Virus record (IMG/VR): IMGVR_UViG_3300008262_000001
Source: a virus
Taxonomy: Duplodnaviria > Caudoviricetes
Strand: one strand, 5' to 3'
Length of the DNA stretch: 64,000 bases
The position numbers were made by a program, and so were the translations under genes. Under the pieces are notes generated by a model, which saw only the letters and a program-made list of their open reading frames with translations, was not told the DNA's origin and did not search any database. Below are positions 1-64,000 of the stretch, one piece after another. Every line of letters begins with the position of its first letter. The stretch's first letter is position 1.

Positions 1-57
1 AGAAATATTAGAATCGTGTGATCCGTAAAGTGAAAGAATCGAATTATTTAGTTGCAT
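1..57 (-). CDS. 5' end of a gene running off the window; possible NodU/CmcH-type carbamoyltransferase
   Basis: ATG at 57-55 overlaps the end of the upstream gene and reads MQLNNSILSLYGSHDSNIS to the window edge. IL..YGSHD resembles the N-terminal H-D motif of carbamoyltransferases. Only 19 codons are visible. Confidence 0.4.
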   Translation of the reverse strand, partial: MQLNNSILSLYGSHDSNIS

Positions 58-835
58 ATTTTTTAATTGTGTTTTCGACTCTTTTTTCGAAAGGCTGATC
101 TATTAAAGCGGATTGATAATTCTTTTCAATGCTCTCTAGCATAGATTGGTATTTATCATGATTTAAAGAAGTTAAAATTTGATCTAGTTCTTCTATCGTT
201 TCAAATTTTATTATACCTTTCTCTTCGTAAAAATCCCCAAGATTTGGACATCCCTTATAAATAGGAACGGTTTTAGTCATAAAACAATCAACGATTTTTT
301 CAGTGAACCAGTTTTTCATAAACTCATTTTCTATTACGATTGAAAACATATAGTTTTCTAGCCCTATCATTTTATTGGAGATTTCATTAAATCCCCTCCC
401 GTATAAATCAAATTTTCCTTTTAGTAGTTCTATTATTTTCATCCTTACTTTATGCCCGACAGCAAAGTTTTTGTCAGATGTTATGAAAGAAACAGTTTTG
501 AATTTGTCAAAGTCCGTTTTGATCTCTTTAATCCACGTGCCCCCAAAATAATTTAGTACAGAATTATCTAAATTTGTTAAAATAGATTCGTAATAACTAA
601 GAATTAAATTATACTTCCTTCCATTATTCAAAAGATACTTCTCTACTGAATAATTGTTTACTGATGGGGGTTCTGCTTGCACTGCAACTTTGAATATAGA
701 TGGATCATTAATCCAGATAGGGTCCGAAATGGGATCTATTTGTATCCCCACATTGGATTCATATAAACCGAAATATTTATCCGGGTCTACCCCCCATCCT
801 TTGAGTACTTCTCTTTGAACTATTGGTTTTATCAT
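44..835 (-). CDS. GT10-like (alpha-1,3/4-fucosyltransferase-like) glycosyltransferase
   Basis: FSIVIENEFMKNWFTEKIVDCFMTKTVPIYKG matches the GT10 F..EN...TEK...PIY.G motif. Confidence 0.75.
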   Translation of the reverse strand: MIKPIVQREVLKGWGVDPDKYFGLYESNVGIQIDPISDPIWINDPSIFKVAVQAEPPSVNNYSVEKYLLNNGRKYNLILSYYESILTNLDNSVLNYFGGTWIKEIKTDFDKFKTVSFITSDKNFAVGHKVRMKIIELLKGKFDLYGRGFNEISNKMIGLENYMFSIVIENEFMKNWFTEKIVDCFMTKTVPIYKGCPNLGDFYEEKGIIKFETIEELDQILTSLNHDKYQSMLESIEKNYQSALIDQPFEKRVENTIKKYATK

Positions 836-1770
836 ATTAGATTAAGATCTTTTTTTGCGTTATTGATTATATCTAAGCTAGCTGCTCCGTTACACCATCT
901 CTTGCCATTGTGATCATTCTGCTCCGAATAAGTCGACTGAGGGGTATTTAATCTTTCAGTGTTAAAGAAAAGATGAGAGAAAAAATTCCATCTATAATAT
1001 GCCCAATCGGCATATCCCTTTGGTGGAGCTGATAAATTATCAGCTACTGCTTTTCCTGAACCCACCCCCCCAAAATGTGCGATTTTTTTGCCACAATCAA
1101 AATTTAAATTCGACTCAAATCCGTTAAACTTAGATCCTTTCAAATCTATACCCCCATAGTTAGTAGTGTCCAGAAACCCTATTTTTCCACCATTTGATAT
1201 TATAGAGTGTGTGACAGGATCAAAGAAATCAAGTACTCTGTGGCCAGTTGGAGAAGCCCATCCTCCGCACATTCTTGTAAAAGTTTCAAAATCATAAGAC
1301 GGTATTTTAAGTGTATTGACCCCCATTAAATAGGTTGAAACACAATCAGGCGTATTATCGAGGCCTTTTACTCCACTTAAATTGTTTTTGTAAGGTCTCG
1401 GAGATCCGATTATATCATACCCATTTTGGAGCATTCCAATGATATCGCTTATTGATTCATCTTTAAAAAAACAGTCAGAATCTATATGTATAACATATTG
1501 ATTTGTATGTAAATCTCCTTTAAGTACAGAAGCGAATGCTAAGGCAGTACCCTGGTGTCCTGAAGACCATTTTTCTTTAGCAGATATATTGGTGTCCCAA
1601 TTAATTAAAATGTTATTGGGATGATTAATTATTTCACCGGCTTCAAGAAAATCCCTTGATGTCCCGATAATATGAATCTTGGTATCGTGATGTTTATGAA
1701 AAGATTCTAAGCATACAGATAAAATTTTTCCACAATTGAAAGCCTCAGTAAAAACAAATGTATTTTGCAT
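832..1770 (-). CDS. putative GT-A fold glycosyltransferase
   Basis: 312 aa; VIHIDSDCFF DxD motif; lies inside the glycosylation operon with overlapping start/stop codons. Confidence 0.45.
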   Translation of the reverse strand: MQNTFVFTEAFNCGKILSVCLESFHKHHDTKIHIIGTSRDFLEAGEIINHPNNILINWDTNISAKEKWSSGHQGTALAFASVLKGDLHTNQYVIHIDSDCFFKDESISDIIGMLQNGYDIIGSPRPYKNNLSGVKGLDNTPDCVSTYLMGVNTLKIPSYDFETFTRMCGGWASPTGHRVLDFFDPVTHSIISNGGKIGFLDTTNYGGIDLKGSKFNGFESNLNFDCGKKIAHFGGVGSGKAVADNLSAPPKGYADWAYYRWNFFSHLFFNTERLNTPQSTYSEQNDHNGKRWCNGAASLDIINNAKKDLNLI

Positions 1771-2387
1771 TATTTTTTTAAAAAATTATATTCAACAGTT
1801 TTCATCTCAATATCAGAGAAACCATCTCTCTGCCATGCTATAGGGGGGATAAATCCATAACAAGGTAATTTAGTTTGTATTTTTGATAAATGAACATCGA
1901 CTTCACTATTAAAAATATTAGGAGTATCAAATTCCTCTATCAAACAATCTAAAGCTGATTTTTTTACCAGATAACAATGGGTGGTATATGTTTTTTGTAA
2001 TCTGTGTATTTTTTGTGAAACCATTTGCGGGGCTATGCCGTTGTGATTTCCTCCAAAATATAAAAGGTTCCAATCTTGAGGTACTGATTGGATCTCGTTT
2101 AGAAATATCTCTATGAAATCAGGGGAAAAAACGACATCATCTTCAGTAATCATAAAAATTGAGCCTTCTACATTTTTTAAATATCTATATAAGTTCAAAT
2201 GAGACATGACACAACCAACGTGTCCTGGTTTTATAGTAGACTTAACGTTCAATTCGTGACCATCAACCCCGGTAAAAAATTCAAAATCTAAATTAAATTT
2301 TTTGAACTCCTGAAATGCTTCTGTCCTCCTATCGGACCTTCTTTCTAAGTTGACACAATAAATGTTATCTATACCAGGAATTTTCAT
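1770..2387 (-). CDS. GT25 family glycosyltransferase
   Basis: IYCVNLERRSDRR, GCVMSHL and ITEDDV are GT25 hallmarks. Confidence 0.8.
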   Translation of the reverse strand: MKIPGIDNIYCVNLERRSDRRTEAFQEFKKFNLDFEFFTGVDGHELNVKSTIKPGHVGCVMSHLNLYRYLKNVEGSIFMITEDDVVFSPDFIEIFLNEIQSVPQDWNLLYFGGNHNGIAPQMVSQKIHRLQKTYTTHCYLVKKSALDCLIEEFDTPNIFNSEVDVHLSKIQTKLPCYGFIPPIAWQRDGFSDIEMKTVEYNFLKK

Positions 2388-2388
2388 T

Positions 2389-3129
2389 TTATAATATAAT
2401 CATTTCTTTTCGATAAACCTGTCTCCAACCTGTACCTGAATAGCCTCTACCTACCCAATTATCCGGAGCATATATTTTTTTCGAAGGATTCTTTGATAGG
2501 TATGAACCCCACCAAGAAAAACTAGAATTAGCTATAATAAAATTTGAACACAAAGACATCTTAAATAAATCGATAAATTCATCAGTTTCTTCCGAGTATA
2601 AAAAATTAGAGGGAAATTGCTCTTTACACCAAGGGATATCGTCAGAAAATACCATAAAGTTCTTAGAAATATTCTTTAGATTCGATATTGCAGTATTGTA
2701 GTAACTTAAACTTGGAACTGGGTGATGTAAAGGAAAATTTAAATAATCTCCTCTTCTAACATGTATTGCAGTAAGTCCATCAAAGTCTGTCAAATAAACC
2801 TTAGATTTTATGACATCATTAGGATCAAATAAATCTACTATTTCCTTTTTATGACAAGAAAAATAGTTCTCGTTCTGGAAATATCCTATCAAATCAATAT
2901 TGTCAATCTGTGGGATTTGGGAATAACTAAAAGGATCCTTTTCCCTAAATTGAGTTAGCACTTGTGATACTTTGCCTGTCTTTATCGGTTTATCTAAATG
3001 CCTGTTATATTTCCACTCAGGAAAAATATAATCGTAGTTATATTTCATGCAGTGGGAAAAAACAGTCGAAATTTGGAAAAATTGATTCCCCATCTTACCA
3101 TGTTTTCCCAAGTTGCTAAATGTGATCAT
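2389..3129 (-). CDS. GT11 family alpha-1,2-fucosyltransferase
   Basis: GKMGNQFFQ, AIHVRRGDY, FSDDIPWCKE, IIANSSFSWWGSYL. Confidence 0.9.
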   Translation of the reverse strand: MITFSNLGKHGKMGNQFFQISTVFSHCMKYNYDYIFPEWKYNRHLDKPIKTGKVSQVLTQFREKDPFSYSQIPQIDNIDLIGYFQNENYFSCHKKEIVDLFDPNDVIKSKVYLTDFDGLTAIHVRRGDYLNFPLHHPVPSLSYYNTAISNLKNISKNFMVFSDDIPWCKEQFPSNFLYSEETDEFIDLFKMSLCSNFIIANSSFSWWGSYLSKNPSKKIYAPDNWVGRGYSGTGWRQVYRKEMIIL

Positions 3130-4033
3130 TGTTTAGATAGAATTCTAATACTGTTTTTATACTTGATTTTAAATCAGTAAATTCAAAATTAGGAGCAATT
3201 TGTTTTAATCTCGAGTTGGATCCATCCTTTCTAAAAATCCCGTCCGGCCCTTGACAATTGAACGAAATTTTTATCTTATTACAAGAAATCTCTTCAACTA
3301 TATCCGAATATTGCTTAAGTGTCAGATTATAGTCAGGTGTAAAATTAAAGGATTCTGTTATATCATTTTCAATGCAAAAATGGATTATCCTAGCCAAATC
3401 ATCATACGTTACAAATTGTCTGAGTACTTTTCCTGATCCAAACATCTCGAGATTTTTTTCACCAGATAAAATAGATTTTGCTGATTTATAAATTAATGAG
3501 GTCAAGAAATGCGTTTTGTCTGGATCATATGTTTCTTCGTTCCCGAAAAGATTACAAGGAATAATATAATTATACTGAGAAGAATGTTTTAAATTATAAA
3601 GTTGTGTCATTTCTGCTAGAAATCTTTTCGATAGTGCGTATCCTCGATTGGTTTTCTCAGGATCTCCGGAAAGAATATCTTCTTCTAAAATAGGATAATA
3701 TGGACTGATAGCTGGGTATACACATGTAGATAATATAGAAGTTAATCTCGGAATCTGTAATTCTATACATGCCCTAAAAACGTTCGTATTGATTAGGATA
3801 TTTTCATAAAAATATTCGAAAGGGTGTTCAATGTTGCTCTTGATACCACCAACTTTCGAAGCTAGATGCACAACTCTATATGGGTTTTTAGATTTAAAAT
3901 ATTTTAATGTAGACTCAAAATCTAAAAGATTTAGTTCCTTTTTTCCCTCTATGAATGTAGCATCTGGCAAAAGTCGATAAAGGCTTTTTCCTAAATGTGA
4001 GGTTCCGCCAGTAACCAATATTTTATTTCTCAT
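3116..4033 (-). CDS. fcl: GDP-L-fucose synthase (extended SDR epimerase/reductase)
   Basis: KILVTGG, VVHLASKVGGI, STCVYP, catalytic YALSK, IPCNLFG, GSGKVLRQF. Confidence 0.85.
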   Translation of the reverse strand: MRNKILVTGGTSHLGKSLYRLLPDATFIEGKKELNLLDFESTLKYFKSKNPYRVVHLASKVGGIKSNIEHPFEYFYENILINTNVFRACIELQIPRLTSILSTCVYPAISPYYPILEEDILSGDPEKTNRGYALSKRFLAEMTQLYNLKHSSQYNYIIPCNLFGNEETYDPDKTHFLTSLIYKSAKSILSGEKNLEMFGSGKVLRQFVTYDDLARIIHFCIENDITESFNFTPDYNLTLKQYSDIVEEISCNKIKISFNCQGPDGIFRKDGSNSRLKQIAPNFEFTDLKSSIKTVLEFYLNNDHI

Positions 4034-5153
4034 CCGTAACTAATTTTTCTATTGTTATATTGTAAAGCTCCTTAGCTATTTTGAGATAATGTTCACTTCC
4101 TGGTCTACATGATGCAAATAACTGGTATATGCGTTGCTCAAATCTTTCATATGGATTTTTTCCCCACCCAGGTGGATGCCAAAGATGGTAAAGATCAATT
4201 TTGGGATTTTCAAGTGATGTGAAATGATTAAGCTTTTCAACCTTATCCCAGAAAAATTTATCCTCAATAGAATATCCCCAGAAAAAATGAGGATCAAATC
4301 CGCCTACTCTATCGAAAAGATCTCTAGTAAGAGCAATTGATCCTCCAGGAGCTCCATAGACACCTTCTCTGAAATTTGATGTGTTTTTTGTGATTGGTGA
4401 TAAATCTCCTGTTGTAAAATATTCTTTAGTTGAATCTTCGTCCAAATAATTTACCTTTCTACCAGAAAATGCCTGGACAGCTTGGTTTTTTGATAGCTCA
4501 TTTAATAATGAACTATAGAAATTATCGGGAACTAATAGATCGCAATCGTGAAAATGGACATACTGAGACTGAGAAATGGCAACACCCAAATTATGACAGA
4601 TACATTTATTAAATATATTACCATTAGAATTAAGCCAAACATAATGAAAATTTGCAAGATTGGAAAACAAATCTTTATTGAAAATTGGAGCTTTAGAATT
4701 TTCAATAATTACAAATCCTATTTTAATATCTAATTTATCAGCAGAATCTATCAAAGAATTAAGTGTTTTTTCGAGATGTAGCCACCGCCCTCTAAAAGGT
4801 ATTATAGTTACTAAATCATAATTCTCTACCAATCTTGGAATACTTACATTTTTATAAGCGTTTAATACTTCAAGATTTTTTTCGACTGCTAAATCGCTTA
4901 TGTTAAATATATTTGTTTTAGGTAAGGGTTTTAAAAAAGGGAGATTATCATCTTCCCCTTTAGTAGTACTTAAATACAAAAGTTGATTAAAATATTGGGT
5001 TACTGTAGAATTTATCACTACGTTTATTTTTTCATTCGTAAAGTCAATTTCATTTTTATCTGCAACGTTATTCAGATTCTTACTTGGTATAGGTTTGGAC
5101 CTGTTGACGATTCTCCTTTTACCCTCCCTGGTGATTCTTTGTCCGTTATTCAT
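4023..5153 (-). CDS. GT2/GT7-like glycosyltransferase with a basic N-terminal extension
   Basis: IIPFRGR, NKCICHNLG, FHDCDLLV, GGSIALTRDLFDRVGGFDPHFFWGYSIED. Confidence 0.75.
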   Translation of the reverse strand: MNNGQRITREGKRRIVNRSKPIPSKNLNNVADKNEIDFTNEKINVVINSTVTQYFNQLLYLSTTKGEDDNLPFLKPLPKTNIFNISDLAVEKNLEVLNAYKNVSIPRLVENYDLVTIIPFRGRWLHLEKTLNSLIDSADKLDIKIGFVIIENSKAPIFNKDLFSNLANFHYVWLNSNGNIFNKCICHNLGVAISQSQYVHFHDCDLLVPDNFYSSLLNELSKNQAVQAFSGRKVNYLDEDSTKEYFTTGDLSPITKNTSNFREGVYGAPGGSIALTRDLFDRVGGFDPHFFWGYSIEDKFFWDKVEKLNHFTSLENPKIDLYHLWHPPGWGKNPYERFEQRIYQLFASCRPGSEHYLKIAKELYNITIEKLVTDEK

Positions 5154-5947
5154 ATTAGAGAAGGAGTACTTTTTTTTCCAACTTCCGCTCCTTTAATCCT
5201 TTCAACCAGAATCGCCTGATTTAAAGAACTGTATTGATTGAATAGCCTTTCGTTAGTTGGCATATTTCTGACATCTTTACCGAAATGACTTAGATGTGCA
5301 GCTTCGTAAGGAATTCTGTCCATAGATTCATCAGTTCTTCCTAATAAAAATTTAATAGTTTCTGTTGCCGCTTTATCTTCCCAGCCATATTTAAAAAAAT
5401 TCTCATTGTATCCGCCAAAAGTTTCCCAGAACCAGTTTCTGTTATAAACAAGAATAGCACCGAATCCACATCCGCGAGTCATTGATCTAAATTTGAATAC
5501 AGGGTCTCTGGGTCCATTTCCCTGCGTCCTAAAATAATTGAAATCTCTGTTTCTCAACCACACTGATGTTGGTGCTTCTGTATTACACCAATAATACGTT
5601 TCTGCTCCAGCGGCAAAGTTTCCCTGGAATTCAGATATTTTTTGAAAGTAATCTTTTTCAAAAACAAAGTCAGAATCCATTAAAACTAAGAGATCCCCTG
5701 TCGCCTCTTTCGCACCGACATTTCTACACCAGCTCAAATTGAAACCTCTATTCTGAGGATCCTTAATAGGTATATGCTTATAAAAAGGATTACCAACCTT
5801 GTAGAAATTATTATCTAAGGCCTGTTCAACAACAATGACCTCATAATCCTTAAAAGACTGTTCTTGTATACATCTTAAACATTCATTGAAGTTCCTGGTT
5901 CTTAAACCATCATTGCCTCCTGTAGGTAAAACAATAGATAATCTCAT
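5150..5947 (-). CDS. GT2 family glycosyltransferase
   Basis: LSIVLP, YEVIVVEQ, RNVGAKEATGDLLVLMDSD, GGYNENFFKYGWED. Confidence 0.75.
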   Translation of the reverse strand: MRLSIVLPTGGNDGLRTRNFNECLRCIQEQSFKDYEVIVVEQALDNNFYKVGNPFYKHIPIKDPQNRGFNLSWCRNVGAKEATGDLLVLMDSDFVFEKDYFQKISEFQGNFAAGAETYYWCNTEAPTSVWLRNRDFNYFRTQGNGPRDPVFKFRSMTRGCGFGAILVYNRNWFWETFGGYNENFFKYGWEDKAATETIKFLLGRTDESMDRIPYEAAHLSHFGKDVRNMPTNERLFNQYSSLNQAILVERIKGAEVGKKSTPSLI

Positions 5948-6681
5948 GTGTCAATTCCTAACTTTTTAAATAATAATTTACAGATCCATAGATTTTGTGA
6001 CAAGGGGCGGGGTAAATGACAATCTATATATTCCTCTGGATTATAGTCATTTTTTGGCCAAACTGCTTTATCTAATCTTCTTGAAGCATATTTTTCTTCC
6101 ACCCATCCTCTAGAAAGATGCTTCAGATGGATATGAATTTTAACTTTAGATTGATTATAAAAAAACTTCTGATCTGTTCCGAACCTTAAGTTCATTTTCA
6201 TAATTCTTCTGAAGAAGTGTTTATGATCTATGTCTTGGAGGTCTAACATATCAACAAAAGATCCAGGGTCTCCTGCTAGATAGCACATAGGATACTGGGG
6301 ATTAGTTTTATACCACCTATAATTAATTATATCAGAGCTATAAGAGACTATTCCATTACCAATCAGAGAAGCAGCTCCATGCTTATAGTAATCCTCAGAT
6401 ATAGGAAGCATATCAATATCTGATATTATGAAAGGACCATCCAAAATCTTAGCTGCCCAGAACCTTATACATTGCGCTTGTTGGTAAATCTGCCAATCTG
6501 GAATCGATTCAAAGAAAAATACTTTACCATATCTCGAAAGATCTTCAGAAGGAGTTTGATTTCCAATATACAAAAGTACAGGCTCGATCCCTATCCTCTT
6601 CCACATTTTTGCCACATAAGGCCAAAAATCTAAATACTCCGGATTTGAATCTGAACTAACAACAGCGTACTTTAATTCCAT
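5944..6681 (-). CDS. hypothetical protein, possible GT-A glycosyltransferase
   Basis: 245 aa; FIISDIDMLP DxD-like motif; operon context. Confidence 0.4.
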   Translation of the reverse strand: MELKYAVVSSDSNPEYLDFWPYVAKMWKRIGIEPVLLYIGNQTPSEDLSRYGKVFFFESIPDWQIYQQAQCIRFWAAKILDGPFIISDIDMLPISEDYYKHGAASLIGNGIVSYSSDIINYRWYKTNPQYPMCYLAGDPGSFVDMLDLQDIDHKHFFRRIMKMNLRFGTDQKFFYNQSKVKIHIHLKHLSRGWVEEKYASRRLDKAVWPKNDYNPEEYIDCHLPRPLSQNLWICKLLFKKLGIDT

Positions 6682-6683
6682 CC

Positions 6684-7307
6684 TTATTTCTTTCTAATTA
6701 TACCTCGAGAATGCAGATTATTTCTTTGAACATTACGGCTTTCTTGAAAATGTTCAATAACTGGATGAAGACCAGGATACATGTTCCTAGTGTGATCAAA
6801 AATAAACGTGTATTCCGGAGGCAGATTGTAATAAACCAGATCATTGAATTCACGATGTGCAGTTTGCATATTCTTCTGCTCCCAAGTTTCAGGTTTCATC
6901 CGCTCAGCAGGAGTCGACTCATTTAATTCTATCCACCTATTTACAAAACCTCTCACTTTGTCATTGTTCTTTAGAAACAAAGTACCAGAAAGGGCTTCAT
7001 CTTTCCTCCATCTAAAGTTTTCGGTCCGATAAGCTAGGTCACACTCCAAAGTTGCAATCAAACTCGGATAAGCCTTAAAAACTGCATCCACGTCAACACA
7101 AAGAAGATCCTGACTAAAGTTCTCTAAACACTGCTTAATAAAATAAGCTTTAAAATGTGTGTTCTTTTCCCAAGAACCCAAATCATCTATTCCCTGAATA
7201 TGATAAGGCAAACCAAATTCATCTAAAGACTGCTTAAGCTTTTGCGAGAGTTCTTCATATCTAGTAGATTTGGTGAAATATGCAATAATTAAAAAATTGG
7301 GGCTCAT
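6684..7307 (-). CDS. nucleotide-diphospho-sugar transferase (GT77-like)
   Basis: KAYFIKQCL, LLCVDVDAVF, SGTLFL, WEQKNMQ; first gene of the glycosylation operon. Confidence 0.6.
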   Translation of the reverse strand: MSPNFLIIAYFTKSTRYEELSQKLKQSLDEFGLPYHIQGIDDLGSWEKNTHFKAYFIKQCLENFSQDLLCVDVDAVFKAYPSLIATLECDLAYRTENFRWRKDEALSGTLFLKNNDKVRGFVNRWIELNESTPAERMKPETWEQKNMQTAHREFNDLVYYNLPPEYTFIFDHTRNMYPGLHPVIEHFQESRNVQRNNLHSRGIIRKK

Positions 7308-7456
7308 AGGAAACTAGATAATATATGGATCATAGCCCGGGATTTACTAGGTAAATATTTTAGACCGGTCCTGTAGGATAGTTTCAAAGAAAACTAAAAA
7401 TATTTCTACATGAAATAATTTAGGGTTTATCCATATATAAGTTATCGATATTTTCT

Positions 7457-8176
7457 GTGATGAAAGCGCTCAAGCCATATTGGTTTTTAGAAAGCCCAGT
7501 AGATACTGAACACAAGTTTTATGTTCTAATGGGATTCCTTTCGAAGATCAAGAAAAATTTTGATAAACCTGGTTTTGAAAAAGAATTTAAAGAACTCTTG
7601 CTTCTTAAAAAGGATTTGGAAAATTTTGATGTTAATACAGAATTTTCTCAGAAAACTATGGCAAAAATGCCAGATAAGGAGAGAGACTTGTTTTATACAA
7701 TACTTGACAATAATCTTGATAAGATTGAAGAAATAGATTCTATAGTTAAAAACTCAATTAAGACAATAGAAACGTTCCTTGAAGAAAACCAGTCAATTTA
7801 TGACAAGTATAATTCTCTAGTACAAATACAAACGCATTGTACTAGATACAATCTTTGGGACCAAGGATTCTTAATAGTTAGGAAACAGGGAGATGAGTTC
7901 ATGAAGGTCTTTACCTGGTTTTTCTCTGTTATTAAAATAGATCAAAAAGAAAACATAGCATTACTTATGACAGAAATGCTTGAACCTCCAATTGAAACAA
8001 CAACAGAAATGGAGGTCATAAAGAAATTTCTAAAAAAGAATATTAAGGATTTTTCAGCAATGCATGATTGTGTACTAGTTGCTGAGGTGTCACCAATCAC
8101 AGATATTGAAATTGGCGCGGAAATAGGCAAAGAAAAATCTATAGATATTATCCTCAAAAACTACAAGAACGATTAG
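7457..8176 (+). CDS. hypothetical protein
   Basis: 239-aa ORF with typical phage composition; no recognisable motif. Confidence 0.7.
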   Translation: MMKALKPYWFLESPVDTEHKFYVLMGFLSKIKKNFDKPGFEKEFKELLLLKKDLENFDVNTEFSQKTMAKMPDKERDLFYTILDNNLDKIEEIDSIVKNSIKTIETFLEENQSIYDKYNSLVQIQTHCTRYNLWDQGFLIVRKQGDEFMKVFTWFFSVIKIDQKENIALLMTEMLEPPIETTTEMEVIKKFLKKNIKDFSAMHDCVLVAEVSPITDIEIGAEIGKEKSIDIILKNYKND

Positions 8177-8727
8177 GCATTCTTTCCCCTAATTAAAGCC
8201 TTGAGTTCGTCACTTTCTTCTTGAGAAAATTCATATCTGTCAAAAGGAAATCTTCCAACTTCGTACATTTCTACTTTTTCGATTCCATTACGATCTTCCG
8301 TGACAACTTCTATTTTATTACCCTTTCTGTTGATATAGAAATCACCACTTGATCCATCTCTGAATGTTTTATTTCTTATAAATAATAAAGCTCCACCTGG
8401 CATTGTTAATTCGGGTTCGTATTCTCCAGCATCAATAATTCTTTCTATCTCGGGAACTATTTCAGAAATTAGTGCAAATGGCTTAGAAGCTAAATCTTCT
8501 AGATTCGAAATTCCAATATTTCTTGAAATAAATGATAAAATTTCTCTTTTGAGATGTGGTTTCTCTACAAAAATAGACTTTAGATCGTCTACAAAACTTT
8601 TGCTGCTATATCCATATCTCGGATCATTCGACGAGTGTCTGAACGGTAACTCAAAAGTTTGGTCTCTATTTCCGGCAGCAGAACTCTCAAACAAACTGAA
8701 TTGACTAAACGTTTTTATCTTTCTCAT
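8173..8727 (-). CDS. hypothetical protein with a capsid-targeting-like N-terminus
   Basis: 184 aa; starts MRKIKTFSQFSLFES. Confidence 0.7.
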   Translation of the reverse strand: MRKIKTFSQFSLFESSAAGNRDQTFELPFRHSSNDPRYGYSSKSFVDDLKSIFVEKPHLKREILSFISRNIGISNLEDLASKPFALISEIVPEIERIIDAGEYEPELTMPGGALLFIRNKTFRDGSSGDFYINRKGNKIEVVTEDRNGIEKVEMYEVGRFPFDRYEFSQEESDELKALIRGKNA

Positions 8728-9134
8728 ATTGGCCTTGATAGAGTTATTTTGATCCTGTCTTTGAAAGGCATTGATTTAGTTTTCGTAACATCCTTTCCTA
8801 CTTTAATCAATTTATCTTTAGAATAAACATCTTGCTTCAAACCTTGTCCTTGTGATAGCTGTGATGGTTTACACTCAATGTATGCTTCTTCCCCTTTTGG
8901 GATAATATAACTTGAATTCTTATTTACAATTAAAATGTCGCCAGGTAATGCTTTCATCTTCGTCCATACTGGTTCTAAAACCTCAACACCTAAGAAGCTT
9001 CCCCCAGGTTTATATTCTTCAACACATTCTATTTGGAATTCCTCTTTGACTTCGAAAAAACAACCATCTGCATCCAAACCATACTTGGTAGGATTCGTTT
9101 TAATAAATTGATCTATTTTTTCAATTCTCCCCAT
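8724..9134 (-). CDS. hypothetical protein
   Basis: 136 aa; GATATATA lies 6 nt upstream of the ATG. Confidence 0.7.
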   Translation of the reverse strand: MGRIEKIDQFIKTNPTKYGLDADGCFFEVKEEFQIECVEEYKPGGSFLGVEVLEPVWTKMKALPGDILIVNKNSSYIIPKGEEAYIECKPSQLSQGQGLKQDVYSKDKLIKVGKDVTKTKSMPFKDRIKITLSRPI

Positions 9135-9140
9135 TTCTCT

Positions 9141-9148
9141 TATATATC
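9141..9148 (-). promoter_or_regulatory. putative late promoter GATATATA
   Basis: 6 nt upstream of the ATG at 9134. Confidence 0.6.
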
Positions 9149-9167
9149 GGATTTCGTCTATTAAAAT

Positions 9168-9175
9168 GATATATA
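9168..9175 (+). promoter_or_regulatory. putative late promoter GATATATA
   Basis: 19 nt upstream of the ATG at 9195; back-to-back with the 9141 copy. Confidence 0.6.
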
Positions 9176-9194
9176 CAATAAAAGTCTACGAACC

Positions 9195-9902
9195 ATGGTA
9201 ATAAGAAAATATTCCCAGTTTATCTCAGAATCTAAGAAAGCTTCAGGCAACCAATCGCAAGACATGGCTATCTTAGAAAATGAATATCTTAGAATGAAGT
9301 CCGAGGGCTTATCTGAACAAGAGATAAACGAAAACATATTTAGTTCTATTTTAGGTTCGCTAGGAGGAGGTTTTACTGACACTTTCAAGGATTATGTTAT
9401 TGACTGGGCAGCTGAAAAATTGGGTATTGATCCTTTCGATGATCAAGGTCAGCCTTCATTCTTTTATCAATTGATAAGAAACGTAATTGAAGGAGTAAAT
9501 ATTACTGAACTTGGAAGTTACTTCGGTAAAGGATCTTGTAAAAACTGGGCAAGAGCAATCGTAGAGGGTTTATCAGAAACTTTGCAAGAAAGGGGAATAG
9601 ACTATTTGTTACCAAAACTAGGTCTAAGACTAGATATGAATTCTGGACTAGGAGCAACAATCGCTGCTGGCTTAAGAGAAGCTTTAACTAATGCTATTAA
9701 CAACACTGGTTTCATGAACAATGTTGAAAATATGATTGGCGATAAAATCTGTGGTTTTAATCTTGGTGATATTCTTTCAGGTAGCATAAATCAAGGTGAC
9801 AAACAAAAACTAGCAGGAGAAATTGAAAAAGCCGAAACAAGAGATCCTAACATTTTCCAAAAGGCAATGAAAACAGGATTAACAGACGTTCTTCAGTTCT
9901 AA
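9195..9902 (+). CDS. putative head-internal protein
   Basis: 235 aa; starts MVIRKYSQFISES and contains INE; late-promoter motif upstream. Confidence 0.6.
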   Translation: MVIRKYSQFISESKKASGNQSQDMAILENEYLRMKSEGLSEQEINENIFSSILGSLGGGFTDTFKDYVIDWAAEKLGIDPFDDQGQPSFFYQLIRNVIEGVNITELGSYFGKGSCKNWARAIVEGLSETLQERGIDYLLPKLGLRLDMNSGLGATIAAGLREALTNAINNTGFMNNVENMIGDKICGFNLGDILSGSINQGDKQKLAGEIEKAETRDPNIFQKAMKTGLTDVLQF

Positions 9903-9917
9903 ATTATTAAATATAAA

Positions 9918-10184
9918 ATGAATCAAAAAAACGTAACAAAAAGGGAAATCCTAAGTTATAAAGATTTTCTAAAAGTTATACAAGATCCATGGAATCCAGA
10001 AAATCTTAGTAAAGAGGATAGAACAGGATTTCATAAAATAACACCAGAAGAAGCTTATGCTTATGTTGGTTTCCAGGATTCTATATTCAAAGGACAATCA
10101 AAAATTGATTATCCAGGATATGGAGCAACTGAAACTGGCAGCGCACAATCAATAGGTCTAACAGAAAAAAATCAAAACAGATGA
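9918..10184 (+). CDS. hypothetical protein
   Basis: 88 aa; stop overlaps the next start (ATGA). Confidence 0.65.
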   Translation: MNQKNVTKREILSYKDFLKVIQDPWNPENLSKEDRTGFHKITPEEAYAYVGFQDSIFKGQSKIDYPGYGATETGSAQSIGLTEKNQNR

Positions 10185-10763
10185 GTAAAAAAATAATGAC
10201 TTTCGAAGAATACAGTTCTGCGAATCCTATTCAGAATCCAAGAAAATCTTTCTGGAGCGATATGGAAATTGAAGAAGAAGAGGAAAACGAGGAAACAGAG
10301 GAAGAAGATTCTGAAGATGAAGAAGAGGAGAAAACTGAAAAAACCTCTAAAAAGTCTAAGAAAGTAAAAGACACTAAAGAAGAATCAGAAGAGGATACTG
10401 AAGAGGAATCTGAGGAAGATACCGAAGAAGAATCTGACGAGGAATCTGAAGAGGATACTGAAGAAGAAACTGAGGAGGATACTGAAGAAGAAACTGAGGA
10501 AGATACTGAAGAGGAATCTGAAGAGGATACTGAAGAAGAAACTGAGGAGGATACTGAAGAAGAAACTGAGGAAGATACTGAAGAGGAATCTGAAGAGGAT
10601 ACTGAAGAAGAAACTGAGGGAAGGCACTGAAGATGATGAAGATGAAGATGAAGATGATAACGAAGATGAAGACGATTCCGAGGAAGAAGATGAATCTGAT
10701 CTAGAAAACGAAAGAGAGGAACAAACTCAAAAAGTTATAAGATTTGATAAGTTCTTTAGTTAA
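10181..10763 (+). CDS. highly acidic Glu/Asp/Thr repeat protein, interrupted by a 1-nt frameshift near 10619
   Basis: The ORF stops at 10630, but the +1 frame from 10620 continues EGTEDDEDEDEDDNEDEDDSEEEDESDLENEREEQTQKVIRFDKFFS to TAA at 10761-10763, followed by a terminator. Confidence 0.7.
10385..10620 (+). repeat. coding tandem repeat with a 24-bp unit (EEDTEEE[T/S]) and exact 72-bp higher-order duplication
   Basis: The 72-mer gaggaatctgaagaggatact...gaagatactgaa starts at 10439 and 10511, with a partial third copy at 10583. Confidence 0.9.
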
Positions 10764-10781
10764 GAATTTCTTGTAAATCAC

Positions 10782-10808
10782 AAGCCCAGATTATTCTGGG
10801 CTTTTTTG
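10782..10808 (+). terminator. intrinsic terminator
   Basis: AAGCCCAGA-ttat-TCTGGGCTT followed by a T run. Confidence 0.85.
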
Positions 10809-10817
10809 TTGTTTCTA

Positions 10818-10825
10818 GATATATA
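10818..10825 (+). promoter_or_regulatory. putative late promoter GATATATA
   Basis: 4 nt upstream of the ATG at 10830. Confidence 0.55.
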
Positions 10826-10829
10826 CACT

Positions 10830-12314
10830 ATGGAAAATACCCTGTTGGAGAAATTTATTTTTAAAGGAATTAAAGGGAAAGATAGACCTTTGACCGTTGT
10901 TATTCTTACAACAAAGCTTGGAAAAAGTCTAAAAAACGCTCCAACTACAGATAAGATCATGAAAATCTGTGAGGAAAGGGGTGTACGCTGTATTATCATT
11001 GATACAGAAAAAGGATCAATACAAAAGACTTTAAAGGGAACATTTTTAATTTCTTCAAACGGAGATAAACCCAAGGAAATCTATTTAGATAGAACTGTAG
11101 TTTTAACAAGAAGATCTTCTATTAAGAATAACGCAGCCAAAGGATTTTTCAAGAAAATGGAAGACCTTGGATTTCCTTGCGTCAATTCGTATGAATCTGT
11201 CATTATTTGCGAAGATAAATTACAAACAACTAGAAAGCTTGAAATCAATGGTATTCCTGTTCCTAAAACGTCCCTGATTTCATCTCCTGCTGATATAGAT
11301 AAAGCGGTTGCTGAGGTTGGAGGTAATTACCCAGTAGTTTGTAAATTTCTTTCTGGTACTAAAGGAATAGGTGTTTTTATGATTGATTCTAGACCTTCTC
11401 TTGTATCAACTCTGCAAGCAATTTGGCACCTAGCTCCTGGGACTGAAATAGTTCTTCAAGAAAAAATTGATGCTGAATATGACTTAAGAATACACGTTGT
11501 TGCTGAAACTAATGATTCATTAGGCAGAGAGTACAAAGTCATAGCAGCGATGAAAAGAATTAAGATTGAAGGGGATTTTAGAACAAACTTTTCATTAGGT
11601 GGTGCAACGGAACAAGTAGAGCTTTCACCAGAAATCGAAAAAATAGCAATTGAATCAGCAAAAGCAACCGGATGCCTCTGGTGCGGAGTAGATATTATCG
11701 TAGATAAACAGGATCAAAGGCCATTCGTTTTAGAAGTCAACGCATCACCAGGAACTACTGGTATCGAAAAAACTACTAAAATACCAGTAACTGATTATAT
11801 CTTAGATTTTCTTTTGGATAAGAAGAATTGGGTTAAACCTAAAAAAGTAACTGGGTTCAGAGAAATGATTTCGATCCCAGGGGTTGGCTCTTTTGTTGGA
11901 AAACTAGATACAGGAAACGGATCTACCTCTTGCTCACTTCATGCAGACTTTATAGAGGAAGTTGATGGATATGTAAACTGGAAGATAGGTGATAAAGAAT
12001 TCAGAAATAAAATAGTTGGACAATCTAAAGCCGAAGTCGGAGAAAAAACATATCATAGATCGGTAGTTAACCTTGATGTAGATTTCAACGGAATAGTATA
12101 CAGAAAAGTCAAATTCTCTCTAGTAGACAGAACAGAAAAAAGTACTCCTTTATTATTGAACAGGGACTTCTTAAGTTCTGCAGGATTAATTGTAGATCCT
12201 TCTGAAGATTTTGTAATTACAGATCGACCTGAAGGTTACTCACCTAGAGACGCAAAGGGAAATCCCATTGCAGGTGTGGAAATTGTTTTAGCTAACGGAT
12301 CCCATAACAAATAA
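10830..12314 (+). CDS. rimK: RimK-family ATP-grasp glutamate ligase fused to a C-terminal RimB-like (retropepsin-type) protease
   Basis: ATP-grasp motifs: CEDKL.T, IPVPKT, VVCKFLSGTKGIGV, LQEKI, DLRIHVV, FRTNFSLGG, CGVDII, LEVNASPG. C-terminal GKLDTGNGSTSCSLHA and SLVDRTEKSTPLLLNRDFL. Start moved to MENTLL at 10830. Confidence 0.85.
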   Translation: MENTLLEKFIFKGIKGKDRPLTVVILTTKLGKSLKNAPTTDKIMKICEERGVRCIIIDTEKGSIQKTLKGTFLISSNGDKPKEIYLDRTVVLTRRSSIKNNAAKGFFKKMEDLGFPCVNSYESVIICEDKLQTTRKLEINGIPVPKTSLISSPADIDKAVAEVGGNYPVVCKFLSGTKGIGVFMIDSRPSLVSTLQAIWHLAPGTEIVLQEKIDAEYDLRIHVVAETNDSLGREYKVIAAMKRIKIEGDFRTNFSLGGATEQVELSPEIEKIAIESAKATGCLWCGVDIIVDKQDQRPFVLEVNASPGTTGIEKTTKIPVTDYILDFLLDKKNWVKPKKVTGFREMISIPGVGSFVGKLDTGNGSTSCSLHADFIEEVDGYVNWKIGDKEFRNKIVGQSKAEVGEKTYHRSVVNLDVDFNGIVYRKVKFSLVDRTEKSTPLLLNRDFLSSAGLIVDPSEDFVITDRPEGYSPRDAKGNPIAGVEIVLANGSHNK

Positions 12315-13709
12315 TTCGACTATCTTCTTTCTGTAAGATGTTTGATCGTCGACTATCATTTGATTTTTCAAAGGCAATTTCTTTCTTTCTATAACCGAAT
12401 CTGGAATTAATCCCTTAAAAGTATCCTTCAGGATTTTCTTATTTTTCCTTTCTTCAAAAGGAAGATGTAAAGCAAACCTTACCACATCATGATTTAGGAA
12501 AGGACTCCGTAACTCTAACGTGTGAGCCATTGAAAGCTTATCTAATCTTGGTAAATGATAATGTGTTAATTCATGAAAGATATCAGAGCTTTGAGAGTCG
12601 TATTCATTAATTCTTCTATATCCTCCGAACAATTCATCTGCACCATCACCAGAAATTACTATTCTAGTATCTGTACCCTTCCTAATTGCATCGAATAAAT
12701 GATACTGAGGAATTACACTTCCAAGATCAACAGGAGACTCGTTCCATTTTTGGTAGATTTCTAGAAGGGTCTTCTTTCCTTCTTCAGTTTCTAAATCTAC
12801 TCCGTAGTTTAATCTTTTTGAAGAAATTTCCCAATATTTCTCACATTCTTGTACATACTGTTCATCTTCGCCATTTGATATAGAATAAAAACTTACATTT
12901 GCATCTAATTTTAGTAATAGTCCTGCTATTATAGCAGAATCCAATCCTCCAGAAAGCAAAAGGGATGTTGGATAATTTTTAGACAGAAGTCTTGATTTAA
13001 CAGAGTTTTCCATCTTTTGCCAAAGCCAGTCCATTCTATCATCATAAGTCTCTAATCCCGCATCAAAAGAGTAAAAGTTATAATAAGGATTTGAAATCTC
13101 AACTTTTATTGGATGATCCAAAGACCACCTGTAAAATCTATTAGGTTCGAGTTTTTGGATATTCATGAAAGGAGTTTCGTTTGTAGGAACATATCCAAAT
13201 TTAACTACTCCACTGAAGAAGGCAGGATTATAAAGTACAGGATCCTCTTTTTCGTATAAACCTTTTATTTCTGAGCAAACCTCCCCTCTGTCGTTTTTAT
13301 ATAAGCATTTTTTACCTAGAGGATCAGTGAAAGCATAAACTTCCCTTTTTTCTGTATCGACTAAAACTATTGCCCAAAACCCATCCCAAGAAACCACATG
13401 CGGCTCGTAGATAGCCTGTAACATGCCTATACCAGAAAAATTAAAACTACTAAAAAGGTTTTGTAAATATGCAGTGTCAGATTCAAAATCCCCGGAGTAG
13501 TTGAATATTTCTCCATTAAATAGCAACCATCTATTTTCTCCTATTTGAATTGGCTGTGACCAATTATCTCCATCTAATGTTTGAATAGGTAGACGATGAT
13601 GAACTAATGAAAGATCTTTATGTTGGACCATAGAGTATTCTGTACCTCTATGTGATATTGACAAAACCCGTTCCTCGCTCGGGTTCTTAGCTACTAAAAT
13701 TCCACACAT
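12288..13709 (-). CDS. asnB: asparagine synthetase B-like glutamine amidotransferase
   Basis: MCGI N-terminal nucleophile, HRG, FNGEIFNY, LLLSGGLDS, SGDGADELFGGY, LELRSPFL. Confidence 0.9.
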   Translation of the reverse strand: MCGILVAKNPSEERVLSISHRGTEYSMVQHKDLSLVHHRLPIQTLDGDNWSQPIQIGENRWLLFNGEIFNYSGDFESDTAYLQNLFSSFNFSGIGMLQAIYEPHVVSWDGFWAIVLVDTEKREVYAFTDPLGKKCLYKNDRGEVCSEIKGLYEKEDPVLYNPAFFSGVVKFGYVPTNETPFMNIQKLEPNRFYRWSLDHPIKVEISNPYYNFYSFDAGLETYDDRMDWLWQKMENSVKSRLLSKNYPTSLLLSGGLDSAIIAGLLLKLDANVSFYSISNGEDEQYVQECEKYWEISSKRLNYGVDLETEEGKKTLLEIYQKWNESPVDLGSVIPQYHLFDAIRKGTDTRIVISGDGADELFGGYRRINEYDSQSSDIFHELTHYHLPRLDKLSMAHTLELRSPFLNHDVVRFALHLPFEERKNKKILKDTFKGLIPDSVIERKKLPLKNQMIVDDQTSYRKKIVELFVMGSVS

Positions 13710-13712
13710 ATT

Positions 13713-14249
13713 TTAAAATTGTGATACTTTTGATTTAAAGCGTATTACTGAATCTAAATCCATATTGTTATGGAAAACCTCTATGTCAACTCCCAAGTCT
13801 AGCAGCAAGGAAGAAAACGATGAAAAAAGACCCTTCTCTTCTTCTCTTCGTTGGTCGTCTTTATCCCAGATATCTTTGTTTCTATTTTGCTCGTATAATC
13901 CTTCAACAAGAATAATCTTTGTTTTTCTAAAAAATCCTCTTTTGCTGAAATTTATAAGATCCCTTTTTGCTTCCTGTTCAGTTATTCTACCTTGGAATAC
14001 TCCCCAAACAGAATTTGTAAGAATCCCTCTATCAACTATAATCTTTGGTAGAAATCCTTGGTTATCTAACTCGTGCAACATAACTTCTTTTCCTAATCCG
14101 AACCAATGAACAATTTCGTCATTTTTAGAAAATTCCCATGTTTCGAAATTAGAATTGAAATCGAATTTAAAAACTGGTAAAGATTTTTGCTGTTGGACGA
14201 GATAAGTTTTTCCACTTTTTCTAGCACCTTCAATAATTAGTAAGCTCAT
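13713..14249 (-). CDS. P-loop nucleoside monophosphate kinase-like protein
   Basis: LIIEGARKSGKT Walker A and IVDRG (thymidylate-kinase-like). Start taken at MSLLII. Confidence 0.65.
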   Translation of the reverse strand: MSLLIIEGARKSGKTYLVQQQKSLPVFKFDFNSNFETWEFSKNDEIVHWFGLGKEVMLHELDNQGFLPKIIVDRGILTNSVWGVFQGRITEQEAKRDLINFSKRGFFRKTKIILVEGLYEQNRNKDIWDKDDQRREEEKGLFSSFSSLLLDLGVDIEVFHNNMDLDSVIRFKSKVSQF

Positions 14250-14320
14250 GTTTTTTGTATAAAAAAAGGATATAACCATAGATTATATCCTTTAAATTAA
14301 TAAAATTTCTTTGTCTGGAA

Positions 14321-16393
14321 TTATTCCCCAGCAGCCATCATACTTACATCAAGACCTTTTTCTTTCAAGATTTTTTTAACTTGTGGCCAAAGAGTATCAT
14401 CATATAACCATTGCTTAAGTGTGTCACCATCTTTCAAACCCCAAGCATCATTCAAAGCATTTAAATCACCTTGAGTTTTAATTTTCTCTCTGAATAATTT
14501 TTGAACCTGTCCACCTTCGTAAGCTGTATTAATTCCTTTCATATTCATGAGAAGTTCAGAAACCATCTCCTGATATTGGGCATCTGTATATGTCCTTTTC
14601 ATCTTTTCTTCGGTAGCTGCTTGTTTCTGTTTTTCTTTTCCAGTAATTTTTCCTGCTACTGTTCCTTTTCCAACCTCTTTAAGTGAAAATGTTCCTTGAC
14701 CATCTCTGAAAGCAATTTGCCAAGATGATGGATCAGTCTCTTTGCCCTGTGGAATGTTTAGATCTGCATCGAATCTTGTATATCCTGAAACTCCTTTGTT
14801 GAAATTAGAAAAATAAGATGCTGTATAATTTGAATAAAGAAGTAAAGCCTCGTTTGCATCCTCCAAATCTATTTGGACATAAAACGTGTTTCCTGTTGGT
14901 AAAATTTCTACTTTGACTTCCCCACTTCCACCAGCGAAACCACTAAACCATTTCATTGGATTATTTTGAACTTCCGTCTTTAAATAGTCATAAACTTTTT
15001 TAATCTGATCATTGCTTAAGACTTGAACCTCTGTTTCCCCTGAAATTTTATAGGTACCATCTTTGATTTCTTTCAAATACTGCTGACCATACTGAGCAAA
15101 AGCTTTTCTTATAAATTTATTATTGAATTCTCCGCTCTTGTCAAGCTGTATTTTTTTAGCATATTCTGGATCCTTCTCGTTTACATAAACTCTAAAAAAA
15201 TTGCCTTCTTCTTTAGTTTTAAAAGGAGTTGCAGGATTAGCCTCACCTACTGGATCCTTCTTAGCTCCAACTCCTGAAGTTCCGCCACGAGGGACGTTTC
15301 TACCTGACTTAACAGCCTCAACGTCAAATCCCTCGTTTAATTTTTTTTTTATAAAACTATCAAAAGAAACCAATTTCAAATTTGTTCCCAAGGATTCATT
15401 AGTTTCTTTATAATTTAATAGAATTGTGTAAAATTCTGGCGTTATATTTCCAGTTTTATCATTCTCGAGCTCTTTGTAGCTCTTTCTCAATCCATTCTTA
15501 ACATCTTTAATAACATTAGCAGTATTAGCTCTTAATGTAGAACTTACTTTTGGGTAGCTTGCATAAACCTTACTCCAATCACTAGTTCCACTTACTGCAT
15601 CATATTTTTTGAACTTCTCATAGATTAATTTTTTAACCTCTTTAACTACCTCACCGTCTTTTCCTGAATAAGCTTCACCACTCCTTTCTTTAATTGTTGA
15701 AGTTAATCCACCTTGGATAGTTGATCCTGTTGATCCTGTTGCTCCAGATGCTCCTGTAGATCCACTTGCAAGTTGTTGTGCTGCAAGTCTCATTGTATCG
15801 AGAACCTTTACCATTTCATTCTTAGCATCAGAAAATAAAGTTTCAGCGTCTTGCAGCGGTTTTGTAATTGTTGGATATTCAATATCAGCAATCACCTTTT
15901 CTGACTCTTTCGCCCACTCATCACGATAACTTTGTGATGCTTCAGTGAAATCAGTATATAGATCAGAATAGTTATTTCTGAAATTGTTTATCAAAGCTAA
16001 ATCTTTAGTAACTTCTAAAAATTTACCATCTTTCTCCCTTTGATAAACTGCCTCAGCTTTCAGTTTTGCAACACGATCTATAAGTCTAGTAAAGATAGTG
16101 GTGTATTTCTTTCCAGTTTGAGCACCTGCAAGATTTGAAGCTGGGTTTTGTCTTTGTTGTGCATCGTTATAATCAGCAACTATCGAATTTTTAAGAGCTT
16201 CCAACGAATCAATAAAAGGATTCAATTTGAAATCTTTTTCATCGTCCTGGAATTTGTCTTGTCTTCTTTCTTCGCGTCTTTCTGCTCTATCCTCTTTTCT
16301 TTGCTTACTATCTCTTCTTTCCTCCAGATTCATGTTATATGAATCACTTTTCATACTTTCGATTAAGCGAGAGAAATTGTTACTAAGTGCCAT
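14321..16393 (-). CDS. putative virion/head protein: coiled coil, short collagen-like linker, PG-binding-like region and C-terminal annexin-like repeat
   Basis: 690 aa; GSTGASGATGSTG linker; GKDGEVVKEVKKLI; C-terminal ELLMNMKGINT...IKTQGDLNALNDAWG..DGDTLKQWLYDD. Confidence 0.55.
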   Translation of the reverse strand: MALSNNFSRLIESMKSDSYNMNLEERRDSKQRKEDRAERREERRQDKFQDDEKDFKLNPFIDSLEALKNSIVADYNDAQQRQNPASNLAGAQTGKKYTTIFTRLIDRVAKLKAEAVYQREKDGKFLEVTKDLALINNFRNNYSDLYTDFTEASQSYRDEWAKESEKVIADIEYPTITKPLQDAETLFSDAKNEMVKVLDTMRLAAQQLASGSTGASGATGSTGSTIQGGLTSTIKERSGEAYSGKDGEVVKEVKKLIYEKFKKYDAVSGTSDWSKVYASYPKVSSTLRANTANVIKDVKNGLRKSYKELENDKTGNITPEFYTILLNYKETNESLGTNLKLVSFDSFIKKKLNEGFDVEAVKSGRNVPRGGTSGVGAKKDPVGEANPATPFKTKEEGNFFRVYVNEKDPEYAKKIQLDKSGEFNNKFIRKAFAQYGQQYLKEIKDGTYKISGETEVQVLSNDQIKKVYDYLKTEVQNNPMKWFSGFAGGSGEVKVEILPTGNTFYVQIDLEDANEALLLYSNYTASYFSNFNKGVSGYTRFDADLNIPQGKETDPSSWQIAFRDGQGTFSLKEVGKGTVAGKITGKEKQKQAATEEKMKRTYTDAQYQEMVSELLMNMKGINTAYEGGQVQKLFREKIKTQGDLNALNDAWGLKDGDTLKQWLYDDTLWPQVKKILKEKGLDVSMMAAGE

Positions 16394-16411
16394 TTTATTG
16401 TATTTTTTATT

Positions 16412-16930
16412 TTAAATCTGTGAAGTTTTTGATTTCCAATCCTCGATAAACTTTGCATTGAATGCGTTAATTTGTTCGATTACGCTTGCTGTAATAGCTG
16501 GATCGTTGGTAAAATCTCCAGATTCTGCTTGTAAAGCTTCATAAGCCCTAGCAATTTGTTCAAATCCCTTTGAGACTTTATCAAAAACACTTGCATAAAG
16601 CTCCTTGTTTTTAGAAGCTGCAGCTTCAGTTTTAGCTTTGCTCCAAAGCTCTTCTGCTGTTTTAATTACATCTCCAAGTCTTGTTTGCGGAGGTAATGGA
16701 GTAGTAGCTGCTTGGATGAAAAGAGGAAAAACCTTAGCTTTAACATCGTCTGGTATAGTTAAAAAGAAATGTTGAACATTAGATGCTAATGTTGAAAAGA
16801 TTCTTTTAGCGTAATCTTCCACTTTATCAGCACTCATAGTTGCTTCATTAAGTCTAACATATTGATGCTTTTTAGCCTGTTCTGAAAGAGATTCAAAAAC
16901 AGGGTTGTAAGGTAAATAATTATTCCTCAT
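16412..16930 (-). CDS. putative head-internal helical protein
   Basis: 172 aa; VFES and LNEA near the N-terminus; late-promoter motif upstream. Confidence 0.55.
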   Translation of the reverse strand: MRNNYLPYNPVFESLSEQAKKHQYVRLNEATMSADKVEDYAKRIFSTLASNVQHFFLTIPDDVKAKVFPLFIQAATTPLPPQTRLGDVIKTAEELWSKAKTEAAASKNKELYASVFDKVSKGFEQIARAYEALQAESGDFTNDPAITASVIEQINAFNAKFIEDWKSKTSQI

Positions 16931-16948
16931 TTTTAATTTTTATTATTG

Positions 16949-16956
16949 TATATATC
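16949..16956 (-). promoter_or_regulatory. putative late promoter GATATATA
   Basis: 18 nt upstream of the ATG at 16930. Confidence 0.6.
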
Positions 16957-16961
16957 TGTTT

Positions 16962-17243
16962 TTATCCAAGAGATTCTATCTTCTTAACTGCCACAGATTT
17001 TTTCTGCAACTCAGCAACTTTTTTCTGAGTTTCTAATGCTTGTTGTTGTAGGGAATCACTTTTCTTCAAAGTGCCATCTTTTTCTCTTTTAAATAGATTT
17101 GCTATAGCCAAATCAATCTCGCTCAGCTTTTTATCAATTTCTAAGATTTCTTTTTCAGCAGTAGTCTTTACTTGTAGGTTTTTAGCTTTGTCCTGTGCAG
17201 ACTCCTGTTCGTAAATGAATTTTTTAAAACTAGTAATTTTCAT
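16962..17243 (-). CDS. small coiled-coil protein with a capsid-targeting-like N-terminus
   Basis: Starts MKITSFKKFIYEQES. Confidence 0.6.
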   Translation of the reverse strand: MKITSFKKFIYEQESAQDKAKNLQVKTTAEKEILEIDKKLSEIDLAIANLFKREKDGTLKKSDSLQQQALETQKKVAELQKKSVAVKKIESLG

Positions 17244-18093
17244 ACTTGAGAGCTTTTATTTTTTTGTCGATCAGGGAAATCTTTGATCTGAGCATTTCAA
17301 ACATATTTTTATAATGTATTCTAATCTTTGCCTCTTCATTTTCCAAACTATCGATAGTCTGTGAATCTGCAAATTTTTTAGCTTGCTTGAGTTCTTTTCT
17401 GATTTCTTCTATCTGCATCTTACTCCTTATCTCAACATCGAACTTAAAATCCCTAAGCTTGTCTAATAAAGATTTTAATTCCTTTTCATCGTATCCATCT
17501 ATTATAGACTGGGCTTCTGAATTTGTAGAATTCAAAAAAGGTGCAATTTCTTCAGGAATTTCTGTAGTGTAATTTTCAACAGATTGTCCTTTTCCCATTA
17601 AATCTTCAAAATAGCTAGATTTCTTGTTTGCATCTTTTACCAATGAATCAAACTGAGCTGCAATTAAATTGAGATCTCCAGAGGATTTATATTTGTTAAG
17701 TCCTTTAAGTAATTTCTCTGTACTTTCAGCTTCTATTTTTGCTACTTCTGCACTGAAGTAAGCTTGAAGTTTAGGATTTTTTTCTATTTGGATTTCAGCT
17801 TCTTTTAAAAGTGCATTTATTTCTTGCATTTTCAAATTAGCATAAACTCTAGCTTGTCTTTCCAAATTAGAAATTAAAAATCTGTATTCCGGAGTGTTCT
17901 CCTTAGGAATAACAGATATTTCTTTTTCAATCGTAATCCGGTTGTCTATCTCTTCAGACTTAGCCTTTTTAATCTGTTTTAAAAGAGAATCAATTTTTCC
18001 TTTTTTTGTTTTAAAAATGTCGGAAATCCCTTTAAAAACTGAAGACAATACACCTTCATTGATAGAAAAACTTTCTAATCTTTTTAGTTTCAT
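17230..18093 (-). CDS. coiled-coil putative head-internal protein
   Basis: 287 aa; starts MKLKRLESFSINEG; apparent paralogue of 18090..19070. Confidence 0.6.
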   Translation of the reverse strand: MKLKRLESFSINEGVLSSVFKGISDIFKTKKGKIDSLLKQIKKAKSEEIDNRITIEKEISVIPKENTPEYRFLISNLERQARVYANLKMQEINALLKEAEIQIEKNPKLQAYFSAEVAKIEAESTEKLLKGLNKYKSSGDLNLIAAQFDSLVKDANKKSSYFEDLMGKGQSVENYTTEIPEEIAPFLNSTNSEAQSIIDGYDEKELKSLLDKLRDFKFDVEIRSKMQIEEIRKELKQAKKFADSQTIDSLENEEAKIRIHYKNMFEMLRSKISLIDKKIKALKYENY

Positions 18094-19070
18094 TTTATCT
18101 TGGTTTCCTCTTTTGCTAACACATCTAAAAGTTCTTCGCAGTCCTTATAAATGCTGTAGATATCCTTTTGCTTGCCTTCTGAATATTTATCAAACTCAGA
18201 CTTGTGTACTTCGTCTTCTACCTTTCTTTGTAGTTTTTCGATATCCCTTCTTTTAGAAAAATACCCACCTACACTATTTTTAATAGCTTCAAACTCCTCA
18301 CTCAAAGATTTCTCTGGTTCATCTTTAAATTCTTTTCTTGACTTTGTAGTAGTTCCAGTAGAAGCTGCAGGAGTGTTGGTTAATGAATTAACCTCTTTTT
18401 CTGCTTTAACTTTAGCATCCTCTGCTTGTTTTTTTGCACTCTCAACACTAACCCCAAAGAAATCTTGTAGATCTTTAGATCTAGTCTTACTCTTTGCAGT
18501 TATTGCTTTGATCTTTTCGTATCTGTCATTTCTCGTTTCTAAAACATCTGTTGCTCTTTGAGCGTTGAAATACTTTTTCTTTCTTTTGTTATCTCCAGTA
18601 AGGTCTTTAATCTTCTGCTCCAAAACATCAAATATTTCCTCGTGCATTTTGTTCAATTCTTTCATTCTCATATTAAGAGAATTTCTATAATTGACTAGAT
18701 CCTTACTCAACGTTTGGTAGTTGGGATTATTTGGATCATTATCCAATGCCTTTTGATCTTGTAAGGATCTATAAAACTCATCGTAAATTTGGTATTCCTC
18801 TGAATTAAATTTAAGCTCCTGTTCTTTCATTTGGGTCAGAACAGTCTTGATTTTTGAAATATCTCCGCCGAAAGCCCCACCTAAAAAATTTGCTATAGTG
18901 TCACCTAAACCCTCATTCAGAGAATTCAGTGCTACTAATATTTGTCCCTCTGACATCTGCGAAAAATCTAAATCTTTCTTTAGTAAATCATAGGTTTTTC
19001 TTATGTCCCTATCATTCTCCAAAAGATAGTTCTTAGCTTTTTGGAATTGGTTAATATTTTCAAATAACAT
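18090..19070 (-). CDS. coiled-coil putative head-internal protein
   Basis: 326 aa; contains SLNEG; late-promoter motif upstream. Confidence 0.6.
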   Translation of the reverse strand: MLFENINQFQKAKNYLLENDRDIRKTYDLLKKDLDFSQMSEGQILVALNSLNEGLGDTIANFLGGAFGGDISKIKTVLTQMKEQELKFNSEEYQIYDEFYRSLQDQKALDNDPNNPNYQTLSKDLVNYRNSLNMRMKELNKMHEEIFDVLEQKIKDLTGDNKRKKKYFNAQRATDVLETRNDRYEKIKAITAKSKTRSKDLQDFFGVSVESAKKQAEDAKVKAEKEVNSLTNTPAASTGTTTKSRKEFKDEPEKSLSEEFEAIKNSVGGYFSKRRDIEKLQRKVEDEVHKSEFDKYSEGKQKDIYSIYKDCEELLDVLAKEETKIK

Positions 19071-19086
19071 GAGTTTGTCTTTTCCT

Positions 19087-19094
19087 TATATATC
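19087..19094 (-). promoter_or_regulatory. putative late promoter GATATATA
   Basis: 16 nt upstream of the ATG at 19070, just past the capsid terminator. Confidence 0.6.
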
Positions 19095-19108
19095 TTGAAA
19101 TCCAATTT

Positions 19109-19144
19109 AAAAGCAAAAAGAAAAGGTCCCTTTTGGGACCTTTT
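19109..19144 (-). terminator. intrinsic terminator after the major capsid gene
   Basis: AAAAGGTCCC-4nt-GGGACCTTTT at 19121-19144, followed by a U-rich tail on the minus strand. Confidence 0.85.
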
Positions 19145-19163
19145 CAGTTATATCGATTACCTA

Positions 19164-20936
19164 TTAGATAATAGCAGTGTTTGTTCCAGCGTTAACGTGG
19201 AAGCAGATGTACATTGTTTCTGGAAGGTGACCAGCTTCAACAAGAGCGTATCTTGATTTAACTGCGATCTTCGGTGACATTGTACCTTCAGAGATTGTCT
19301 GAATAGATTCAGCCATCATGTAAGGCATGAACTTCATACCTGGCTCATCATCAGCACCTTTTCTACCAACTAATACTCTTGTATCACTGAACTGCATGTT
19401 CTGATCAACATATACAGTCATACCAGCAAGTGAACCTACTGGGTAAAGTGTACCGTTGTTCTGAGTAAGAGTGTTAGTAAACGGAGCGAATGTGAACTGA
19501 CTGATGTCTTGTAAAGCAGACGCGATTTGTGAGTTAGTAACGATGAAGTTAGCAGGACCTCTACGACCTCTGTTAGCAACTACGTTAGCAGCAGCTAAAA
19601 TACGGCTGTAAAGTCTTCTTTGAACTGTTGATAAGTTCTCAAAAGTACCTGAAGCAGGACCAGCAACTGAACCTGGCTTAGCAGAACCTGTGATAGCAAG
19701 ACCCATTTTACCTACGTAATCTGGAACTGCATAACCTGAAGCAGCACCACCAATTACCAAGTTAAGGTTAAGGTTAGTTTGCTCAGTTACTAAGAACTGT
19801 GAGTGGTTTGACCAGCCAAGAGCAAAACCTCTTGATAGAATGTGCTTGTTAATAGCCTGAGATACCTCGTTAACAAGAGCGTTTTCGATCATAGAAACTA
19901 CGTCGATACCGAACTGTTTGTTAAGGTCTTGGATTTGCTCAGTTGTAACAGAAGCAGCAACTTGGAAAGTACCAGCTTCTACAAACTTAGTGAATGTAGA
20001 AAGACCAAGTGACTTGTAATAAGTTGATTCTGCAACACCTCTTAACATTGGATCGTAGTTTTGTGTGCCATCTACGTATGGACCTTGCCAGTTATTAGTG
20101 TTAGATTGACCAGCACCAGAGAAACCTTGAATGTGATCTTCTAATGTCTTAACCAATACTGCGTTACCACCGGAGAAAGCAAGAACGTTACCAGTTGTAG
20201 TCATAGTTTGGTCGTTAGCCTGGCTTGATGCTAAACGAATTTCAGAGTTAGCAGTAACTGTTGTGGCAATAGAATCACCAGAAGTTAATGCAGTGATCTG
20301 GAAAATTGGGAAACCGTCAATACGTGAGTATCCAACAAATTTACCTTTAGCAGAATCGGATGATGCAGTAGCTCCAGTAACTAAGATGATGTAGTAACTA
20401 CCAACTGTTAGAGTACCAAATACAGGAGAAGCAACAGCGATAGGCACCTTAATCATATCAGGTGTGTTTGCAGTAAAGTTGGTAGTAGTATCTGTTGAAG
20501 TACCAGACAAAGTACCACCTGCATACACATAGTCAAGATAAGAAAGTACCCCTGTTGGTCCGCTCATTGGAATAACAGGAACAATGTCAAAACCAACGGT
20601 TTTAGCAGCTACCTGAATAGCCAATGGAAGAAGTGAAGGGAACTTATCACCAGAACCTACATAAGGAGTACCAGCGTTGTAAGTGTTGTTGTAGTAAAAA
20701 CCAGCATTACCTGGGCCAGCTGCTGCATTACTACCGGAGTAGTTACCAGGAGGCATGATGGCACCCATACCATTTAAAGCACCGAGAGAGTTGTAAGCTC
20801 CAGCAGATTCGTTAAGTGAGTGGAAGTGGCAATATTTAGAAAGCCATTCTACTTTTGAACGATCAGTCATGCCGGTCTTGCTCTCAATAATGGGAGACCA
20901 TGTTTCGTAGATCTCGTTTTGATTTAAGAGTTGCAT
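19164..20936 (-). CDS. gp23: major capsid protein (T4 gp23-like)
   Basis: TWSPIIE, GFDIVPVIPMSGPTG, NEVSQAINKHI, ANRGRRGPANFIVT, GSLAGMTVYVD, MPYM, PKIAVKSRYA. Confidence 0.93.
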   Translation of the reverse strand: MQLLNQNEIYETWSPIIESKTGMTDRSKVEWLSKYCHFHSLNESAGAYNSLGALNGMGAIMPPGNYSGSNAAAGPGNAGFYYNNTYNAGTPYVGSGDKFPSLLPLAIQVAAKTVGFDIVPVIPMSGPTGVLSYLDYVYAGGTLSGTSTDTTTNFTANTPDMIKVPIAVASPVFGTLTVGSYYIILVTGATASSDSAKGKFVGYSRIDGFPIFQITALTSGDSIATTVTANSEIRLASSQANDQTMTTTGNVLAFSGGNAVLVKTLEDHIQGFSGAGQSNTNNWQGPYVDGTQNYDPMLRGVAESTYYKSLGLSTFTKFVEAGTFQVAASVTTEQIQDLNKQFGIDVVSMIENALVNEVSQAINKHILSRGFALGWSNHSQFLVTEQTNLNLNLVIGGAASGYAVPDYVGKMGLAITGSAKPGSVAGPASGTFENLSTVQRRLYSRILAAANVVANRGRRGPANFIVTNSQIASALQDISQFTFAPFTNTLTQNNGTLYPVGSLAGMTVYVDQNMQFSDTRVLVGRKGADDEPGMKFMPYMMAESIQTISEGTMSPKIAVKSRYALVEAGHLPETMYICFHVNAGTNTAII

Positions 20937-20947
20937 TTTATTAGATC

Positions 20948-22993
20948 TTATTTTTTAAATCTTTTGTCTAATTCAGCTGCGATGTTTGCGATATAGCTGT
21001 TGCTAATTCCGCTGTTCGTAGCATTATTAGGGTTTTGGGACTCGTCTAATCTTTCCAAATTAGCCTGTGGAGCTTGAAATCCTCTAGTTCTCCAGAAGTT
21101 GTTAATCTGATAAGGAGTGTCTAAGTGATAGAATTTACTTTGAGCAACAATTGATGCTTTCTGTGATTCATTCAAAGAGTTCCAAACAGGTACCAAATCT
21201 TGTGGTATCATATCGAGGAATTTTTCTCCAGACTGAGCTTGTTCAGTTAGAGCAGATCCCATAATTTGAACTACGTCCATACCTGAACTGTAATTCTGCT
21301 CATTAAGAGCTTTAACGACCTTTTGTTTTTCGGCCTCGTTCAAAGAGATAAATCCTTTCTTTGTTTGTTCATCAACAAGCTTTAAGAAAGAATATTTATT
21401 TTCGTTTACGATTTCTTCAGTTTTGTTCTTGCTAAGTGATTCAATTAATTGATCGACTTTGCCAGAAAGTGAATTGTAATCACCTGAGAAACCAGAAGTT
21501 CTTTTTCCTTTTTCTACTGAATCATTAATTTGTTTAGCCATATCATTACCGGAATTTTTAATTCCTTTGTTATTGATAGACTCGGCCAAATATTGTGAGT
21601 ATTCAATACCAGATTTAACTTTTTCAGCTAAGTATTCTGAGTAGTTAATGTTTCCGTTTACTTTCTCACCAAGGTAATCTGAATAAGAAATGCTCTTATC
21701 TAGATTCTCAGCAAGATAATCAGAATAAGAGATGTTCTTATCCAATTTCTCTGCGAGATATTCTGAGTAAGAAATGTTTCTGTCAACGTTTTCAGCCAAG
21801 TATTCAGCATAAGAGATGTTCTTGTCCAAGTTCTCAGCAAGATACTCAGAATAAGAAATGTTCTTATCTAAGTTTTCAGCAAGATACTCTGAATAGGAAA
21901 TGTTCTTATCTAAATTCTCAGCGATATATTTGCTGTAAGCAATATTGTTGTCAAGATTCTCTGCAATATATTCTGAATAAGAAATGTTGCCATCTACGTG
22001 CTCTGCTAAGTATTTAGCATATGAAATAGCTTTGTCAAGATTTTCAGCAAGATACTTATTATAAGAAATAGAACCTTCTAAATTCTCTGCTAAGTAATCA
22101 CCAAAGTTAATTGCAGATTCTAAGTTCTCTGCAAGATATTCTGAATACTTTTCAAGTCTTTGAATTCTCTCCTCTAATGCTGAATCGTTGTTACTAGAAG
22201 TAGAACCTTTTGAAAAGGATTTCATTTCATTCTTCAAAGAATCCATTTCCTTTTTAAGAATGAGTGAATATTCGTTTAATTCTTCTGCTGTGACAAAGTT
22301 ATTGTCCATATTCTTTGTATTATTTGTATTTTCTAAAAGTTTAGAGATCTTCTCTATATCTTTAATTCTATATATCTGCGTGTTAGAATTTTTTCTCAAT
22401 CCTAAGCTCTCGTTTATATTGGTTAAAGAAGAAACTATTGAACTTTTGATCTCTTCTGCAAAGGAAGTAAAACCTAAGCTTTCGTATAAACTTTCGCTAA
22501 CTCTTTCTAATTGAGCATTTTCAAAACCAGGATCAGCTACTAGATCATAAGTAAAGATCTTCTTGATCTCTACTTTTTTATTTTCTTTTACGTTACCTGC
22601 TGCTCTAGAAGAAATAGAAATAGGAATACCTGCATCAACAAGATTCTGTGCAATTTTACCGGCTGGAGTATCAAGAAGCTTAACCTTGATCTTTACACAT
22701 CTGTCTTTATTATCATAATCTAAATCTGTGATAATGTGAGATATGTTCTTTAAAGAAACATCGAATTCTTTTGGGTGATCTAATTCACCAACCAAACGAT
22801 TTTGTTCAATCTTCTTTTTCAAATAATCAAGATGTGGCAAATATTCCTTCTCCTCGTAAATTCTATGATTAGAATTCTCAATTCCGAAAACTGCTGCTAC
22901 ACCTTCTAGAAAATATTCTCCTCCTTCTTTCTTACTTGAAAGATTTACAGTTGATTTTTCTAGAATCAGTACGTAATCTTGGTTTTTTTCCAT
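20948..22993 (-). CDS. gp21: prohead protease (gp21-like) fused to a scaffold/core domain (gp22-like)
   Basis: FLEGVAAVFGIENSNHRIY, VGELDHP, VSLKNISHII, LLDTPAG, ISISSRAAG, TYDLVADPGFENA, then a long helical repeat region. Confidence 0.88.
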   Translation of the reverse strand: MEKNQDYVLILEKSTVNLSSKKEGGEYFLEGVAAVFGIENSNHRIYEEKEYLPHLDYLKKKIEQNRLVGELDHPKEFDVSLKNISHIITDLDYDNKDRCVKIKVKLLDTPAGKIAQNLVDAGIPISISSRAAGNVKENKKVEIKKIFTYDLVADPGFENAQLERVSESLYESLGFTSFAEEIKSSIVSSLTNINESLGLRKNSNTQIYRIKDIEKISKLLENTNNTKNMDNNFVTAEELNEYSLILKKEMDSLKNEMKSFSKGSTSSNNDSALEERIQRLEKYSEYLAENLESAINFGDYLAENLEGSISYNKYLAENLDKAISYAKYLAEHVDGNISYSEYIAENLDNNIAYSKYIAENLDKNISYSEYLAENLDKNISYSEYLAENLDKNISYAEYLAENVDRNISYSEYLAEKLDKNISYSDYLAENLDKSISYSDYLGEKVNGNINYSEYLAEKVKSGIEYSQYLAESINNKGIKNSGNDMAKQINDSVEKGKRTSGFSGDYNSLSGKVDQLIESLSKNKTEEIVNENKYSFLKLVDEQTKKGFISLNEAEKQKVVKALNEQNYSSGMDVVQIMGSALTEQAQSGEKFLDMIPQDLVPVWNSLNESQKASIVAQSKFYHLDTPYQINNFWRTRGFQAPQANLERLDESQNPNNATNSGISNSYIANIAAELDKRFKK
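21575..22147 (-). repeat. coding tandem repeat of 14 x 42 bp (YSEYLAENLDKNIS consensus)
   Basis: 14 consecutive 14-aa units counted in the translation. Confidence 0.92.
22369..22376 (-). promoter_or_regulatory. putative internal late promoter GATATATA within the protease gene
   Basis: 59 nt upstream of an in-frame ATG at 22309 (MDNNFVT). Confidence 0.5.
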
Positions 22994-23006
22994 CCTTTTA
23001 TTTTTT

Positions 23007-23014
23007 TATATATC
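23007..23014 (-). promoter_or_regulatory. putative late promoter GATATATA
   Basis: 13 nt upstream of the protease ATG at 22993. Confidence 0.6.
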
Positions 23015-23019
23015 TTGAA

Positions 23020-25680
23020 TTATTCTGATTCCTCAGCCTTTTCAGCTACACCAGATGTGATTTCACCCATTCCCTCTGAAAGTTTTTCGAGATCTTCTTC
23101 AGTAATTAACTTAAGATTCTCTGCCAACTTAGCAGCATTTGCGTTTAGTTTAGATACACCTTCATCGCAAGCATCTTTTGCACTTTCGAAAGTAGTAGCA
23201 CCTCCACCTTCTGTAGGATTCTTAGTTTTGAAGCTAACAGGGAATGAAGGAATTTCATCCATATCAGTAACTATATCCTTGAAGAATCCACCTGCACCAC
23301 CAGAAGTTATCGCATTAATATTGCCTGCTAAATCACCTCCTCCGAAACTTGCATAATCAGTTTTAACCTTCTGCCATACAGATACTGCATTACCATCTCC
23401 ACCGTCAGTGAAGGTACCTCTGCAGAGAATTAAAGTTGAATAGATTGCTAGTAAATCTTGAGAAGAAACTGTACCTGTTAAACTGTTATAAATTCCTCTT
23501 GCCATTGCTTTAACAGCAATGCTTTCAATGTATCCGTTAAATACTAATACTGTAACCGGTTTTCTGTCGCTTCCTGCCCATTTAGCAATTGCTGAACCTC
23601 CTATAGCACCAGATGCTAAAGTAACAACGCCTGCCGCAGTTCCTAAGCTTCCTGCTGCTCCAAGTGCTCCAGCTGCACCAGCTACACCTGCACCTAATCC
23701 CCATCCTGCAGTTGCAACAGGTACTGCTGCAGATCCTGCAGCTGCACCAGCACTAGCAACTCCTAGAGATGATCCACCTACTGCGATAGGTGCTCCTGCT
23801 GCTCCTGCAGTTAATACTACAGCACCTACTATTAATCCAGCTACTATAGCACCTTTACCAGTATCGCTCCACCATTCTGACCAACTTTCGTCATAATATA
23901 TTGTATATGCTCCATCTGCAACTGGCTTAAGACCTTTCCATTTGATTTCTCCAGTTGCTCCAGTAGCACCTGTACCTCCAGTAGATCCAGTGGCACCTGT
24001 ACCTCCAGTAGCTCCGGTTCCTCCAGTACCACCGGTACCACCAGTAGCTCCTGTAGCACCTGCACACGGAAGCACTTTTCCTTGTGCTAAGGAATCTTTA
24101 ATACAAGAATCTTTCAATTTTGTTTTTGCATAAGCTGGCATAACTAAAGATCCTGTTGGACCTGTTGCAGCAGCTGGTGCAGGTTCTGCCGGAGCAGCAG
24201 GAGTATTCTTTCCTAATCTATCAAAGACAGATTGTTCGTCCAGTTTAGCAAAATTGTAAGACTCTTCAATTACAGAGTAAAAATCTTCAAAAGAAAGAAT
24301 TAAAGATCCTTTAATTTCTTCTCTTTCTTGGATCTTTTGATCAATTGTCATTTCTGAATGAATGTTCTCTAAAGCACCTGCTGGAATATCTAAATCGATA
24401 TCAGCAGGAGTAAGTGCTATAATAGCCCCGTACATTTCTTCAGTTAAATCTGAAGTTAATTGTTGACCTGTTTGTCCAGATAAATAACCCCAAACAATAT
24501 TTGCTGCTGCAGCTGTTCCTTTACCATATTTCATATCTGCTCCACCTTTTGCAGAAAGATACGTTTTAATAGAAGGAATAACCTCCATAAGCTTAGATTG
24601 AAGTTTTCCAACTTCTTTACATTTTGTTCCAAATTTCACTGGGAATTTACAGTCAGTTGAAGTAACAATCGGTTCTTTCTTCTTTCCTTCTTGTCTTTGA
24701 TCATCAGTTTTTACTGGAGCTTGATCAACACATATTCCTTTTGTTGCATCGAAAACTTTTCCTGGAGGACACACTGGAATAACAACAGGAGGAGGTGTAA
24801 GACCTTTGTTTTTTAAAGCTGCATCTTTCACTCTAGTGTATTCCCCTTTCTGTCTGATGATCTCATTGATGAGTCCATCTTGTTGTCTCATGTAATCTGG
24901 TCTTTTAATTTCACCAGATGCTGTAATGATATTTCTAAGACCCTTTCTATCGATCATTTGAAGATCTTGAGCCTTTTTATAAAGTCCAGCTGCAATTTCT
25001 TTGTATCTCTTGATGTCCTCATTGTCTTTGAGAACTGCTATATAAAGATCTCTATCGACCATTCCAACGAATCCATTTGCAGCATCCAAAGATTCTTTCG
25101 ATTTGTTGAATGCTTTACCTCTGAATTCTTCTTCCTCAGCTTCTTCAGTTTTAGCTTCTTTTACAACTAAACCCTGTTTAACAACTTCACCAAATAATTT
25201 AGGATTGGTTTTTTGTAACTGGGTTTCTCTCTGTTTTAAATCTTCTTCGAAGTTATTCAAAAGCTTAGAAACAGTGTCTTTCTTTGCACTATCAAAAAGT
25301 TTTGGATCTGAAAGAATTGGCTCAGTAAGAGCAAGTACTTCTGTAACAAATTGAACGTTCTTCGCATAAGCTTCTCTTTGGCTTGGATCCATAGCAGCTA
25401 AAGCATCCAGAACTGAAATAAGATATTGTCTGAAAGCACCAAAGTTGTTAGTGCCTAAGATCTTATTTTTAATCTCTTGGAATCCTCTAACACTCTTAGC
25501 ATTTTCCATTTTAGAATTTAACAAAACGGAAAAAAACTGGTTCATAACCGTAGAGAGAGATGATATAGTATCGAGTGCTTGTTTTTTCTTAGCATCTCCT
25601 TTTTCCTCATTTACGGAATTTTTCATGCTTTCGTAAATCGGATTAATACCTTTGTAGAAGTCTTTCATATTGTTATTCAT
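23020..25680 (-). CDS. large putative head/ejection protein: coiled coil, PG-binding-like domain, G-X-T linker, Gly/Ala hydrophobic segment, annexin-like repeat
   Basis: 886 aa; FGTKCKEVGKLQSKL...ADMKYGKGTAAA; GATGATGGTGG; GAIVAGLIVGAVVLTAGAAG...; MARGIYNSLTG. Confidence 0.6.
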   Translation of the reverse strand: MNNNMKDFYKGINPIYESMKNSVNEEKGDAKKKQALDTISSLSTVMNQFFSVLLNSKMENAKSVRGFQEIKNKILGTNNFGAFRQYLISVLDALAAMDPSQREAYAKNVQFVTEVLALTEPILSDPKLFDSAKKDTVSKLLNNFEEDLKQRETQLQKTNPKLFGEVVKQGLVVKEAKTEEAEEEEFRGKAFNKSKESLDAANGFVGMVDRDLYIAVLKDNEDIKRYKEIAAGLYKKAQDLQMIDRKGLRNIITASGEIKRPDYMRQQDGLINEIIRQKGEYTRVKDAALKNKGLTPPPVVIPVCPPGKVFDATKGICVDQAPVKTDDQRQEGKKKEPIVTSTDCKFPVKFGTKCKEVGKLQSKLMEVIPSIKTYLSAKGGADMKYGKGTAAAANIVWGYLSGQTGQQLTSDLTEEMYGAIIALTPADIDLDIPAGALENIHSEMTIDQKIQEREEIKGSLILSFEDFYSVIEESYNFAKLDEQSVFDRLGKNTPAAPAEPAPAAATGPTGSLVMPAYAKTKLKDSCIKDSLAQGKVLPCAGATGATGGTGGTGGTGATGGTGATGSTGGTGATGATGEIKWKGLKPVADGAYTIYYDESWSEWWSDTGKGAIVAGLIVGAVVLTAGAAGAPIAVGGSSLGVASAGAAAGSAAVPVATAGWGLGAGVAGAAGALGAAGSLGTAAGVVTLASGAIGGSAIAKWAGSDRKPVTVLVFNGYIESIAVKAMARGIYNSLTGTVSSQDLLAIYSTLILCRGTFTDGGDGNAVSVWQKVKTDYASFGGGDLAGNINAITSGGAGGFFKDIVTDMDEIPSFPVSFKTKNPTEGGGATTFESAKDACDEGVSKLNANAAKLAENLKLITEEDLEKLSEGMGEITSGVAEKAEESE

Positions 25681-26428
25681 TGTACATATTTGTATAAGCT
25701 TTAGAGATTAACTCTATTACCTTTTCTATATATCCTTCATTCCTTAATTTTTTGAAGGTTAGATTCTCTACTGAAAATTCACCGCTTCTCGATAAACCTT
25801 CTTTTCTCATTTCGAGAATTTTTTTCTTCAACCTTACTCCGTGCTTGTATATTTCTTCTGCAGAAACTGTTGAGAAATTTGAAGTAGAGATAAGATTTTC
25901 CATTTCGTGGATTTCTGAAACGTATCCCTCAAATTTCTTATCTACATCTTTGTAGTCAATTTCTGGAGGATTGTATTTTGGAACTCTTATCCATTCATTA
26001 TTTTTTAATGAGAATAAACCAGAAGCAATGTGTGGCTCATTAATGTCTTGAATATAAAGCTCAACATCATATCCTTTAATTTTCACCTTATGTCTAAGGT
26101 TCCACATGAATCTAGCTCCATCTAGAGCCTTTTTAACTAATTCTGTATTTTCGTCTATATCAGAAAATTCAATCAAGACATGGACATCTAAATCAGATTT
26201 ATCAGTCCAATTATAATTAGCCAAGGAACCAGTAAGCTGGATATCTTTGATAGGAGCAGTGATTTTTAAAGCCTCATAGAAATCTGAAGCTATTTTCAGA
26301 AGCTTTTCTCTTACTCTGGGATCGAATGATCCATCAATCCAAAAAGATGAATTGAGGTCTTTTTTGTAAAAATCTGTTCTCTCCTCGTTTTCAGAGACCC
26401 AAGCAAAGAAATTTAAGATATTGTTCAA
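25673..26428 (-). CDS. DNA polymerase beta-superfamily nucleotidyltransferase
   Basis: QLTGSLANY.W...SDLDVHV (GS...DxD), third Asp region YDVELYIQD; TTG start. Confidence 0.8.
   Translation of the reverse strand: MNNILNFFAWVSENEERTDFYKKDLNSSFWIDGSFDPRVREKLLKIASDFYEALKITAPIKDIQLTGSLANYNWTDKSDLDVHVLIEFSDIDENTELVKKALDGARFMWNLRHKVKIKGYDVELYIQDINEPHIASGLFSLKNNEWIRVPKYNPPEIDYKDVDKKFEGYVSEIHEMENLISTSNFSTVSAEEIYKHGVRLKKKILEMRKEGLSRSGEFSVENLTFKKLRNEGYIEKVIELISKAYTNMYNE
25727..25734 (-). promoter_or_regulatory. putative late promoter GATATATA
   Basis: In the 3' end of the NTase gene, 46 nt upstream of the ATG at 25680. Confidence 0.5.
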
Positions 26429-26449
26429 TTCTGGATATTAAGACCTTAC

Positions 26450-26457
26450 TATATATC
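26450..26457 (-). promoter_or_regulatory. putative late promoter GATATATA
   Basis: 21 nt upstream of the TTG at 26428. Confidence 0.55.
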
Positions 26458-26473
26458 CAGAAAGCTTTTGACA

Positions 26474-27169
26474 TTATGAAGACAATCTTTTGAAGCAGTT
26501 CATAGTACAAAGCACATCAGATTCGCAATAATCTTTGATGTCTTCTATGCGATTTTCTTTCCAATAGGAATTATGTACTTTAGATCCATCCATTCCATCT
26601 TTCGAAGACTCCACTCCTAAAACATGTGATACAAGTTCCAAAGATGAAAAAGTTTGTCCCCATGCACCAAAAGAGAAAACTTCAGCAAAATCTGTAAAAG
26701 CAGTCTCCCAAGGTTTTTTGTTCCATGTTTGAATAATAGGATCAGGAGTAATAGAATTAATGATCATTCTTTTCCCCAAGTATGGGATGTCAAAGTTCTT
26801 AATGTTTTGACCAGCTATTTTGAAATTTTTGGATCTTGAGTTGGCCAAGATTTTATTTGTTTTTTCAAGTATTTCTTTCTCATCATCTCCATAAAAACTA
26901 GTGATCTTTTCTAATTCCCCTGAATATGCTCCAAAACTGACACAAATAATTTTACCAAACTCTGGATGTAAAGAAGCTTTGTTTTCCCATAGATCATGTG
27001 GATCTGAAGATTCTCCTGGTTCAATATTCTTTTGTAACCATTTGCATCTCTTAATCCATAGCTGTGCAAGGGCAGGATCTTTTGAATTAACTTCTTCTAA
27101 TGTGTGATATAAACCAACAGTTTCAATGTCTATGAACAGAGATGAGTCTAAAAGAATTCTTGGTATCAT
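26474..27169 (-). CDS. stand-alone DnaQ/PolB-like 3'-5' exonuclease
   Basis: FIDIETV (ExoI), PEFGKIICVS, GQNIKNFDIPYL (ExoII), IKDYCESDV (ExoIII). Confidence 0.85.
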   Translation of the reverse strand: MIPRILLDSSLFIDIETVGLYHTLEEVNSKDPALAQLWIKRCKWLQKNIEPGESSDPHDLWENKASLHPEFGKIICVSFGAYSGELEKITSFYGDDEKEILEKTNKILANSRSKNFKIAGQNIKNFDIPYLGKRMIINSITPDPIIQTWNKKPWETAFTDFAEVFSFGAWGQTFSSLELVSHVLGVESSKDGMDGSKVHNSYWKENRIEDIKDYCESDVLCTMNCFKRLSS

Positions 27170-27183
27170 ATAATATATAAGTT

Positions 27184-27450
27184 ATGGAAAAATACGGATA
27201 TCGCAATATAAGTTCTAGAAACGAATTTGAAAAAGCTTCACAAAAAGACGGAAAAATTAACTATGGCCCTGTAGATGGTAAAAATTTAACCAACTATGAT
27301 TTCATTGACTGGACAAAGCAAGGTAATTGGGGAACTCCTGGACAAACAAGGTACTACGTAAAAAGTTTAGATTCTTTGGTAAAAGCAGACTCGATAGCAA
27401 GTCAAGCGATAATTAAAGAAAGAAAACCTAAAGGCTACGTTGGTTGGTAA
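27184..27450 (+). CDS. hypothetical protein
   Basis: 88-aa ORF filling the gap between two minus-strand genes; AATATATA lies 4 nt upstream. Confidence 0.6.
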   Translation: MEKYGYRNISSRNEFEKASQKDGKINYGPVDGKNLTNYDFIDWTKQGNWGTPGQTRYYVKSLDSLVKADSIASQAIIKERKPKGYVGW

Positions 27451-28251
27451 TTAACTAATCCACTTTTTGTTTAACCAAAATTTCCTACCTGTGCCATCGA
27501 CAATAGGTGAACAGACTTCTGAATTTGAATAATATCTCATCCAATTCTTAAAATTATTAGATGAATCTTCAATCTCTTCATTATTGAACCAGTCCTTTAG
27601 TCTTCCACCACCTATCTCATAAGCTTGTTTTGATATTTCATAACACATCCTTAAAACCTCGGGATTCTTTTCAATATATTTCAAAGCTGGAACCTGTGGA
27701 TCACTGTCTATTCTGCCTAAAATTTCTGCCCTTAAATAGTTACCTATTCCATTAAAGAATTTCTGGTTCATAAGAATTTCATACATCGGTTTTTGAAAAT
27801 CCTTTTGGTCCAACAAATTTAAAATATTTGAACTAAACTGATGGTATTCAGTTAAAGGACAAGGTCCTCTTTTATCACTCCAATTGGTGTCGATTCTCCA
27901 TCTTGCAAATCTTCTCAAATCATACATACAAAGGGCAAAGTTTTCACCCTTGAAGATTAGATGTGTATGTTTCGGGGGAGCTTCTTGATCTGTTATAAAT
28001 TTAAAATTTCCAGACATTCCCATCATGAAGAAAAGAGAAATCTTATTATGTTCTGATTCAAATCTAACTTCAAGCTCCTTTCCTCTTGAAAAACTAGAAA
28101 TCTGTGCTCCTTCTAACAGGACCTTAGAAATCTCTGTTAAATCCGTTTTAGATTTATGTTGTGGGTTTTTCCAAACCACATTAAAAATCTTTCCCGAGCA
28201 ACGATTATTTATATGGTCGCTCATAATTTTTATCTCTGCAATTTCTGGCAT
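27451..28251 (-). CDS. nei: Fpg/Nei family DNA glycosylase/AP lyase
   Basis: N-terminal MPE, RGKEL, MGMSG, DLRRFARW, H2TH motif LMNQKFFNGIGNYLRAEIL. Confidence 0.88.
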   Translation of the reverse strand: MPEIAEIKIMSDHINNRCSGKIFNVVWKNPQHKSKTDLTEISKVLLEGAQISSFSRGKELEVRFESEHNKISLFFMMGMSGNFKFITDQEAPPKHTHLIFKGENFALCMYDLRRFARWRIDTNWSDKRGPCPLTEYHQFSSNILNLLDQKDFQKPMYEILMNQKFFNGIGNYLRAEILGRIDSDPQVPALKYIEKNPEVLRMCYEISKQAYEIGGGRLKDWFNNEEIEDSSNNFKNWMRYYSNSEVCSPIVDGTGRKFWLNKKWIS

Positions 28252-28271
28252 AATTGCAAATATAAGAAAAA

Positions 28272-29027
28272 TTACACTGGTTCTGGTAGATTGTTATCGA
28301 AAGCGACATCAACCATTAAGTTGTAGGGGTTTAAGTCTTTAATGCTTACTGTTTCTTCCTTTGTAGAAGGGCAATAGAAAAGTATAGGATTAGATCTTTC
28401 AGCCCAAGTTGAAGCTGCTAAAAAAAAGCTTTCCTTATATGTTAATCCTCCTTGGTTTGTCCTATGTGAAGAGGTTCTAAATACTATAGGGATTTTCTTT
28501 TCAATATAAGTAACAGACAAAAGATCCTTAACTGAATATAGACTAGGTTTATCGTCATTTATAAGGCAAATTGCTTTCTGTGTTTTCCAAGGAAGTGTAT
28601 CAAAAAATTTACAGAAATCCTGCATACTTTTTCTTCTGTTACCCTTTGCCCCTCCTATATGACAAATCAAAGGAATATCGAATCTTCCTCCGTCAATCTC
28701 TTCGATCAAACTACCAATCTTAAGTATTTCTTGTTTAGCATTCTTTTTAGAATTTGGGTCAGTAGAGATTATATGATTTTTGGTTTTAAGATAGATTGCT
28801 ATTCTAATATCTAAGTCGTCCAGATAGTAAAACAGTCTCTCTTTTTCTGATTGACCTACCTCCAAGTCTGACTCAAGATCCTTTTCTGAAATTTCCACTA
28901 TAAACAGTTTGTATCCCAATGGCAGAGAATTTTTGATTTGATCACATATTCTTCTAATCAATGAGTTTTCTTTAACCAAACCTCCGTCGGGTAGTTTGAT
29001 TACAATCCCGTTTCTAATTTTTTCCAT
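28272..29027 (-). CDS. uvsE: UV damage endonuclease (UvsE/UVDE)-like protein with apparently degenerate active site
   Basis: CHIGGAKG, LINDD (ENDD expected), YSVKDL, IPIVF, AASTW; several metal ligands are substituted. Confidence 0.65.
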   Translation of the reverse strand: MEKIRNGIVIKLPDGGLVKENSLIRRICDQIKNSLPLGYKLFIVEISEKDLESDLEVGQSEKERLFYYLDDLDIRIAIYLKTKNHIISTDPNSKKNAKQEILKIGSLIEEIDGGRFDIPLICHIGGAKGNRRKSMQDFCKFFDTLPWKTQKAICLINDDKPSLYSVKDLLSVTYIEKKIPIVFRTSSHRTNQGGLTYKESFFLAASTWAERSNPILFYCPSTKEETVSIKDLNPYNLMVDVAFDNNLPEPV

Positions 29028-29059
29028 ATAAGTTTTATTACTTTAACTTTAGAAGTTTC

Positions 29060-29860
29060 TTACAAAGCATCAAAAGCTTCCAGGTCCATTTTTGGCCATG
29101 ACTCCAATTGGCTTATTGGTGATAGATTAGCCACCTTCACTCCTTTCTTTTCTAAGTTATCTCTTAACACACCAAATTCACCATCGATGTTTCTGATATG
29201 CTTAGAAAGCTTATGAGTTCCGCTTTTTGTAAAAAAATGATCATTGGTAAAATCAACACCAATCATACCTATTTTAGATGCTCCCAACTGGTAAGCTACA
29301 ATAGCAGCCATATATGGAGAGTTCATTGTGTGATCAACAAATTCGAACTGGTCTAATCTTGCTTGGTTCCTTTCTCCGACTTTTAATTTTGCTAAGTTTC
29401 CAGATCTTGTTATAGGCCCAGGATTATCTAGATGTGAAAATATTACAGGGCTTAAAGAATCTCGAACAAAATCCCATCTTCCTCTCATAAATGTTCTGAA
29501 ATCATTTACAACAACTAAAAAATCTGGTGTAAGTATTCTTTCGATATCATTCACCCCTACTATGTAGTATTTACTTAGATCTGTGAAGTAGTTAACTGAA
29601 GATCCACATCCAACTATAATAAAAGTTTTATCTTTGTATTTTCCAATGTAATCTGGATAAAGATTCTTTCCGTGATATTCGCTTTTTATCGTAGTTGTAA
29701 TTCTTGATACTGGTAATTCCATACCTGGTTCGCTATTATTAACCCTGAAATTTCGGGTTAAATTTGGTTTGGTTTCTGATTTTATATCTTGTCCAAAATT
29801 TGGATTCTTAATTCTTTCTCTACTAACTCTAAGAAGACTTCTTTTTCTTTCTATCGACAT
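29060..29860 (-). CDS. DUF115/MAF/MptE-like Rossmann-type protein, possible sugar transferase
   Basis: FIIVGCGSSV, IVGVND, AYQLGASKIGMIGVDF. Confidence 0.55.
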   Translation of the reverse strand: MSIERKRSLLRVSRERIKNPNFGQDIKSETKPNLTRNFRVNNSEPGMELPVSRITTTIKSEYHGKNLYPDYIGKYKDKTFIIVGCGSSVNYFTDLSKYYIVGVNDIERILTPDFLVVVNDFRTFMRGRWDFVRDSLSPVIFSHLDNPGPITRSGNLAKLKVGERNQARLDQFEFVDHTMNSPYMAAIVAYQLGASKIGMIGVDFTNDHFFTKSGTHKLSKHIRNIDGEFGVLRDNLEKKGVKVANLSPISQLESWPKMDLEAFDAL

Positions 29861-30741
29861 TAGGATATAAAAGTATTAATTATAGATTGTGCTTGTTGTA
29901 AATCTCTGTCTCGGCACTGGCCATATGATTCACCTGCCAAAGAATGAAAATGTTGAACAAGAATTTTCTTAGCTTCTAGTTCATTCTTCATTTCTAAAAA
30001 TATAACGCCCAAAAGACATTTAATTTGATCGTTTATATCACTTAAATCTTTGTGATGTTTCATAAAGCAATAAGCTTCAGCTGCCTTCAAAGTATCTTTT
30101 AGTGTTACAGGATTTAGTTTAGAGTCGCAATAAATTTCGTGCGTGTTTGGATTGCAAGTTACCCCAGCAAATATCCTTTCGCCAGGTACAGGATTTTGTG
30201 ACAAAATAATCCTCCATCCCGTTCCAAAAGGACCTTCTATATGATCTGGATTATCAATAGGTATCAAAAGATCTTTATCTGATTCACCTTCCAATGAACC
30301 CCACACAACGTTACCTCCGTCATATTTGAGATTTTGTTGCATCTTTTCTCTGGAGCTAATAGCTACACCCATTAAGTTTTTAGTGTTCCCTCTGTCCTCT
30401 GTAAACTCTATTGATCCTGGAATTAGTGAGTAAATTTTTTTGTCTCTCAATCCTTGGATTTTGATCCTGTACGATTTACCATCCTGTTGTTTGAAAGTCT
30501 CTATAACCTCACCAGTAATTTTCTTACTTTTTCCTTCCACTTTTCCTTTTACCAAATCACCAACTTGAAACACAGAATCTTTAACTAATATACTTGGATC
30601 TGGGTCTCTCCCAACCGATATTGAAAGATCCTGAAATGGTTTGTAGTCAACTTTAAAAACTCCATTTGAGCTGTTAAAGCCATCTCCACTTATAGTCTGT
30701 GAAAAATATTCATTTAGAGATTTGATTTTGGTAGTCTTCAT
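29860..30741 (-). CDS. hypothetical protein with an SH3/KOW-like region
   Basis: 293 aa; starts MKTTKIKSLNEYF; FQVGDLVKGK. Confidence 0.6.
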   Translation of the reverse strand: MKTTKIKSLNEYFSQTISGDGFNSSNGVFKVDYKPFQDLSISVGRDPDPSILVKDSVFQVGDLVKGKVEGKSKKITGEVIETFKQQDGKSYRIKIQGLRDKKIYSLIPGSIEFTEDRGNTKNLMGVAISSREKMQQNLKYDGGNVVWGSLEGESDKDLLIPIDNPDHIEGPFGTGWRIILSQNPVPGERIFAGVTCNPNTHEIYCDSKLNPVTLKDTLKAAEAYCFMKHHKDLSDINDQIKCLLGVIFLEMKNELEAKKILVQHFHSLAGESYGQCRDRDLQQAQSIINTFIS

Positions 30742-31280
30742 TTCTGTTTTTTGTAAATTTCAATTAGATCTCTAATCTTTGATGCTAACTCGTAATTTTC
30801 GTCTTTTAGAGCTTTTTCTAATTGCTTGTTGAGATCTACTGTTTCAGGATTGTCTTCCAATTCATCTTCGTCCACGACAACTTCTTTTGATATTACAACC
30901 ATTGGTGAAAAATGAATTTCTAAAACGGATTCTAAAATAGGGAAAAAACTTGTTCCACCTCCTGGTATTTCGTTACCGTCGTCGTCCATTTCTGGAATTT
31001 CCATTTCCCACTCTCCATTAACCCAAACCACATTCCAAGGACCGTACATGAATTGGCTCATATCGTTTTCCACTATGTGGTTAATTAAATTATTGATTTC
31101 ATCTTTAATGTGATCTGTTGTCAATTTAGTTCCTTTCGGCAGCTTTTTGACCCCAGGTATTTGAGTTGTTTCAGCACCAACTGTTCTCCCCACCATTTTA
31201 TAAAATTTGTGGATCAATGACCAGTCGATCGTGTCTAAAACCCTGTTAATCAACAGTTTATTTTTTTCCGATATCACCAT
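30738..31280 (-). CDS. hypothetical protein with a C-terminal UVR (UvrB/C) motif
   Basis: C-terminal LNKQLEKALKDENYELASKIRDLI. Confidence 0.65.
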   Translation of the reverse strand: MVISEKNKLLINRVLDTIDWSLIHKFYKMVGRTVGAETTQIPGVKKLPKGTKLTTDHIKDEINNLINHIVENDMSQFMYGPWNVVWVNGEWEMEIPEMDDDGNEIPGGGTSFFPILESVLEIHFSPMVVISKEVVVDEDELEDNPETVDLNKQLEKALKDENYELASKIRDLIEIYKKQK

Positions 31281-31288
31281 TCTCCTTT

Positions 31289-34200
31289 TTAATTTATAGC
31301 AGGAACTGTCTGAAGTGTTCCGGCGTTGTCTACATAAATCAGGGTTGGACTTGCCCCAGTAGTTCCCATAATTTGTTTCGCGTAAGTCGAAGTATCGTAT
31401 ATAAAAGTTGCAGAAGCAAAATTGCTATTGCTTACAAAGTGAGATTTTAAATACAAAGCAGTTTTAGATACTAGTGGAACTCCTATTTTTGAATTTGATA
31501 CCCAATTCAACTCGGAGTCTTGAATTTTACAAAGGAAAGAAGATCCTGCCGCAGTTTTAATTGTAGAGTTTCTAATAATATCATCTCCTCCACTTCCGTA
31601 GTTTTTAAACACGCATTGATTAATTTCGCTTAAATAACCTGTGTCAATATTACCTTCAACTGCAATCGAGGTACAATCTTCTAGAACAACTGAGTTAAAT
31701 GAATCATAAGGATTTATTACACTTCCACTTACTCGCTTTAAAGTTATGTTATTTATGTAAAGTTGCGAACCAATATCTTCAACTTCACTGAAAACTATCG
31801 TATTACAATCTTCTAATTTAATATTATATGTGAAATTTGTAGGGCTATTATAAGTATTTCTTAAGTTTAAAGTATTTCCTTGCGATCCGCCATCGAACGA
31901 AATGTCAGAAATATTCATTCGTGCTAGCTCACCTATGATTATATTATTTGGTATGTATGATTCCTCATATGTCGTGGAAGTGAAAGGATTATTAAAATCT
32001 GTCGTGGTTCTCTTTTTTCCGAAAGAAATATTTCTAATAGAAGCAAAATCTGCAGGATCTATAGCAAGGAAATCTCTGAATCCTGATCCTCTATTCAGAG
32101 CAAAACTAGGAGTTCCGAACCCTAATATTACTGTGTAATTAATATCTTGAGTGAAAAAATAAAGGCTAAATCCATCGACAAGTTTAACCCATTTGTTATT
32201 CTCTTCTGGATTAATCCCGGATCCATCGGATTCTAAGCATCCAAACCACCCACCATTTCCTGCTCCTGCAGAAACCCTAACTACGTCACCTGCTGCGTAG
32301 GTAGTTGGAGGGGAAACTGAATCCCAAACAGGATAAGAAGTACTAGCTGGCCACCTTCTGAACTTAAAAGCCCTCCAATCGAAATAGCCTTCGATATTTC
32401 TGTTTGTATCTTTTCTATAAGTTATAGCTCCTCTAAATCCAGATACAATTGTAGAAGGTGAAGTAGAAGTAGTAAAAGCTTCATCTCCATAAAAGTTGCT
32501 TGGATCAGGATCCCAATAAATGATATCCTCAGGGTAATCCTCTGAAATCACTCTTTGGTCTATAGTTGTAGCTGATGTCGCAAGTACATAAATTTCTTCT
32601 GTCGAGCCAGTATTTGTGGCTGTACCTGCGGTTTCAAGGATATAATGGACTGTTCTAAAATCGTTTATTCTATACAGAGTTCCTGGAGTCATTGTGCCTC
32701 CTGAAAAGAGAGCATAAAATGCTGAATAAGTAAGAGATGTTACAGAAACAGTACCAGTGGCTCCAGTAGATCCAGTTGCTCCAGCTGTTCCCGTTGGTCC
32801 AGTAACACCTGTTCCAGTTGGTCCAGTAGCACCAGCTGTTCCAGTAGGTCCAGTAGCTCCTGCTGATCCTGTGGGACCAGTTACACCTGTTCCTGTTGGT
32901 CCAGTAGGTCCAACTGGACCTCCAGAAGGACCGGTAGCACCAGCTGTTCCAGTAGGTCCAGTAGGTCCCATTTGTCCTTGAAGGGCAAGTACTGATATAC
33001 CTGTGTCGCCCAGTGTTATATTAACAGTTCCAACCCCACCTGCATCATATTCAACTTTAACCCAATACTGATCCCCGGCTACTGCATCTATAATCCCTGT
33101 TACCACCACGGTTTCAAAAGGGGATTCAGAACCAGATGATACATCTTCAATAGTTTTGAAAGCCTTCAGGTTAGCAACTTCAACAGGAGAAGAAGTTGAC
33201 GACATGAGTTTTGTGGTTATCAAAGAAGATGCTGAGGCAGTAACATTGTCTAATCCTATTTTATAGCTAACAAAGTATTTTCCAGATACCAAAGTTTCGA
33301 AATAAGTTCCAGTTATTCCGGAAGGAACATAATTACCTACTGCAAAATATGATGAATCAATAAGATTAGTTGTATCAAATCTAGCTGGAATGTTACCTCC
33401 TGTACTTAATGATTGTGCATTAGCCACATTAGAAAGATCTAAATATGGCATAGTTCCAGGTGAACCTGCAGGGCCGGTTGCTCCTGTTACACCATCAGCC
33501 CCAGTTGGACCAGTAACTCCTGTGACACCAGCGGCTCCTGTTGGTCCAGTTGCACCAGTGGATCCATTTGTTCCAGTAGCACCGGTAGTGCCGGTAGCTC
33601 CTGTAGTTCCAGTAGCTCCTTTAATGTTGGTAACTAAACTCCAAACTGAAGAAGCTTTCGTGTAAACGTTATCAGTATCTAGATCTAAATACGTATCACC
33701 ATTACTTCCCAGTGAAGGCAAAGGAACTCCAGACCCAGTTCTAAAACTTTGACCAGATGCTCCAGTTGATCCTGCACTACCTGTAGATCCAGTTGGTCCA
33801 GTTACACCAGTTGCACCGGTAACTCCAGCACCAGTAGCACCAACTGATCCAGTTGGTCCAGTGGCACCTGTAGCACCATTATTTCCTGCACTTCCTTTTG
33901 CTCCCTGAGGTCCTGTTGCTCCAGTTGGGCCAGTTAATCCAGTTGGACCAGTAGCTCCATCAGTTCCTGTAGGACCAGTAGCTCCAGATCCTGTTGGACC
34001 TGTGGTTCCAGTTGGACCCGTTAAACCTATTGATCCTGTAGGTCCAGTTGGACCTTGAACACCTGTTGCTCCAGTTGGTCCTCCAGCAGCTCCAGTTGGA
34101 CCAGTTGGACCATTTCCCCCTGTTGCAGTTATCAAACTAACCCATTGGTCAATACCATCTGCACCGCCTGACATAGATCCACCAGTGACATTGGTTGGAA

Positions 34201-34918
34201 TTGCTCCTGCAAAAGTTATAGCATCACCGTTTGAGCTTGATCCTAATCCTGGGAGTGCTACAATTGTTACTGTGTTTGTGTTAGATTCTGCTAAGCAAGG
34301 ACCAGTTGTGTTGCTGGCTATCGCCAGAACAAGCTGCTGTGCTGTTATAGTGTTAGTAGTATTCCAACTGGTTGTACCTGCAGTTACTCCGTTATATAAA
34401 ACAGAAATGCTTTGTCCTGTGGTACCTGTAGATCCAATTGTAAATGAAAAAGTAGATCTTACTTCACCTACCTCAAAATAAGCTTCGTAATCATTACCAG
34501 TAAATCTGATTTGTCCAGCTACTCCTGGTAATATTGTATCGTCCGTATACGTTCTGTCAAGAACAAGTCTTAATCTTCCACCTTTGTTGGCATTACCTAC
34601 TATAACATTACCACCTGCATAAATGTCATTAACAGTGTTTAATCCACTAGAAAGAATATCACCATTTGCTCCGTTTAATTGAATCGAACTTGTTCCTTCT
34701 ATAGGAAGCCTAATCAAGTTGGATTTCAAACTCCCAACGTTTAATTTACCTGTAGGAAAGTTAAGAGATTTATCCTGGATTGATATTCCAAATGCTCTGT
34801 TAAGAAGAGTAAAACCTTCTTGCAGTTGTGCAAAATTAGCATTGGTGATCTGATTGTTTGCTCCAATTGTGTTGGAGGCAAGTAATTGCTTTATTGATAT
34901 CTGACTAAGCTCCTGCAT
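31289..34918 (-). CDS. collagen-like fibre protein with G-X-T repeats, a C1q/TNF-like module and a C-terminal receptor-binding-like region
   Basis: 1209 aa; two long GPT/GAT blocks flanking [11 protein letters not shown]...[11 protein letters not shown]; late promoter upstream. Confidence 0.75.
32750..32985 (-). repeat. collagen-like Gly-X-Thr repeat block 2
   Basis: [23 protein letters not shown]... in the translation. Confidence 0.9.
33460..34115 (-). repeat. collagen-like Gly-X-Thr repeat block 1, with one interruption
   Basis: [17 protein letters not shown]... interrupted by FRTGSGVP...GDTYLD...YTK...W. Confidence 0.9.
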
Positions 34919-34936
34919 TCCGGAAGTATTTTGCTT

Positions 34937-34944
34937 TATATATC
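34937..34944 (-). promoter_or_regulatory. putative late promoter GATATATA
   Basis: 18 nt upstream of the fibre ATG at 34918. Confidence 0.6.
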
Positions 34945-34963
34945 CGGATAAGAAAAGTCAATC

Positions 34964-35365
34964 TTAACTCAAAAGTGATTCAATTTCTTTGTAGTAAGAT
35001 TTGAATTTAGTAGGAAAGAAATCGATCATTTCTTGAATTTCTCTGTCAGAGATTTGGTGCTTGTTTTTTATGAACTCTAAAATCTCTTCTTTGTATTTCA
35101 GGTTTTCTTTTTCCTTCTCCCCCTTAAGAGTTTTTGTCCAAATCCACTGCGGGGTCTTTTTGTTCTGATGAGAAACAAAAACCTTCCAAAAATCCACAGC
35201 TTTTTCTGGTTGGATTTTTATATGGTTGAAAGAATTAGCCTGTAAAGGGAAAGCGATAGAGCAAAGTCTATTAATCATGAAGAAATTTCTGGATTTGTCT
35301 CTATCCTTTATTTTTTCCCAATCCTTTGTGTGGAAAGCCTTTATTAAATCGAAAGGATTATTCAT
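34964..35365 (-). CDS. gp62: clamp loader small subunit (T4 gp62-like)
   Basis: PFDLI, FMINR...ANSFN and a PQWIW pattern, close to the gp44-like gene. Confidence 0.55.
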   Translation of the reverse strand: MNNPFDLIKAFHTKDWEKIKDRDKSRNFFMINRLCSIAFPLQANSFNHIKIQPEKAVDFWKVFVSHQNKKTPQWIWTKTLKGEKEKENLKYKEEILEFIKNKHQISDREIQEMIDFFPTKFKSYYKEIESLLS

Positions 35366-36495
35366 TAGTCAAAAAGTGAAAATGGATCAAATTGTTTTGG
35401 AGGGCTTGTGTCTTTAGCCCATGGAGATTTCTCTATCATGATTTTTTTATCAACCAGTGGAGCCACTCTTTCAGATTTGGAAAGAGAAATAACATGGTTC
35501 TTGAGATTTTCAACCATATCTTCAGGAATAGCTTTGTGATTTAACCAAACTAACCTTCCGTTTTCTTCGTAATACTGCTTGAATTTCTCTCTATTCTCAC
35601 TGTTGTCTGTTTGTCCTATCAATCTTAAAGAAAGTCCAGCTAACCATGATAAAAACTCATCGTTTTCCCATAAATCCTCCATTGAAAATTTCTCCCAAGG
35701 TGATTGTACATACAAATCCCATATCTTTTGAGCTTTTCCTTCGGCAATATTAGAGGTTTTACCATTCTTAGTTAGATAAGGAAAAACTCCAGGAACATCG
35801 TCCTTTTTATCCCCCATCAAGATTTTTTTGAACACAAATTCTTTGATCTCGATTTTTTCAATAGTGCAGGAGGATATAAGATTCTGTAGTTTATGGTTGT
35901 TCGATCCTGAAATCGGAGTAACATCAAAAATTGTAGTTTCCTGTTCGTCTTCAATCTTCCAATTATCTGACACAATGAACCTATTGTTCTTTGAATTGCT
36001 ATTCCAAATGCAAGTCCAAGTTTTACCGTTGGAACGTACTAGCTGGTGCATATCTTTGTCTCCACTTAAAATGATAACTTGGTCATCTGAATCCTTTAGA
36101 TGTTCACACCAAGCCCATATTAAGTCGTCTCCTTCTGCTCCACCACAAGTGCTATAAATAAATCCATTCTCCGAAAGGTATTCTCCAAACTCTTCCAAGA
36201 GCTTAAAGAAAGATCCCCAATCAACACCTTCTCCTTTTACCCTGCTTTCCTTATAAACGCTTCGGGTAATCTTATAGTCTTTTCTCCAAGATCTTGAATC
36301 CTTACAAAATATAACTCTATTGAGATCTGGAATCTGATTCAGGGAATAGCACATATCAGTTATGACCTTCCTAAGAAACATGTTTCTTTCTGTTTCTGAA
36401 GATAAAACATCACCTGGGCTTTTACTACCAAAACCAGAAAATATACCAAAGGTTTTATGTAGCAAATAGTTGCCGTCCAAAATAACTGTAACCAT
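35365..36495 (-). CDS. rnh: 5'-3' exonuclease / T4 RNase H-like flap nuclease
   Basis: ILDGN, DSRSWRK, EGDDLI, ILSGDKDMHQL, KILMGDKKDDVPGV. Confidence 0.9.
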   Translation of the reverse strand: MVTVILDGNYLLHKTFGIFSGFGSKSPGDVLSSETERNMFLRKVITDMCYSLNQIPDLNRVIFCKDSRSWRKDYKITRSVYKESRVKGEGVDWGSFFKLLEEFGEYLSENGFIYSTCGGAEGDDLIWAWCEHLKDSDDQVIILSGDKDMHQLVRSNGKTWTCIWNSNSKNNRFIVSDNWKIEDEQETTIFDVTPISGSNNHKLQNLISSCTIEKIEIKEFVFKKILMGDKKDDVPGVFPYLTKNGKTSNIAEGKAQKIWDLYVQSPWEKFSMEDLWENDEFLSWLAGLSLRLIGQTDNSENREKFKQYYEENGRLVWLNHKAIPEDMVENLKNHVISLSKSERVAPLVDKKIMIEKSPWAKDTSPPKQFDPFSLFD

Positions 36496-36962
36496 TAAAA
36501 AATATTTTTTATCACCATATCATAGTCAGAAAATTCGAAAAAATCCTCATTATCAGCTATGATCCTTCTTTCTGTGGAATCCGCGTCATTTCTTTGATTG
36601 ATCCTTTCCTTCCTAAGGGCAAGATCTGGATTTAGAAAAATAACCATGCTTCTATTTCTATCTTCTTGACTAAGACATTTTAGTCCGGATGGACTTAAAA
36701 TAAAAAGATCTTTGACTTCAAATTCACCTTTGGAAATGCCATAGTACCATCCATTAAAAACTTGTAGCTCTAAAAAGATGTCATGGTTAGCTTTGAAAAA
36801 GTCTTCATCTCTAAAAAAATAATCCACACCTTCTACTTCTCCTTGTCTTGGCGGTCTTGAAGTGAATGAAACACCATAGGTGAATCCCTTATCTGTAAAT
36901 TTTTTTCTGAGAAAATCTTTTCCAGATCCTCCAGGTCCAACTATTATAATTTTTGCTGACAT
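36495..36962 (-). CDS. gmk: guanylate kinase
   Basis: GPGGSGKD, SFTSRPPRQGEVEGVDYFF, FNGWYYG. Confidence 0.88.
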   Translation of the reverse strand: MSAKIIIVGPGGSGKDFLRKKFTDKGFTYGVSFTSRPPRQGEVEGVDYFFRDEDFFKANHDIFLELQVFNGWYYGISKGEFEVKDLFILSPSGLKCLSQEDRNRSMVIFLNPDLALRKERINQRNDADSTERRIIADNEDFFEFSDYDMVIKNIF

Positions 36963-37024
36963 GATTTGGTTTTGTGTAGTATACTATGCGTTGATCAAGG
37001 GTTTTGACTACAATGAGTAGTTTT

Positions 37025-37975
37025 CTATGCTTTATTTGCCATTTGTTGTAAAGTAAATATTAAGGCAAGCAAACTAACTACGGGATCAATAACAAGGTTC
37101 CTTTCAGCTTGGTATTTAGCAACTGTTATTATTATACCAGGAATCAAACCTGAGTTTTGTGGTTTTTTCTCTTGAATCCATCTTATAAAATCAGAGCTTA
37201 AAGATGTCATAACATCATCTGTTTTTGAAGAGTACTGCCCAACGATGTACTGGTAATTTTTTACAGGATCTGGTTTAGAAAAAATGAGCTCAAATACTTC
37301 TTCGTGGTCCCACAAAACCTCATTTATCTTTGATTCAGTTAGATCTTTAATCCCATCAATACTCCATCTTTGAATTGTGTTAAGTGCAGACCTCATGTCT
37401 GGAAAATACTTCTTCGTAAAAAGATCTAAATTCTTATCATCGTGCTCAATTTGAATTGCTGAAAGTATTTTGCTAACCCTTGACTTCCATTGATCTTGGA
37501 TTTCAACCTCTTCTTCTTTATTAATCGGATCAAAATCATAGAGTTCAAATCTTGATCTGATTGCTTCCGGAATTTTGTTTAGGTAGTTACAGGTGGCAAC
37601 GAATCTTGTACCTTTTGCATATTTTTCAATGGTTCCCCTTAAAGCCTTATAAAATTGTTCAGATGCACCATCAAACTCATCCAGGATTACAATCTTAGTC
37701 ATGTTCTCCCCGTCCATGATTGAGACAGTAGAACAGAAATCGTGAATTTTAGTTCTAATAGTCTCAACTGAACTTTCGTCAGAAACATTAATAAAAATGT
37801 GAGGATGGTTTTTCATCAGGATTTTTGCCATGCTGGTTTTTCCTGACCCTGGAGATCCCGATAAAAGCACATTTTGTTGTAAACCTCCTTCGAATGAATT
37901 CTTGATTCTATCCGGAAGGATCATGTGCTTTAATTCCTTCGGTCTGAGTTTCTCAGTTAATAATTCTTGTATCAT
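37025..37975 (-). CDS. gp44: clamp loader large subunit (T4 gp44/RFC AAA+)
   Basis: EKLRP, SGSPGSGKTS, ILDEFD, LRGTIE, CNY, IRSR, PDMRSALN. Confidence 0.92.
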   Translation of the reverse strand: MIQELLTEKLRPKELKHMILPDRIKNSFEGGLQQNVLLSGSPGSGKTSMAKILMKNHPHIFINVSDESSVETIRTKIHDFCSTVSIMDGENMTKIVILDEFDGASEQFYKALRGTIEKYAKGTRFVATCNYLNKIPEAIRSRFELYDFDPINKEEEVEIQDQWKSRVSKILSAIQIEHDDKNLDLFTKKYFPDMRSALNTIQRWSIDGIKDLTESKINEVLWDHEEVFELIFSKPDPVKNYQYIVGQYSSKTDDVMTSLSSDFIRWIQEKKPQNSGLIPGIIITVAKYQAERNLVIDPVVSLLALIFTLQQMANKA

Positions 37976-39294
37976 TTGCAATTTTCTGTAAAATCGTCTG
38001 CTAAAGTTTTATCGTTTCGTATTTCTATAAATCTTGGTAAGAATAATGACCAATTGTTGTTTTTGTCATTGATTATTACATTGTACTGAACTGAACATAT
38101 CTTACCGATGTGTTGATCTGGTTCAACACTCAATTCATGAAGATCGTTGTCAGTAAAACCAGATCCTATTTTTACCTTTAATATTCCGGTTTGATCCTCA
38201 CAAATAAACCCTCCTATAAATCCTTCTCTTTTTCCTTCTCCTGGGTACCAACCTTTAATTACTAAATCGCACTCGTTTACTTCTTTGAGTTTAATCCAAT
38301 TTTTTGATCTTTTACATTCGTAAACGTGATCTGGATTTTTAAGAATAACTCCTTCACCACCTTTACTAACTATATTTTTATAGTAACTATAGATGTCTTC
38401 TTTTTCTTTTGTAACAAATGATTCAGCCAATGTTACGGAATATGTTGGGGATTTTTCAAATACCCCTTCTAATGTTTGTCTCCTTATTTCAAAAGGAATT
38501 ACCCCCTTGCCTCTTTTCAGAGTTTCTGCATCTTCAAGATCAAAAACATTGAACATTAAATCATCACCTATAGAACTTGCAGGTTTTCCTTTGAGCATTT
38601 GGTTAACTTTTCCAGAAACACTTTTTCTATTTGAGTCTGTAAGTTCACCGTCTAAAAACCAATCGCCTTCTAATCCTGAATTTTTAATAAGAAGTTTACA
38701 TTCGTTTGCTATGACTGAAAGATATCCAGAAGAAATTTCATTGAAAGCCCTCGTGAAGAATTTAACTTCTTGTCCTGACACGAAAGCGATTATTCTAACT
38801 CCGTCATATTTTTCCTCACATATGATTTTCCCCCATTTGTTTATCTCTTTCTCATCGTCCTCTGCTAACATCAGACTAGGATCAGGTATAACTTCTCTTC
38901 CGAATGCCTTGTTGATTAATTTAGCTCCGATTCCTATATTCAATCTTTTGGTTAGGACCTTACCGAGCATTTTTCTTTCTTCAAAAGAAGCTTGAGTACA
39001 ATTAACTAGCTCAAAAGCCTCTTCTCGAAATTTGTCATTTGGTGCTGGTGCTTCAAAAAGTCTGCTTGTTAGATCTACAAACTTTTCGAATGCGTCATAT
39101 TGGACTAAATATGGACTTTCTTCTATGACTTCTAATTTGTGTAGTTTAGTGGTCAAAAAAGGATCTAAAGCAACTTTTAGCAAATACTCTAACTCTTTCG
39201 AGTAGTTGTTTTTAATGAGATCCTGTTTGATTTTTTGTGATCCCTCTCCAGTAGTAGATTCTATTTGTAGAAGGACAGAAAGTTCTTTTTGCAT
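37972..39294 (-). CDS. lig: ATP-dependent DNA ligase
   Basis: MLA, EEKYDGVR (motif I), FLDGEL, FNVFD, EGVILK, WIKLK, LFLPRF. Start taken at MQKEL. Confidence 0.95.
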   Translation of the reverse strand: MQKELSVLLQIESTTGEGSQKIKQDLIKNNYSKELEYLLKVALDPFLTTKLHKLEVIEESPYLVQYDAFEKFVDLTSRLFEAPAPNDKFREEAFELVNCTQASFEERKMLGKVLTKRLNIGIGAKLINKAFGREVIPDPSLMLAEDDEKEINKWGKIICEEKYDGVRIIAFVSGQEVKFFTRAFNEISSGYLSVIANECKLLIKNSGLEGDWFLDGELTDSNRKSVSGKVNQMLKGKPASSIGDDLMFNVFDLEDAETLKRGKGVIPFEIRRQTLEGVFEKSPTYSVTLAESFVTKEKEDIYSYYKNIVSKGGEGVILKNPDHVYECKRSKNWIKLKEVNECDLVIKGWYPGEGKREGFIGGFICEDQTGILKVKIGSGFTDNDLHELSVEPDQHIGKICSVQYNVIINDKNNNWSLFLPRFIEIRNDKTLADDFTENCK

Positions 39295-39416
39295 GTTATT
39301 TGTTTTAAGCAAATTTAAGAAAATTAGAAGAAGAAAAAAAAATTCCTACTATTTTACACCAAAAAACACAGGAGTTTCCAGTGAAAGGAATAATATGAAG
39401 AAAATGGAAACGTGGA

Positions 39417-41063
39417 TTATGCTTCTGCAGGTGGTGTTTCGGCAGCTGGAGTTTCTGTCGCAGGTGTTTCAGCAGCTGGAGTAGTTTCAGCTGGTGCTGC
39501 TCCCCCTTCTGTTGCTACACCAGAAGCTCCTTGACTTTTTTCAATGTAAGTTTTGTTCATCCTAATGTCATCATAGTTTAAATCCAAGAACCTTTCAATG
39601 AGGAAGTCTTGGTTGAAATATTGTACTTCTTCATCGTTTACATTTTCTTTGATTTCTCCCAATGATGTAACAAAATCGATTTTCTTAATAAGTTGCTCAA
39701 TTTCTCTGGATTCACCAAAAACATTGTCACTTTCGAACTTAACCCCTATTTGACTTCTAAATTCTGGGTCATTCTTAAGGCTTGGAAAATCTAAACACAT
39801 TTGAATCCAAAGGGGTTTAACAACAATCTCTTGGAATATAGACCTTAATCTTGTAACAAACTTTGAAAATCTTACTTCATCTCTTTCAGATCCATCTGCT
39901 GGGATTTTAAAAGGATTTCCAGCCCCAACCCCCCATCTTGCACTAAATCTATTGTAAGGTATTTTTGAATCCTGTCTGAGTTTGTTATAGAAATAAACAA
40001 CAGAATCCATAATGTTCAAGTTTGGCCCTTGAGCATTAATGGTTTCTACTTTAACACTATTCCCTGCTTGTTGAGGAAAAAGATAGTTTTTATAAAACTG
40101 TAAATCTGGTCTTCCATTAATAGCAAGTTCTCCTGATGTTGTATCGAGTTTAATATCCTCCTTGTAAACTGACATAAGCTCGCCAAGTGTCTCTTTTGCC
40201 TTTTGTGGTGACTTACTTCCGATAGGAACTGTCATTTTAATTCTAAACTGCGAGTTCATAACATTCCAGATAATCCTAGAATGCTCCATGATCTTTAACA
40301 AGTTATAAGATCTAATCAATCTTTCCGTATAAGATGTTCTTGATGCAGTGTTGGCCTTAGCATAAGATATGTAAATAACTTGGGCATCCAAAAGTCTTCT
40401 TTGTCTTGTAGTTTCACCATAGTATTGCCACCAGATAGATTCTCTTGTGCCATCGGGTCTTTTTTCAACTGCAGGGGTTAAACTTGTTGCATCGAGTTCT
40501 TTGAATCCCACAATTTCTTTACCATCGCTAGAGTATATGATCTCAAAAGCAAGAAACCCTTCAACTAAAAGTTGTCTGAAATATTGCCAACCAGTTAACC
40601 CATTGGCAAAATTATGAAGTACATAAAGTTTTCTGAAGTTCTTCCTAAGCGCTTGTACCACATCCTCCTTTAAATCCATATTAATCATGCTAGGATGACA
40701 AAAGAAGTTTTTCTCATCGTACACTATGGCTTCATCACAAATAGTGTCTAGAATGTATTCTATTTCAGCATTGAGGGCAAACGTTCTTAAGAAATCTCTT
40801 TTGTAAGGATAGTCTTTATCAAAATAAGCGATATATTTCCTATTAGATGTGTCTTGAGCAGCTATACTATAAATGAAATCTTCGTCATCCTCAGAAAAAC
40901 CGAATCTTTCCCTCATATTGGCTTCAGATATACCAATAGCCATAGAGTCTTGAATCACAAGATCTTTGTAATCCATTCCAAAGCTTCCTAACCCGCTGAG
41001 ATTTTTAATAATCCTCGATATGTTGGGATTGAATTTTCCTAAGTTATCTATAAATCCAGCCAT
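39417..41063 (-). CDS. gp20: portal protein paralogue B (T4 gp20-like)
   Basis: EIEYILDTICDEAIV, FRQLLVEG, LLKIMEHSRII, RDEVRFSKFVTRLR. Confidence 0.88.
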   Translation of the reverse strand: MAGFIDNLGKFNPNISRIIKNLSGLGSFGMDYKDLVIQDSMAIGISEANMRERFGFSEDDEDFIYSIAAQDTSNRKYIAYFDKDYPYKRDFLRTFALNAEIEYILDTICDEAIVYDEKNFFCHPSMINMDLKEDVVQALRKNFRKLYVLHNFANGLTGWQYFRQLLVEGFLAFEIIYSSDGKEIVGFKELDATSLTPAVEKRPDGTRESIWWQYYGETTRQRRLLDAQVIYISYAKANTASRTSYTERLIRSYNLLKIMEHSRIIWNVMNSQFRIKMTVPIGSKSPQKAKETLGELMSVYKEDIKLDTTSGELAINGRPDLQFYKNYLFPQQAGNSVKVETINAQGPNLNIMDSVVYFYNKLRQDSKIPYNRFSARWGVGAGNPFKIPADGSERDEVRFSKFVTRLRSIFQEIVVKPLWIQMCLDFPSLKNDPEFRSQIGVKFESDNVFGESREIEQLIKKIDFVTSLGEIKENVNDEEVQYFNQDFLIERFLDLNYDDIRMNKTYIEKSQGASGVATEGGAAPAETTPAAETPATETPAAETPPAEA

Positions 41064-41065
41064 AG

Positions 41066-42670
41066 TTATAATTTAAATTCTCCTGCAGCTTCTTCAGGTT
41101 TAGTTTCTTCCGTGCCCTCACCCTCTTTTCCTTCTGCTTCTTTTTTCTTCTCAGCAGCTTCTTTCTTAGCTTTTTCGTTATCAATTCTATCTTGAGCTGT
41201 CATTCCAAGATATCTGTCGAGCAAGAATTGTAAACTAAAATATGGTTTACCCTCTGAATTTTTCAAGCCCAATATTTTAATCACTTGATCTTTTCTTGCT
41301 GTCATAATTTCCATCTCCTTGGCTTCTTTAAACATGTTCTCTTTCACGTAATCAAGACCAAATTCGGATTTAATTATATAGTCATTTTTGAGATGCGGAA
41401 AGTCCAAACAAAATTGGACCCAGAGGGGTTTCATTAAGATTTCTTGGTAGATTGACCTTAGCCTGTTTATGAATTTACTAAATCTAATTTCTTCCATATC
41501 CAATCCATCTGCTCCAAAGGAAATAGTTCCTTCAGATCCGCTGTCTTCTCTTCCAAATCTTGAAACTGGAACTTTTGAATCTATCCTTAATTTGTTTGCA
41601 AAATATTGAAGAGCCTTTGTATCAGAAAATGCAGTGGCATCACCAGCTCCTGGTAAAGGCTGAATATCTGGAGTTCCATTAGGAGAAGATGGCATTAAAT
41701 AATTCTTGAAGAATTGTATTTTTGGCCTTCCGTCAACTGTTAACTCACCAGAGTCTGTATTTAATCTTATGTCCTCTTTGTAAATTGACATAAGTTCACC
41801 TAGAGTTTGTTTGGCTTTTTGTGGTGATTTTGTACCTATTGGTACAGTCATAGCCATACGATAAGAGGAATTCATCACGTTCCAAATTATCCTAGTGTGC
41901 TCCATGATTCTAAGCAAATTGAATGACCTTATTAATCTTTCAATGTAGCTTATTCTCGAAGCTGTACCACCACCCTTGGCGTAACTTATATAGATGATTT
42001 GCGAATCGTACAATTTTCTGGTTAAGGAAGGATTATCAGGATATTGAATCCAGATATCAACGAAAGATCCATCAGGCTGAGCTTCTACAGTTGGAACTAA
42101 CGATGCTGCATCTATTTCTTTGAATCCAACTATACTTTTTCCTTTCTTATCGAAAACTATTTCAAAAGCAAGATTTCCCTCTACTAAAAATTTGCGGAAT
42201 AAATGCCAAGCTGAGATATCCTGATTGAATCCAAATAGGTTATAAATTTCTTTATATCTTTTTTGGGTCTGAGCATAGATTTCTTTATCGACATCTTCAT
42301 GTTGCATGAAAGAGAAATAAGCCCAGAAATTCTTATCATCATAAACTATCGATTCATCACATACAGTATCTAATATGAATTCTATTTCCGGATTTTGTGC
42401 AAACCCTTGAACATAATGTCTTTTGTTCTTGAAATCCTTATCAAAATAAGCTATGTATTGTTTTGTTGTGGTATCTGCTTTTCTTATCCCGAAAAGGAAT
42501 GACTCATCCTTTATACCACCTTTCTTAAGAAATTGTGCCTCAGTAACACCAACTGCATAGGAATTTTTTACGACTAGATCTCCATAAGCCATTCCGAAAT
42601 TTCCCACTTTTTTAATATTCTCTACAATAGAGCTAAAAAAAGTTTTTTTGCCATCTGTAAATCCAGCCAT
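41066..42670 (-). CDS. gp20: portal protein paralogue A (T4 gp20-like)
   Basis: PEIEFILDTVCDESIV, FRKFLVEG, LLRIMEHTRII, EEIRFSKFINRLR. Confidence 0.88.
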   Translation of the reverse strand: MAGFTDGKKTFFSSIVENIKKVGNFGMAYGDLVVKNSYAVGVTEAQFLKKGGIKDESFLFGIRKADTTTKQYIAYFDKDFKNKRHYVQGFAQNPEIEFILDTVCDESIVYDDKNFWAYFSFMQHEDVDKEIYAQTQKRYKEIYNLFGFNQDISAWHLFRKFLVEGNLAFEIVFDKKGKSIVGFKEIDAASLVPTVEAQPDGSFVDIWIQYPDNPSLTRKLYDSQIIYISYAKGGGTASRISYIERLIRSFNLLRIMEHTRIIWNVMNSSYRMAMTVPIGTKSPQKAKQTLGELMSIYKEDIRLNTDSGELTVDGRPKIQFFKNYLMPSSPNGTPDIQPLPGAGDATAFSDTKALQYFANKLRIDSKVPVSRFGREDSGSEGTISFGADGLDMEEIRFSKFINRLRSIYQEILMKPLWVQFCLDFPHLKNDYIIKSEFGLDYVKENMFKEAKEMEIMTARKDQVIKILGLKNSEGKPYFSLQFLLDRYLGMTAQDRIDNEKAKKEAAEKKKEAEGKEGEGTEETKPEEAAGEFKL

Positions 42671-43263
42671 TATGCTAGTGAGTTTTTCTTATATATCTCT
42701 TCAATCGGGGTCCCTTCAATTGCCCTGGTATGCAGATATACTATTCTAGTCCAATCTTCGTAGGTAATTTCTTTTGCATCTCTTATTTTCTGTAAATCCC
42801 AAGCTCTATAAGAATTCTTCCAAGGAATTCCTTTCATGATTAAATCCATAGTTGGATAGTCACATTTTAATTGCACCTGTTCTAAAACATCACCTTTTTC
42901 TATCCTTTGAACATTGGTCGATATTTGGGATTCATAGACACTACTTATTCTACTGAAAAAAGCAAGTCTATATTGAGGAGGAATAAGAACTAAATCTAGC
43001 CCACTAAATACAAGTTTATCTTGGGAGTTAAAGAATCCCATAAAAAACAAAAGAGGTCTTCTGTTTACGAATTTCTTTGATTTATCGAGTTTATCGTTGT
43101 AATCAAAGGAATATATTTTACCAACTAGAAAATCAGAAATCTGTAAGGTTGATTTTTTGTCAAGATAATTTTCTCTCCAAAACAGAAATGAAGCATCGGA
43201 TAAGGAAGACAGACCAGAGACACTCAATTGATATTCTTCGAACCTTTCCTGGAAGGATTTCAT
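42670..43263 (-). CDS. gp2: DNA end protector-like protein (T4 gp2-like)
   Basis: GKIYSFDY...RPL...GLDL..IPP..R pattern; adjacent to gp4. Confidence 0.6.
   Translation of the reverse strand: MKSFQERFEEYQLSVSGLSSLSDASFLFWRENYLDKKSTLQISDFLVGKIYSFDYNDKLDKSKKFVNRRPLLFFMGFFNSQDKLVFSGLDLVLIPPQYRLAFFSRISSVYESQISTNVQRIEKGDVLEQVQLKCDYPTMDLIMKGIPWKNSYRAWDLQKIRDAKEITYEDWTRIVYLHTRAIEGTPIEEIYKKNSLA
42690..42697 (-). promoter_or_regulatory. putative late promoter GATATATA
   Basis: 19 nt upstream of the portal A ATG at 42670. Confidence 0.6.
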
Positions 43264-43754
43264 CGCATTATAAATTTCTCATTAATAGCTCCGAACTTGT
43301 AGCCTCTATCTTCTGCAAATCTTTTAGCAGCTTCAAACTTTGCCCTGTTAGTGATCCAGATCTTAAGCTTTTCATTATATGATCGAATCTTCTTCTCAGT
43401 TAAGTTTCCAGTTGGTTCTTTTGGTCTTTTATCTAAAGCATACTGATCTTCTGGTTTGATTTCTATTAACCAGTTTTCTAGAACATCACCTTTTTTTACC
43501 TGGATATAGTAATCTATGTTGTAATTGTGCTCTTTCTTATCGATTGGACTCCAGTACTTAACACAAATTGCTTCTGAACTCCATTTAGTAATATTTGGGT
43601 TCATATCGCAATACTGGCAGAATCTTCTTTCCCAAGAACTTCTGTAAATAATGTTGTTGATATCCCCTATATACTTTTTCGGATTTGTCGGAACATAAAG
43701 TCCTTGTTGATAGACTGAGTTTTTATTAGGTCTTAAGTTCTTTATGTTTTTCAT
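43260..43754 (-). CDS. gp4: head completion nuclease (T4 gp4-like, TnsA-type)
   Basis: PTNPKKYIGD, IIYRSSWERRF, KWSSE, IEIKP, NRAKFEAA. Confidence 0.9.
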   Translation of the reverse strand: MKNIKNLRPNKNSVYQQGLYVPTNPKKYIGDINNIIYRSSWERRFCQYCDMNPNITKWSSEAICVKYWSPIDKKEHNYNIDYYIQVKKGDVLENWLIEIKPEDQYALDKRPKEPTGNLTEKKIRSYNEKLKIWITNRAKFEAAKRFAEDRGYKFGAINEKFIMR

Positions 43755-43832
43755 TTCCTACAAAATGTTTAAATTCTGTATACAGAATTCCGCTACACAG
43801 TGACTTTATATATTCAAAATGAATAATAGGGA

Positions 43833-44189
43833 TTAGATGTTGTAATTAGAGTTTTCCTCTTTTACTATTCTAGAAAATGGAATGGTCTTGATAGATTTTG
43901 GTGGATGTATCTTTTTCCAACCTTTCTTCATACCGTTGTGTGCAATCTGAGAAATGAAAGCAAAGGGATTATCTGATTTTGCTGGATCGTATCTATTCCA
44001 GTATTTTACTAAATCTTCTAATCCAGCAGATATGCAGTCTTCTCTATCTTCTGTGTCCCTATAAGAGTGAGTCTTAGACATTCCATTAACTATCAAAGTA
44101 AACATTTTTACAGTTTCTGATGTTAATTCCCCTTTCTCTTTGCTTTCTAATAAAGCTCTTTTAAGGTCTTTGTTTTTTACATATATCAT
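43833..44189 (-). CDS. gp55: late-transcription sigma factor (T4 gp55-like)
   Basis: YVKNKDL, EDCISAG, YDPAKSDNPFAFISQI. Confidence 0.75.
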   Translation of the reverse strand: MIYVKNKDLKRALLESKEKGELTSETVKMFTLIVNGMSKTHSYRDTEDREDCISAGLEDLVKYWNRYDPAKSDNPFAFISQIAHNGMKKGWKKIHPPKSIKTIPFSRIVKEENSNYNI

Positions 44190-44431
44190 GATTCGGGCAG
44201 GTTATTTTGGAGCTTAGCGATTTGATCTTCTAAATTTTTTCTTAATTGTTCCAAATTTTCCCTTGAATCTTTAATAATGTCTATTCCAATTTTACCATTT
44301 TCTATACTAGAAGTTTCTAGTTCTTGTATTTTATTCAGACAATCTTTCAAATCGTCCAAAATAAAACTGAGTCTGTTGCCTAATCCATGTTCTGGAGAGG
44401 CCTCAGACTCAGTTATTTTATTAGTGTTTAT
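44186..44431 (-). CDS. 81-codon coiled-coil reading frame with no ATG; candidate -1 frameshift extension of the 770-aa protein
   Basis: Reads INTNKITESEASPEHGLGNRLSFILDDLKDCLNKIQELE...QNNLPES*. It begins in the A10 run and its TGA overlaps the gp55 ATG. Confidence 0.6.
   Translation of the reverse strand: MNTNKITESEASPEHGLGNRLSFILDDLKDCLNKIQELETSSIENGKIGIDIIKDSRENLEQLRKNLEDQIAKLQNNLPES
44365..44414 (-). promoter_or_regulatory. long RNA hairpin (frameshift stimulator and/or terminator)
   Basis: Perfect 11-bp arms AACTGAGTCTG/CAGACTCAGTT with inner GCCT/AGGC and TCCA/TGGA pairs, followed by a U-rich tract. Confidence 0.7.
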
Positions 44432-46740
44432 TTTTTTTTTGCTTTTGGAGCTGAAGAAAGATTTGCTCTCTTTGTATCCTCTACAAATTTCTTACCGTTC
44501 TTCTTGTGATCTCCAGGAGCTGCTGCCAAATTAGCATCTTCTTCATCTTCCATAAACTTCTTAGGCTTTTCTGATTTAGCCTTTGGAGCTTTTTCAATAT
44601 GAGAATTCTTTTGGCTCTCTTTTAAAGCTAGGTTTTGCTTCTTCAAATCGTCAATGAATTGAGCTGCACTCTTAATTTTTGCTGAAGGAGCTGCTGCTAA
44701 ATTTGAATTAGTCAAATCCTGTATGAATTTTTTTCCAGCTGATTGTTTTGCATCAGGAGCAGCTGCCAAAGTTTTGTTCGAAATTGCTGCTTTACCAGTT
44801 TCTATTTTTTTATCTTTCGGAGCTGGAGCTGCGGCCAAATTTGAATTAGACTCATTATCAATAAATGTTGCTGCTGACTTTGGATCATTATCAGGAGCTT
44901 TAGCTAAATGCTTCTTATACATTGAATCGAACTCCTTGTCACCTTGTGACATTTTATTATCTCCAGGTGCTACAGATAAGCTTTGATCTGACTCACTTGT
45001 AAATTCAAGATCCATATCTGGAGTGTTGATGTCATACTGATCAACTTCATCTGCTAAATCTTCGACATCAGAGAAAAAGTATTCACCAGTTTTTCCTTCC
45101 TTAAAAAGAATTGTATAAGTCTTCGAACTTCCATCAACACCAATCACTTTACCTTTTACTCCATTTCTTTTAATTCTAACTTCAGTGTCTAATGGATATC
45201 CCATTTCTTCATTAACTGAAGAAATATCATTTGCCTTCTTCTCAAATCTTTCGATTTCAAGATTAACTTGGTTCCACTTATTTTTCAAAGAGGTAATTTC
45301 GTTTTCTATGCCTTCTTCCAAATTGATTAATTCTGGAGACTGGGCAATAAGAGGATTCTGTTGTTTTACATTTTCGATCTTTCTAAGTTCACCTTCTAAG
45401 ATTTCAATGTTTTTGACAATTTCTTTTTTGTCATTTTTCATAACACTTAAGAAAGCTTCCTCTCCGTTCAAAAACTCAGTCAAAGACTCTGATATATCAA
45501 ACTTGATGAAGTCTTTAATTATGTTAACTGCTTGAGTAGCATTTGACTCATAAATTTTATTGAGTTTCATTGCTGGATTAACAGTTTGAACATAAATTTT
45601 ATCCTTCAATTTGAAAACGTTTGCCTCAACACCTTCGTAAACTTTTGACTTAATTTTCTTTCCGAAATCGATATCTACAATTTCTTCTGAAGCTGAAGCT
45701 ACAAAGATTGCTCTGTTTATCCTGCTATTAGCACCTTCTAAAAGATTTCCAGTAGAAACGCTAACTGCTAAAGGTAAATCGCTCTCACTGATTTTCTTTC
45801 CGTCGTAATAAATTGTTTTCTCTTTGTTTTCAAAAACAATTTCAACTTTGTTTTTACCTATATTCAAGGTAATTTTGTTATTGTCTATGTTAATATCTCT
45901 ATCACCAACCATTACAGCTTTTTGTTGAAAATCAACAGGAACTTCCTCCATTTGACATTCAAATATTGTTTGTGTAGTCTCTTCTATTTTGAAGTATTTT
46001 CCACTAGAGAAGAATACCACTCCACTTTCAGTAACAAGCAAAGGTGAATATATGTTAGAAACCTCACAAATTGAATTGTCTGCTCCTACATAGAATTTAT
46101 TACTAACCTTATTTTCGTGAATTGATAAAAAGCTAACGAGATTTCTTACCATTGGATTAAATCCAAATCTTTTAAGTCCATGCAAAAGCGAATCTGTAGT
46201 TCTTTTCTCTGAAACCAACCAATTTTTCATAGTGGATGTTGCATCAGAAAATATGTCTCTGCCTGGAGCATTTTTAATTGACTCGTATGTCTTTATTACC
46301 TCTATTTCTCTTCTTCTATTTTCAAAAATGTGAGTTACGTTTTCTAAAACAGATGCAGCTGATCCTTCCCACGAAAAAGAGCTAAGTTCTTGAATAAATC
46401 CTTCTATCAAAAAAGCTTCTGGAATATTTTTAGAAATTAATAGACCTTCAAATTTCTCCAACATAATTTTACCTGCTGGAAGATCATAAAGACTAGAATT
46501 TTTAAGTGCAGATACTGTATTCAATAAACCAAAACTAAAGATTGTGTCCTCAGTTGCTTTGGGTGAAAAATTAGTATCTTTTGATTCTTTAATCATTTGC
46601 GAAGTTGATCCATTTAAAAATGAAGATGCAACAGGAGCTTTTTGAGCATCTAATCCAGCCCATTCTCTAAGAGAATCTGCAGCATTTTTGGAAGTCTCCA
46701 TATTTAATTTGTTAATTTCTGGATTAATATTTTTTTCCAT
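44428..46740 (-). CDS. large putative virion protein with a coiled coil, a KOW/SH3-like module and C-terminal 23-aa repeats
   Basis: 770 aa; EVRIKRNGVKGKVIGVD; NLAAAP repeats; late promoter upstream. Confidence 0.7.
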   Translation of the reverse strand: MEKNINPEINKLNMETSKNAADSLREWAGLDAQKAPVASSFLNGSTSQMIKESKDTNFSPKATEDTIFSFGLLNTVSALKNSSLYDLPAGKIMLEKFEGLLISKNIPEAFLIEGFIQELSSFSWEGSAASVLENVTHIFENRRREIEVIKTYESIKNAPGRDIFSDATSTMKNWLVSEKRTTDSLLHGLKRFGFNPMVRNLVSFLSIHENKVSNKFYVGADNSICEVSNIYSPLLVTESGVVFFSSGKYFKIEETTQTIFECQMEEVPVDFQQKAVMVGDRDINIDNNKITLNIGKNKVEIVFENKEKTIYYDGKKISESDLPLAVSVSTGNLLEGANSRINRAIFVASASEEIVDIDFGKKIKSKVYEGVEANVFKLKDKIYVQTVNPAMKLNKIYESNATQAVNIIKDFIKFDISESLTEFLNGEEAFLSVMKNDKKEIVKNIEILEGELRKIENVKQQNPLIAQSPELINLEEGIENEITSLKNKWNQVNLEIERFEKKANDISSVNEEMGYPLDTEVRIKRNGVKGKVIGVDGSSKTYTILFKEGKTGEYFFSDVEDLADEVDQYDINTPDMDLEFTSESDQSLSVAPGDNKMSQGDKEFDSMYKKHLAKAPDNDPKSAATFIDNESNSNLAAAPAPKDKKIETGKAAISNKTLAAAPDAKQSAGKKFIQDLTNSNLAAAPSAKIKSAAQFIDDLKKQNLALKESQKNSHIEKAPKAKSEKPKKFMEDEEDANLAAAPGDHKKNGKKFVEDTKRANLSSAPKAKKK
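44440..44990 (-). repeat. coding repeat of about 8 units, about 23 aa each (K.F.DD...NLAAAP)
   Basis: LSVAP, LAKAP, LAAAP x4 and LSSAP, mostly spaced 23 residues apart. Confidence 0.8.
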
Positions 46741-46759
46741 TTGTTATTCGCTTTTTTAG

Positions 46760-46767
46760 TATATATC
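46760..46767 (-). promoter_or_regulatory. putative late promoter GATATATA
   Basis: 19 nt upstream of the ATG at 46740. Confidence 0.6.
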
Positions 46768-46797
46768 CATTCTATTTTTAGAATCCCGTGTCCAATT

Positions 46798-48027
46798 TTA
46801 TTTAGTTACTTCCTCCCAATTGATAGACGTCCAAATTTTATTTCCGCTCCCTCCAACTGTTTCTGCTGCAACACAAATTGTAAATTCTAAAGGAGTGCTT
46901 GTTAAGCCATCCCTCAATAACTGATTCTTAAACAAGTCATCCCCTATATTTATATTAAGTTTTCCTTGATTCGAAGCTGAAAAAAATCCTGTTCTAACAC
47001 ATGTTCCACTGCTAAATGAACTTCCTGTAATGTTGTAATTGACTGACGAGTTAGCGTCTAGGGTTGTCCAAGATCCACCTGAGGTAGTTCCCCCTACAAA
47101 AATTTTCCATGAATAGTTAGCATTATCTTTTGGAAGCAAATCAATATAAGAAGGGATCACTATTGAATCCAAGTTCCCTGATTTTAATCTGATTGAAGCC
47201 AAAGGATAAAATGTACCCGCTACCAAAAGGGTATAAGGAGTTAATATTCCTGTATCAATAGATCTTTCTTCTCCTCTCAATTCGTATCCTCCCTCAGACA
47301 TCACAGATGAACAAATTTGTGTCAATGTATTAGATGATGAAGTTCCTGATGTGTTTTCAATCTCGTATCTTAGAGGTAAACAAGCGGTTGTTATGTAGGT
47401 GGAAGTTATCAAGTTAGCATGATTAAAAACATGACACGTGTAAAATTCTCCATTAATAACAAATCCACATCTTACAGAACCTACGCCTAACCATTCCAGA
47501 TCTATCCAAAATATCTGTGATTTCGTTATATCTAAAGTGATTCCAGAAGGACCTGTTCCATCCATCGGATCAACATTCCAAGAACTTTTTGCTATTGAAT
47601 TGTTGTCAATAGAACCAGAAACCGAACTTCTTTTAACTATTGATAGAGTTGTACCAGCTAACTCTAAATAAAATCCATTGTTCTCACCAAAATATCCTAC
47701 TCTTTGTCGTAAGCCAGATTGGCCAGTTGCAAAGGTAAAAGTGTTTAATGCTAAAAGACTTTTTCCTGGCTGATAAGCAAATACCCTATAAGTTTCTCTG
47801 ACTACTTTGTCACCACTAGCATTAGTGACATTCATATCGATTACTCCCTGGTTTGTGTTAAATGTTTTGGCTCCAGAACCTGCTGTAAGAGTTGCCCATA
47901 ATCCATTATCTCTATATCTATGACTTGAATCGAAAAGGGTTAGAGGGGCAGATGTTCTTAACCTGCCAAAAGCATCAAAATTAGTTGTGTAAGCAAACTT
48001 TATTTTGTCTGTATAAGTATATGACAT
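46798..48027 (-). CDS. beta-rich putative virion structural protein
   Basis: 409 aa; DAFGRLRTS, YQPGKS, QRVGYF, LEWLGVGSVRCGF; Ser/Thr/Gly-rich. Confidence 0.6.
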   Translation of the reverse strand: MSYTYTDKIKFAYTTNFDAFGRLRTSAPLTLFDSSHRYRDNGLWATLTAGSGAKTFNTNQGVIDMNVTNASGDKVVRETYRVFAYQPGKSLLALNTFTFATGQSGLRQRVGYFGENNGFYLELAGTTLSIVKRSSVSGSIDNNSIAKSSWNVDPMDGTGPSGITLDITKSQIFWIDLEWLGVGSVRCGFVINGEFYTCHVFNHANLITSTYITTACLPLRYEIENTSGTSSSNTLTQICSSVMSEGGYELRGEERSIDTGILTPYTLLVAGTFYPLASIRLKSGNLDSIVIPSYIDLLPKDNANYSWKIFVGGTTSGGSWTTLDANSSVNYNITGSSFSSGTCVRTGFFSASNQGKLNINIGDDLFKNQLLRDGLTSTPLEFTICVAAETVGGSGNKIWTSINWEEVTK

Positions 48028-48036
48028 ATTTTAATG

Positions 48037-48609
<573 letters not shown>

Positions 48610-48610
48610 T

Positions 48611-49171
48611 TTAGTTTCCCTCCGAAATTATAAAATCTCCATCCTCAGATACTATGAATTCATCGCTTGGGTTATCATCTATATAAAATCCACCAGCTAA
48701 AATTACCTCAACATTAACCCTAACTGAATGTGGATTATAAAGAAGCATACCTCCGTCTGAAAAATATGGAGATTCAATATCGCTACCATTAGGATCTAAA
48801 TCCCATGCTCTGTCCACAAAAGCAGGTGAATAATTACTCGGATTTCCTGTTAAGATAGTAAGATTCGCCATCGGAAGATAGTTTCCTTGGTAAATTATAT
48901 TGATAAATCTACTAGCCACTGGAAGTGTACTTGGATAAGAGGCCTTTATCATGATAAATCCGAGTTGTCCTAAACCCTCTGCATTTAGAATAAGTGAGGA
49001 GTTCGGATAGACGCATCCACTAAAAGATGAAAAGTTGTTAATTGTGATATCTGTATCACAAAAACTTATTTCTCTTGCCACAGTTGTTCCTCTTACTACT
49101 TGAAGATTGCATCTTTGAAAGATAGCACCTTCAAATTCTATAGTGTTACATACTTGTGGAGGTGTAGCCAT
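48611..49171 (-). CDS. putative virion protein, paralogue of 49171..49752
   Basis: Shares CNL...CD, IKA.Y, Y.GN..PM..L..LTG and GG...NP blocks with its neighbour. Confidence 0.6.
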
Positions 49172-49752
49172 TAGTTAAAAATAAATATTTCAAGCTGGAC
49201 ATCACTTGTTCCAGGATTACTAAAAAGAATACCTCCGAAAGTGGGGTCTGGAGAAGAAATAGGAGGATAAATTGCAGGAGAAAAAACAGGACTTGGAGGG
49301 TTATTGGAATAGTAACTTAAATCCCATCCTTGCCAAGGAATCTCGGGCTCAGTTCTTCCTGTAAGAACCATTAATGAATTCATAGGGTAGATATTCCCCT
49401 TGTATTCCCAATAGAGATATCGGTCTTCTGAATGCACATCCTGGTGGTACTTGGCTTTGATCACAATCATTTGTACTTCACCTTGTGCTTGGCCAACTTC
49501 AGGAGCTGTGAGAGTGTATGAGTATCCAGCAGGTAGATTTATATTTCTTTTCGCAGATCCACCACATCCTCCCAGTTCTGAACTTCCTAGTCCTTCCAAT
49601 TTAAAATCACATAAGGAAGTTCTAGATAAAACATTAACTCCCTCTTTTATCTCTAAGTTACATGACTGAAAAACTACTTTTCTATAAACACCAGGATTGC
49701 AATCAAGATACTTGATGTATTGCGAGTCTGTTGTGTATATTGGTTTTATCAT
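49171..49752 (-). CDS. putative virion protein, paralogue of 48611..49171
   Basis: Same conserved blocks as its neighbour. Confidence 0.6.
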   Translation of the reverse strand: MIKPIYTTDSQYIKYLDCNPGVYRKVVFQSCNLEIKEGVNVLSRTSLCDFKLEGLGSSELGGCGGSAKRNINLPAGYSYTLTAPEVGQAQGEVQMIVIKAKYHQDVHSEDRYLYWEYKGNIYPMNSLMVLTGRTEPEIPWQGWDLSYYSNNPPSPVFSPAIYPPISSPDPTFGGILFSNPGTSDVQLEIFIFN

Positions 49753-50849
49753 TTCAAGCTTAATGGGTTAGAAGAAGGTAAAACTGTTGAAGTTTTATTT
49801 TTATATCCTAAAAATTCTTTATCCTCTATGTATTTATCTTCAGAGTCTGCACTATTTTTTTGGTTATCTCCTACAATTTCTGGATATGAAATCAGATCGC
49901 TTATTTCAATGGTTTTAGTGACATCTTCTCCAAATGCTGGATAAAATTTTTCACCTTCATTCACTTGCAGTTCACTTGTTTCTTGAAATTCCTCCTCTTT
50001 AGAATCGATTGGATTATTTGGAGAATTTTTTTCTGATAATTCATCATCGCCCTCTTTAGATTTTTTGAATGCAAAGTTGGCTGCAAGAACTAAAGCTACT
50101 GCTAAAGGATCAAAAACAAGCATGAGAATTAAAATGTACCAATTGACAACTTGATCTAATGTATATCCTGTTAGTCCAGCAATGTATTTTAATGGACCAA
50201 CTTCTTTTGCTAACTCTTGGTCAGATCCTGCTTCTAATTTTTTAGACTCAATTTCAAAAATGCGGGAATTCTTTGAAGATATAGAATCATTGTAAACGGA
50301 CACTTCAGAATCTATGCGCTTAATCTCAGAATCGATATCCTTTATTTGTTGTCTTACTGAAGTGGTAGATTTACTTTGTGCTATTAATTGATCTTGAGTG
50401 CCTTGTAAATTAGCACGGATTCCTGTTATCTGACCTAACCTTGTGTTTTTTTGCTCAACCTGCTTTTCGTAGCTCGAAATTTCAGTTTTTAAAATTGTAA
50501 TATTCTTATCAAGGATCTCTATGTTTTTATCCTGATTTTGGACTTTAAAAGCAGTTTCTTGGTAAGCAGATGATAAGAATCCGTAAATCCCTGCAGAGGT
50601 GATTATAATCAGAATTAAGGTGGCTATAAGAAGGTAATACTTTAAAGCCTTATTAATAGATTTCCAGTATTCGTATAACAAAGAAGCGCTGACTAATTTA
50701 GCAAATTCTAAGCTTCCTGCTAAAATCATTACTTGTAGTGAAGCACCAGCAAACATTTTTCCTAGACCTGATACTGAATAAAAAGCTGCAGACCCAGAAA
50801 CTGAAAGAGCCGAAAGAGCGATGATCCACGGTAATAATTTCTTTTTCAT
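49749..50849 (-). CDS. multi-pass membrane protein with a long coiled coil
   Basis: About three N-terminal hydrophobic helices, a heptad region and C-terminal LMLVFDPLAVALVLAA. Start taken at MKKKLL. Confidence 0.75.
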   Translation of the reverse strand: MKKKLLPWIIALSALSVSGSAAFYSVSGLGKMFAGASLQVMILAGSLEFAKLVSASLLYEYWKSINKALKYYLLIATLILIIITSAGIYGFLSSAYQETAFKVQNQDKNIEILDKNITILKTEISSYEKQVEQKNTRLGQITGIRANLQGTQDQLIAQSKSTTSVRQQIKDIDSEIKRIDSEVSVYNDSISSKNSRIFEIESKKLEAGSDQELAKEVGPLKYIAGLTGYTLDQVVNWYILILMLVFDPLAVALVLAANFAFKKSKEGDDELSEKNSPNNPIDSKEEEFQETSELQVNEGEKFYPAFGEDVTKTIEISDLISYPEIVGDNQKNSADSEDKYIEDKEFLGYKNKTSTVLPSSNPLSLK

Positions 50850-50854
50850 GCTTC

Positions 50855-50862
50855 TATATATC
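50855..50862 (-). promoter_or_regulatory. putative late promoter GATATATA
   Basis: 5 nt upstream of the ATG at 50849. Confidence 0.55.
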
Positions 50863-50867
50863 CCAAC

Positions 50868-50894
50868 AAAAAAGGTCCATTGAAGCAATGGACC
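50868..50894 (-). terminator. intrinsic terminator
   Basis: GGTCCATTG-3nt-CAATGGACC followed by T6 on the minus strand. Confidence 0.85.
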
Positions 50895-50914
50895 CTTTAG
50901 AAATGTTAAGAACT

Positions 50915-51406
50915 TTATTCTGCAGTGATTCCTTGTTCTGCTGCAGCTAGATCTTTTTCAAGATCCTTTAAATTTTGATTATCTTGGTGGATAAGAGCAA
51001 GTGTTTCTTCAAAAGTTTTCCAGAGAGAAATAAAATCGCTAATTTCTGAGTCACCTTTTCCAGACCATTTCAAAATGAAATAATGTGAAGCTTCAACTTC
51101 TAAATTTGTGAAGTAACCAACACCATCTTTGATACCTTCCTTTTTAATACTTTCAATTCTTCTGATGATTTCTACAACTCCAAGAGCCTCTTTTGATCTC
51201 CATTCCACTTCTGTTTTCATGAATTTTTCGAATCTACCCAAAAGATCGTTATTCATAGAAACTGCATATTCTTTACCCTGTAGAGATTTTTTATACTCTT
51301 CGATCTTATTTTTAAGATCCTCTACTTTCTTAGTATCTACTTTATCGATGTACTTTTCTAATTTTTGCTCGTTTTCGACTACTGATAGCTCTTTCTTTTT
51401 TGACAT
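50915..51406 (-). CDS. hypothetical coiled-coil protein
   Basis: 163-aa K/E-rich ORF. Confidence 0.7.
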   Translation of the reverse strand: MSKKKELSVVENEQKLEKYIDKVDTKKVEDLKNKIEEYKKSLQGKEYAVSMNNDLLGRFEKFMKTEVEWRSKEALGVVEIIRRIESIKKEGIKDGVGYFTNLEVEASHYFILKWSGKGDSEISDFISLWKTFEETLALIHQDNQNLKDLEKDLAAAEQGITAE

Positions 51407-51449
51407 AACGTTTTATTTTTAAATTATAGTGTATTGATGGATTTAGTTT

Positions 51450-52208
51450 CTATGACATGTACAAATTTCTAAATTGCTCAGTTAAATCTATAAACTGCTT
51501 TAAGTAGACTTTCATTTCATGATCTTCAACTGTAAAGGTTTGGATTTCACTAAACTGCTCGTTTGCTATTCTGATCCTTCCCATTTTAGGAACAATTCCA
51601 TATTTTTCTGCACACATAAACATATAAGCTGAAATTTGAAGCTTATAAGCTAATATATCATCCTCATCTTTAATGAAAGTCGAAGATTTAAAATCCTCAA
51701 CTATCAAATTTCCTTGTAAATCTTTGTAAATAAAGTCCGATGCACCTGCCCAGCCTCCCTTGAAAGTTGTATACAAGAAAACCTCATTGTCTACTATCTC
51801 TGAAATATTTTCCCAAAATTTATCATAGTAGAAGTTCCAGAAAAGATTTTTTCCTCTTTCTACCAGTTTGGAGTTTTTACCATCATCTTTTCTTGCTTCT
51901 TCAATTGCATAGACTTGAGCCTTTTGGAGAGATCTTTCTACATTTCTTTCTCTATCCCATTCTAGCAAGAAAAGCTCGAGCATTTTGTGCAAATGGTTTC
52001 CTCTTTCTGCTGCATCTGACATAATCTTATCCCATCTAGCATCACCGAATTGCTCTCTAAGCTTATCATACTTTTCATTCTTTAAAAGCTTAAGAACAGT
52101 GGTCACCGATGGCAAAATTAAAGGAGCTTCAGAAGCTCCTTCGACTATATAAGCTCTGCCCCAGTCGTAATTTTTCCTATCTATAGTAATATTAGAAGAT
52201 AAACTCAA
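51450..52208 (-). CDS. PD-(D/E)XK exonuclease (RecB/Cas4-like phage exonuclease)
   Basis: LPSVTTVL, ERGNHLH, AGASDF, EDFKSS, LQISAY. Confidence 0.85.
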   Translation of the reverse strand: MSLSSNITIDRKNYDWGRAYIVEGASEAPLILPSVTTVLKLLKNEKYDKLREQFGDARWDKIMSDAAERGNHLHKMLELFLLEWDRERNVERSLQKAQVYAIEEARKDDGKNSKLVERGKNLFWNFYYDKFWENISEIVDNEVFLYTTFKGGWAGASDFIYKDLQGNLIVEDFKSSTFIKDEDDILAYKLQISAYMFMCAEKYGIVPKMGRIRIANEQFSEIQTFTVEDHEMKVYLKQFIDLTEQFRNLYMS

Positions 52209-52653
52209 GTACTTTTGAAATTATGTTTTTAAGCCAAGACAACGTACCAAACTTATATTGAGACCAAATTATAACAAGTATAAAGAAAATTCTCCATAGA
52301 AGCCACTTAATAGAAAGCTTTTGGAAAGCTGGTGAATAAATTATAAGATAAGAAATTGAATTAGGTATTGGTTTAATTTCTGGTATCAAAATTTCCTGAA
52401 GGTTTAAGCTTGTTAGATACTCATTTATAGGCCTTGATTCTTCTAAAACATAAGCGGGTCTTATTTCTTCAGGAGAATCTGGAGAGTAAATAACTTCAGG
52501 AGGAAGGTTCACTACTGTATAAATCCTATTCAACCAATCCACTCGAAGTTTATACTTGTTCCATTCAATTCCTTCCATGTTTTGTTTGATTGTCTTTCTA
52601 AGGAAGAAATAGTTTGAAATATCAACTATTACTTTTTTAAATGGATAATTCAT
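52192..52653 (-). CDS. hypothetical protein with a C-terminal membrane segment
   Basis: WLLWRIFFILVIIWSQY hydrophobic stretch. Confidence 0.65.
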   Translation of the reverse strand: MNYPFKKVIVDISNYFFLRKTIKQNMEGIEWNKYKLRVDWLNRIYTVVNLPPEVIYSPDSPEEIRPAYVLEESRPINEYLTSLNLQEILIPEIKPIPNSISYLIIYSPAFQKLSIKWLLWRIFFILVIIWSQYKFGTLSWLKNIISKVLEFIF

Positions 52654-52695
52654 CTCTTTATTATATAATATCTGAAATGTACAAAAAAGTTACGC

Positions 52696-53316
52696 TTAAT
52701 CGTTGAATGTCAAGTTCACTCCTGGGAACATATCTCTTACCTTCAATCGCGCTCTTCTAATCCTAGTTGCAATAGCTCTCTTCTTCATTCCATGCTTGTC
52801 AGCTATTTCTTGGTATTTCATTCTTAGAATCTCTCTGTCGAAGAGAATCTCTTTATAAATGTCTGGAAGGTTTTTCATTCTCTCCACTACATTTTCATAA
52901 AGATTTTCCATTTCAGTCTCAGAATCAACCACAAAGGATTGCTCATAAGAATTCAAGTCCTCAAATTTGTTATAAGATATTTGACAATCGTCACTATCAT
53001 CAGAGTTCTTTACAACCTCTTGGATAATGGGTAAATAACGATCCTCGTTCTTTTTAATTACTAAGGATTCATTTCTTGCAATGTTGTAAACCCAGGTTGA
53101 AAAATTTCCTCTGTCGGGATCATATTGGGAAATTTTTGTCCAAATTTTCGCCATAGTATTTGAAACTGCATCTTCTGCTGCTTCTTGTTCTATGAGAATG
53201 GATTTGCAATGGTTAAGTAATCCTGGTTTAATTCTTTTGTAAAGCTCTACGAAATCTTTTTCCGAAGATGTTCTCATAAAGCTTTCTGCCAATTGTTGAA
53301 TGTTTTTCGCTGCCAT
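52696..53316 (-). CDS. sigma-70/ECF-like RNA polymerase sigma factor
   Basis: AEDAVSNT, QYDPDRGNFSTWVYNIARN, region-4 MKYQEIADKHG...TRIRRAR. Confidence 0.85.
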   Translation of the reverse strand: MAAKNIQQLAESFMRTSSEKDFVELYKRIKPGLLNHCKSILIEQEAAEDAVSNTMAKIWTKISQYDPDRGNFSTWVYNIARNESLVIKKNEDRYLPIIQEVVKNSDDSDDCQISYNKFEDLNSYEQSFVVDSETEMENLYENVVERMKNLPDIYKEILFDREILRMKYQEIADKHGMKKRAIATRIRRARLKVRDMFPGVNLTFND

Positions 53317-53331
53317 TTCCTGTTTTTTAAT

Positions 53332-53769
53332 TTAAATTTTTAATTGTTTTATTTCTATTCCTGCTTCTTCAAAAAGTTTAAAAGAATCTGTAATTCTGTA
53401 CGTTTCAGAATAAACTATTCTTTTTATGCCTGCCTGTATAATAAGTTTTGCACAATCAAAACAAGGCGATAGTGTAACATAAAGTGTTGAGCCTTCTGCA
53501 CTATTCGTGCTTTTAGCAAGTTTAGTTATTGCATTTGCTTCAGCATGTAAAACCGTAGGTAAGGTTTTGTTGTCACAATCTTCACACTTATTTGGAAATC
53601 CTGAAGGTGTTCCATTATATCCATCTGAGATTATAGTTCGATTGTTGACTATGAGGCACCCGACTTGGTTTCTGGTGCAATGGGAATTCTCAGCCCAAAC
53701 ACCTGCCATACGTAAATACAATGAATCTATTTTATCCTGCTTGCTCTGTGGAAGGTGCTGATTGCTCAA
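53332..53769 (-). CDS. dCMP deaminase
   Basis: QVGCLIV, GYNGTPSG, HAEANAI, LSPCFDCAK. Confidence 0.92.
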   Translation of the reverse strand: MSNQHLPQSKQDKIDSLYLRMAGVWAENSHCTRNQVGCLIVNNRTIISDGYNGTPSGFPNKCEDCDNKTLPTVLHAEANAITKLAKSTNSAEGSTLYVTLSPCFDCAKLIIQAGIKRIVYSETYRITDSFKLFEEAGIEIKQLKI

Positions 53770-54004
53770 CTTGATCAGATTTTAATTGGGTTACCTCAAC
53801 TTTAAATCTTTCCACGATGTGAAATACGTCACGTAGACGAAAACTACCTAGAAGATTAAGGATCTCATTGACCTCATCTTCAGTGTAAGATGTTTTTTCC
53901 TCGTTTTTTAAAAAATCCAAACATTTCCCATAATTTGCATAGGAGTTTAAAAATTCTACCGATGCTTCTCTAAGTTCCTTAGTGATTTCGTAATTTGCTT
54001 TCAT
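53732..54004 (-). CDS. hypothetical protein
   Basis: Start taken at MKANYEIT; the upstream part of the ORF-track call is probably promoter DNA. Confidence 0.6.
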   Translation of the reverse strand: MKANYEITKELREASVEFLNSYANYGKCLDFLKNEEKTSYTEDEVNEILNLLGSFRLRDVFHIVERFKVEVTQLKSDQVEQSAPSTEQAG

Positions 54005-54062
54005 TTTATTTATTAAGATTTGGTTATTACAAATATAAAAGATGTTTTTTGAAAAGTAAACA

Positions 54063-55865
54063 TCATTCAAACTTTTTTTGTGAGGATGTTACTAACAATG
54101 GTCCTGAAAGCGTATCATTTAATTGTGATAACAAATTAATCATAGCATCCATTTTCATTGCCATAGCTTCATTATTCTCAGTTCCTGAAGATTTAGTATT
54201 AGTGCTTTCTACTTGACTAGTGTTTCCTTGATCAGTCATTCCAAGTGAAGTAGTTTCGCTACTAGCAGTTGAGGCTTCAGTTATAGGTTTTTGTTCGGTT
54301 TCTGTTGAGGTTGTCTCTTTTGTCTCAGTTTCTTTCGATGGCTGAGAGATTGGAGTGCTCAATTTTTGTGTGTCCGTTTGTATTATACTTTTATTTTCAC
54401 TAAAAGTTTCAGCCTTTTTTGAAAGTTCCCCAGTAATTTTTTCTGCAGTCCCAGTATTGGAAGTAATTCCAGGTTTAACCTCTTCTAATTTTTCTTCCAA
54501 TTTACCAACTTGACTCTCAGCTGTGGAAGAAGCTGTAGAAGTTTCCTCTTTGGAGCTTTTTCCTCCAAAAATGCCCTCCATAAACTTTTTACCCCTATTT
54601 CCTGTTTCTGCTGTTTCCCCAGCAGATACCCCGAAAATAGATTTTAAAAATTCAGATCCTCTAGAACTCCCTTTAGCAGGTTGTTCTTGTGAGGCATTAC
54701 CTTCTATTCCCGTTTGAGTTTTTGTCCCAGCAGTTTCACCAGTTGCAGTGGCAGTTTCAGTTTTCGTTTCTGCTGTGGGGGTCTCGATTTTTTGCTCCTG
54801 GGTAACAGCTACACTTTCATTTGTGCCAGATGTAGCTTCCTTGTTTTCTGGTGTTGTCCCTTCAGTTGCACTTTGGATCTGTGTTGTTGATTGTTCTGCA
54901 ACTGAACCTACCTCTTTATTTTCAGCAGTTTCATTACCTGGGGTTGCAGATTCTATAGCACCAGTTTCTGTTGGAGTAGCTATGGTTTGCTCAGTCTGTA
55001 CTGTTTCTGCTATTGCAGGTGTAGTTGCCTCTCCAGCGGGGGATTTTTCTGGTTGAATTGCCGCCTCGATTTTTTGCTCTTGAGATTTAACTTCTGCTGT
55101 AGGCTCAGTCTTTTCTGGTTTCTTTTCTTCCTGTTTAATTCCCTCTATCCCAGTCTGCTTACTGTTGATTAGATTTTTTAAATTTTCATCATACCTTTCT
55201 GCCATTTTGGAAATGGACTCGTTCTTAATTCCTTCAGCTGATAAGATTTTAGCTAAAGCTGATATGATCGCGTTGTTTTTGAGTTCTGTTTCCTTTGGTA
55301 GTTTAGCACCTATTCCCAATCCCTCATTTAGCTGTCCAATTATTCTGGAAAAAGCACTTAGAAGTGTTTCAAATTTTAGACTTTCGTCCTTAGTTTTAGA
55401 ATTAAAATCTGAAGAAACTGTATCAAATTCCTCCATACTTTTAATTTCCTTAATCCCAATTTGTTCAGCTATTTGTGTAACTGTACCAGATTTTAGTGCC
55501 TTTGCATTACCTACTTTAGTTCCTGCTGCCTGTTTAGCCATTGGAACAATTTCTTTTCCATCAACTGCTTGACCTTCTTCTATCTTTTCTTGAATGTCTT
55601 TTTTATCCGAACTTGTACTTGCATAAGCATATTGATAGAAAGGATCATTCTTATCATAAGCAGGATCTAAAGCTTTCAATTCGTCATTGTAAACCTGATC
55701 ATAAAAAGATTTAGCCTGAGTAGTAGCCTTTTCTGCTGCCCTCATACTATCTCCTATTTCTGGAGTGACTGCACCGGTATTTCCTGATCGAATTTCTGCA
55801 TTTATTTTAGCACGATCAAAGGCTTCTCCCTCGGATTTAAAAATAGGTAAGTTTTCTTCAGCCAA
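54063..55865 (-). CDS. low-complexity T/E/A/S-rich protein, tape-measure (gp29)-like by position
   Basis: 600 aa; follows the tube and gp26/gp51-like genes; ends in a short amphipathic helix MDAMINLLSQLN; TTG start. Confidence 0.45.
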   Translation of the reverse strand: MAEENLPIFKSEGEAFDRAKINAEIRSGNTGAVTPEIGDSMRAAEKATTQAKSFYDQVYNDELKALDPAYDKNDPFYQYAYASTSSDKKDIQEKIEEGQAVDGKEIVPMAKQAAGTKVGNAKALKSGTVTQIAEQIGIKEIKSMEEFDTVSSDFNSKTKDESLKFETLLSAFSRIIGQLNEGLGIGAKLPKETELKNNAIISALAKILSAEGIKNESISKMAERYDENLKNLINSKQTGIEGIKQEEKKPEKTEPTAEVKSQEQKIEAAIQPEKSPAGEATTPAIAETVQTEQTIATPTETGAIESATPGNETAENKEVGSVAEQSTTQIQSATEGTTPENKEATSGTNESVAVTQEQKIETPTAETKTETATATGETAGTKTQTGIEGNASQEQPAKGSSRGSEFLKSIFGVSAGETAETGNRGKKFMEGIFGGKSSKEETSTASSTAESQVGKLEEKLEEVKPGITSNTGTAEKITGELSKKAETFSENKSIIQTDTQKLSTPISQPSKETETKETTSTETEQKPITEASTASSETTSLGMTDQGNTSQVESTNTKSSGTENNEAMAMKMDAMINLLSQLNDTLSGPLLVTSSQKKFE

Positions 55866-55904
55866 GATGTTTCTTTTACATTATATACCCGATCTCACAG
55901 GTTT

Positions 55905-56121
55905 TCAGCTTTTTGGCTTACTAAAAGAGAATGCCTCAACCAAATCTCCTTGTGCATTCTTTTGATTTTGGTCTTCTATCTTTTTATTCAGCATGTCTAT
56001 ATACATCTGATATTCATAAAAAGGTAGATTTTCTAGAGTATCAATAGAAACCTTAAACTCTTCCCAAAGTCTGAATTTTATCTCAAAGTAATTGGTCAAA
56101 GATATTTGAAATAACGAAAAG
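55905..56121 (-). CDS. gp51-like tail/baseplate assembly segment; start uncertain (TTG at 56099 or frameshift from the upstream gene)
   Basis: SLTNYFEIKFRLWEEFKVSIDTLENLPFYEYQMYIDML fits the SL.NY...F.L...S...EN...E..Y..L pattern of T4-like gp51 segments. Confidence 0.6.
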
Positions 56122-57123
56122 GGATCTGTATCCTCCGGGAAAGGATATTTCTGCTGTGACCTCCCCGCCACAGCTTTCACAGTTGGTATAAATTCTAGAC
56201 TTGGTGGCAAAATTGATTTTTTGACTTATTTGGTCAGCAATCGAAAATTGTAAAGGTGTCCATTCTAAAGAAGCTCTTTCGTATTGATCGTAAAGACGTT
56301 CGTCTAATGCTCTCCAATCTGGAATAATGAATGTTGCAATGTTTGCAAAACTTGGATCGAATTTCTTTCCTTTAGCTTTCTTTTCTGCTATAATTTTTCT
56401 ACAAATAGTGGTAACACCAACTGTAGGGATATACAAATTCATTTCTGGGCTTCCATCTTTTGGAATGAATTTAAAAGAGAAAGAATCTCCATCATATCTT
56501 TTTACAATCTCTTGATCAATTATAAAACTATCTAAAAGATTGGATTTAAGCTCTATTTGGTCTGGAACTTGACACTCTTGTTTTGTGCAATTTTTAGAAA
56601 CAGGTAAAAGAATTCTATTCTCTCCTTTTAGAAATGTTAAATCTCTTATTGACATTATTAGAAAGAATCTATCCTCGTACCAAAGATCATAATGGTCTAG
56701 AACACCGCCATTCCAGCGGATTCTCATACACTTCTTAATTATAGTATTTAATTTGTCATCTAAATCAATTCTATCGGAATCATCTACTGTTGAAAAATGT
56801 CTGATTTCAGAAACAGATGCTGATTTGATTGCGATTTCAAATCCTTCAGGATAGCCAAAACCTTTTGATGGTAATGTTTGTGGTGGAAGATTTTTCCACT
56901 CCGATTCCATTCCCAAAGGAACCCTGTTTACTTTTCCTAGATTATTACTAGGTGGATTTGTAACTGTTTCCCGAGCATTAGATTGTGGTTTTTCTGGAAT
57001 CCAATTTGGGATTTCAAAATTCTCAACATCTTGATCCTCATCATATTCAAACTTGGAATTCGATTCTTTTTTACTTAGCTCGTCAAGTAAATTTCTTTCT
57101 AAATTTTTGTCCATATGTTCCAT
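56083..57123 (-). CDS. baseplate hub/tail assembly protein (T4 gp26-like)
   Basis: LPSKG..YP, L...DR.F...IR..T, C...C, and a C-terminal CESCG zinc ribbon. Confidence 0.6.
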   Translation of the reverse strand: MEHMDKNLERNLLDELSKKESNSKFEYDEDQDVENFEIPNWIPEKPQSNARETVTNPPSNNLGKVNRVPLGMESEWKNLPPQTLPSKGFGYPEGFEIAIKSASVSEIRHFSTVDDSDRIDLDDKLNTIIKKCMRIRWNGGVLDHYDLWYEDRFFLIMSIRDLTFLKGENRILLPVSKNCTKQECQVPDQIELKSNLLDSFIIDQEIVKRYDGDSFSFKFIPKDGSPEMNLYIPTVGVTTICRKIIAEKKAKGKKFDPSFANIATFIIPDWRALDERLYDQYERASLEWTPLQFSIADQISQKINFATKSRIYTNCESCGGEVTAEISFPGGYRSLFVISNIFDQLL

Positions 57124-57130
57124 GAAGATT

Positions 57131-57346
57131 TTACTCCTTGGTTTCTTTTAGTTTCTTATTAAATGAGAAAAAAAAGTATAATCCAAAGAATAGCGCCGAA
57201 AGGAAGTAAAAAATTGCTACAGTATGCCAGTAGGAATTTGTCCATTTCATTATTGCAGCGAAAAGGATATCGAATCCAAATGGATTGAAGAAAGTTGCCA
57301 ATATCAAGCAAACTGAAGCTGTTCTTGTTTTTTGTTTCAGGGTCAC
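57131..57346 (-). CDS. small two-helix membrane protein
   Basis: 71 aa; two hydrophobic segments and a basic C-tail; GTG start. Confidence 0.6.
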   Translation of the reverse strand: MTLKQKTRTASVCLILATFFNPFGFDILFAAIMKWTNSYWHTVAIFYFLSALFFGLYFFFSFNKKLKETKE

Positions 57347-57398
57347 AACTGTCGTCCATGTAATTTGGTATCTGACATTTTATTCCTGGTTCGACCAC

Positions 57399-57430
57399 AA
57401 AATAAAATGGAGACTTTGTAGAGTCTCCAT
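57399..57430 (-). terminator. intrinsic terminator after the tail tube genes
   Basis: ATGGAGACT-6nt-AGTCTCCAT followed by TTTATTTT on the minus strand. Confidence 0.8.
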
Positions 57431-57453
57431 CTATATATTTAACCTTTAAAATT

Positions 57454-58032
57454 TTAGTTAAAAAGATCCTCGAAGTAATCAGCTCTAAAGGAAAGTGCCA
57501 CTTTGTAAGGGGTAGTTCCGTTAGTGTAATCAAGGTCGAGCGATTTGATCTGGTCAACAGGGAAACAGTTTACGAGCTTAACTCTTCTGAAAACATCACC
57601 TTGCTTATTAAATATAGAAATAAGAATATAAGTGTCTCCAGCATAAACAGACTTAATACCAGTTGCACCTGTTAATGGGTTGTAAACTAGGTCAGACCAT
57701 TGTCTTAAAGTCTTGAAAACATAATTGCTATTATTGTCATCAAGGTTTGTTTCAAAATCAATTCTGACTTTTACACCAGTATCATCTACTGCTCCAGCAG
57801 CATATCTTCTTCTTGAAAACTTATATCTTTGTTCAGCAACTCCTGGGTTCTTATCAACTGCAAGACCAGAAATTGAAAGCACGTTCTCAACAAGTAATGT
57901 TCTTCCTCCGTTTCCTAAAGGATTAGAAACACCTACTGGTGGCTGTATTATAACCTCAAACTGGTTTAAGTAAACTGGTTCATAAAGTTGTACAGCTGCT
58001 TTAGATGAACTGAAATGTGGTAATCCTGCCAT
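57454..58032 (-). CDS. gp19: tail tube protein paralogue B (T4 gp19-like)
   Basis: EPVYLNQFEV, LRQWSDLVYNP, FNKQGDVFRR, CFP; downstream of the sheath. Confidence 0.75.
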   Translation of the reverse strand: MAGLPHFSSSKAAVQLYEPVYLNQFEVIIQPPVGVSNPLGNGGRTLLVENVLSISGLAVDKNPGVAEQRYKFSRRRYAAGAVDDTGVKVRIDFETNLDDNNSNYVFKTLRQWSDLVYNPLTGATGIKSVYAGDTYILISIFNKQGDVFRRVKLVNCFPVDQIKSLDLDYTNGTTPYKVALSFRADYFEDLFN

Positions 58033-58042
58033 TTTCTTCTAA

Positions 58043-58615
58043 TTATATAAATGTATCTTCGAAATAATCTACTGCCCATGTCACGTTGATCTTATAAATA
58101 CCTGTTTGGGTATAGTTAAGAGCCATTTCGTTAATTGGTGTAATAGGGAAGCAATCTTTCAAATTAATTCTTCTGAACACGTCACCAGCTTTATTGAAAA
58201 CACTGATTAAAATGTTACCTGAATAATTTGTCTTAAGTCCCATAGCACCAGTTATAGGATTGTAAACTAAATCTGACCACTGGCGAAGTATCTTGAACAC
58301 ATACATAGAATTATTGTCATCAAGGTTAATCTCGAATTCAATATCTACGTCTAAACCAGTTCTTTGAGGAGCTGCTCCAGAATAATATCTCTTTGCAAAT
58401 TTGAATTGCTGAGTTATTTCTCCTGGGTTCTGATCTACCTGTAAACCAGATACTCTTGTAACTTGCTCTAATAAAATATTTCCACTTCCTGGATTTCCTT
58501 GTGGAGCAGCTACACCAGTTGGAGGAGATATTAATACCTCAAACTGGTTCAGGAAAACTGGTTCGTATTTGTTAATAGAAGCCTTCGAACTGGTATAATG
58601 TGGTAAACCTGCCAT
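58043..58615 (-). CDS. gp19: tail tube protein paralogue A (T4 gp19-like)
   Basis: EPVFLNQFEV, LRQWSDLVYNP, FNKAGDVFRR, CFP. Confidence 0.75.
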   Translation of the reverse strand: MAGLPHYTSSKASINKYEPVFLNQFEVLISPPTGVAAPQGNPGSGNILLEQVTRVSGLQVDQNPGEITQQFKFAKRYYSGAAPQRTGLDVDIEFEINLDDNNSMYVFKILRQWSDLVYNPITGAMGLKTNYSGNILISVFNKAGDVFRRINLKDCFPITPINEMALNYTQTGIYKINVTWAVDYFEDTFI

Positions 58616-58705
58616 TGTCTTTTGAATTATATATTTGTCTAACTATTTCAGCATAAAATTTAAATGTAAAATAGCGGAGTTGATCAAATTAATTAACTAT
58701 CTTAG

Positions 58706-58713
58706 TATATATC
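58706..58713 (-). promoter_or_regulatory. putative late promoter GATATATA; AATATATA variants also at 58628 and 58745
   Basis: Intergenic, upstream of the tail tube genes. Confidence 0.5.
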
Positions 58714-58758
58714 AGTATTCAGTTTTTTTTTTAATAGAAACAACTATATATTGGGCTT

Positions 58759-58766
58759 GATATATA
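58759..58766 (+). promoter_or_regulatory. putative late promoter GATATATA
   Basis: 24 nt upstream of the endonuclease ATG at 58791. Confidence 0.55.
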
Positions 58767-58790
58767 AGGTTAAACCTACAAGGGATATAC

Positions 58791-60383
58791 ATGGAACCAG
58801 ATTTATTTTCAGAATACACAGCTATAAAAAAAGGGACAAAAAAAGCAAACGCTTTTTCTAAATTGATTAAAAACAATGAGGAACTAAAAAAAGAACTGTA
58901 TTCCAAATCCCTTGACATATCAGAGCTTTATTCTAATCCGAGTGAAGTACAAAGATTGAAATTTGTATTTGAGGACAAAAAAATCAAATTTTGTGAATGT
59001 GGTAAACCAAGATCTTGGAGAAACTTCAAAAAGGGCTATAATAAGACATGCGGGGATAAAGAATGCGTTTCAAGGGAAAACAATAGGTCAGTTAAAGAAT
59101 TTTACCAAAATAAATACGGAGTAGACCATTTGTTTCAAACTGAAACATTTAAGACAAAATTAAAGGATACTTTCATATCAAAGTTTGGAGTTGATAACCC
59201 TGGAAAGAACGAGGAGGTAAAAAATAAGATCAAAAAAACAAATTTGGAAAAATTTGGAGAAACAAGCTGGTTAAAAGTAGAAGAAAATAAAAAAAGAATC
59301 TCTGAAAGTATTATAGAAAATAATTCTAAAGATAGAATCTCTAAAATTGAAAAATTTAATATACCAATAGAAATAAAAGATTTTAACACTAAAGAAGTTA
59401 AAATACAATGTAATATTTGCAGCAATTCTTCAGTCTCATCAACTTCATACTTTAATAAGAAAATATCAGCTGGACAAAATCCGTGCTTAAAATGCAGTCC
59501 CCCTCTTTATTCTGAATCTAGAGCAGAAAATGAACTTAGTGAGTACCTCAAAGAAATATACGCTTTGGAAATAATAACTCACGATAGAAAAATATGCGAA
59601 GGTAAGGAAATTGATTTCTTTTTACCTGAATTAAATGTAGGTTTTGAATTCCATGGGATCTGGTGGCATAGTGAGATCTTTAAGGGGAAAAATGGAAATC
59701 TTAATAAGAAAAATATTATTGAGAATAAGGGGATAAAAATTTACCACATTTGGGAGGACAATTGGCTCCTAAAAAAAGAAATCATAAAAAGCAGAATCTT
59801 GAATGCTTTAGGTCTTTGTAAAAAAATATATGCAAGAAAATGTAATATCCTAAAAATTACTGCCAGAGAAGAAAAGGATTTTCTTGATACTAATCACATA
59901 CAAGGATATGTTCCATCACGAATCAAGCTGGGACTTTATTATGATTCAGAATTAGTCTCAATTATGACTTTTGGGGCAAAAAGGAAATCTTTGGGTCAAA
60001 GATCAAAAGAGGGAGAATATGAGTTATTAAGATTCTGTAATAAATTAGGAACGACCGTAGTAGGAGGTGCATCTAAACTTTTCAATAAATTTATCAAAGA
60101 ATTTGATCCGGATCTAGTTATTTCTTATCAAGACAATTCTTGGTATACTGGAAATCTCTACCAAAATATAGGATTTGATTTTATATCTAAAAGCAAGCCT
60201 AATTACTATTGGTGTAAGAGTAATATTAGATACCATAGATTCAATTTCAGAAAAGATAAATTAATTAAAGACGGTTTCGATAGAACTAAAACTGAGGATA
60301 TTATTATGACTGAGAGAGGTTATTATAAATTATGGGATTTTGGTAATTTGAAATGGGAATACAAAAAAAAAGGCTTAGATTAA
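58791..60383 (+). mobile_element. free-standing Hef-like homing endonuclease: Zn ribbons, PD-(D/E)XK nuclease and a Mom-like GNAT domain
   Basis: CECG...CGDKEC, [YF]GV repeats, CNIC..CLKC, EIDFFLP...FEFHGIWWHS, IWEDNW, then HIQG..LGLY...ELLRFC..GGASKL..ISYQD..GNLYQNIGF. Antisense between the sheath and tube genes. Confidence 0.75.
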
Positions 60384-60396
60384 TCTAAGCCTTTTT
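60363..60396. terminator. bidirectional intrinsic terminator
   Basis: AAAAAGGCTTAGAT-ta-ATCTAAGCCTTTTT between the convergent endonuclease and sheath genes. Confidence 0.85.
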
Positions 60397-60412
60397 CTTC
60401 TAATTTATATTT

Positions 60413-63400
60413 TTAAGAAAATTGGATAAATCCTCCAGAAGCAATGCCTCCAGTTCTTGTTACCGTTAATCTGTTAATAAATTTGTGGATTCCCCTTGCA
60501 GGTTCGATTATAACATCTATAATACCTAGATTCTGATCTATGATTGCTGGTGTGTTATTAGAAGAATCCATAATGCTCAAGTAGTTATAAATACCACCTA
60601 CAGATCTTACACCTGTTAAGTAATTATCTACCAATGTTTTAATTTCAAGTCTTACTGAGTCTTCGTTGAAATCAAATACATAATTTGAAAGAATCTCTTC
60701 AATAGCGCTTTCAATAGTGATCAGAAGATCTCTAACATGGAGGTTATTGAATGCTGAGTTAGTTCTTTGATAGCTTGTTTGGTTACCGTAGATAACTACT
60801 CCAATTCCTCTCTTACGGATGATTGGGTTGATACCAAATGGTTCCAAATATTCTCTATCTTCTAAATCGAAATCATATTCAAGACCAACTAAATTACCTG
60901 CTGAGATAATACCTCTTTTAACACCTGCTACTATTGAATAAGGTTCACCTGTGATAAACTTACGTATGAAGTTGTTTGACACGTAAGCAGCTGGTGGAAC
61001 ATTCAAATTCTTGCCGTTTTCTCTAATTGTCAAGAAAGGAGCAAAGAAACCAGAGAATTTAGCTCCTAAGTCTTCATCAGGTAAAGAGAATGTGAATGAA
61101 GGATTCAAACTCAAATTACCACCATCTGCAATGTATCTTGCTTGAAGAATTGGTGCTGGATCAGTTGACGTTGGTGCAGAAGTAAATCTAGGATCTATAG
61201 AATCAGAGAATTTCTGCATAGAAGGTGCGTTGCATATTGCCATACACTTCTGTCTGTTCTTAGCCAATCTAGTAAGTTGGTATTTACAGTTTGGTTGAAT
61301 ACCTCCATCAAAAGTATCCACAATGTATCTGAATGTAATAACATCAGTATCAGCTAGTGTTCTAGCCAAATTTGTGTCTGTCATCACATCAAGAATTGCG
61401 TTCATTCTTGTATCTGTTCCGTTAGGTACAGAAGCAGCTTTTATTGCAGCACCTGGGAGATAAGTGAAGTTAAACGTCTTAACAAATTCCTGTATGTTCT
61501 TGAATTTCCAAACTCTTGTTGTTGCACCTGGGTACAATTGGATAGGTCTTTCTGTTTTTACTTGTATCGTATAAACTCCAGGCGACGCTGCTGAAGATAC
61601 GGATTTAACTTCAAGAACTCTTGTTAATCTTGACTGAAGGTTTTCAGTTAATGGATTATCGTAAGTTTGAGTGTCAGTAGATACCAATAGATCTCCAACT
61701 TTAATTCCTGACGCTTCAGCTTCAGCTTCAGTAAGTTCAACAACATTCGGAGCTAACTGAGTGATAATGTCAACATAATCGCTGACGTTACCAGCAGTAG
61801 AAACGATGTTGAAAGCTTCACCTGTAGTAAGATTAGTTCCTACTGGCAATGAGCTGATATATGAAGTATCCCAAGTAGCAATAGCTTCAGGAGTGTCGAA
61901 AGTATCGTCTGTAAACGCTCTCACAACCAATACGTTGAATCCATCTCTATCAACATTTGTTTCGAATTTCAAATATTGTAAAAGAGTTCCAGTATCGTCT
62001 TGCCAAACAACGTCTCCATCTCCAATATTTCCTTTTACCCAATCCTGATAAGCTACAGAATTTTCGTAAGCCAAATAGCTATCATCTCCGATTGGAATAT
62101 CAGGCGAGAAGTAAACATCATCATTATCAAAGTAATCTGGACTTCCTATTTGATAAGCATCTGCTGAGTTTTTATTCGTTTCGTACCAAGGTTGAACATA
62201 AGTTGTACCTACTGTTGCACCAATTAATGGGTGAGTAAGTTTCATTCTAACCTGGGTTTGAACACCAGCTGCTAAAGTTGAATTTGTAATTGTCTCGGAT
62301 GAGATAACCTTCAATTTAACAAGATCTCCTACATAAAATCCTAAATAACCAGGGGTAGGAAGTGAACTAGTAACTTTACCAAGGACCCATTTAGCTGCAG
62401 GAGATGTAGTTGTAATATCTAAGAATTCCTGTACAGCTGTAATTTGGTCGTCGTGATATGTTGGATTAGTAAACTTGGTATCGAATAAAATTTTACTTCC
62501 AGAAATTGTCCAAGCATTATTCATATCTGTGTACAAGATACCAGGTCCAGTGTTGCTGAACAAAGTTGAATCCTCAACCAATGTTCCTGTTTCAGGAAGT
62601 TCATCAAATCCAGTTCCTGGTGAAACTCCTGTGTCAGTTATAGCTGTACCTCCAGTAGCTCCATCTACATTTCTATAATAAGTAAAATCTGCAAAGAGAT
62701 TTTGGCTATAAGAAAGGAAGTTCAAATTCTTTGGAACTGAAGTGATATCAGCATCAGCACCAATTTCATCAACCAAGTGGTGACCAACTAAGTCAATTAC
62801 TGAAGAATTATTCTCTAAATCGTCTAAAGCCTCTTCATTAACTGCACAGAAAATTCCAGTTTGTTGAGTTTGATTATTAATCAATGTCTGAACATATCTT
62901 AGAGTTCCGTTTTGGTCAGTGAAGTTAGGAATGAGTGTTCCAGTAACAGTTAAAACAATGTTTACTCCATCTATAGAAAGGAAATCATCGATTTTAGATT
63001 TAATGAATCCTTTAGATGTAAAGTAAGCACTATATACTGGATCGTTTGCCAAAGCCTGGTAATCTGTCCAGTTTCCACTAACTGCAATAACATCTACAAA
63101 CCAATCTGACAAATAATCATATTGGTTCATATAAGAAGGCACGTTGTCTGGACCAAAATATTCTCTTGCAGTTATATCAAACCCTTTTAATGGGAATCTA
63201 GAATCAAGGGATTTTCTAACGATGATTGATACTGGGCTCTGACCAAGGTTTACTAAGCTGAATAGCTTTCTAGAATCAGGCTGTGAGCTAGAAGTGTCTT
63301 CAGTGGCCAATAAATACTCAGTGTCTGGGAACCAGAACTTTTCTTTGTTATAGTAAGAAGAAACTAATTTATCTTGCTTAGTCAAAGGATCTGAATAACC

Positions 63401-63808
63401 ACCTGTTGCATTGTTACCATTTTGTTCCTCTGTGTCAACAGAGAAAGCTCTATATCTTGCAACATCTGCTCCTTCAGCGAAATCTGGATCGCCATTAACA
63501 TCTACACTGTTGTTAAGTATTCTTAGATTAAGAGCGAAAACAGGACCAGACTGAAGGCAGGTTAAAACTGATCTATGGAAGAAAGATCCCTTTTTCTCTA
63601 ATGCTTTATCAATTCCTCCAAAAACTGCCTGGAAAGTAGTGATGTCTGGACAATACACAGGAGTGTTAAAAGGTCCGACATTAGAATAACCAACTACCAA
63701 TCGGATTGTTGATGGGTTGATTATAATGTTTTCCGAAGCATCGAATTCTAATGTGTAAACACCAGAAGCTTTGAATAATGATAAATCAAGTTTAACTTGT
63801 TTGGCCAT
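60413..63808 (-). CDS. gp18: contractile tail sheath protein (T4 gp18-like), expanded
   Basis: SGVYTLEFD, VGYSNVGPFNTP, APFL, VPPAAYV, AGVKRG, INPI, IYGNQT, VRDLL, FDFNE, CDSSNN-like MDSSNNT, IEPARG. Confidence 0.92.
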   Translation of the reverse strand: MAKQVKLDLSLFKASGVYTLEFDASENIIINPSTIRLVVGYSNVGPFNTPVYCPDITTFQAVFGGIDKALEKKGSFFHRSVLTCLQSGPVFALNLRILNNSVDVNGDPDFAEGADVARYRAFSVDTEEQNGNNATGGYSDPLTKQDKLVSSYYNKEKFWFPDTEYLLATEDTSSSQPDSRKLFSLVNLGQSPVSIIVRKSLDSRFPLKGFDITAREYFGPDNVPSYMNQYDYLSDWFVDVIAVSGNWTDYQALANDPVYSAYFTSKGFIKSKIDDFLSIDGVNIVLTVTGTLIPNFTDQNGTLRYVQTLINNQTQQTGIFCAVNEEALDDLENNSSVIDLVGHHLVDEIGADADITSVPKNLNFLSYSQNLFADFTYYRNVDGATGGTAITDTGVSPGTGFDELPETGTLVEDSTLFSNTGPGILYTDMNNAWTISGSKILFDTKFTNPTYHDDQITAVQEFLDITTTSPAAKWVLGKVTSSLPTPGYLGFYVGDLVKLKVISSETITNSTLAAGVQTQVRMKLTHPLIGATVGTTYVQPWYETNKNSADAYQIGSPDYFDNDDVYFSPDIPIGDDSYLAYENSVAYQDWVKGNIGDGDVVWQDDTGTLLQYLKFETNVDRDGFNVLVVRAFTDDTFDTPEAIATWDTSYISSLPVGTNLTTGEAFNIVSTAGNVSDYVDIITQLAPNVVELTEAEAEASGIKVGDLLVSTDTQTYDNPLTENLQSRLTRVLEVKSVSSAASPGVYTIQVKTERPIQLYPGATTRVWKFKNIQEFVKTFNFTYLPGAAIKAASVPNGTDTRMNAILDVMTDTNLARTLADTDVITFRYIVDTFDGGIQPNCKYQLTRLAKNRQKCMAICNAPSMQKFSDSIDPRFTSAPTSTDPAPILQARYIADGGNLSLNPSFTFSLPDEDLGAKFSGFFAPFLTIRENGKNLNVPPAAYVSNNFIRKFITGEPYSIVAGVKRGIISAGNLVGLEYDFDLEDREYLEPFGINPIIRKRGIGVVIYGNQTSYQRTNSAFNNLHVRDLLITIESAIEEILSNYVFDFNEDSVRLEIKTLVDNYLTGVRSVGGIYNYLSIMDSSNNTPAIIDQNLGIIDVIIEPARGIHKFINRLTVTRTGGIASGGFIQFS

Positions 63809-63826
63809 CTTTAAATATTATTTTTG

Positions 63827-63834
63827 TATATATC
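63827..63834 (-). promoter_or_regulatory. putative late promoter GATATATA; second copy at 63870-63877
   Basis: 18 nt upstream of the sheath ATG at 63808. Confidence 0.6.
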
Positions 63835-63886
63835 GAAGAAGTTCATCCGTTAGGACTTCTTTTTCTATCTATATATCATTCTCCAG

Positions 63887-64000
63887 TTAAGAATCAAGGA
63901 GACCATTCAAGAAAGTATAATTGGACATTTCCCCTCCTTTTGCAGAGGAAGCTTCAGTATTCTCTTTTAATTTTTCTTCTATAGACTTTTTAAATTTCTC
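63887..64000 (-). CDS. 3' end of a gene entering from beyond the window; product unknown
   Basis: Open frame EKFKKSIEEKLKENTEASSAKGGEMSNYTFLNGLLDS* with TAA at 63889-63887. Confidence 0.5.
   Translation of the reverse strand, partial: EKFKKSIEEKLKENTEASSAKGGEMSNYTFLNGLLDS

Follow-up and report, generated by a model that had tools for sequence, protein, structure and literature searches.

What would a phage do with a single protein that joins a glutamate ligase of the RimK family to a RimB-like peptidase, encoded behind a gene made largely of acidic repeats? Among bacterial protein modifications polyglutamylation is rare, and to our knowledge its only well-studied role is ribosome tuning through S6. 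The window analysed here, a stretch of 64,000 nucleotides, belongs to a huge phage from freshwater; by its capsid protein it is nearest to huge Bacteroidota phages, and a megablast search with positions 9000-14500 against isolated phages found no match. The fusion open reading frame and its parts are as follows.

10830-12314, + strand: RimK-RimB fusion ORF (P0001), 494 aa
10830-10883, + strand: N-terminal leader MENTLLEKFIFKG..., residues 1-18, absent from bacterial RimK
10884-11834, + strand: RimK-family ATP-grasp alpha-L-glutamate ligase domain, residues 19-335
11835-12224, + strand: RimB/PF05618 retropepsin-like aspartic peptidase domain, residues 336-465
11907-11915, + strand: catalytic motif D360-T361-G362 (codons), unchanged across 40 aligned homologues

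The ORF starts with an ATG followed by codons for ENTLLE, the same ATG at which its homologues begin; an alternative TTG at 10806 was rejected, as it lies within the terminator/promoter region and homologues use the ATG instead. It has three parts, a disordered leader (residues 1-17), a RimK ligase (19-335) and a RimB/PF05618 domain (336-465), and the initial annotation, which had seen a RimK ATP-grasp domain and a C-terminal retropepsin-like domain in one ORF, is borne out here by HMM, profile and structure comparisons alike. AlphaFold2 (AF2) prediction from the single sequence reached a pLDDT of 32.8, and the protein was refolded with a 40-row alignment, giving a model (pLDDT 85.2, pTM 0.75) in which residues 1-17 are disordered.

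HMM searches against RimK and PF05618 had been proposed as a check, and the first of these passes the curated cutoff (TIGR00768, 158.5 bits against 143.4), with Pfam RimK (PF08443) matching at 1.8e-39 and 135.7 bits against a cutoff of 21. A profile built from 40 homologues matches RimK structures at 1e-38 to 1e-41, while the model superposes on 7qys (Foldseek, TM 0.87, E 3e-24) and on E. coli RimK (4iwx; VIA, Z 28.7, rmsd 3.2 over 291 residues), the phage ligase being 27-30% identical to solved RimK proteins. Across the 40 homologues K172, G176, G179-V182 (loop SGTKGIGV), Q210/E211, D288/E302/N304, R220 and R94 are invariant. Pairwise alignments show the RimK motifs retained, with R220 and N304 matched to R189 and N262, residues of the P. 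aeruginosa RimK that touch the glutamate chain (PMC10092738); an R8 equivalent is not conserved. As modelled, then, residues 19-335 carry the RimK ATP-grasp fold and conserve the motifs common to solved RimK proteins. The ORF misses the cutoff of the 30S ribosomal protein S6--L-glutamate ligase equivalog (NF007764, 113.4 bits against 331), so that an action on host S6 is something we infer.

The C-terminal domain includes GKLDTGNGSTSCSLHA and has an invariant DTGNG. The PF05618 search gave a divided answer: 39 of the 40 homologues match (best 5e-9), whereas the sequence from the window itself scores 23.0 bits as full protein and 26.5 as isolated domain against a slightly higher gathering score of 27, a cutoff passed by its relatives YerA41 gp066 (29.0 bits), Mosig gp5 (28.0) and L076 (44.4). 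Against the PDB the family profile finds 9g59 (4.6e-9), 9g58 (2.4e-8) and 2pma (4.1e-6) over nearly whole chains with the DTG aligned, and each of the 77 family ORFs taken from IMG/VR has a D[TS]G in its peptidase region. The 50 best Foldseek matches of the model are to ATP-grasp proteins, and the C-terminal match was seen only in the wide VIA search, in which the AF2 model lies on P. aeruginosa RloA2 (9g59_B) with Z 14.6 and rmsd 2.0 Å over 121 of 141 residues. Profile and model together thus show a predicted PF05618/RimB retropepsin-like fold at residues 336-465, built around an invariant DTG whose aspartate D360 is the counterpart of RimB D31, an essential residue (PMC11957791). The isolated domain is further predicted to dimerise Asp to Asp: the modelled homodimer scores 0.64, against 0.01 for the best of three controls, with at least 91% of contacts in common between runs and a partner pLDDT of at least 83, and in it the DTG loops touch, placing D360 opposite the D360 of the second copy. 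Of proteins solved as pairs, 20 of 30 reach the mark set for homodimers, as does 1 of 23 whose structures are single chains; the PF05618 crystal entries have two chains each, and this pass may reflect a learned likeness to solved dimers.

The biochemistry of the two enzyme families has been described in Pseudomonas, where both are encoded in the rimABK operon. RimK adds alpha-linked glutamate to RpsF and makes poly-alpha-glutamate, and RimB is a DTG retropepsin-like endopeptidase that binds RimK and alters its ATPase rate (PMC7343187, PMC11957791, PMC10092738); RimB cuts terminal and internal oligo-glutamate and stimulates RimK (PMC11957791). The Pseudomonas proteins are separate and under c-di-GMP/RimA control, while the phage has one chain, an extra leader and no RimA. 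Bacteria also have RimBK hybrids, found mostly in Flavobacteriales and Rhodobacterales, in which, as in Desulfotalea psychrophila DP2392, both domains share a single polypeptide; the hybrid is protease-active on glutamylated RpsF and gave no S6 glutamylation in vitro (PMC11957791). There, however, RimB is N-terminal, with neither leader nor phage context, and the phage protein, with the reverse order of RimK then RimB, falls outside the hybrid architecture though it would work like a hybrid.

Because of this published RimK/RimB biochemistry (PMC11957791), the proposal of a one-protein writer and eraser of glutamylation made in the initial annotation is well supported by homology, both domain assignments having held; the fusion itself is not new. 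A phage RimK with a C-terminal DUF785 (PF05618) was reported from ocean metagenomes in 2008 by Monier et al. (Genome Biol 9:R106; PMC2530865), with ATP-grasp preceding PF05618 on phage-like contigs beside T4-type genes, and with the proposal that host translation proteins are modified. That set was marine and the present copy is from a freshwater phage; the C-terminal domain was then without known function, and leader, promoter type and virion association were not considered. The same fusion is also present in cultured phages, as gp066 (gene 112) of the Yersinia phage YerA41/vB_Yru_GN1 and gp5 of the Pelagibacter phage Mosig (32.5-35% identity), annotated there as 'structural protein' and 'glutathione synthetase' and set in different neighbourhoods (RNR/dUTPase in YerA41, regA/DNA polymerase in Mosig). 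The fusion ORF encodes a predicted two-enzyme protein from a large, essentially phage-borne family, known since 2008, to which the present copy adds a member, and its significance lies in a predicted writer and trimmer being combined in one chain carried by phages on at least 594 IMG/VR contigs.

From these homologies the ligase would use ATP to add alpha-linked glutamates to a Glu-ended C-terminus, or to build free poly-alpha-glutamate, and the peptidase would cut oligo-glutamate runs as a dimer that forms once the RimK part oligomerises, such that the fused enzyme could both write oligo-glutamate tails and set their length. Which proteins receive such tails is the next question, and the substrates first suggested were the acidic neighbour and late proteins with acidic C-termini. 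The features upstream of the fusion gene are as follows.

10181-10630, + strand: acid-rich gene, 5' part, 149 aa as assembled, ending at a TGA made by the frameshift
10388-10619, + strand: tandem array inside the acid-rich gene, repeat unit 24 nt (9.6 copies) or 72 nt (3.2 copies)
10618-10620, + strand: GGG run at the frameshift; one G fewer joins both parts into a protein of about 193 aa
10621-10763, + strand: acid-rich gene, 3' part in the shifted frame, EGTEDDEDED...VIRFDKFFS*, its C-terminal motif kept in relatives
10782-10803, + strand: intrinsic-terminator-like hairpin between the acid-rich and fusion genes, 9-bp stem with 5 GC pairs, followed by a T-run
10818-10825, + strand: GATATATA, late-type promoter-like motif, 4 nt before the fusion ATG

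The acid-rich gene noted upstream of the fusion is real, acidic and repetitive, its 5' part having (EEDTEEET)n repeats, a run of five glutamates and the N-terminal motif KKIMTFEEY, but it is not intact in the window: a surplus G where the 24-nt repeat array ends splits it in two. Homologues of about 200 aa are intact elsewhere (P0122, L003:5318-5935; P0123, L005:5332-5931). Logan contigs of four runs end within the repeat (at about 10432-10673) and none spans the whole array and frameshift, so that the extra G may be real or an assembly error; one contig, of run X2, reads GAGGAAGGCACT at the GGG site and is in frame, as a single loose end from a related strain. PHROGs, Pfam and NCBIfam returned no match for the acidic protein or for the small neighbours. 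As a substrate it is commended by adjacency only: the conserved C-terminus of its relatives is FFN/FFS, not Glu, and in the neighbourhood survey that had been proposed an acid-rich ORF adjoins the fusion gene in just 19 of 77 related loci, directly upstream in close clades and directly downstream, convergently, in some distant ones. The other candidate, an 886-aa protein ending AEESE, fares no better, since 6 of the 62 proteins in the window end in Glu, roughly the expectation from composition, and its tail is thus not distinctive; no RimK acceptor candidate is singled out.

The motif GATATATA occurs 17 times in the window against 3.05 expected, a count reached by none of 100 shuffles, and most copies lie upstream of genes, including those for the prohead protease, a portal-like protein, a tail fibre and the sheath. 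The late-type motif that the initial annotation had placed 4 nt before the ATG is therefore upheld, and its position implies that the mRNA is leaderless or nearly so. With the hairpin preceding it, an arrangement also seen in close relatives, the fusion gene is shown to be a separate transcription unit behind a promoter-like motif common to structural genes. Across the family, 38 of 62 distinct genes have ATATATA or TATAAATA in the 60 nt before them, compared with 118 of 615 other ORFs.

The protein also has a leader. The T4 capsid-targeting sequence (CTS) is MKTYQEFIAE (PMC8442874), and of the 160 distinct N-termini in the family 60 fit a T4-CTS-like pattern, compared with 1.8% of internal windows; the pattern Glu is mostly followed by A or S. 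The YerA41 and Mosig homologues carry LLNKFEAAD and PFKNYLEEATG. The leader of the window protein, LLEKFIFKG, is a divergent form of this CTS-like leader found in much of the family: the hydrophobic core is present, L-E-K-F-I paralleling Y-Q-E-F-I of T4, with no Glu cleavage site after the core and an LLE (residues 5-7) preceding it. When all 62 ORFs of the window were scanned with a loose CTS-like expression, 5 N-termini matched against a background of 5.5% (p 0.26), no enrichment, so the argument from the leader rests on the family and not on the window. The genome does encode both a gp23-type capsid protein (19164-20936; PF07068 Gp23, 137 bits) and a T4-type prohead protease (20948-22993; PF03420, 39.9 bits, cutoff 27). 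Late-type promoters and a T4 CTS-like leader across the family together suggest head packaging, and the fusion protein, as read from its sequence, may be taken into the phage head. LC-MS/MS of purified YerA41 virions detected the homologue of that phage (gene 112, 473 aa; PMC7354516), and ribonucleotide reductase besides, so that carry-over of abundant proteins is possible there.

The explanation we favour as a whole, with somewhat better than even confidence, is that of a two-enzyme glutamate writer and trimmer, made late and probably loaded into the prohead and injected. The later steps are the less certain: the protein, made late and carrying a leader of about 18 residues, would probably enter the prohead, be delivered with the DNA and, as the next infection begins, act on host proteins that end in Glu, for which S6 is a precedent. 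The acid-rich neighbour, which carries similar terminal motifs, would more likely be co-cargo or partner than a proven substrate. T4 provides the model in its capsid-targeted internal proteins and Alt: in common are a short N-terminal hydrophobic-x-x-F-I-x-E leader (in much of the family), a T4-type prohead protease and a gp23-type capsid, and Alt is an earlier example of an enzyme packaged in the head and acting on host proteins upon injection (PMC8442874, PMC5694885, PMC3012670). The T4 cargo, however, is an ADP-ribosyltransferase or a nuclease inhibitor, where the phage cargo would be a ligase/peptidase with a leader that lacks the terminal Glu. In its most specific form, which we put forward tentatively, the proposal is of a head cargo that its leader brings in and that leaves with the DNA; ahead of any phage gene expression it would rewrite the oligo-glutamate tails of host S6 or of other proteins ending in Glu, and the acid-rich neighbour would be packaged with it as partner or substrate.

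An unpackaged enzyme, an ordinary auxiliary gene product that glutamylates and trims host S6 or other host or phage proteins late within the cell and so biases translation, is a rather unlikely alternative. S6 is the only established protein substrate of RimK, this is the role that Monier et al. proposed for phage RimK (PMC2530865), and the leader in the window has no clear cleavage site; in addition the YerA41 gene is expressed as middle-class, not late, and T4-like relatives have the fusion gene among replication genes. Against it stand an N-terminal extension that is conserved yet disordered and CTS-like in many clades, the frequency of late-type promoters across the family, and the detection of the YerA41 homologue in virions. 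Improbable, in our estimate, is a head-maturation accessory in place of a host modifier, in which RimB would cut an E-rich cargo or scaffold-like protein in the prohead and the ligase would extend the new Glu ends of this or other head-internal proteins. The acidic protein does have an E4-E5 run, RimB cleaves internal oligo-glutamate (PMC11957791), and the conserved terminal motifs of the acidic protein recur in the loci where it adjoins the fusion, both genes lying in a block of genes with CTS-like N-termini beside the head module; but most of its repeat is EE broken up by D, T or S, a frameshift splits the gene in the window, and 58 of the 77 loci, together with those of YerA41 and Mosig, have no such neighbour (none within 4 kb in the 58). 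Action of the ligase on another non-ribosomal acceptor (a LysW-like carrier, a cofactor as for MptN and CofF, free poly-alpha-glutamate or a hypermodified DNA base), with a separate role for the protease, we consider very improbable, for although ArgX and LysX are structurally tied with RimK (VIA Z 28.6 and 26.9 against 28.7), MptN is the second-best NCBIfam match, YerA41 has T-hypermodified DNA and a LysW-like gene annotated about 4 kb away (PMC9023294) and RimK makes free poly-alpha-glutamate in vitro, the profile is far closer to RimK (1e-38) than to ArgX/LysX (1e-17), the LysX, MptN and CofF equivalog cutoffs in NCBIfam are each missed by a wide margin, and the invariable fusion to an oligo-glutamate peptidase family points to alpha-oligo-glutamate on peptides.

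Were the favoured writer and trimmer indeed injected with the DNA, it would represent a new class of host modifiers delivered by the virion and open a direct way into the reprogramming of translation by large phages, and, if the head-cargo proposal is true, hundreds of large phages would package a post-translational 'editor'. The cultured carriers YerA41 and Mosig make the function testable. One further contig, P0002, is 95% identical. A scan of genome contigs matched only contigs from MAGs, most of them binned with Bacteroidota; probably they come from phages and were mis-binned, making Bacteroidota a weak hint to the host.

The two genes in 10181-12314 lie on the plus strand, within a short plus-strand run (9195-12314) of a phage genome that is otherwise mostly minus-strand. 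Judged by sequence, the source is a large myovirus-type phage, with the following features in the window:

10181-10630, plus strand: acid-rich ORF, an E5 run and then a 24-nt x 9.6 repeat array
10782-10803: terminator-like hairpin, 9-bp stem
10818-10825: GATATATA octamer, 4 nt before the ATG of the fusion ORF
10830-12314, plus strand: RimK-RimB fusion ORF (P0001, 494 aa)
39417-41063 and 41066-42670, minus strand: a pair of neighbouring portal-like paralogues that begin MAGF and match phrog_213 (E about 1e-56 to 1e-58)
in the window: gp23-type capsid protein (PF07068)
in the window: T4-type prohead protease (PF03420)
in the window: sheath protein, 1131 aa

The capsid protein is closest to those of uncultured megaphage LR756500 and the Prevotella Lak phages (42-44% identity), Tenacibaculum, Chryseobacterium and Flavobacterium phages being among the weaker matches. 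Metagenomes of lakes and other fresh waters, sampled in many studies, contain near-identical DNA.

That one ORF joins RimK to a RimB-type domain, as initially annotated, is confirmed by profile matches and by the fit of the model to solved proteins. P0001 matches Pfam RimK (1.8e-39) and NCBIfam TIGR00768 (158.5 bits, cutoff 143.4), and scores below all four NCBIfam equivalog cutoffs for S6 ligase, MptN, LysX and CofF. An AF2 model built on an alignment of 40 homologues (pLDDT 85.2, pTM 0.75; residues 1-17 disordered) places residues 19-335 on E. coli RimK (4iwx) with Z 28.7 and on Pseudomonas RimK with TM 0.87; ArgX and LysX equal RimK on Z, but by sequence profile they match some 20 orders of magnitude less well. 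The RimK motifs K172, loop SGTKGIGV, QE, DLR, DFRTN, GVD and EVNxSPG are invariant in the family, and in alignment R220 and N304 fall on two P. aeruginosa RimK residues that touch the glutamate chain (PMC10092738).

Run as a single sequence, the peptidase part (residues 336-465) falls slightly below the PF05618 gathering score, but PF05618 is matched by 39 of the 40 homologues. Their joint profile aligns, DTG on DTG, with all three solved PF05618 proteins (9g59, 9g58 and 2pma; 4.6e-9 to 4e-6), and the peptidase part of the model superposes on 9g59_B with Z 14.6 and rmsd 2.0 Å. The domain is predicted to form a homodimer paired via the DTG loops, with both Asp residues in contact (score 0.64, best of three controls 0.01; runs agreeing on at least 91% of contacts, pLDDT at least 83). 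Of the proteins whose solved structures are pairs, 20 of 30 attain that mark, as does 1 of the 23 whose solved structures are single chains, but because PF05618 crystals have two chains per entry the pass may reflect likeness rather than independent evidence.

The family is known, and the copy in the window adds a member. In 2008 Monier, Claverie and Ogata published phage RimK carrying DUF785 (PF05618) at its C-terminus, and suggested host translation proteins as the ones it modifies (PMC2530865). Work of 2020-2025 showed RimB to be a DTG retropepsin-like endopeptidase which stimulates RimK and cuts back oligo-Glu, whether terminal or internal; the bacterial RimBK hybrid, with domains in the opposite order to the phage fusion, has protease activity, yet S6 was not glutamylated by it in vitro (PMC11957791). 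The ‘writer/eraser’ interpretation is well supported by homology and is the reading to be expected from this literature. A protein search gave 317 clusters, each of roughly 490 aa, and the IMG/VR scan at least 594 stretches encoding the family; the close relatives of full length in the species-genome collection are all on MAG contigs. Isolated phages with the same fusion are Yersinia phages YerA41 and vB_Yru_GN1 and Pelagibacter phage Mosig. YerA41, whose DNA is T-hypermodified, has an annotated LysW-like small protein (10027-10407) about 4 kb downstream of its fusion gene. LysW is the carrier of LysX and ArgX, which are RimK-related ligases. Two variants on IMG/VR contigs (842 aa at L076:3284-5812, 759 aa in L079) have an additional domain, some 300 residues long, at the N-terminus ahead of the RimK-RimB part, weakly resembling PF01467 (cytidylyltransferase-like; 20.6 bits, cutoff 21).

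The late-type motif described upstream of the ATG is indeed present: the window has 17 copies of GATATATA, where 3.05 would be expected, mostly upstream of genes, including the prohead protease, a portal-like gene, tail-fibre and sheath genes and several neighbours of the fusion gene. By analogy with T4's TATAAATA, it behaves like the late promoter of the phage. Close relatives keep the hairpin-promoter-ATG order, and ATATATA or TATAAATA lies within 60 nt upstream of 38 of 62 distinct family genes versus 118 of 615 other ORFs at the same loci, uncorrected for relatedness or operon position. At the window gene and six relatives (L005, L007-L010, L017) the motif stands 3-5 nt from the ATG with no Shine-Dalgarno visible before the fusion gene, which implies a leaderless or near-leaderless mRNA for these close relatives; for L012, L016 and L018, which form the next clade, the motif's distance is about 15-20 nt upstream.

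A more interesting possibility is a virion-delivered glutamylation editor. Compared with bacterial RimK, family proteins are extended at the N-terminus, their first strand being preceded by 23 residues (median), and in many clades this leader (YEDFLNEAK, FSDFVNEAK, LDFWSFLNEAK, LREFINES; PFKNYLEEA in Mosig) resembles the T4 capsid-targeting sequence (CTS), MKTYQEFIAE (PMC8442874), with Ala or Ser mostly following the Glu. A loose CTS-like pattern fits 60 of 160 distinct family N-termini versus 1.8% of internal windows, a T4-type protease suited to such leaders is encoded in the same genome (PF03420), and the YerA41 homologue was detected in purified virions (PMC7354516). Similar leaders open several window genes in 8173-18093, e.g. 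VIRKYSQFISES and KITSFKKFIYEQ. Against packaging, the leader of P0001 itself (LLEKFIFKG) retains only the hydrophobic core, the pattern test over the whole window was not significant, the YerA41 gene is middle-class, and ribonucleotide reductase is also found in YerA41 virions. On balance, packaging of the fusion protein in the phage head is somewhat less likely than not. On both strands of 8173-18093, leaders with hydrophobic-x-E ends (MRKIKTFSQFSLFES, MVIRKYSQFISES, MKITSFKKFIYEQ, MKLKRLESFSINEG, MALSNNFSRLIES) mark a block of putative head cargo beside the capsid/protease module, and none of these genes has a Pfam or PHROG match.

The acidic upstream gene has the composition and repeats initially annotated, but is interrupted in the window: its C-terminal end lies in a different frame, reaching 10763. 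Homologues in two syntenic contigs (205 and 199 aa) share an N-terminal K-I-L-S/T-F/W-E-E-F and a C-terminal V-I-R-F-D-x-F. Dropping one G of GGG 10618-10620 rejoins the frames, and the junction is in frame in a related strain's contig; with the array spanned by none of the contigs, the interruption may be an assembly error at the edge of the repeat or a genuine mutation. In only 19 of 77 related IMG/VR loci does the fusion gene adjoin an acid-rich ORF bearing end motifs of this kind. The ORF lies upstream in close clades and, in some distant clades, downstream in convergent orientation; the YerA41 and Mosig loci lack it. The association is recurrent, not constant. The acidic neighbour and the 886-aa protein ending AEESE, both proposed as substrates, are guesses.

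Convergent with the fusion gene, and overlapping its 3' end by 27 nt, is an asparagine-synthase-like glutamine amidotransferase (12288-13709, minus strand; N-terminal MCGI nucleophile; PF00733 3.8e-37, GATase_7), a conserved neighbour in the 13 loci of the close clade; this carboxylate-amidating enzyme might share acidic substrates with the adjoining glutamate ligase. A 188-aa P-loop protein (13713-14279, minus strand; GARKSGKT) is likewise conserved in the close clade, and its C-terminal end, VIRFKSKVSQF, resembles the VIRFDKFF motif at the C-terminus of the acidic protein.

Follow-up and report, generated by a model that had tools for sequence, protein, structure and literature searches.

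Two tandem T4-type portal genes in a clade of freshwater jumbo phages: probably one mixed ring or two kinds of portal

The portal gene pair and its surroundings

The stretch of DNA analysed here, called the window in what follows, is 64,000 nucleotides of a virus (Duplodnaviria; Caudoviricetes) with the IMG/VR record IMGVR_UViG_3300008262_000001. It contains two adjacent portal genes, which we term PorA and PorB; their coordinates and those of the neighbouring features are collected in Table 1. A preliminary description, made from the letters alone, had noted two intact gp20-like paralogues 2 nt apart, with MAGF starts and differing acidic tails, and the open reading frames and the matches to PF07230 and phrog_213 agree. 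The PF07230 (Portal_T4; cut-off 22.9 bits) match spans profile positions 9-432 of 433 in both proteins, at 209.7 bits for PorA and 204.9 bits for PorB, and both match phrog_213 (‘portal protein’). BLASTP aligns the two with 247/503 identities (49%, E 7e-174). Their C-terminal tails are acidic, of low complexity and unlike each other. PorA and PorB are full-length T4 gp20-type portal genes, and neither is decayed.

Table 1. Features of the portal locus (positions are those of the window)
Feature	Coordinates	Strand	Description
PorB, downstream portal paralogue	39417..41063	-	548 aa; T4 gp20 family; starts MAGF
PorA-PorB spacer	41064..41065	-	2 nt; TAA-ct-ATG (PorA stop, PorB start)
PorA, upstream portal paralogue	41066..42670	-	534 aa; T4 gp20 family; starts MAGF
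gp2-like DNA end protector	42670..43263	-	phrog_429, E 1.2e-8; PF26869 Phage_T4_gp2 on orthologues
GATATATA, late-promoter-like motif	42690..42697	-	19 nt before PorA ATG; within 3′ end of gp2-like gene
gp4-like head-completion nuclease	43260..43754	-	PF08722, E 9.3e-14; phrog_218 ‘head closure’, E 2.1e-44
gp55-like late sigma factor	43833..44189	-	phrog_234 ‘late sigma transcription factor’, E 1.2e-15; PF04542, E 2.7e-6

Upstream of the pair, the gp4-like and gp2-like genes overlap by 4 nt, and the gp2-like stop overlaps the PorA start (TAATG). The motif GATATATA occurs 17 times in the window, where 3.05 copies are expected (none of 100 shuffles reaches 17), mostly 10-60 nt upstream of gene starts and on the same strand as the gene. 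Its copy upstream of PorA is conserved among relatives. Between that copy and PorB there is no other, and between PorA and PorB no terminator-like site was found on this strand. As only PorA is preceded by the motif, the two proteins are probably made from one bicistronic late message. Since the upstream motif stands alone, no terminator intervenes and PorA overlaps the gp2-like gene, both proteins would be expected at the same time and in the same place. The T4 late promoter TATAAATA was rejected as the promoter of the pair, being found 7 times against 6.4 expected and never near the two genes.

Joining of the two products was considered in several forms. Programmed read-through was rejected as a conserved feature: the genes are in frame (spacer a multiple of 3) in 47 of 65 cases and out of frame in 18, the window among them. 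Two relatives appeared to have one open frame spanning both genes (1093 and 1104 aa), in which translation reveals a TAA, so that these too are two genes. Among proteins of 936-2670 aa a weak search scored no fused A-B protein; the only long match among representatives, P0257 (1059 aa), is instead the intein-interrupted portal of an unrelated T4-like phage.

Shared fold and paralogue-specific regions

PorA and PorB have the family and fold of T4 gp20 (PF07230; PDB 3JA7, 6UZC, 9MKB, 9LU7), to which they are just 15-19% identical. The likeness to T4 extends to the neighbouring head-completion genes of gp2 and gp4 type and, elsewhere in the window, to the T4-type major head (capsid) protein, prohead protease and tail sheath. 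AF2 models of the two proteins (pLDDT 74.6 for PorA, 74.8 for PorB) have their secondary-structure elements in identical order. In Foldseek searches the top 13 matches of each model were T4 gp20 chains (E 1e-19 to 1e-15, target TM 0.51-0.73); the best match was 6uzc_E both for PorA (E 1.1e-19) and for PorB (E 7.6e-20), and the best target TM was 0.73 and 0.70, respectively. Wing, stem, clip, tunnel loop and crown of both proteins can be aligned to T4 gp20.

Thirty columns are family-invariant, defined as at least 90% conserved among 41 single-copy relatives; PorA retains 28 of them and PorB 29. Among those kept in both paralogues are the MAGF block at the N-terminus, the wing, the anchors of the tunnel loop and the clip tip, which reads GTKSPQKA in PorA and GSKSPQKA in PorB where T4 has N291-K296. 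In T4 gp20 this tip touches the terminase gp17, and adjacent tunnel loops of the portal are in contact (PMC4493910).

Identity between A and B is highest in stem helix a5 (0.84), stem a7 (0.63) and the clip (0.61), and lowest in the channel loop (0.24), crown (0.30) and tunnel loop (0.34), so that by alignment the divergence is greatest in what are predicted to be the DNA-facing parts. Within the main clade the channel loop is conserved at 0.83 and 0.88 inside the paralogues, as against that 0.24 between them. The net charge of the tunnel loop in the main clade (43 genome pairs) is -2 in A and +3 in B (+2 in two loop variants), and about -2 and +2 in the L097 lineage; the subclade that diverges most (+1/+2) lacks the contrast, and among relatives with one copy the charge ranges from -2 to +3. 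The hydrophobic C-terminal tip of the family, EF[KT]L, is mostly kept in PorA and mostly lost in PorB. Paralogue-specific substitutions conserved across the clade are confined to 16 columns, and because these are few and mostly conservative they give no clear sign of a rebuilt A-B interface.

Distribution, phylogeny and selection

The clade consists of uncultured freshwater jumbo myophages, related to T4 at a distance; our search found no cultured member. The 20 listed sequencing runs that contain the stretch are all DNA, from lake, freshwater or ‘fungus’ metagenomes. PorA precedes PorB in 66 of 66 related contigs in which both genes are complete. In 65 of these contigs PorA ends in TAA and is followed by PorB after 2-12 nt; in the remaining one (L034) PorA has one in-frame TAG, at codon 328, and is otherwise intact through its normal stop. 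The pair, at 587 and 595 aa, is also present in the more distant L097/L098 lineage, and it is seen in independent assemblies from JGI, ENA, Logan and IMG/VR.

Relatives with a single portal gene (the P0122, P0123 and P0131 lineages, the huge phage LR756500 and the Lak megaphages) belong to the same portal subfamily, at 37-48% identity. P0122, P0123 and P0131 have the local order found here, gp4-like, gp2-like, portal, but with one portal gene. A supposed second portal in the 735-kb huge phage LR756501 was rejected, its second PF07230 match being a 101-aa fragment at 22 bits.

The preliminary description had looked to a phylogeny, and to relaxed selection on one copy, as ways of judging the pair. 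In the tree the A clade and the B clade each have support of 100/99 and are sisters (99/93), their subtrees are congruent with three matching subclades each, and their stem branches are near-equal (0.18 and 0.20). The duplicated clade forms a single group nested among single-portal relatives, and its orthologues have diverged to 54-56% identity. Sister A and B clades with matching internal branching show, by this phylogeny, a single old tandem duplication in the ancestor of the clade. Relaxed selection is not what we find: the pair is kept clade-wide, and median dN/dS (0.030 for PorA, 0.038 for PorB) indicates strong purifying selection on both copies. The symmetry of the divergence fits co-dependence of A and B better than the drift of one copy into a new job.

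T4 has a single portal gene and a homododecameric portal, whereas here two diverged copies lie side by side throughout a clade. To our knowledge the same single gene and homododecamer hold for every tailed phage studied. The preliminary description was right to treat the tandem pair as unusual. Full-text searches of the literature turned up no report of phages with portal paralogues, with a duplicated portal gene or with a heteromeric portal, and a survey of jumbo phages mentions a single gp20 orthologue only (PMC7824862).

Proposed readings: a mixed ring or two kinds of portal

The clade probably has either portal rings that contain both proteins or two kinds of portal. A tailed-phage head starts from a single portal ring at a single vertex, which would leave subunits that are compatible and co-expressed just one destination. 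A precedent for a duplicated head protein is T4 gp23/gp24, the copies of which occupy separate places in the same capsid (hexamers and pentamers). Those are different positions of a lattice, whereas a portal ring offers one position only, so that A and B would have to share a ring or alternate between particles. The preliminary description had listed as options a hetero-oligomeric portal, a second special vertex, and divided roles in initiation, packaging or ejection. The first and the last are where the evidence leans, at one portal vertex; the common promoter-like site, the 2-12 nt spacing and the clip tip kept in both copies lean against a second vertex, and likewise against a role outside the portal.

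That PorA and PorB co-assemble into a single mixed ring is the reading we favour, at about even odds; we infer the co-assembly, its stoichiometry and any functional gain. In this model both products of the tandem duplication would be produced together, late in infection and from a single bicistronic message. Both subunits would enter one hetero-oligomeric dodecameric ring at the sole portal vertex, plausibly alternating. The shared stem and clip would preserve the ring contacts and the docking site of terminase and neck, while the channel loop, tunnel loop, crown and C-terminal tip, which are specific to each paralogue, could provide two kinds of lining for the DNA channel. More tentatively, the portal may be an obligate, ordered A6B6 ring of alternating subunits, in which acidic and basic tunnel loops alternate in the channel as a valve. 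We know of no viral portal heteromer; an A6B6 portal, if true, would be the first hetero-oligomeric portal of any virus, with a six-fold pattern inside a twelve-fold ring.

Co-folding of PorA 60-510 with PorB 65-515 on custom alignments gave a score of 0.16, the mark being 0.32, a result that weighs on neither side. Heteromeric rings that arose from duplicated homomeric subunits, such as the 20S proteasome and Lsm rings, are discussed in PMC7480870; the proposed route is the same, but there the heteromer has been demonstrated experimentally, and for PorA and PorB it is only what we infer. About 50-55% of duplicated homomers of Escherichia coli stay separate homomers (PMC7480870), which keeps the prior probability of a heteromer modest.

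That same proportion favours the main rival, two separate homododecameric rings with divided roles, which we hold possible though doubtful. Some heads might start from an A ring and others from a B ring, and the resulting two classes of virion would differ in packaging or ejection; or one ring might serve initiation, with the other in series with it. Two rings would suit DNA-facing parts that are the most diverged between A and B yet conserved within each paralogue, as well as the differing fate of the EF[KT]L tip. Against this, the shared promoter-like site and short spacing give no sign of separate regulation. In solved portal rings many of the subunit contacts are carried by the stem and clip; these are where PorA and PorB are most alike, and subunits expressed together would therefore be expected to mix. 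Nor is there a precedent, since no tailed phage is known to us to have a second portal ring or a second portal vertex.

It is improbable, in our estimate, that one paralogue is the virion portal and the other a non-virion helper (an assembly initiator, a chaperone ring or a regulator of terminase docking). The constant retention of the pair would suit two essential but different jobs, and the loops, crown and C-terminal tip do differ by paralogue. Both copies, however, keep nearly all the invariant columns, including the terminase-contacting clip tip, and dN/dS and stem branches are near-equal in A and B, where a copy that changes its job is usually faster or asymmetric. A redundant or dosage duplicate on its way to loss, or an assembly artefact, is highly improbable and is refuted by clade-wide co-retention, low dN/dS and the tree: the TAG of L034, which might suggest loss in progress, interrupts a gene that is otherwise intact, dN/dS is about 0.03-0.04 in both copies, the pair recurs across independent assemblies, and a duplication that left copies 49% identical is older than a clade with orthologues at 54-56%.

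DNA passes into and out of the head through a ring, the portal, which of all the machine parts of tailed phages and herpesviruses is the most conserved. The textbook portal has twelve identical subunits, which is assumed in models of head nucleation, of the symmetry mismatch with capsid and packaging motor, and of DNA gating. A clade that keeps two diverged portal subunits is a natural experiment on which functions of the portal can be split between subunits, those of the channel loop, tunnel loop and crown being candidates. Portal proteins expressed in E. coli usually form rings, so the question can be put to the test without phage culture. Should the ring of PorA and PorB prove to be mixed, portals would gain a new architecture, and viruses a clear case of a homomeric ring turned heteromeric after gene duplication.

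The two portal genes and their setting

The preliminary description proposed two intact portal paralogues in tandem, and the analysis bears this out in every detail. The genes, PorA (upstream) and PorB (downstream), are adjacent ORFs on the minus strand separated by 2 nt, and their products, both of the T4 gp20 family, share 49% identity across ~500 residues (E 7e-174). Each matches essentially the entire Pfam profile Portal_T4 (PF07230) at about 205-210 bits (cut-off 22.9 bits), as well as PHROG 213, ‘portal protein’. AF2 models from alignments of 73 (PorA) and 71 (PorB) sequences have mean pLDDT of 74.6 and 74.8 and an identical order of helices and strands. For both models the top structural matches in the PDB are T4 gp20 chains (E ~1e-19), with TM on target reaching 0.73 (PorA) and 0.70 (PorB). 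A portal gene of 1059 aa that is split by an intein (PF07230, PF14890, PF07230; L094:5001-8180, L095:4031-7210) occurs in an unrelated T4-like phage.

Coordinates and context of the portal genes and other features of the window
Feature	Coordinates	Strand	Remarks
gp55-like late sigma factor			directly upstream of portal pair
gp4-like head-completion nuclease			directly upstream of portal pair
gp2-like DNA end protector			directly upstream of portal pair
PorA	41066-42670	-	534 aa, begins MAGF
PorB	39417-41063	-	548 aa, begins MAGF
DNA ligase, ATP-dependent	37972-39312	-	directly downstream of PorB
Clamp-loader subunit, nucleotide kinase, RNase H-like exonuclease			downstream of portal pair
GATATATA, example sites	23007-23014, 34937-34944, 63827-63834	-	
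GATATATA, example site	9168-9175	+	
Collagen-like repeat fibre proteins	31289-34918, 48037-48609	-	1209 and 190 aa, repeat units in common
Protein without family match	44428-46740	-	770 aa; C-terminal half made up of repeats that end in NLAAAP-like motifs
Abutting paralogues	48611-49171, 49171-49752	-	186 and 193 aa, 28% identity, E 2e-16; no PHROG match
Second tandem paralogue pair	57454-58032, 58043-58615	-	192 and 190 aa, 58% identity; TATATAAT-like site before each gene
HNH/homing-endonuclease-like gene	58791-60383	+	530 aa; opposite strand, just before tail sheath gene; own GATATATA site upstream

Also encoded in the window are a T4-type major head protein, a prohead protease, a long tail sheath and collagen-like fibre proteins; the phage is a myophage whose relationship to T4 is distant. 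Among deposited phages, the closest are metagenomic huge phages (LR756500, 42% identity), Lak megaphages (37%), Sphingomonas phage PAU and jumbo phages of Tenacibaculum and Chryseobacterium. Completeness ratings of 42-66% for related contigs of 116-154 kb put the genome in the jumbo range, at roughly 250-300 kb. The window's DNA was found again in lake and freshwater metagenomes, and a Bacteroidota host is plausible, judging from the relatives. The larger collagen-like fibre gene accounts for a local rise in G+C to 0.44 at 32-34 kb. The abutting paralogues recur as a two-gene pair (186 and 186 aa) in a distant relative, L097.

The gp4-like, gp2-like and PorA genes overlap or abut (ATGA and TAATG junctions), with PorB following across its short spacer; the gp2-PorA TAATG junction is also found in most relatives. 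With 17 copies in the window where 3.05 are expected, the octamer GATATATA is ~5.6-fold over-represented, and none of 100 shuffles yielded as many copies. Most of them precede a gene start by 10-60 nt on the strand of that gene, and the genes concerned include those for prohead protease, sheath and fibres. Since a gp55-like sigma factor is encoded, the octamer is probably the phage's late-promoter element, used by that factor; T4's TATAAATA differs from it and is not enriched in the window. One copy, conserved in relatives, lies 19 nt before the PorA ATG within the end of the gp2-like gene, while none precedes PorB and no terminator-like hairpin was found on the pair's strand. A bicistronic late PorA-PorB message is the simplest reading, as a prediction from these signals.

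Conservation and origin of the pair

Scanning IMG/VR with PorA gave 80 loci, and tblastn with both proteins places PorB after PorA in every locus extending far enough downstream. By gene calling, 66 loci hold complete copies of both genes, and in 65 of these a spacer of 2-12 nt separates the PorA stop, TAA in every case, from the PorB ATG. In the remaining locus, L034, PorA (L034:1542-3170) is intact except for one in-frame TAG at codon 328, which may reflect a suppressed stop, a sequencing error or a minor variant in the population. Spacer length is divisible by three in 47 of the 65, which puts PorB, after a single TAA, in the PorA frame; this share exceeds the expected one third, but the loci are kin, and the window's own spacer is out of frame. 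No fused A-B form was found in a weak search among longer proteins. Through the protein collection, a more distant lineage (62% identity) was found in which the pair recurs in the same setting, with copies of 587 and 595 aa.

In a maximum-likelihood tree (a quick tree was also built) all A copies form one clade (100/99) and all B copies another (100/99), and the two are sisters (99/93). The same three subclades appear within each, and the stem branches are nearly equal (0.18 and 0.20). Lineages just outside the two-portal clade have a single portal gene: those of P0122, P0123 and P0131 have one portal in the same gp4-gp2-portal order, and LR756500 has only one portal match. Together these observations point to a single duplication in tandem, after which the two copies diverged in step. 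At L096, a single-portal relative, the ligase gene is missing from the post-portal position and the clamp-loader gene follows the portal, so the ligase may have entered at around the time when the portal gene was duplicated.

Among orthologue pairs with 0.05 < dS < 1.5 (Nei-Gojobori), the 117 A pairs have a median dN/dS of 0.030 and the 98 B pairs one of 0.038, and no pair exceeds 0.13. Thirty columns are at least 90% conserved across 41 single-copy relatives, and of these 28 are retained in A and 29 in B. With dN/dS this low and nearly all these columns kept, relaxed selection is seen on neither copy, and both are intact, as first described.

Divergence between the paralogues and a possible mixed portal ring

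Domain limits of T4 gp20 (PMC4493910) were transferred via HMMER alignments, and A-to-B identity within a genome was averaged by region. It is highest in stem helix a5 (0.84), followed by stem helix a7 (0.63), the clip (0.61), the second (0.58) and first (0.49) wing segments and the N-terminal 80 residues (0.45), and lowest in the tunnel loop (0.34), crown (0.30), C-terminal tail (0.25) and channel loop (0.24). The clip tip, the terminase contact in T4, is nearly identical between the two. Within each paralogue the channel loop is well conserved in the main clade (0.83 and 0.88), which argues that these loops are paralogue-specific, not just variable. Across 43 genome pairs of the main clade the tunnel loop has a net charge of -2 in A and of +3 in B, where two loop variants have +2. 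The A/B values are about -2/+2 in the L097 lineage and +1/+2 in the most divergent subclade, and single-copy relatives span -2 to +3. In many members of the family the C-terminus is a flexible acidic tail whose tip is hydrophobic; most PorA copies retain this tip, EF[KT]L, and most PorB copies have lost it. Only 16 columns are conserved clade-wide in each paralogue yet unlike between A and B, and the changes are mostly conservative.

Heads of tailed phages nucleate on one portal ring, at one vertex. The reading we favour, to which we give an even chance, is that PorA and PorB co-assemble in one mixed ring, possibly with alternating subunits: subunits that would be made together, that have the stem, clip and wing framework in common and that both keep the terminase-contact tip have a single obvious destination. 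The diverged parts facing the DNA and the head interior would then carry a division of labour. Such a ring accords with the symmetric divergence of the copies, with their strict co-retention and with their tight coupling.

The main rival, in which PorA and PorB form separate homododecamers that differ in packaging or ejection properties, is rather unlikely in our estimation; in its favour are the paralogue-specific DNA-facing loops and the precedent that about half of duplicated Escherichia coli homomers remain separate (PMC7480870). That one copy is a helper is improbable, fitting poorly with the equal constraint on both copies and their retained motifs. Redundancy, decay or artefact, scarcely credible, is refuted.

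Neither full-text searches of the literature nor a jumbo-phage genomic survey yielded any account of portal paralogues, of duplicated portal genes or of mixed portals. The protein family is known, but for the clade-wide two-gene arrangement we found no earlier description. A mixed ring, if confirmed, would represent a new portal architecture.

Follow-up and report, generated by a model that had tools for sequence, protein, structure and literature searches.

We analyzed the 3' end of a gene for a 770-aa protein in a 64,000-nt stretch of phage DNA, the whole of which we call the window. The minus strand of the window carries an A10 run, an open -1 frame, a hairpin and a sigma factor gene (Table 1). 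The 770-aa ORF (46740..44428) ends in GCA AAA AAA AAA TAA, and its stop codon (44430-44428) adjoins the A10 run, which the initial annotation had placed correctly at 44440-44431, directly before the TAA. The run contains a slippery heptamer of the X_XXY_YYZ type, A_AAA_AAA, in the phase of the 0 frame. Translation from 44431 gave 81 sense codons (INTNK...NNLPES) followed by TGA (44188-44186). This confirmed the earlier description of a -1 frame that stays open for 81 codons (INTNKITESE...QNNLPES) and closes with a TGA overlapping the start codon of the sigma gene.

Table 1. Features at the junction between the 770-aa gene and the sigma factor gene in the window
Feature	Position	Strand	Basis
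770-aa gene, 0-frame product, TAA stop included	44428..46740	-	ORF listing
GATATATA, candidate promoter of late type for the 770-aa gene, whose ATG lies 19 nt downstream	46760..46767	-	enrichment, position
A10 run, very probable recoding site; 0-frame A_AAA_AAA; relatives have A9+G or A9+C	44431..44440	-	37/37 junctions
81-codon -1-frame extension ORF, no start codon of its own; predicted disordered linker and helical hairpin	44189..44431	-	translation
Stem-loop with an outer stem of 11 bp (44414-44404 / 44375-44365) and, inside it, two stems of 4 bp	44365..44414	-	RNAfold, covariation
U tract (UUUUAUUUU, also given as TTTTATTTT), directly 3' of the stem	44358..44366	-	T count
TGGTAAAAT, speculative extended -10 element in the extension ORF, ~100 nt upstream of the sigma ATG	44289..44297	-	conservation
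ATGA overlap of the -1 ORF stop and the gp55-like start	44186..44189	-	window sequence
118-aa gp55-like late sigma factor gene	43833..44189	-	PHROG 234, Pfam Sigma70_r2

The downstream 118-aa ORF matches PHROG 234 ('late sigma transcription factor') with an E value of 1.2e-15 over profile positions 25-127 of 181, and scores 27.5 bits against Pfam Sigma70_r2 (cut-off 24). These matches place it in the gp55 / sigma-70 region 2 family. At 118 aa it compares with 185 aa for gp55 of T4, and its identity across clades of relatives is 75-94%. The 770-aa protein, by comparison, matched no Pfam or PHROG family, and it is not a recognized capsid protein or tail chaperone. Its AF2 model (pLDDT 64) has a helical N-terminus and then a beta-rich middle, with a coiled coil (421-501), a small beta barrel (520-561) and a disordered tail bearing repeats (566-770). 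Fold matches of this model were limited to uncharacterized myovirus proteins. A homolog search returned 147 clusters, and lengths were read for the 120 that were listed. Among these 120, the homologs span 508-785 aa, the full-length ones have about 740-785 aa, and there is no natural fusion of ~850 aa.

We compared the end of the gene with 37 distinct junctions that have the -1 frame, 34 of which include a full-length big gene. The big proteins of those 34 share 37-98% pairwise identity. Every junction reads NCA AAA AAA AAG/C/A and then TAA or TAG (37/37). The run is A10 in the window and A9 in its 36 distinct relatives, and the window differs from them at the run by a G-to-A substitution that leaves the length unchanged. 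None of the nine A's varies, whether at the wobble position of the T/S/A codon or in the two AAA lysine codons, and the base after them may be G, C or A. Control columns elsewhere in the gene do not behave in this way: no nucleotide-invariant column was found among 79 four-fold sites or among seven invariant-lysine columns, and the latter use AAA and AAG at 164:74. The heptamer is in phase at all 37 junctions, as A_AAA_AAG (33), A_AAA_AAC (3) or, in the window, A_AAA_AAA. A stop codon adjoins the run in each case, even through a TAA-to-TAG change. The initial annotation had proposed conservation as a check, and 37/37 distinct junctions indeed have the run with its adjoining stop as well as an open -1 frame and a hairpin, which is more than chance would give. 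The phages that have this run are uncultured, come from freshwater or lakes and belong to a T4-related family.

The -1 frame has the signature of a coding sequence. It is open for 80-86 codons at all 37 junctions, and it contains five stops in 3046 codons as compared to 363 in 3009 for the 0 frame and 355 in 3010 for the +1 frame. Conserved residues of the extension show abundant synonymous variation. AF2 modeled the extension with helices at 17-44 and 50-76 (pLDDT 79.6), predicting a conserved antiparallel helical hairpin after a short linker. The synonymous variation and the confident helical model together indicate that the extension is a real protein. The overlap of its stop with the sigma start codon, claimed from the window alone, is conserved as ATGA in the main clade and as TAATG in a second clade; the L059-L064 lineages, with 5 distinct junctions, have the stop 8-18 nt before the sigma ATG.

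One could read the small ORF as a separate gene with its own start, either the 57-aa TTG-start gene that the initial annotation had listed or one with a non-canonical start, and the A run as merely a lysine-rich C-terminus in an AT-rich genome. Gene callers do annotate ORFs of 45-74 aa here, in the L041 clade codon 8 of the -1 frame is ATG, and an isoleucine codon (ATA or ATT) is common near codons 5-7. However, these annotated ORFs, which match the extension alone, have arbitrary starts. The TTG of the window is found in only 2/37 junctions, and 26/37 have no ATG, GTG or TTG ahead of the conserved G-N-x-L motif; where a start codon does precede this motif, its position varies. Both conserved residues and the open frame begin directly at the run, upstream of the TTG: the -1 frame opens with GTA, CTA or ATA, giving V/L/I - N/K - T..., and the first nine codons contain no stops in the -1 frame as opposed to 30 and 64 in the 0 and +1 frames. 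A separate gene would also leave aside the nucleotide-level invariance of the run, which is unmatched elsewhere in the big gene, and the decay of the ORF once the run was lost. This loss is seen in one clade (L049-L054), where the gene ends AAG AAG AGT AAG TAA without an A run, the -1 frame closes after 8-24 codons and what is left of the extension is found in other frames. Run and extension were lost together in one evolutionary event only. We consider a separate gene extremely unlikely.

More improbable still is an artefact or variation at the DNA level, in which the assembly would be short of one A or a phase-variable tract would switch the fusion on and off. Homopolymers are error-prone in both sequencing and replication. 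Yet the gene layout is colinear with >60 relatives, and these contigs, from many samples and assemblers, share one exact length (A9+N or A10) and are unfused without exception. The window departs from its relatives by a substitution without change of length. Across the A10 run, Logan DNA contigs from four studies, of which two are independent, match one another exactly with no indel, although contigs cannot reveal rare variants. Among the alternatives in the initial annotation, the missing A and the TTG-start gene were thus rejected, whereas transcriptional slippage gained support and is now slightly favored because all nine A's are invariant.

We conclude that the A run is very probably a conserved programmed recoding site. 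As first proposed, a shift into the -1 frame at the run would add a C-terminal tail, which the AF2 model predicts to be helical. Most expression of the 770-aa gene would stop at the TAA right after the run, and a minority would continue in the -1 frame to give an isoform of ~851 aa (...AKKK-INTNK...) with 81 added residues. We infer both the machine that slips and the efficiency of recoding from the DNA; the sequencing runs listed as carrying this DNA include none of RNA. RNA polymerase slippage is perhaps the more probable mechanism: the polymerase would slip on the 9-10 A:T pairs and add one A in a fraction of transcripts, and transcripts with the extra A would be translated normally, so that the extension is read. 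The invariance of all nine A's, wobble position included, favors this mechanism over a ribosomal -1 shift. In vivo, bacterial polymerase slips efficiently on nine A or T in a run, and the RNA-DNA hybrid measures 9-10 bp (PMC5009743). The conserved run here reaches the length of about nine or more given there for homopolymeric A/T runs. A second A10 run lies in frame within a 690-aa ORF of the same window, which indicates that slippage at such runs is either tolerated or inefficient.

The main rival is a ribosomal -1 frameshift on A_AAA_AAG (A_AAA_AAA in the window), in which tRNA-Lys would move back one base to give the same 851-aa isoform, possibly aided by slow decoding of the adjacent stop and with no canonical stimulator downstream. 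Throughout, the heptamer has the phase that the 0 frame requires, and its commonest last codon, AAG (33/37), makes it a dnaX-type motif, among the most shift-prone in E. coli. The conserved -1 ORF that opens at the slip site without a start codon is also what a ribosomal cassette would have. Heptamers ending in AAG, AAC or AAA have each been proven to support -1 frameshifting in E. coli IS elements (PMC4066793). A stop always adjoins the heptamer. This invariable adjacency is not required by polymerase slippage and is predicted by a stop-stimulated ribosomal P-site slip. Against a ribosomal shift, seven bases would suffice, yet two further A's upstream, one of them the wobble base of a codon whose residue varies, are invariant, and no control column is alike. 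Structure is absent at the usual 5-9 nt, the hairpin being 16-28 nt away at variable spacing. We found no conserved structure 5' of the run (mean z -1.0), nor a Shine-Dalgarno-like or other conserved stimulator upstream. Some proven cases of frameshifting, such as IS1, have no stimulator, so that its lack weakens the assignment to the ribosomal class and does not exclude it. We regard ribosomal frameshifting as a possible, though less probable, main or only route, and it may also contribute beside polymerase slippage.

Folding confirmed the hairpin that had been proposed downstream of the run. Both the RNAfold MFE and centroid structures consist of exactly the 11-bp stem and the two inner 4-bp stems. 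The MFE is -31 kcal/mol as compared to -13.4 +/- 2.9 for 200 shuffles (z -6.0), none of which folded as well. An outer AAUAA/UUAUU extension of the stem, which had also been proposed, was not recovered; the MFE structure has a different, weak 4-bp outer helix and the centroid has none. Each of the 40 distinct sequences has a hairpin at this position, with stems of 12-16 bp. Across 16 aligned stem pairs, 90.9% of cells are paired as compared to 36-49% in slid controls. Covariation supports the stem: 11 pairs changed on both sides, giving a score reached by 0/500 shuffles. The clade that lacks the A run and the -1 ORF retains the hairpin with compensatory changes. The proposed U-rich tract is present directly after the stem at 44366-44358, and in the 40 sequences the 10 nt past the stem contain 6.5 T on average, with a weak tract in the L041 clade only. 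The U-rich stretch is kept while the peptide it encodes differs by clade (NFVL, LFLF, LSFF), and its codons lack synonymous variation (TTT in 29/29, GTT in 15/15). A simple terminator scanner missed the hairpin because its loop limit is 8 nt.

We considered two functions for this structure. The initial annotation had described a classic architecture of heptamer, short spacer and hairpin, in which the hairpin would stimulate frameshifting as in dnaX. The hairpin is indeed strong, conserved and covarying, and it lies downstream of a slippery heptamer. The usual distance from slip site to structure is 5-9 nt, where the structure meets the ribosome entrance. The stem here instead starts 16 nt after the run in the window and 16-28 nt after it in relatives, varying by clade, and a U tract comes after it. 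The full retention of the hairpin where the slippery run and the -1 ORF were lost also argues against a stimulator. The short-spacer architecture is thus unsupported, and we consider it highly unlikely that the hairpin is a classical frameshift-stimulating structure. The variable spacing, the U's that follow and the retention in the recoding-less clade point to an intrinsic terminator, and the structure has the stable stem-loop, the U tract right behind it and the position past a stop codon that one expects of such a terminator. We conclude, in line with the terminator role first suggested, that the hairpin and U tract are, judged by their sequence features, probably an intrinsic terminator (or 3'-end stabilizer) of the late transcript, located inside the extension ORF.

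We examined the window for promoter-like motifs. The late promoter proposed at 46760 corresponds to GATATATA, which occurs 17 times in the window as compared to 3.05 copies expected, a count reached by 0/100 shuffles. Fifteen of the 17 copies lie 4-90 nt (mode 18-19) upstream of a same-strand ATG ORF. All clades of relatives have the motif at this position before the big gene. Its over-representation and position are promoter-like, and we regard it as a candidate late promoter. There is no GATATATA upstream of the sigma gene. A variant, GAATATATA, follows the sigma gene upstream of a gp4-like gene, and no gene other than sigma lies between the terminator hairpin and this next late-type motif. 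Within the extension ORF, we speculate that TGGTAAAAT is an extended -10 element. It contains a T-A-R-R-A-T pattern that is built from NNT, AAR/AGA and ATH codons in 37/37 junctions; the third-position T is invariant though the codon may be GGT, AGT or CAT, and a block resembling TGGTAAAAT is conserved in the clade in which the region is non-coding. The T-A-R-R-A-T pattern is not enriched within the window.

The order of these features led to the proposal that recoding, by either slipping mechanism, gates the terminator. A ribosome stopped at the TAA would leave the hairpin free and transcription would end, while a ribosome in the -1 frame would melt the hairpin, carry RNA polymerase through and pass on to the sigma gene through the ATGA overlap. 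The stem starts 13 nt past the stop in the window and 13-25 nt past it in relatives, just outside the footprint of a terminating ribosome and wholly within the -1 ORF. In nearly all relatives, the stop of the -1 ORF adjoins or overlaps the start codon of the sigma gene. The isolation of the sigma gene between the terminator and the next late-type motif, its lack of such a motif of its own, and the late-type motif ahead of the 770-aa gene in all clades would also fit. If true, a structural-type gene would pass a small, fixed share of its late transcription back to sigma production, making a metered positive-feedback valve from late promoter to late sigma. We know of no earlier description of this regulatory logic, an attenuator operated by a change of frame. 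However, the recoding-less clade has the same arrangement of terminator and sigma gene, which indicates that sigma expression does not need recoding. A distant 462-kb phage has the big gene and then the sigma gene directly, without extension or hairpin. The sigma factor needed to start late transcription must also first come from another promoter, and the conserved -10-like element inside the extension ORF could act as that promoter. Finally, a simple leaky terminator accounts for the layout equally well. We infer termination itself, and any effect on the sigma gene, from this layout, and we find a recoding-gated terminator rather unlikely.

We compared the junction to known recoding and attenuation systems. 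Gating of the terminator would resemble attenuation at the pyrBI and trp leaders in that a translating ribosome would block the terminator hairpin and a ribosome released upstream would not. The decision here would be made by a change of frame at the end of a 770-codon gene rather than by stalling in a short leader peptide, in a scheme that is conjectural throughout. Phage T7 gene 10A/10B (and also lambda G/GT) shares with this locus a minority -1 shift near the stop of a late gene that produces a C-terminal extension. The T7 10B extension has about 53 aa, and a transcription terminator follows the gene, comparable to the terminator here. Frameshifting in T7 is reportedly influenced by the terminator region (PMC5009743). 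Unlike in T7, the slip site here is poly-A, the terminator lies inside the extension ORF and not after it, the extension ends at the sigma start codon, and the protein is no recognized capsid protein or tail chaperone.

Ribosomal frameshifting in E. coli dnaX and the IS911/IS1-type elements uses identical, in-phase heptamers and, as here, a conserved -1 ORF. The hairpin of dnaX lies ~6 nt downstream and is joined by an upstream Shine-Dalgarno-like stimulator, whereas the hairpin here is 16-28 nt away, variable and terminator-like, and we found no upstream element. Nine A's are conserved here as opposed to seven in the dnaX/IS type, and the shifted product of dnaX is the shorter one whereas here it would be the longer. 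Slippage genes such as Thermus thermophilus dnaX, IS elements and Shigella spa13 and mxiE have, like the 770-aa gene, a homopolymer of hybrid length (9-10) in the coding sequence, and a share of their products continues in another frame, as proposed here. The present case differs from them in that it concerns a phage late gene, the 0-frame stop adjoins the run, a terminator-like hairpin lies in the trans-frame ORF, and slippage is deduced from DNA. In spa13, the C-terminal extension made by slippage overlaps the beginning of spa32 and influences its expression (PMC5009743). The overlap of spa13 and spa32 resembles the ATGA overlap with the sigma gene at this locus.

The 770-aa gene ends in a run of A's followed directly by a stop codon, and the -1 frame continues from that run to the start of a gp55-like sigma factor gene (see table). 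As the initial annotation described, the gene terminates with GCA AAA AAA AAA TAA, the -1 frame contains 81 sense codons before a TGA, and this TGA overlaps the start of the 118-aa ORF as ATGA. The assignment of the 118-aa ORF as gp55-like was borne out by a match to PHROG 234 ('late sigma transcription factor', E 1.2e-15), and the ORF also matches Pfam Sigma70_r2 above the family cut-off.

Coordinates of features at the junction and elsewhere in the window
Feature	Coordinates	Strand	Detail
770-aa ORF	46740..44428	minus	ends at the A run
Disordered C-terminal third of the 770-aa protein	44428-45050		200 residues
A10 run	44440-44431	minus	directly before TAA
-1-frame extension	from 44431	minus	
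Hairpin, outer stem	44414-44404 / 44375-44365	minus	11 bp
Second hairpin	44334-44360	minus	UAGACGAUUU GAA AGAUUGUCUA
-10-like element	44297-44289	minus	TGGTAAAAT
118-aa gp55-like ORF	from 44189	minus	
Late-type motif at the 770-aa gene	46760-46767		GATATATA
Other GATATATA sites (examples)	42690-42697, 34937-34944, 63827-63834		
Portal paralogues	39417-42670	minus	548 and 534 aa
Second A10 run	15341-15350	minus	in 690-aa ORF 14321..16393
A9 run and palindrome	60363-60400	plus	end of 530-aa ORF

We gathered 76 loci by searching with the 770-aa protein and two distant homologues, and de-duplication left 40 distinct junctions. In 37 of them the gene ends in NCA AAA AAA followed by AAG (33), AAC (3) or, in the window, AAA, and then directly by TAA or TAG. 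Pairwise identity of the large protein ranges from 37 to 98%, with a median of 58%. The same 37 junctions keep the -1 frame open for 80-86 codons, and this frame ends at the sigma gene ATG or a few bases from it. Between the run and that ATG, stops occupy 5 of 3046 codons in the -1 frame, compared with 363 and 355 in the other frames. The first nine codons, which are poorly conserved, contain no stops in the -1 frame, compared with 30 and 64. The extension opens with GTA, CTA or ATA; whichever of G, C or A follows the run, the -1 frame therefore encodes one of the similar residues V, L or I. At conserved positions of the extension, synonymous codons are used freely: G21 is encoded by four Gly codons, L31 by five Leu codons, and K50 by AAA and AAG in a 17:16 ratio. 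Judged by these substitution patterns, the extension is under protein-level selection. We found no fusion of about 850 aa among the 120 listed of 147 homologue clusters, which span 508-785 aa, with full-length members at about 740-785 aa. An exhaustive search with the extension returned only ORFs of 45-74 aa whose called starts are arbitrary. The A run is very probably a deeply conserved programmed recoding site, and we found no earlier description of it in the literature.

Other explanations for this layout had been raised. A missing A in the assembly could have separated two fused frames, but the layout has the same length in over 60 relatives taken from many assemblies, and a G-to-A substitution is what sets the window apart from them; we therefore rejected an assembly error. 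Logan DNA contigs from four studies, two of them independent, contained no indel across the run, although rare variants are invisible in contigs. Phase variation at the DNA level was likewise set aside, as no contig was in the fused state, with the same limit on what contigs can show. The extension could instead be a separate small gene that begins at the TTG chosen by the ORF finder in the window. This proposal did not hold up because no start codon is conserved: ATG, GTG and TTG are absent ahead of a conserved G-N-x-L motif in 26 of 37 sequences, and only one other sequence has the window's TTG. Conservation of the open frame also reaches back to the run itself, and the ORF degenerated once the run was lost.

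This loss occurred in one clade of related loci (L049-L054), whose large protein is 48% identical to that of the window. Here the gene ends in AAG AAG AGT AAG TAA, and the -1 frame is open for just 8-24 codons. Remnants of the extension (..LGNLETS.., ..KNNFQS..) are recognisable and lie scattered over different frames, so the run and the extension were lost together. If the extension depends on the run, joint loss of this kind is expected, although it represents one evolutionary event only. The pairing of the two genes appears to be older. The phage collection contained no cultured relative, and its sole match was the unannotated 462-kb record LR756500.1 from an uncultured phage, in which locus L077 (232151-236749) encodes a 617-aa distant homologue of the 770-aa protein with 25% identity. 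A gp55-like gene follows 21 nt after this homologue, and the run, extension and hairpin are all absent. The synteny of the large gene and the sigma gene thus predates the recoding cassette.

The initial annotation also proposed an RNA hairpin downstream of the stop. RNAfold returned this structure, an outer stem enclosing two inner 4-bp stems, with a minimum free energy of -31 kcal/mol against -13.4 +/- 2.9 for shuffled sequences (z -6.0); the suggested AAUAA/UUAUU extension of the outer stem had no support in the fold. The expected U tract, UUUUAUUUU, directly follows the stem. A stem-loop of 12-16 bp is found at the same place in all 40 distinct sequences, and the stem sequence is wholly different between clades (UGAGUCUGUUAC.., GAGUUCGUUGCC.., AAUCCGCUUCUG..). 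When pairing was scored on a structure-blind alignment, 16 pairs were 90.9% paired, compared with 36-49% when partners were slid by 1-3 columns. Both sides have changed in eleven pairs (102 cells), and none of 500 shuffles reached the covariation score. The stem starts 13 nt after the stop in the window and 13-25 nt after it in relatives. The U-rich tail averages 6.5 T in 10 nt. It persists while the peptide it encodes changes (NFVL, LFLF, LSFF), and synonymous variation is absent from its codons. The clade that lost recoding retains both hairpin and U tract, with compensatory changes. As had been suggested, the hairpin, U tail and position after the stop fit an intrinsic terminator; these comparative data fit either that role or a 3'-end stabiliser of the late transcript. 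Rfam contained no family matching 44100-44600. A weaker second hairpin with G-U pairs follows the U tract in the window and many main-clade relatives. Several main-clade members and the other clades lack it, and it is therefore probably dispensable.

The protein product (...K-K-K-V/L/I-N...) is the same whether RNA polymerase or the ribosome slips at the run. We lean towards RNA polymerase. All nine A's are invariant across the 37 junctions, beyond the extent of a heptamer. The wobble A is invariant even though the amino acid of its codon changes (ACA 25, TCA 8, GCA 4), and the two Lys codons in the run are always AAA. Elsewhere in the gene, nucleotide-invariant columns numbered 0 of 79 at four-fold-degenerate positions and 0 of 7 at invariant Lys codons (AAA:AAG 164:74). 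Bacterial RNA polymerase slips efficiently in vivo at runs of nine, and its RNA-DNA hybrid is 9-10 bp (PMC5009743). By analogy, we count the run length of nine, which matches the hybrid, in favor of polymerase slippage, along with the variation (G, C or A) in the base after the run. A -1 shift by the ribosome is a tentative alternative. Frameshifting by -1 is proven for A_AAA_AAG, A_AAA_AAC and A_AAA_AAA (PMC4066793); these are the heptamers found at the junctions, with AAG dominant. The stop always adjoins the run and survives a change from TAA to TAG, which fits a stop-stimulated slip. The hairpin does not fit a frameshift stimulator: it starts a clade-dependent 16-28 nt after the heptamer, carries a U tail and is kept where recoding was lost. 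Comparison of relatives revealed no conserved RNA structure directly 5' of the run. Slippage by polymerase and ribosome could also act together. Three metatranscriptome runs of the same study contained next to none of the window's words and are uninformative on expression, and two sequencing-run searches listed no RNA dataset containing the window stretch.

Two other A runs were examined. The second A10 run occupies an in-frame position midway along a 690-aa ORF (..TTT ATA AAA AAA AAA TTA AAC..). With one A gained or lost, a stop is reached within 1-6 codons, and slippage would therefore yield truncated products. This run may mark a further site of recoding or indicate that slippage at A10 is tolerated; a pattern scan found no relatives of the 690-aa gene that contains it. 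The A9 run at the end of a 530-aa ORF is followed by a palindrome (GGCTTAGAT TAA TCTAAGCC) and a T tract. This element looks like a bidirectional terminator shared with a convergent 1131-aa gene, and we read the A9 as the terminator's A tract and not as a recoding site.

The 770-aa protein has no Pfam or PHROG matches, and its description as a virion protein is an assumption. An Atlas feature search returned only a low-score hypothetical viral cluster. Foldseek against the PDB gave nothing significant except a Tudor/SH3-like match of a small beta barrel, and BFVD fold matches were only to uncharacterised myovirus proteins, including those of Tenacibaculum phages PTm1 and pT24. The AF2 model combines helical, beta and coiled-coil parts with a small beta barrel and ends in a disordered repeat tail of 200 residues. 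About seven copies of a repeat of 25-30 residues (..KKF[IV][DE]D....NLAAAP..) are present in this tail, and the A run supplies the Lys codons at the end of the last copy. For the extension, AF2 predicted a disordered linker of 11 residues followed by a confident antiparallel helical hairpin (pLDDT 79.6), for which a fold search of the PDB returned nothing beyond generic Rop-like or ferritin-like hairpins. A PHROG 8000 match (E 0.0065) was confined to 1 of 37 members and was discarded for that reason. When the extension was modelled in complex with the gp55-like protein, the prediction scored 0.01, which counts neither for nor against binding.

The window derives from an uncultured freshwater T4-related phage lineage. 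Its G+C content is 33-36%, its DNA is found in lake and freshwater metagenomes, and gene neighbours match T4 gp4, gp2 and two gp20-like portal paralogues. Contigs of the lineage reach about 150-340 kb. The two portal paralogues are intact and adjoining, both match PHROG 213 and Pfam Portal_T4, and the pair is kept in all related loci that extend that far.

The late-type promoter motif noted upstream of the 770-aa gene was confirmed 19 nt from its start, and every clade retains it there. The window contains 17 copies of GATATATA where 3 are expected (5.6-fold); 15 of them are located 4-90 nt (mode 18-19) ahead of a same-strand ATG ORF. By position and enrichment, this motif is likely the late promoter of the lineage. 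The T4 late promoter TATAAATA shows no enrichment in the window (7 copies, with 6.4 expected), and neither do the candidate gp55 promoter words TWGAAACTTCT and TGNTAAAAT. The gp55-like gene has no GATATATA motif, and the next gene, which is gp4-like, has a GAATATATA variant. The sigma gene is thus the sole gene between the terminator and the next late-type promoter, which makes an attenuator geometrically reasonable. In the mechanism put forward initially, a ribosome released at the TAA would leave the hairpin free, and one that stayed in the -1 frame would unfold the hairpin and reach the ATGA overlap. Shigella spa13/spa32 offers a precedent, by analogy, for a slippage-made extension that affects the next gene. 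However, the recoding-free clade has the terminator and sigma gene in the same arrangement, and a sigma factor that starts late transcription must first have another promoter. We consider it unlikely that recoding gates the terminator in this way. A -10-like element is located within the extension ORF, some 100 nt ahead of the sigma gene. It reads T-A-R-R-A-T in all 37 sequences, and its T at the third codon position never changes, whether the codon is GGT, AGT or CAT; a block of about 60 nt that includes the element stays conserved in the clade where this region is non-coding (L049, about 4930-4990). The sigma gene may use the element as an early or middle promoter.

The extension is overlooked by gene callers or reported as a short ORF with an arbitrary start, so all metagenomic annotations of this gene family are wrong here. 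The natural variants A9G, A9C and A10, together with one run-erased clade, provide a system to separate RNA-polymerase from ribosomal slippage. As read from the genome sequences, the layout is unusual in placing a predicted terminator inside a trans-frame ORF with the late sigma gene at that ORF's end, and an attenuator operated by frame change is directly testable there. The site is a very well supported and phylogenetically deep addition to the short list of recoding sites from large T4-related phages, in a gene family without any annotation.
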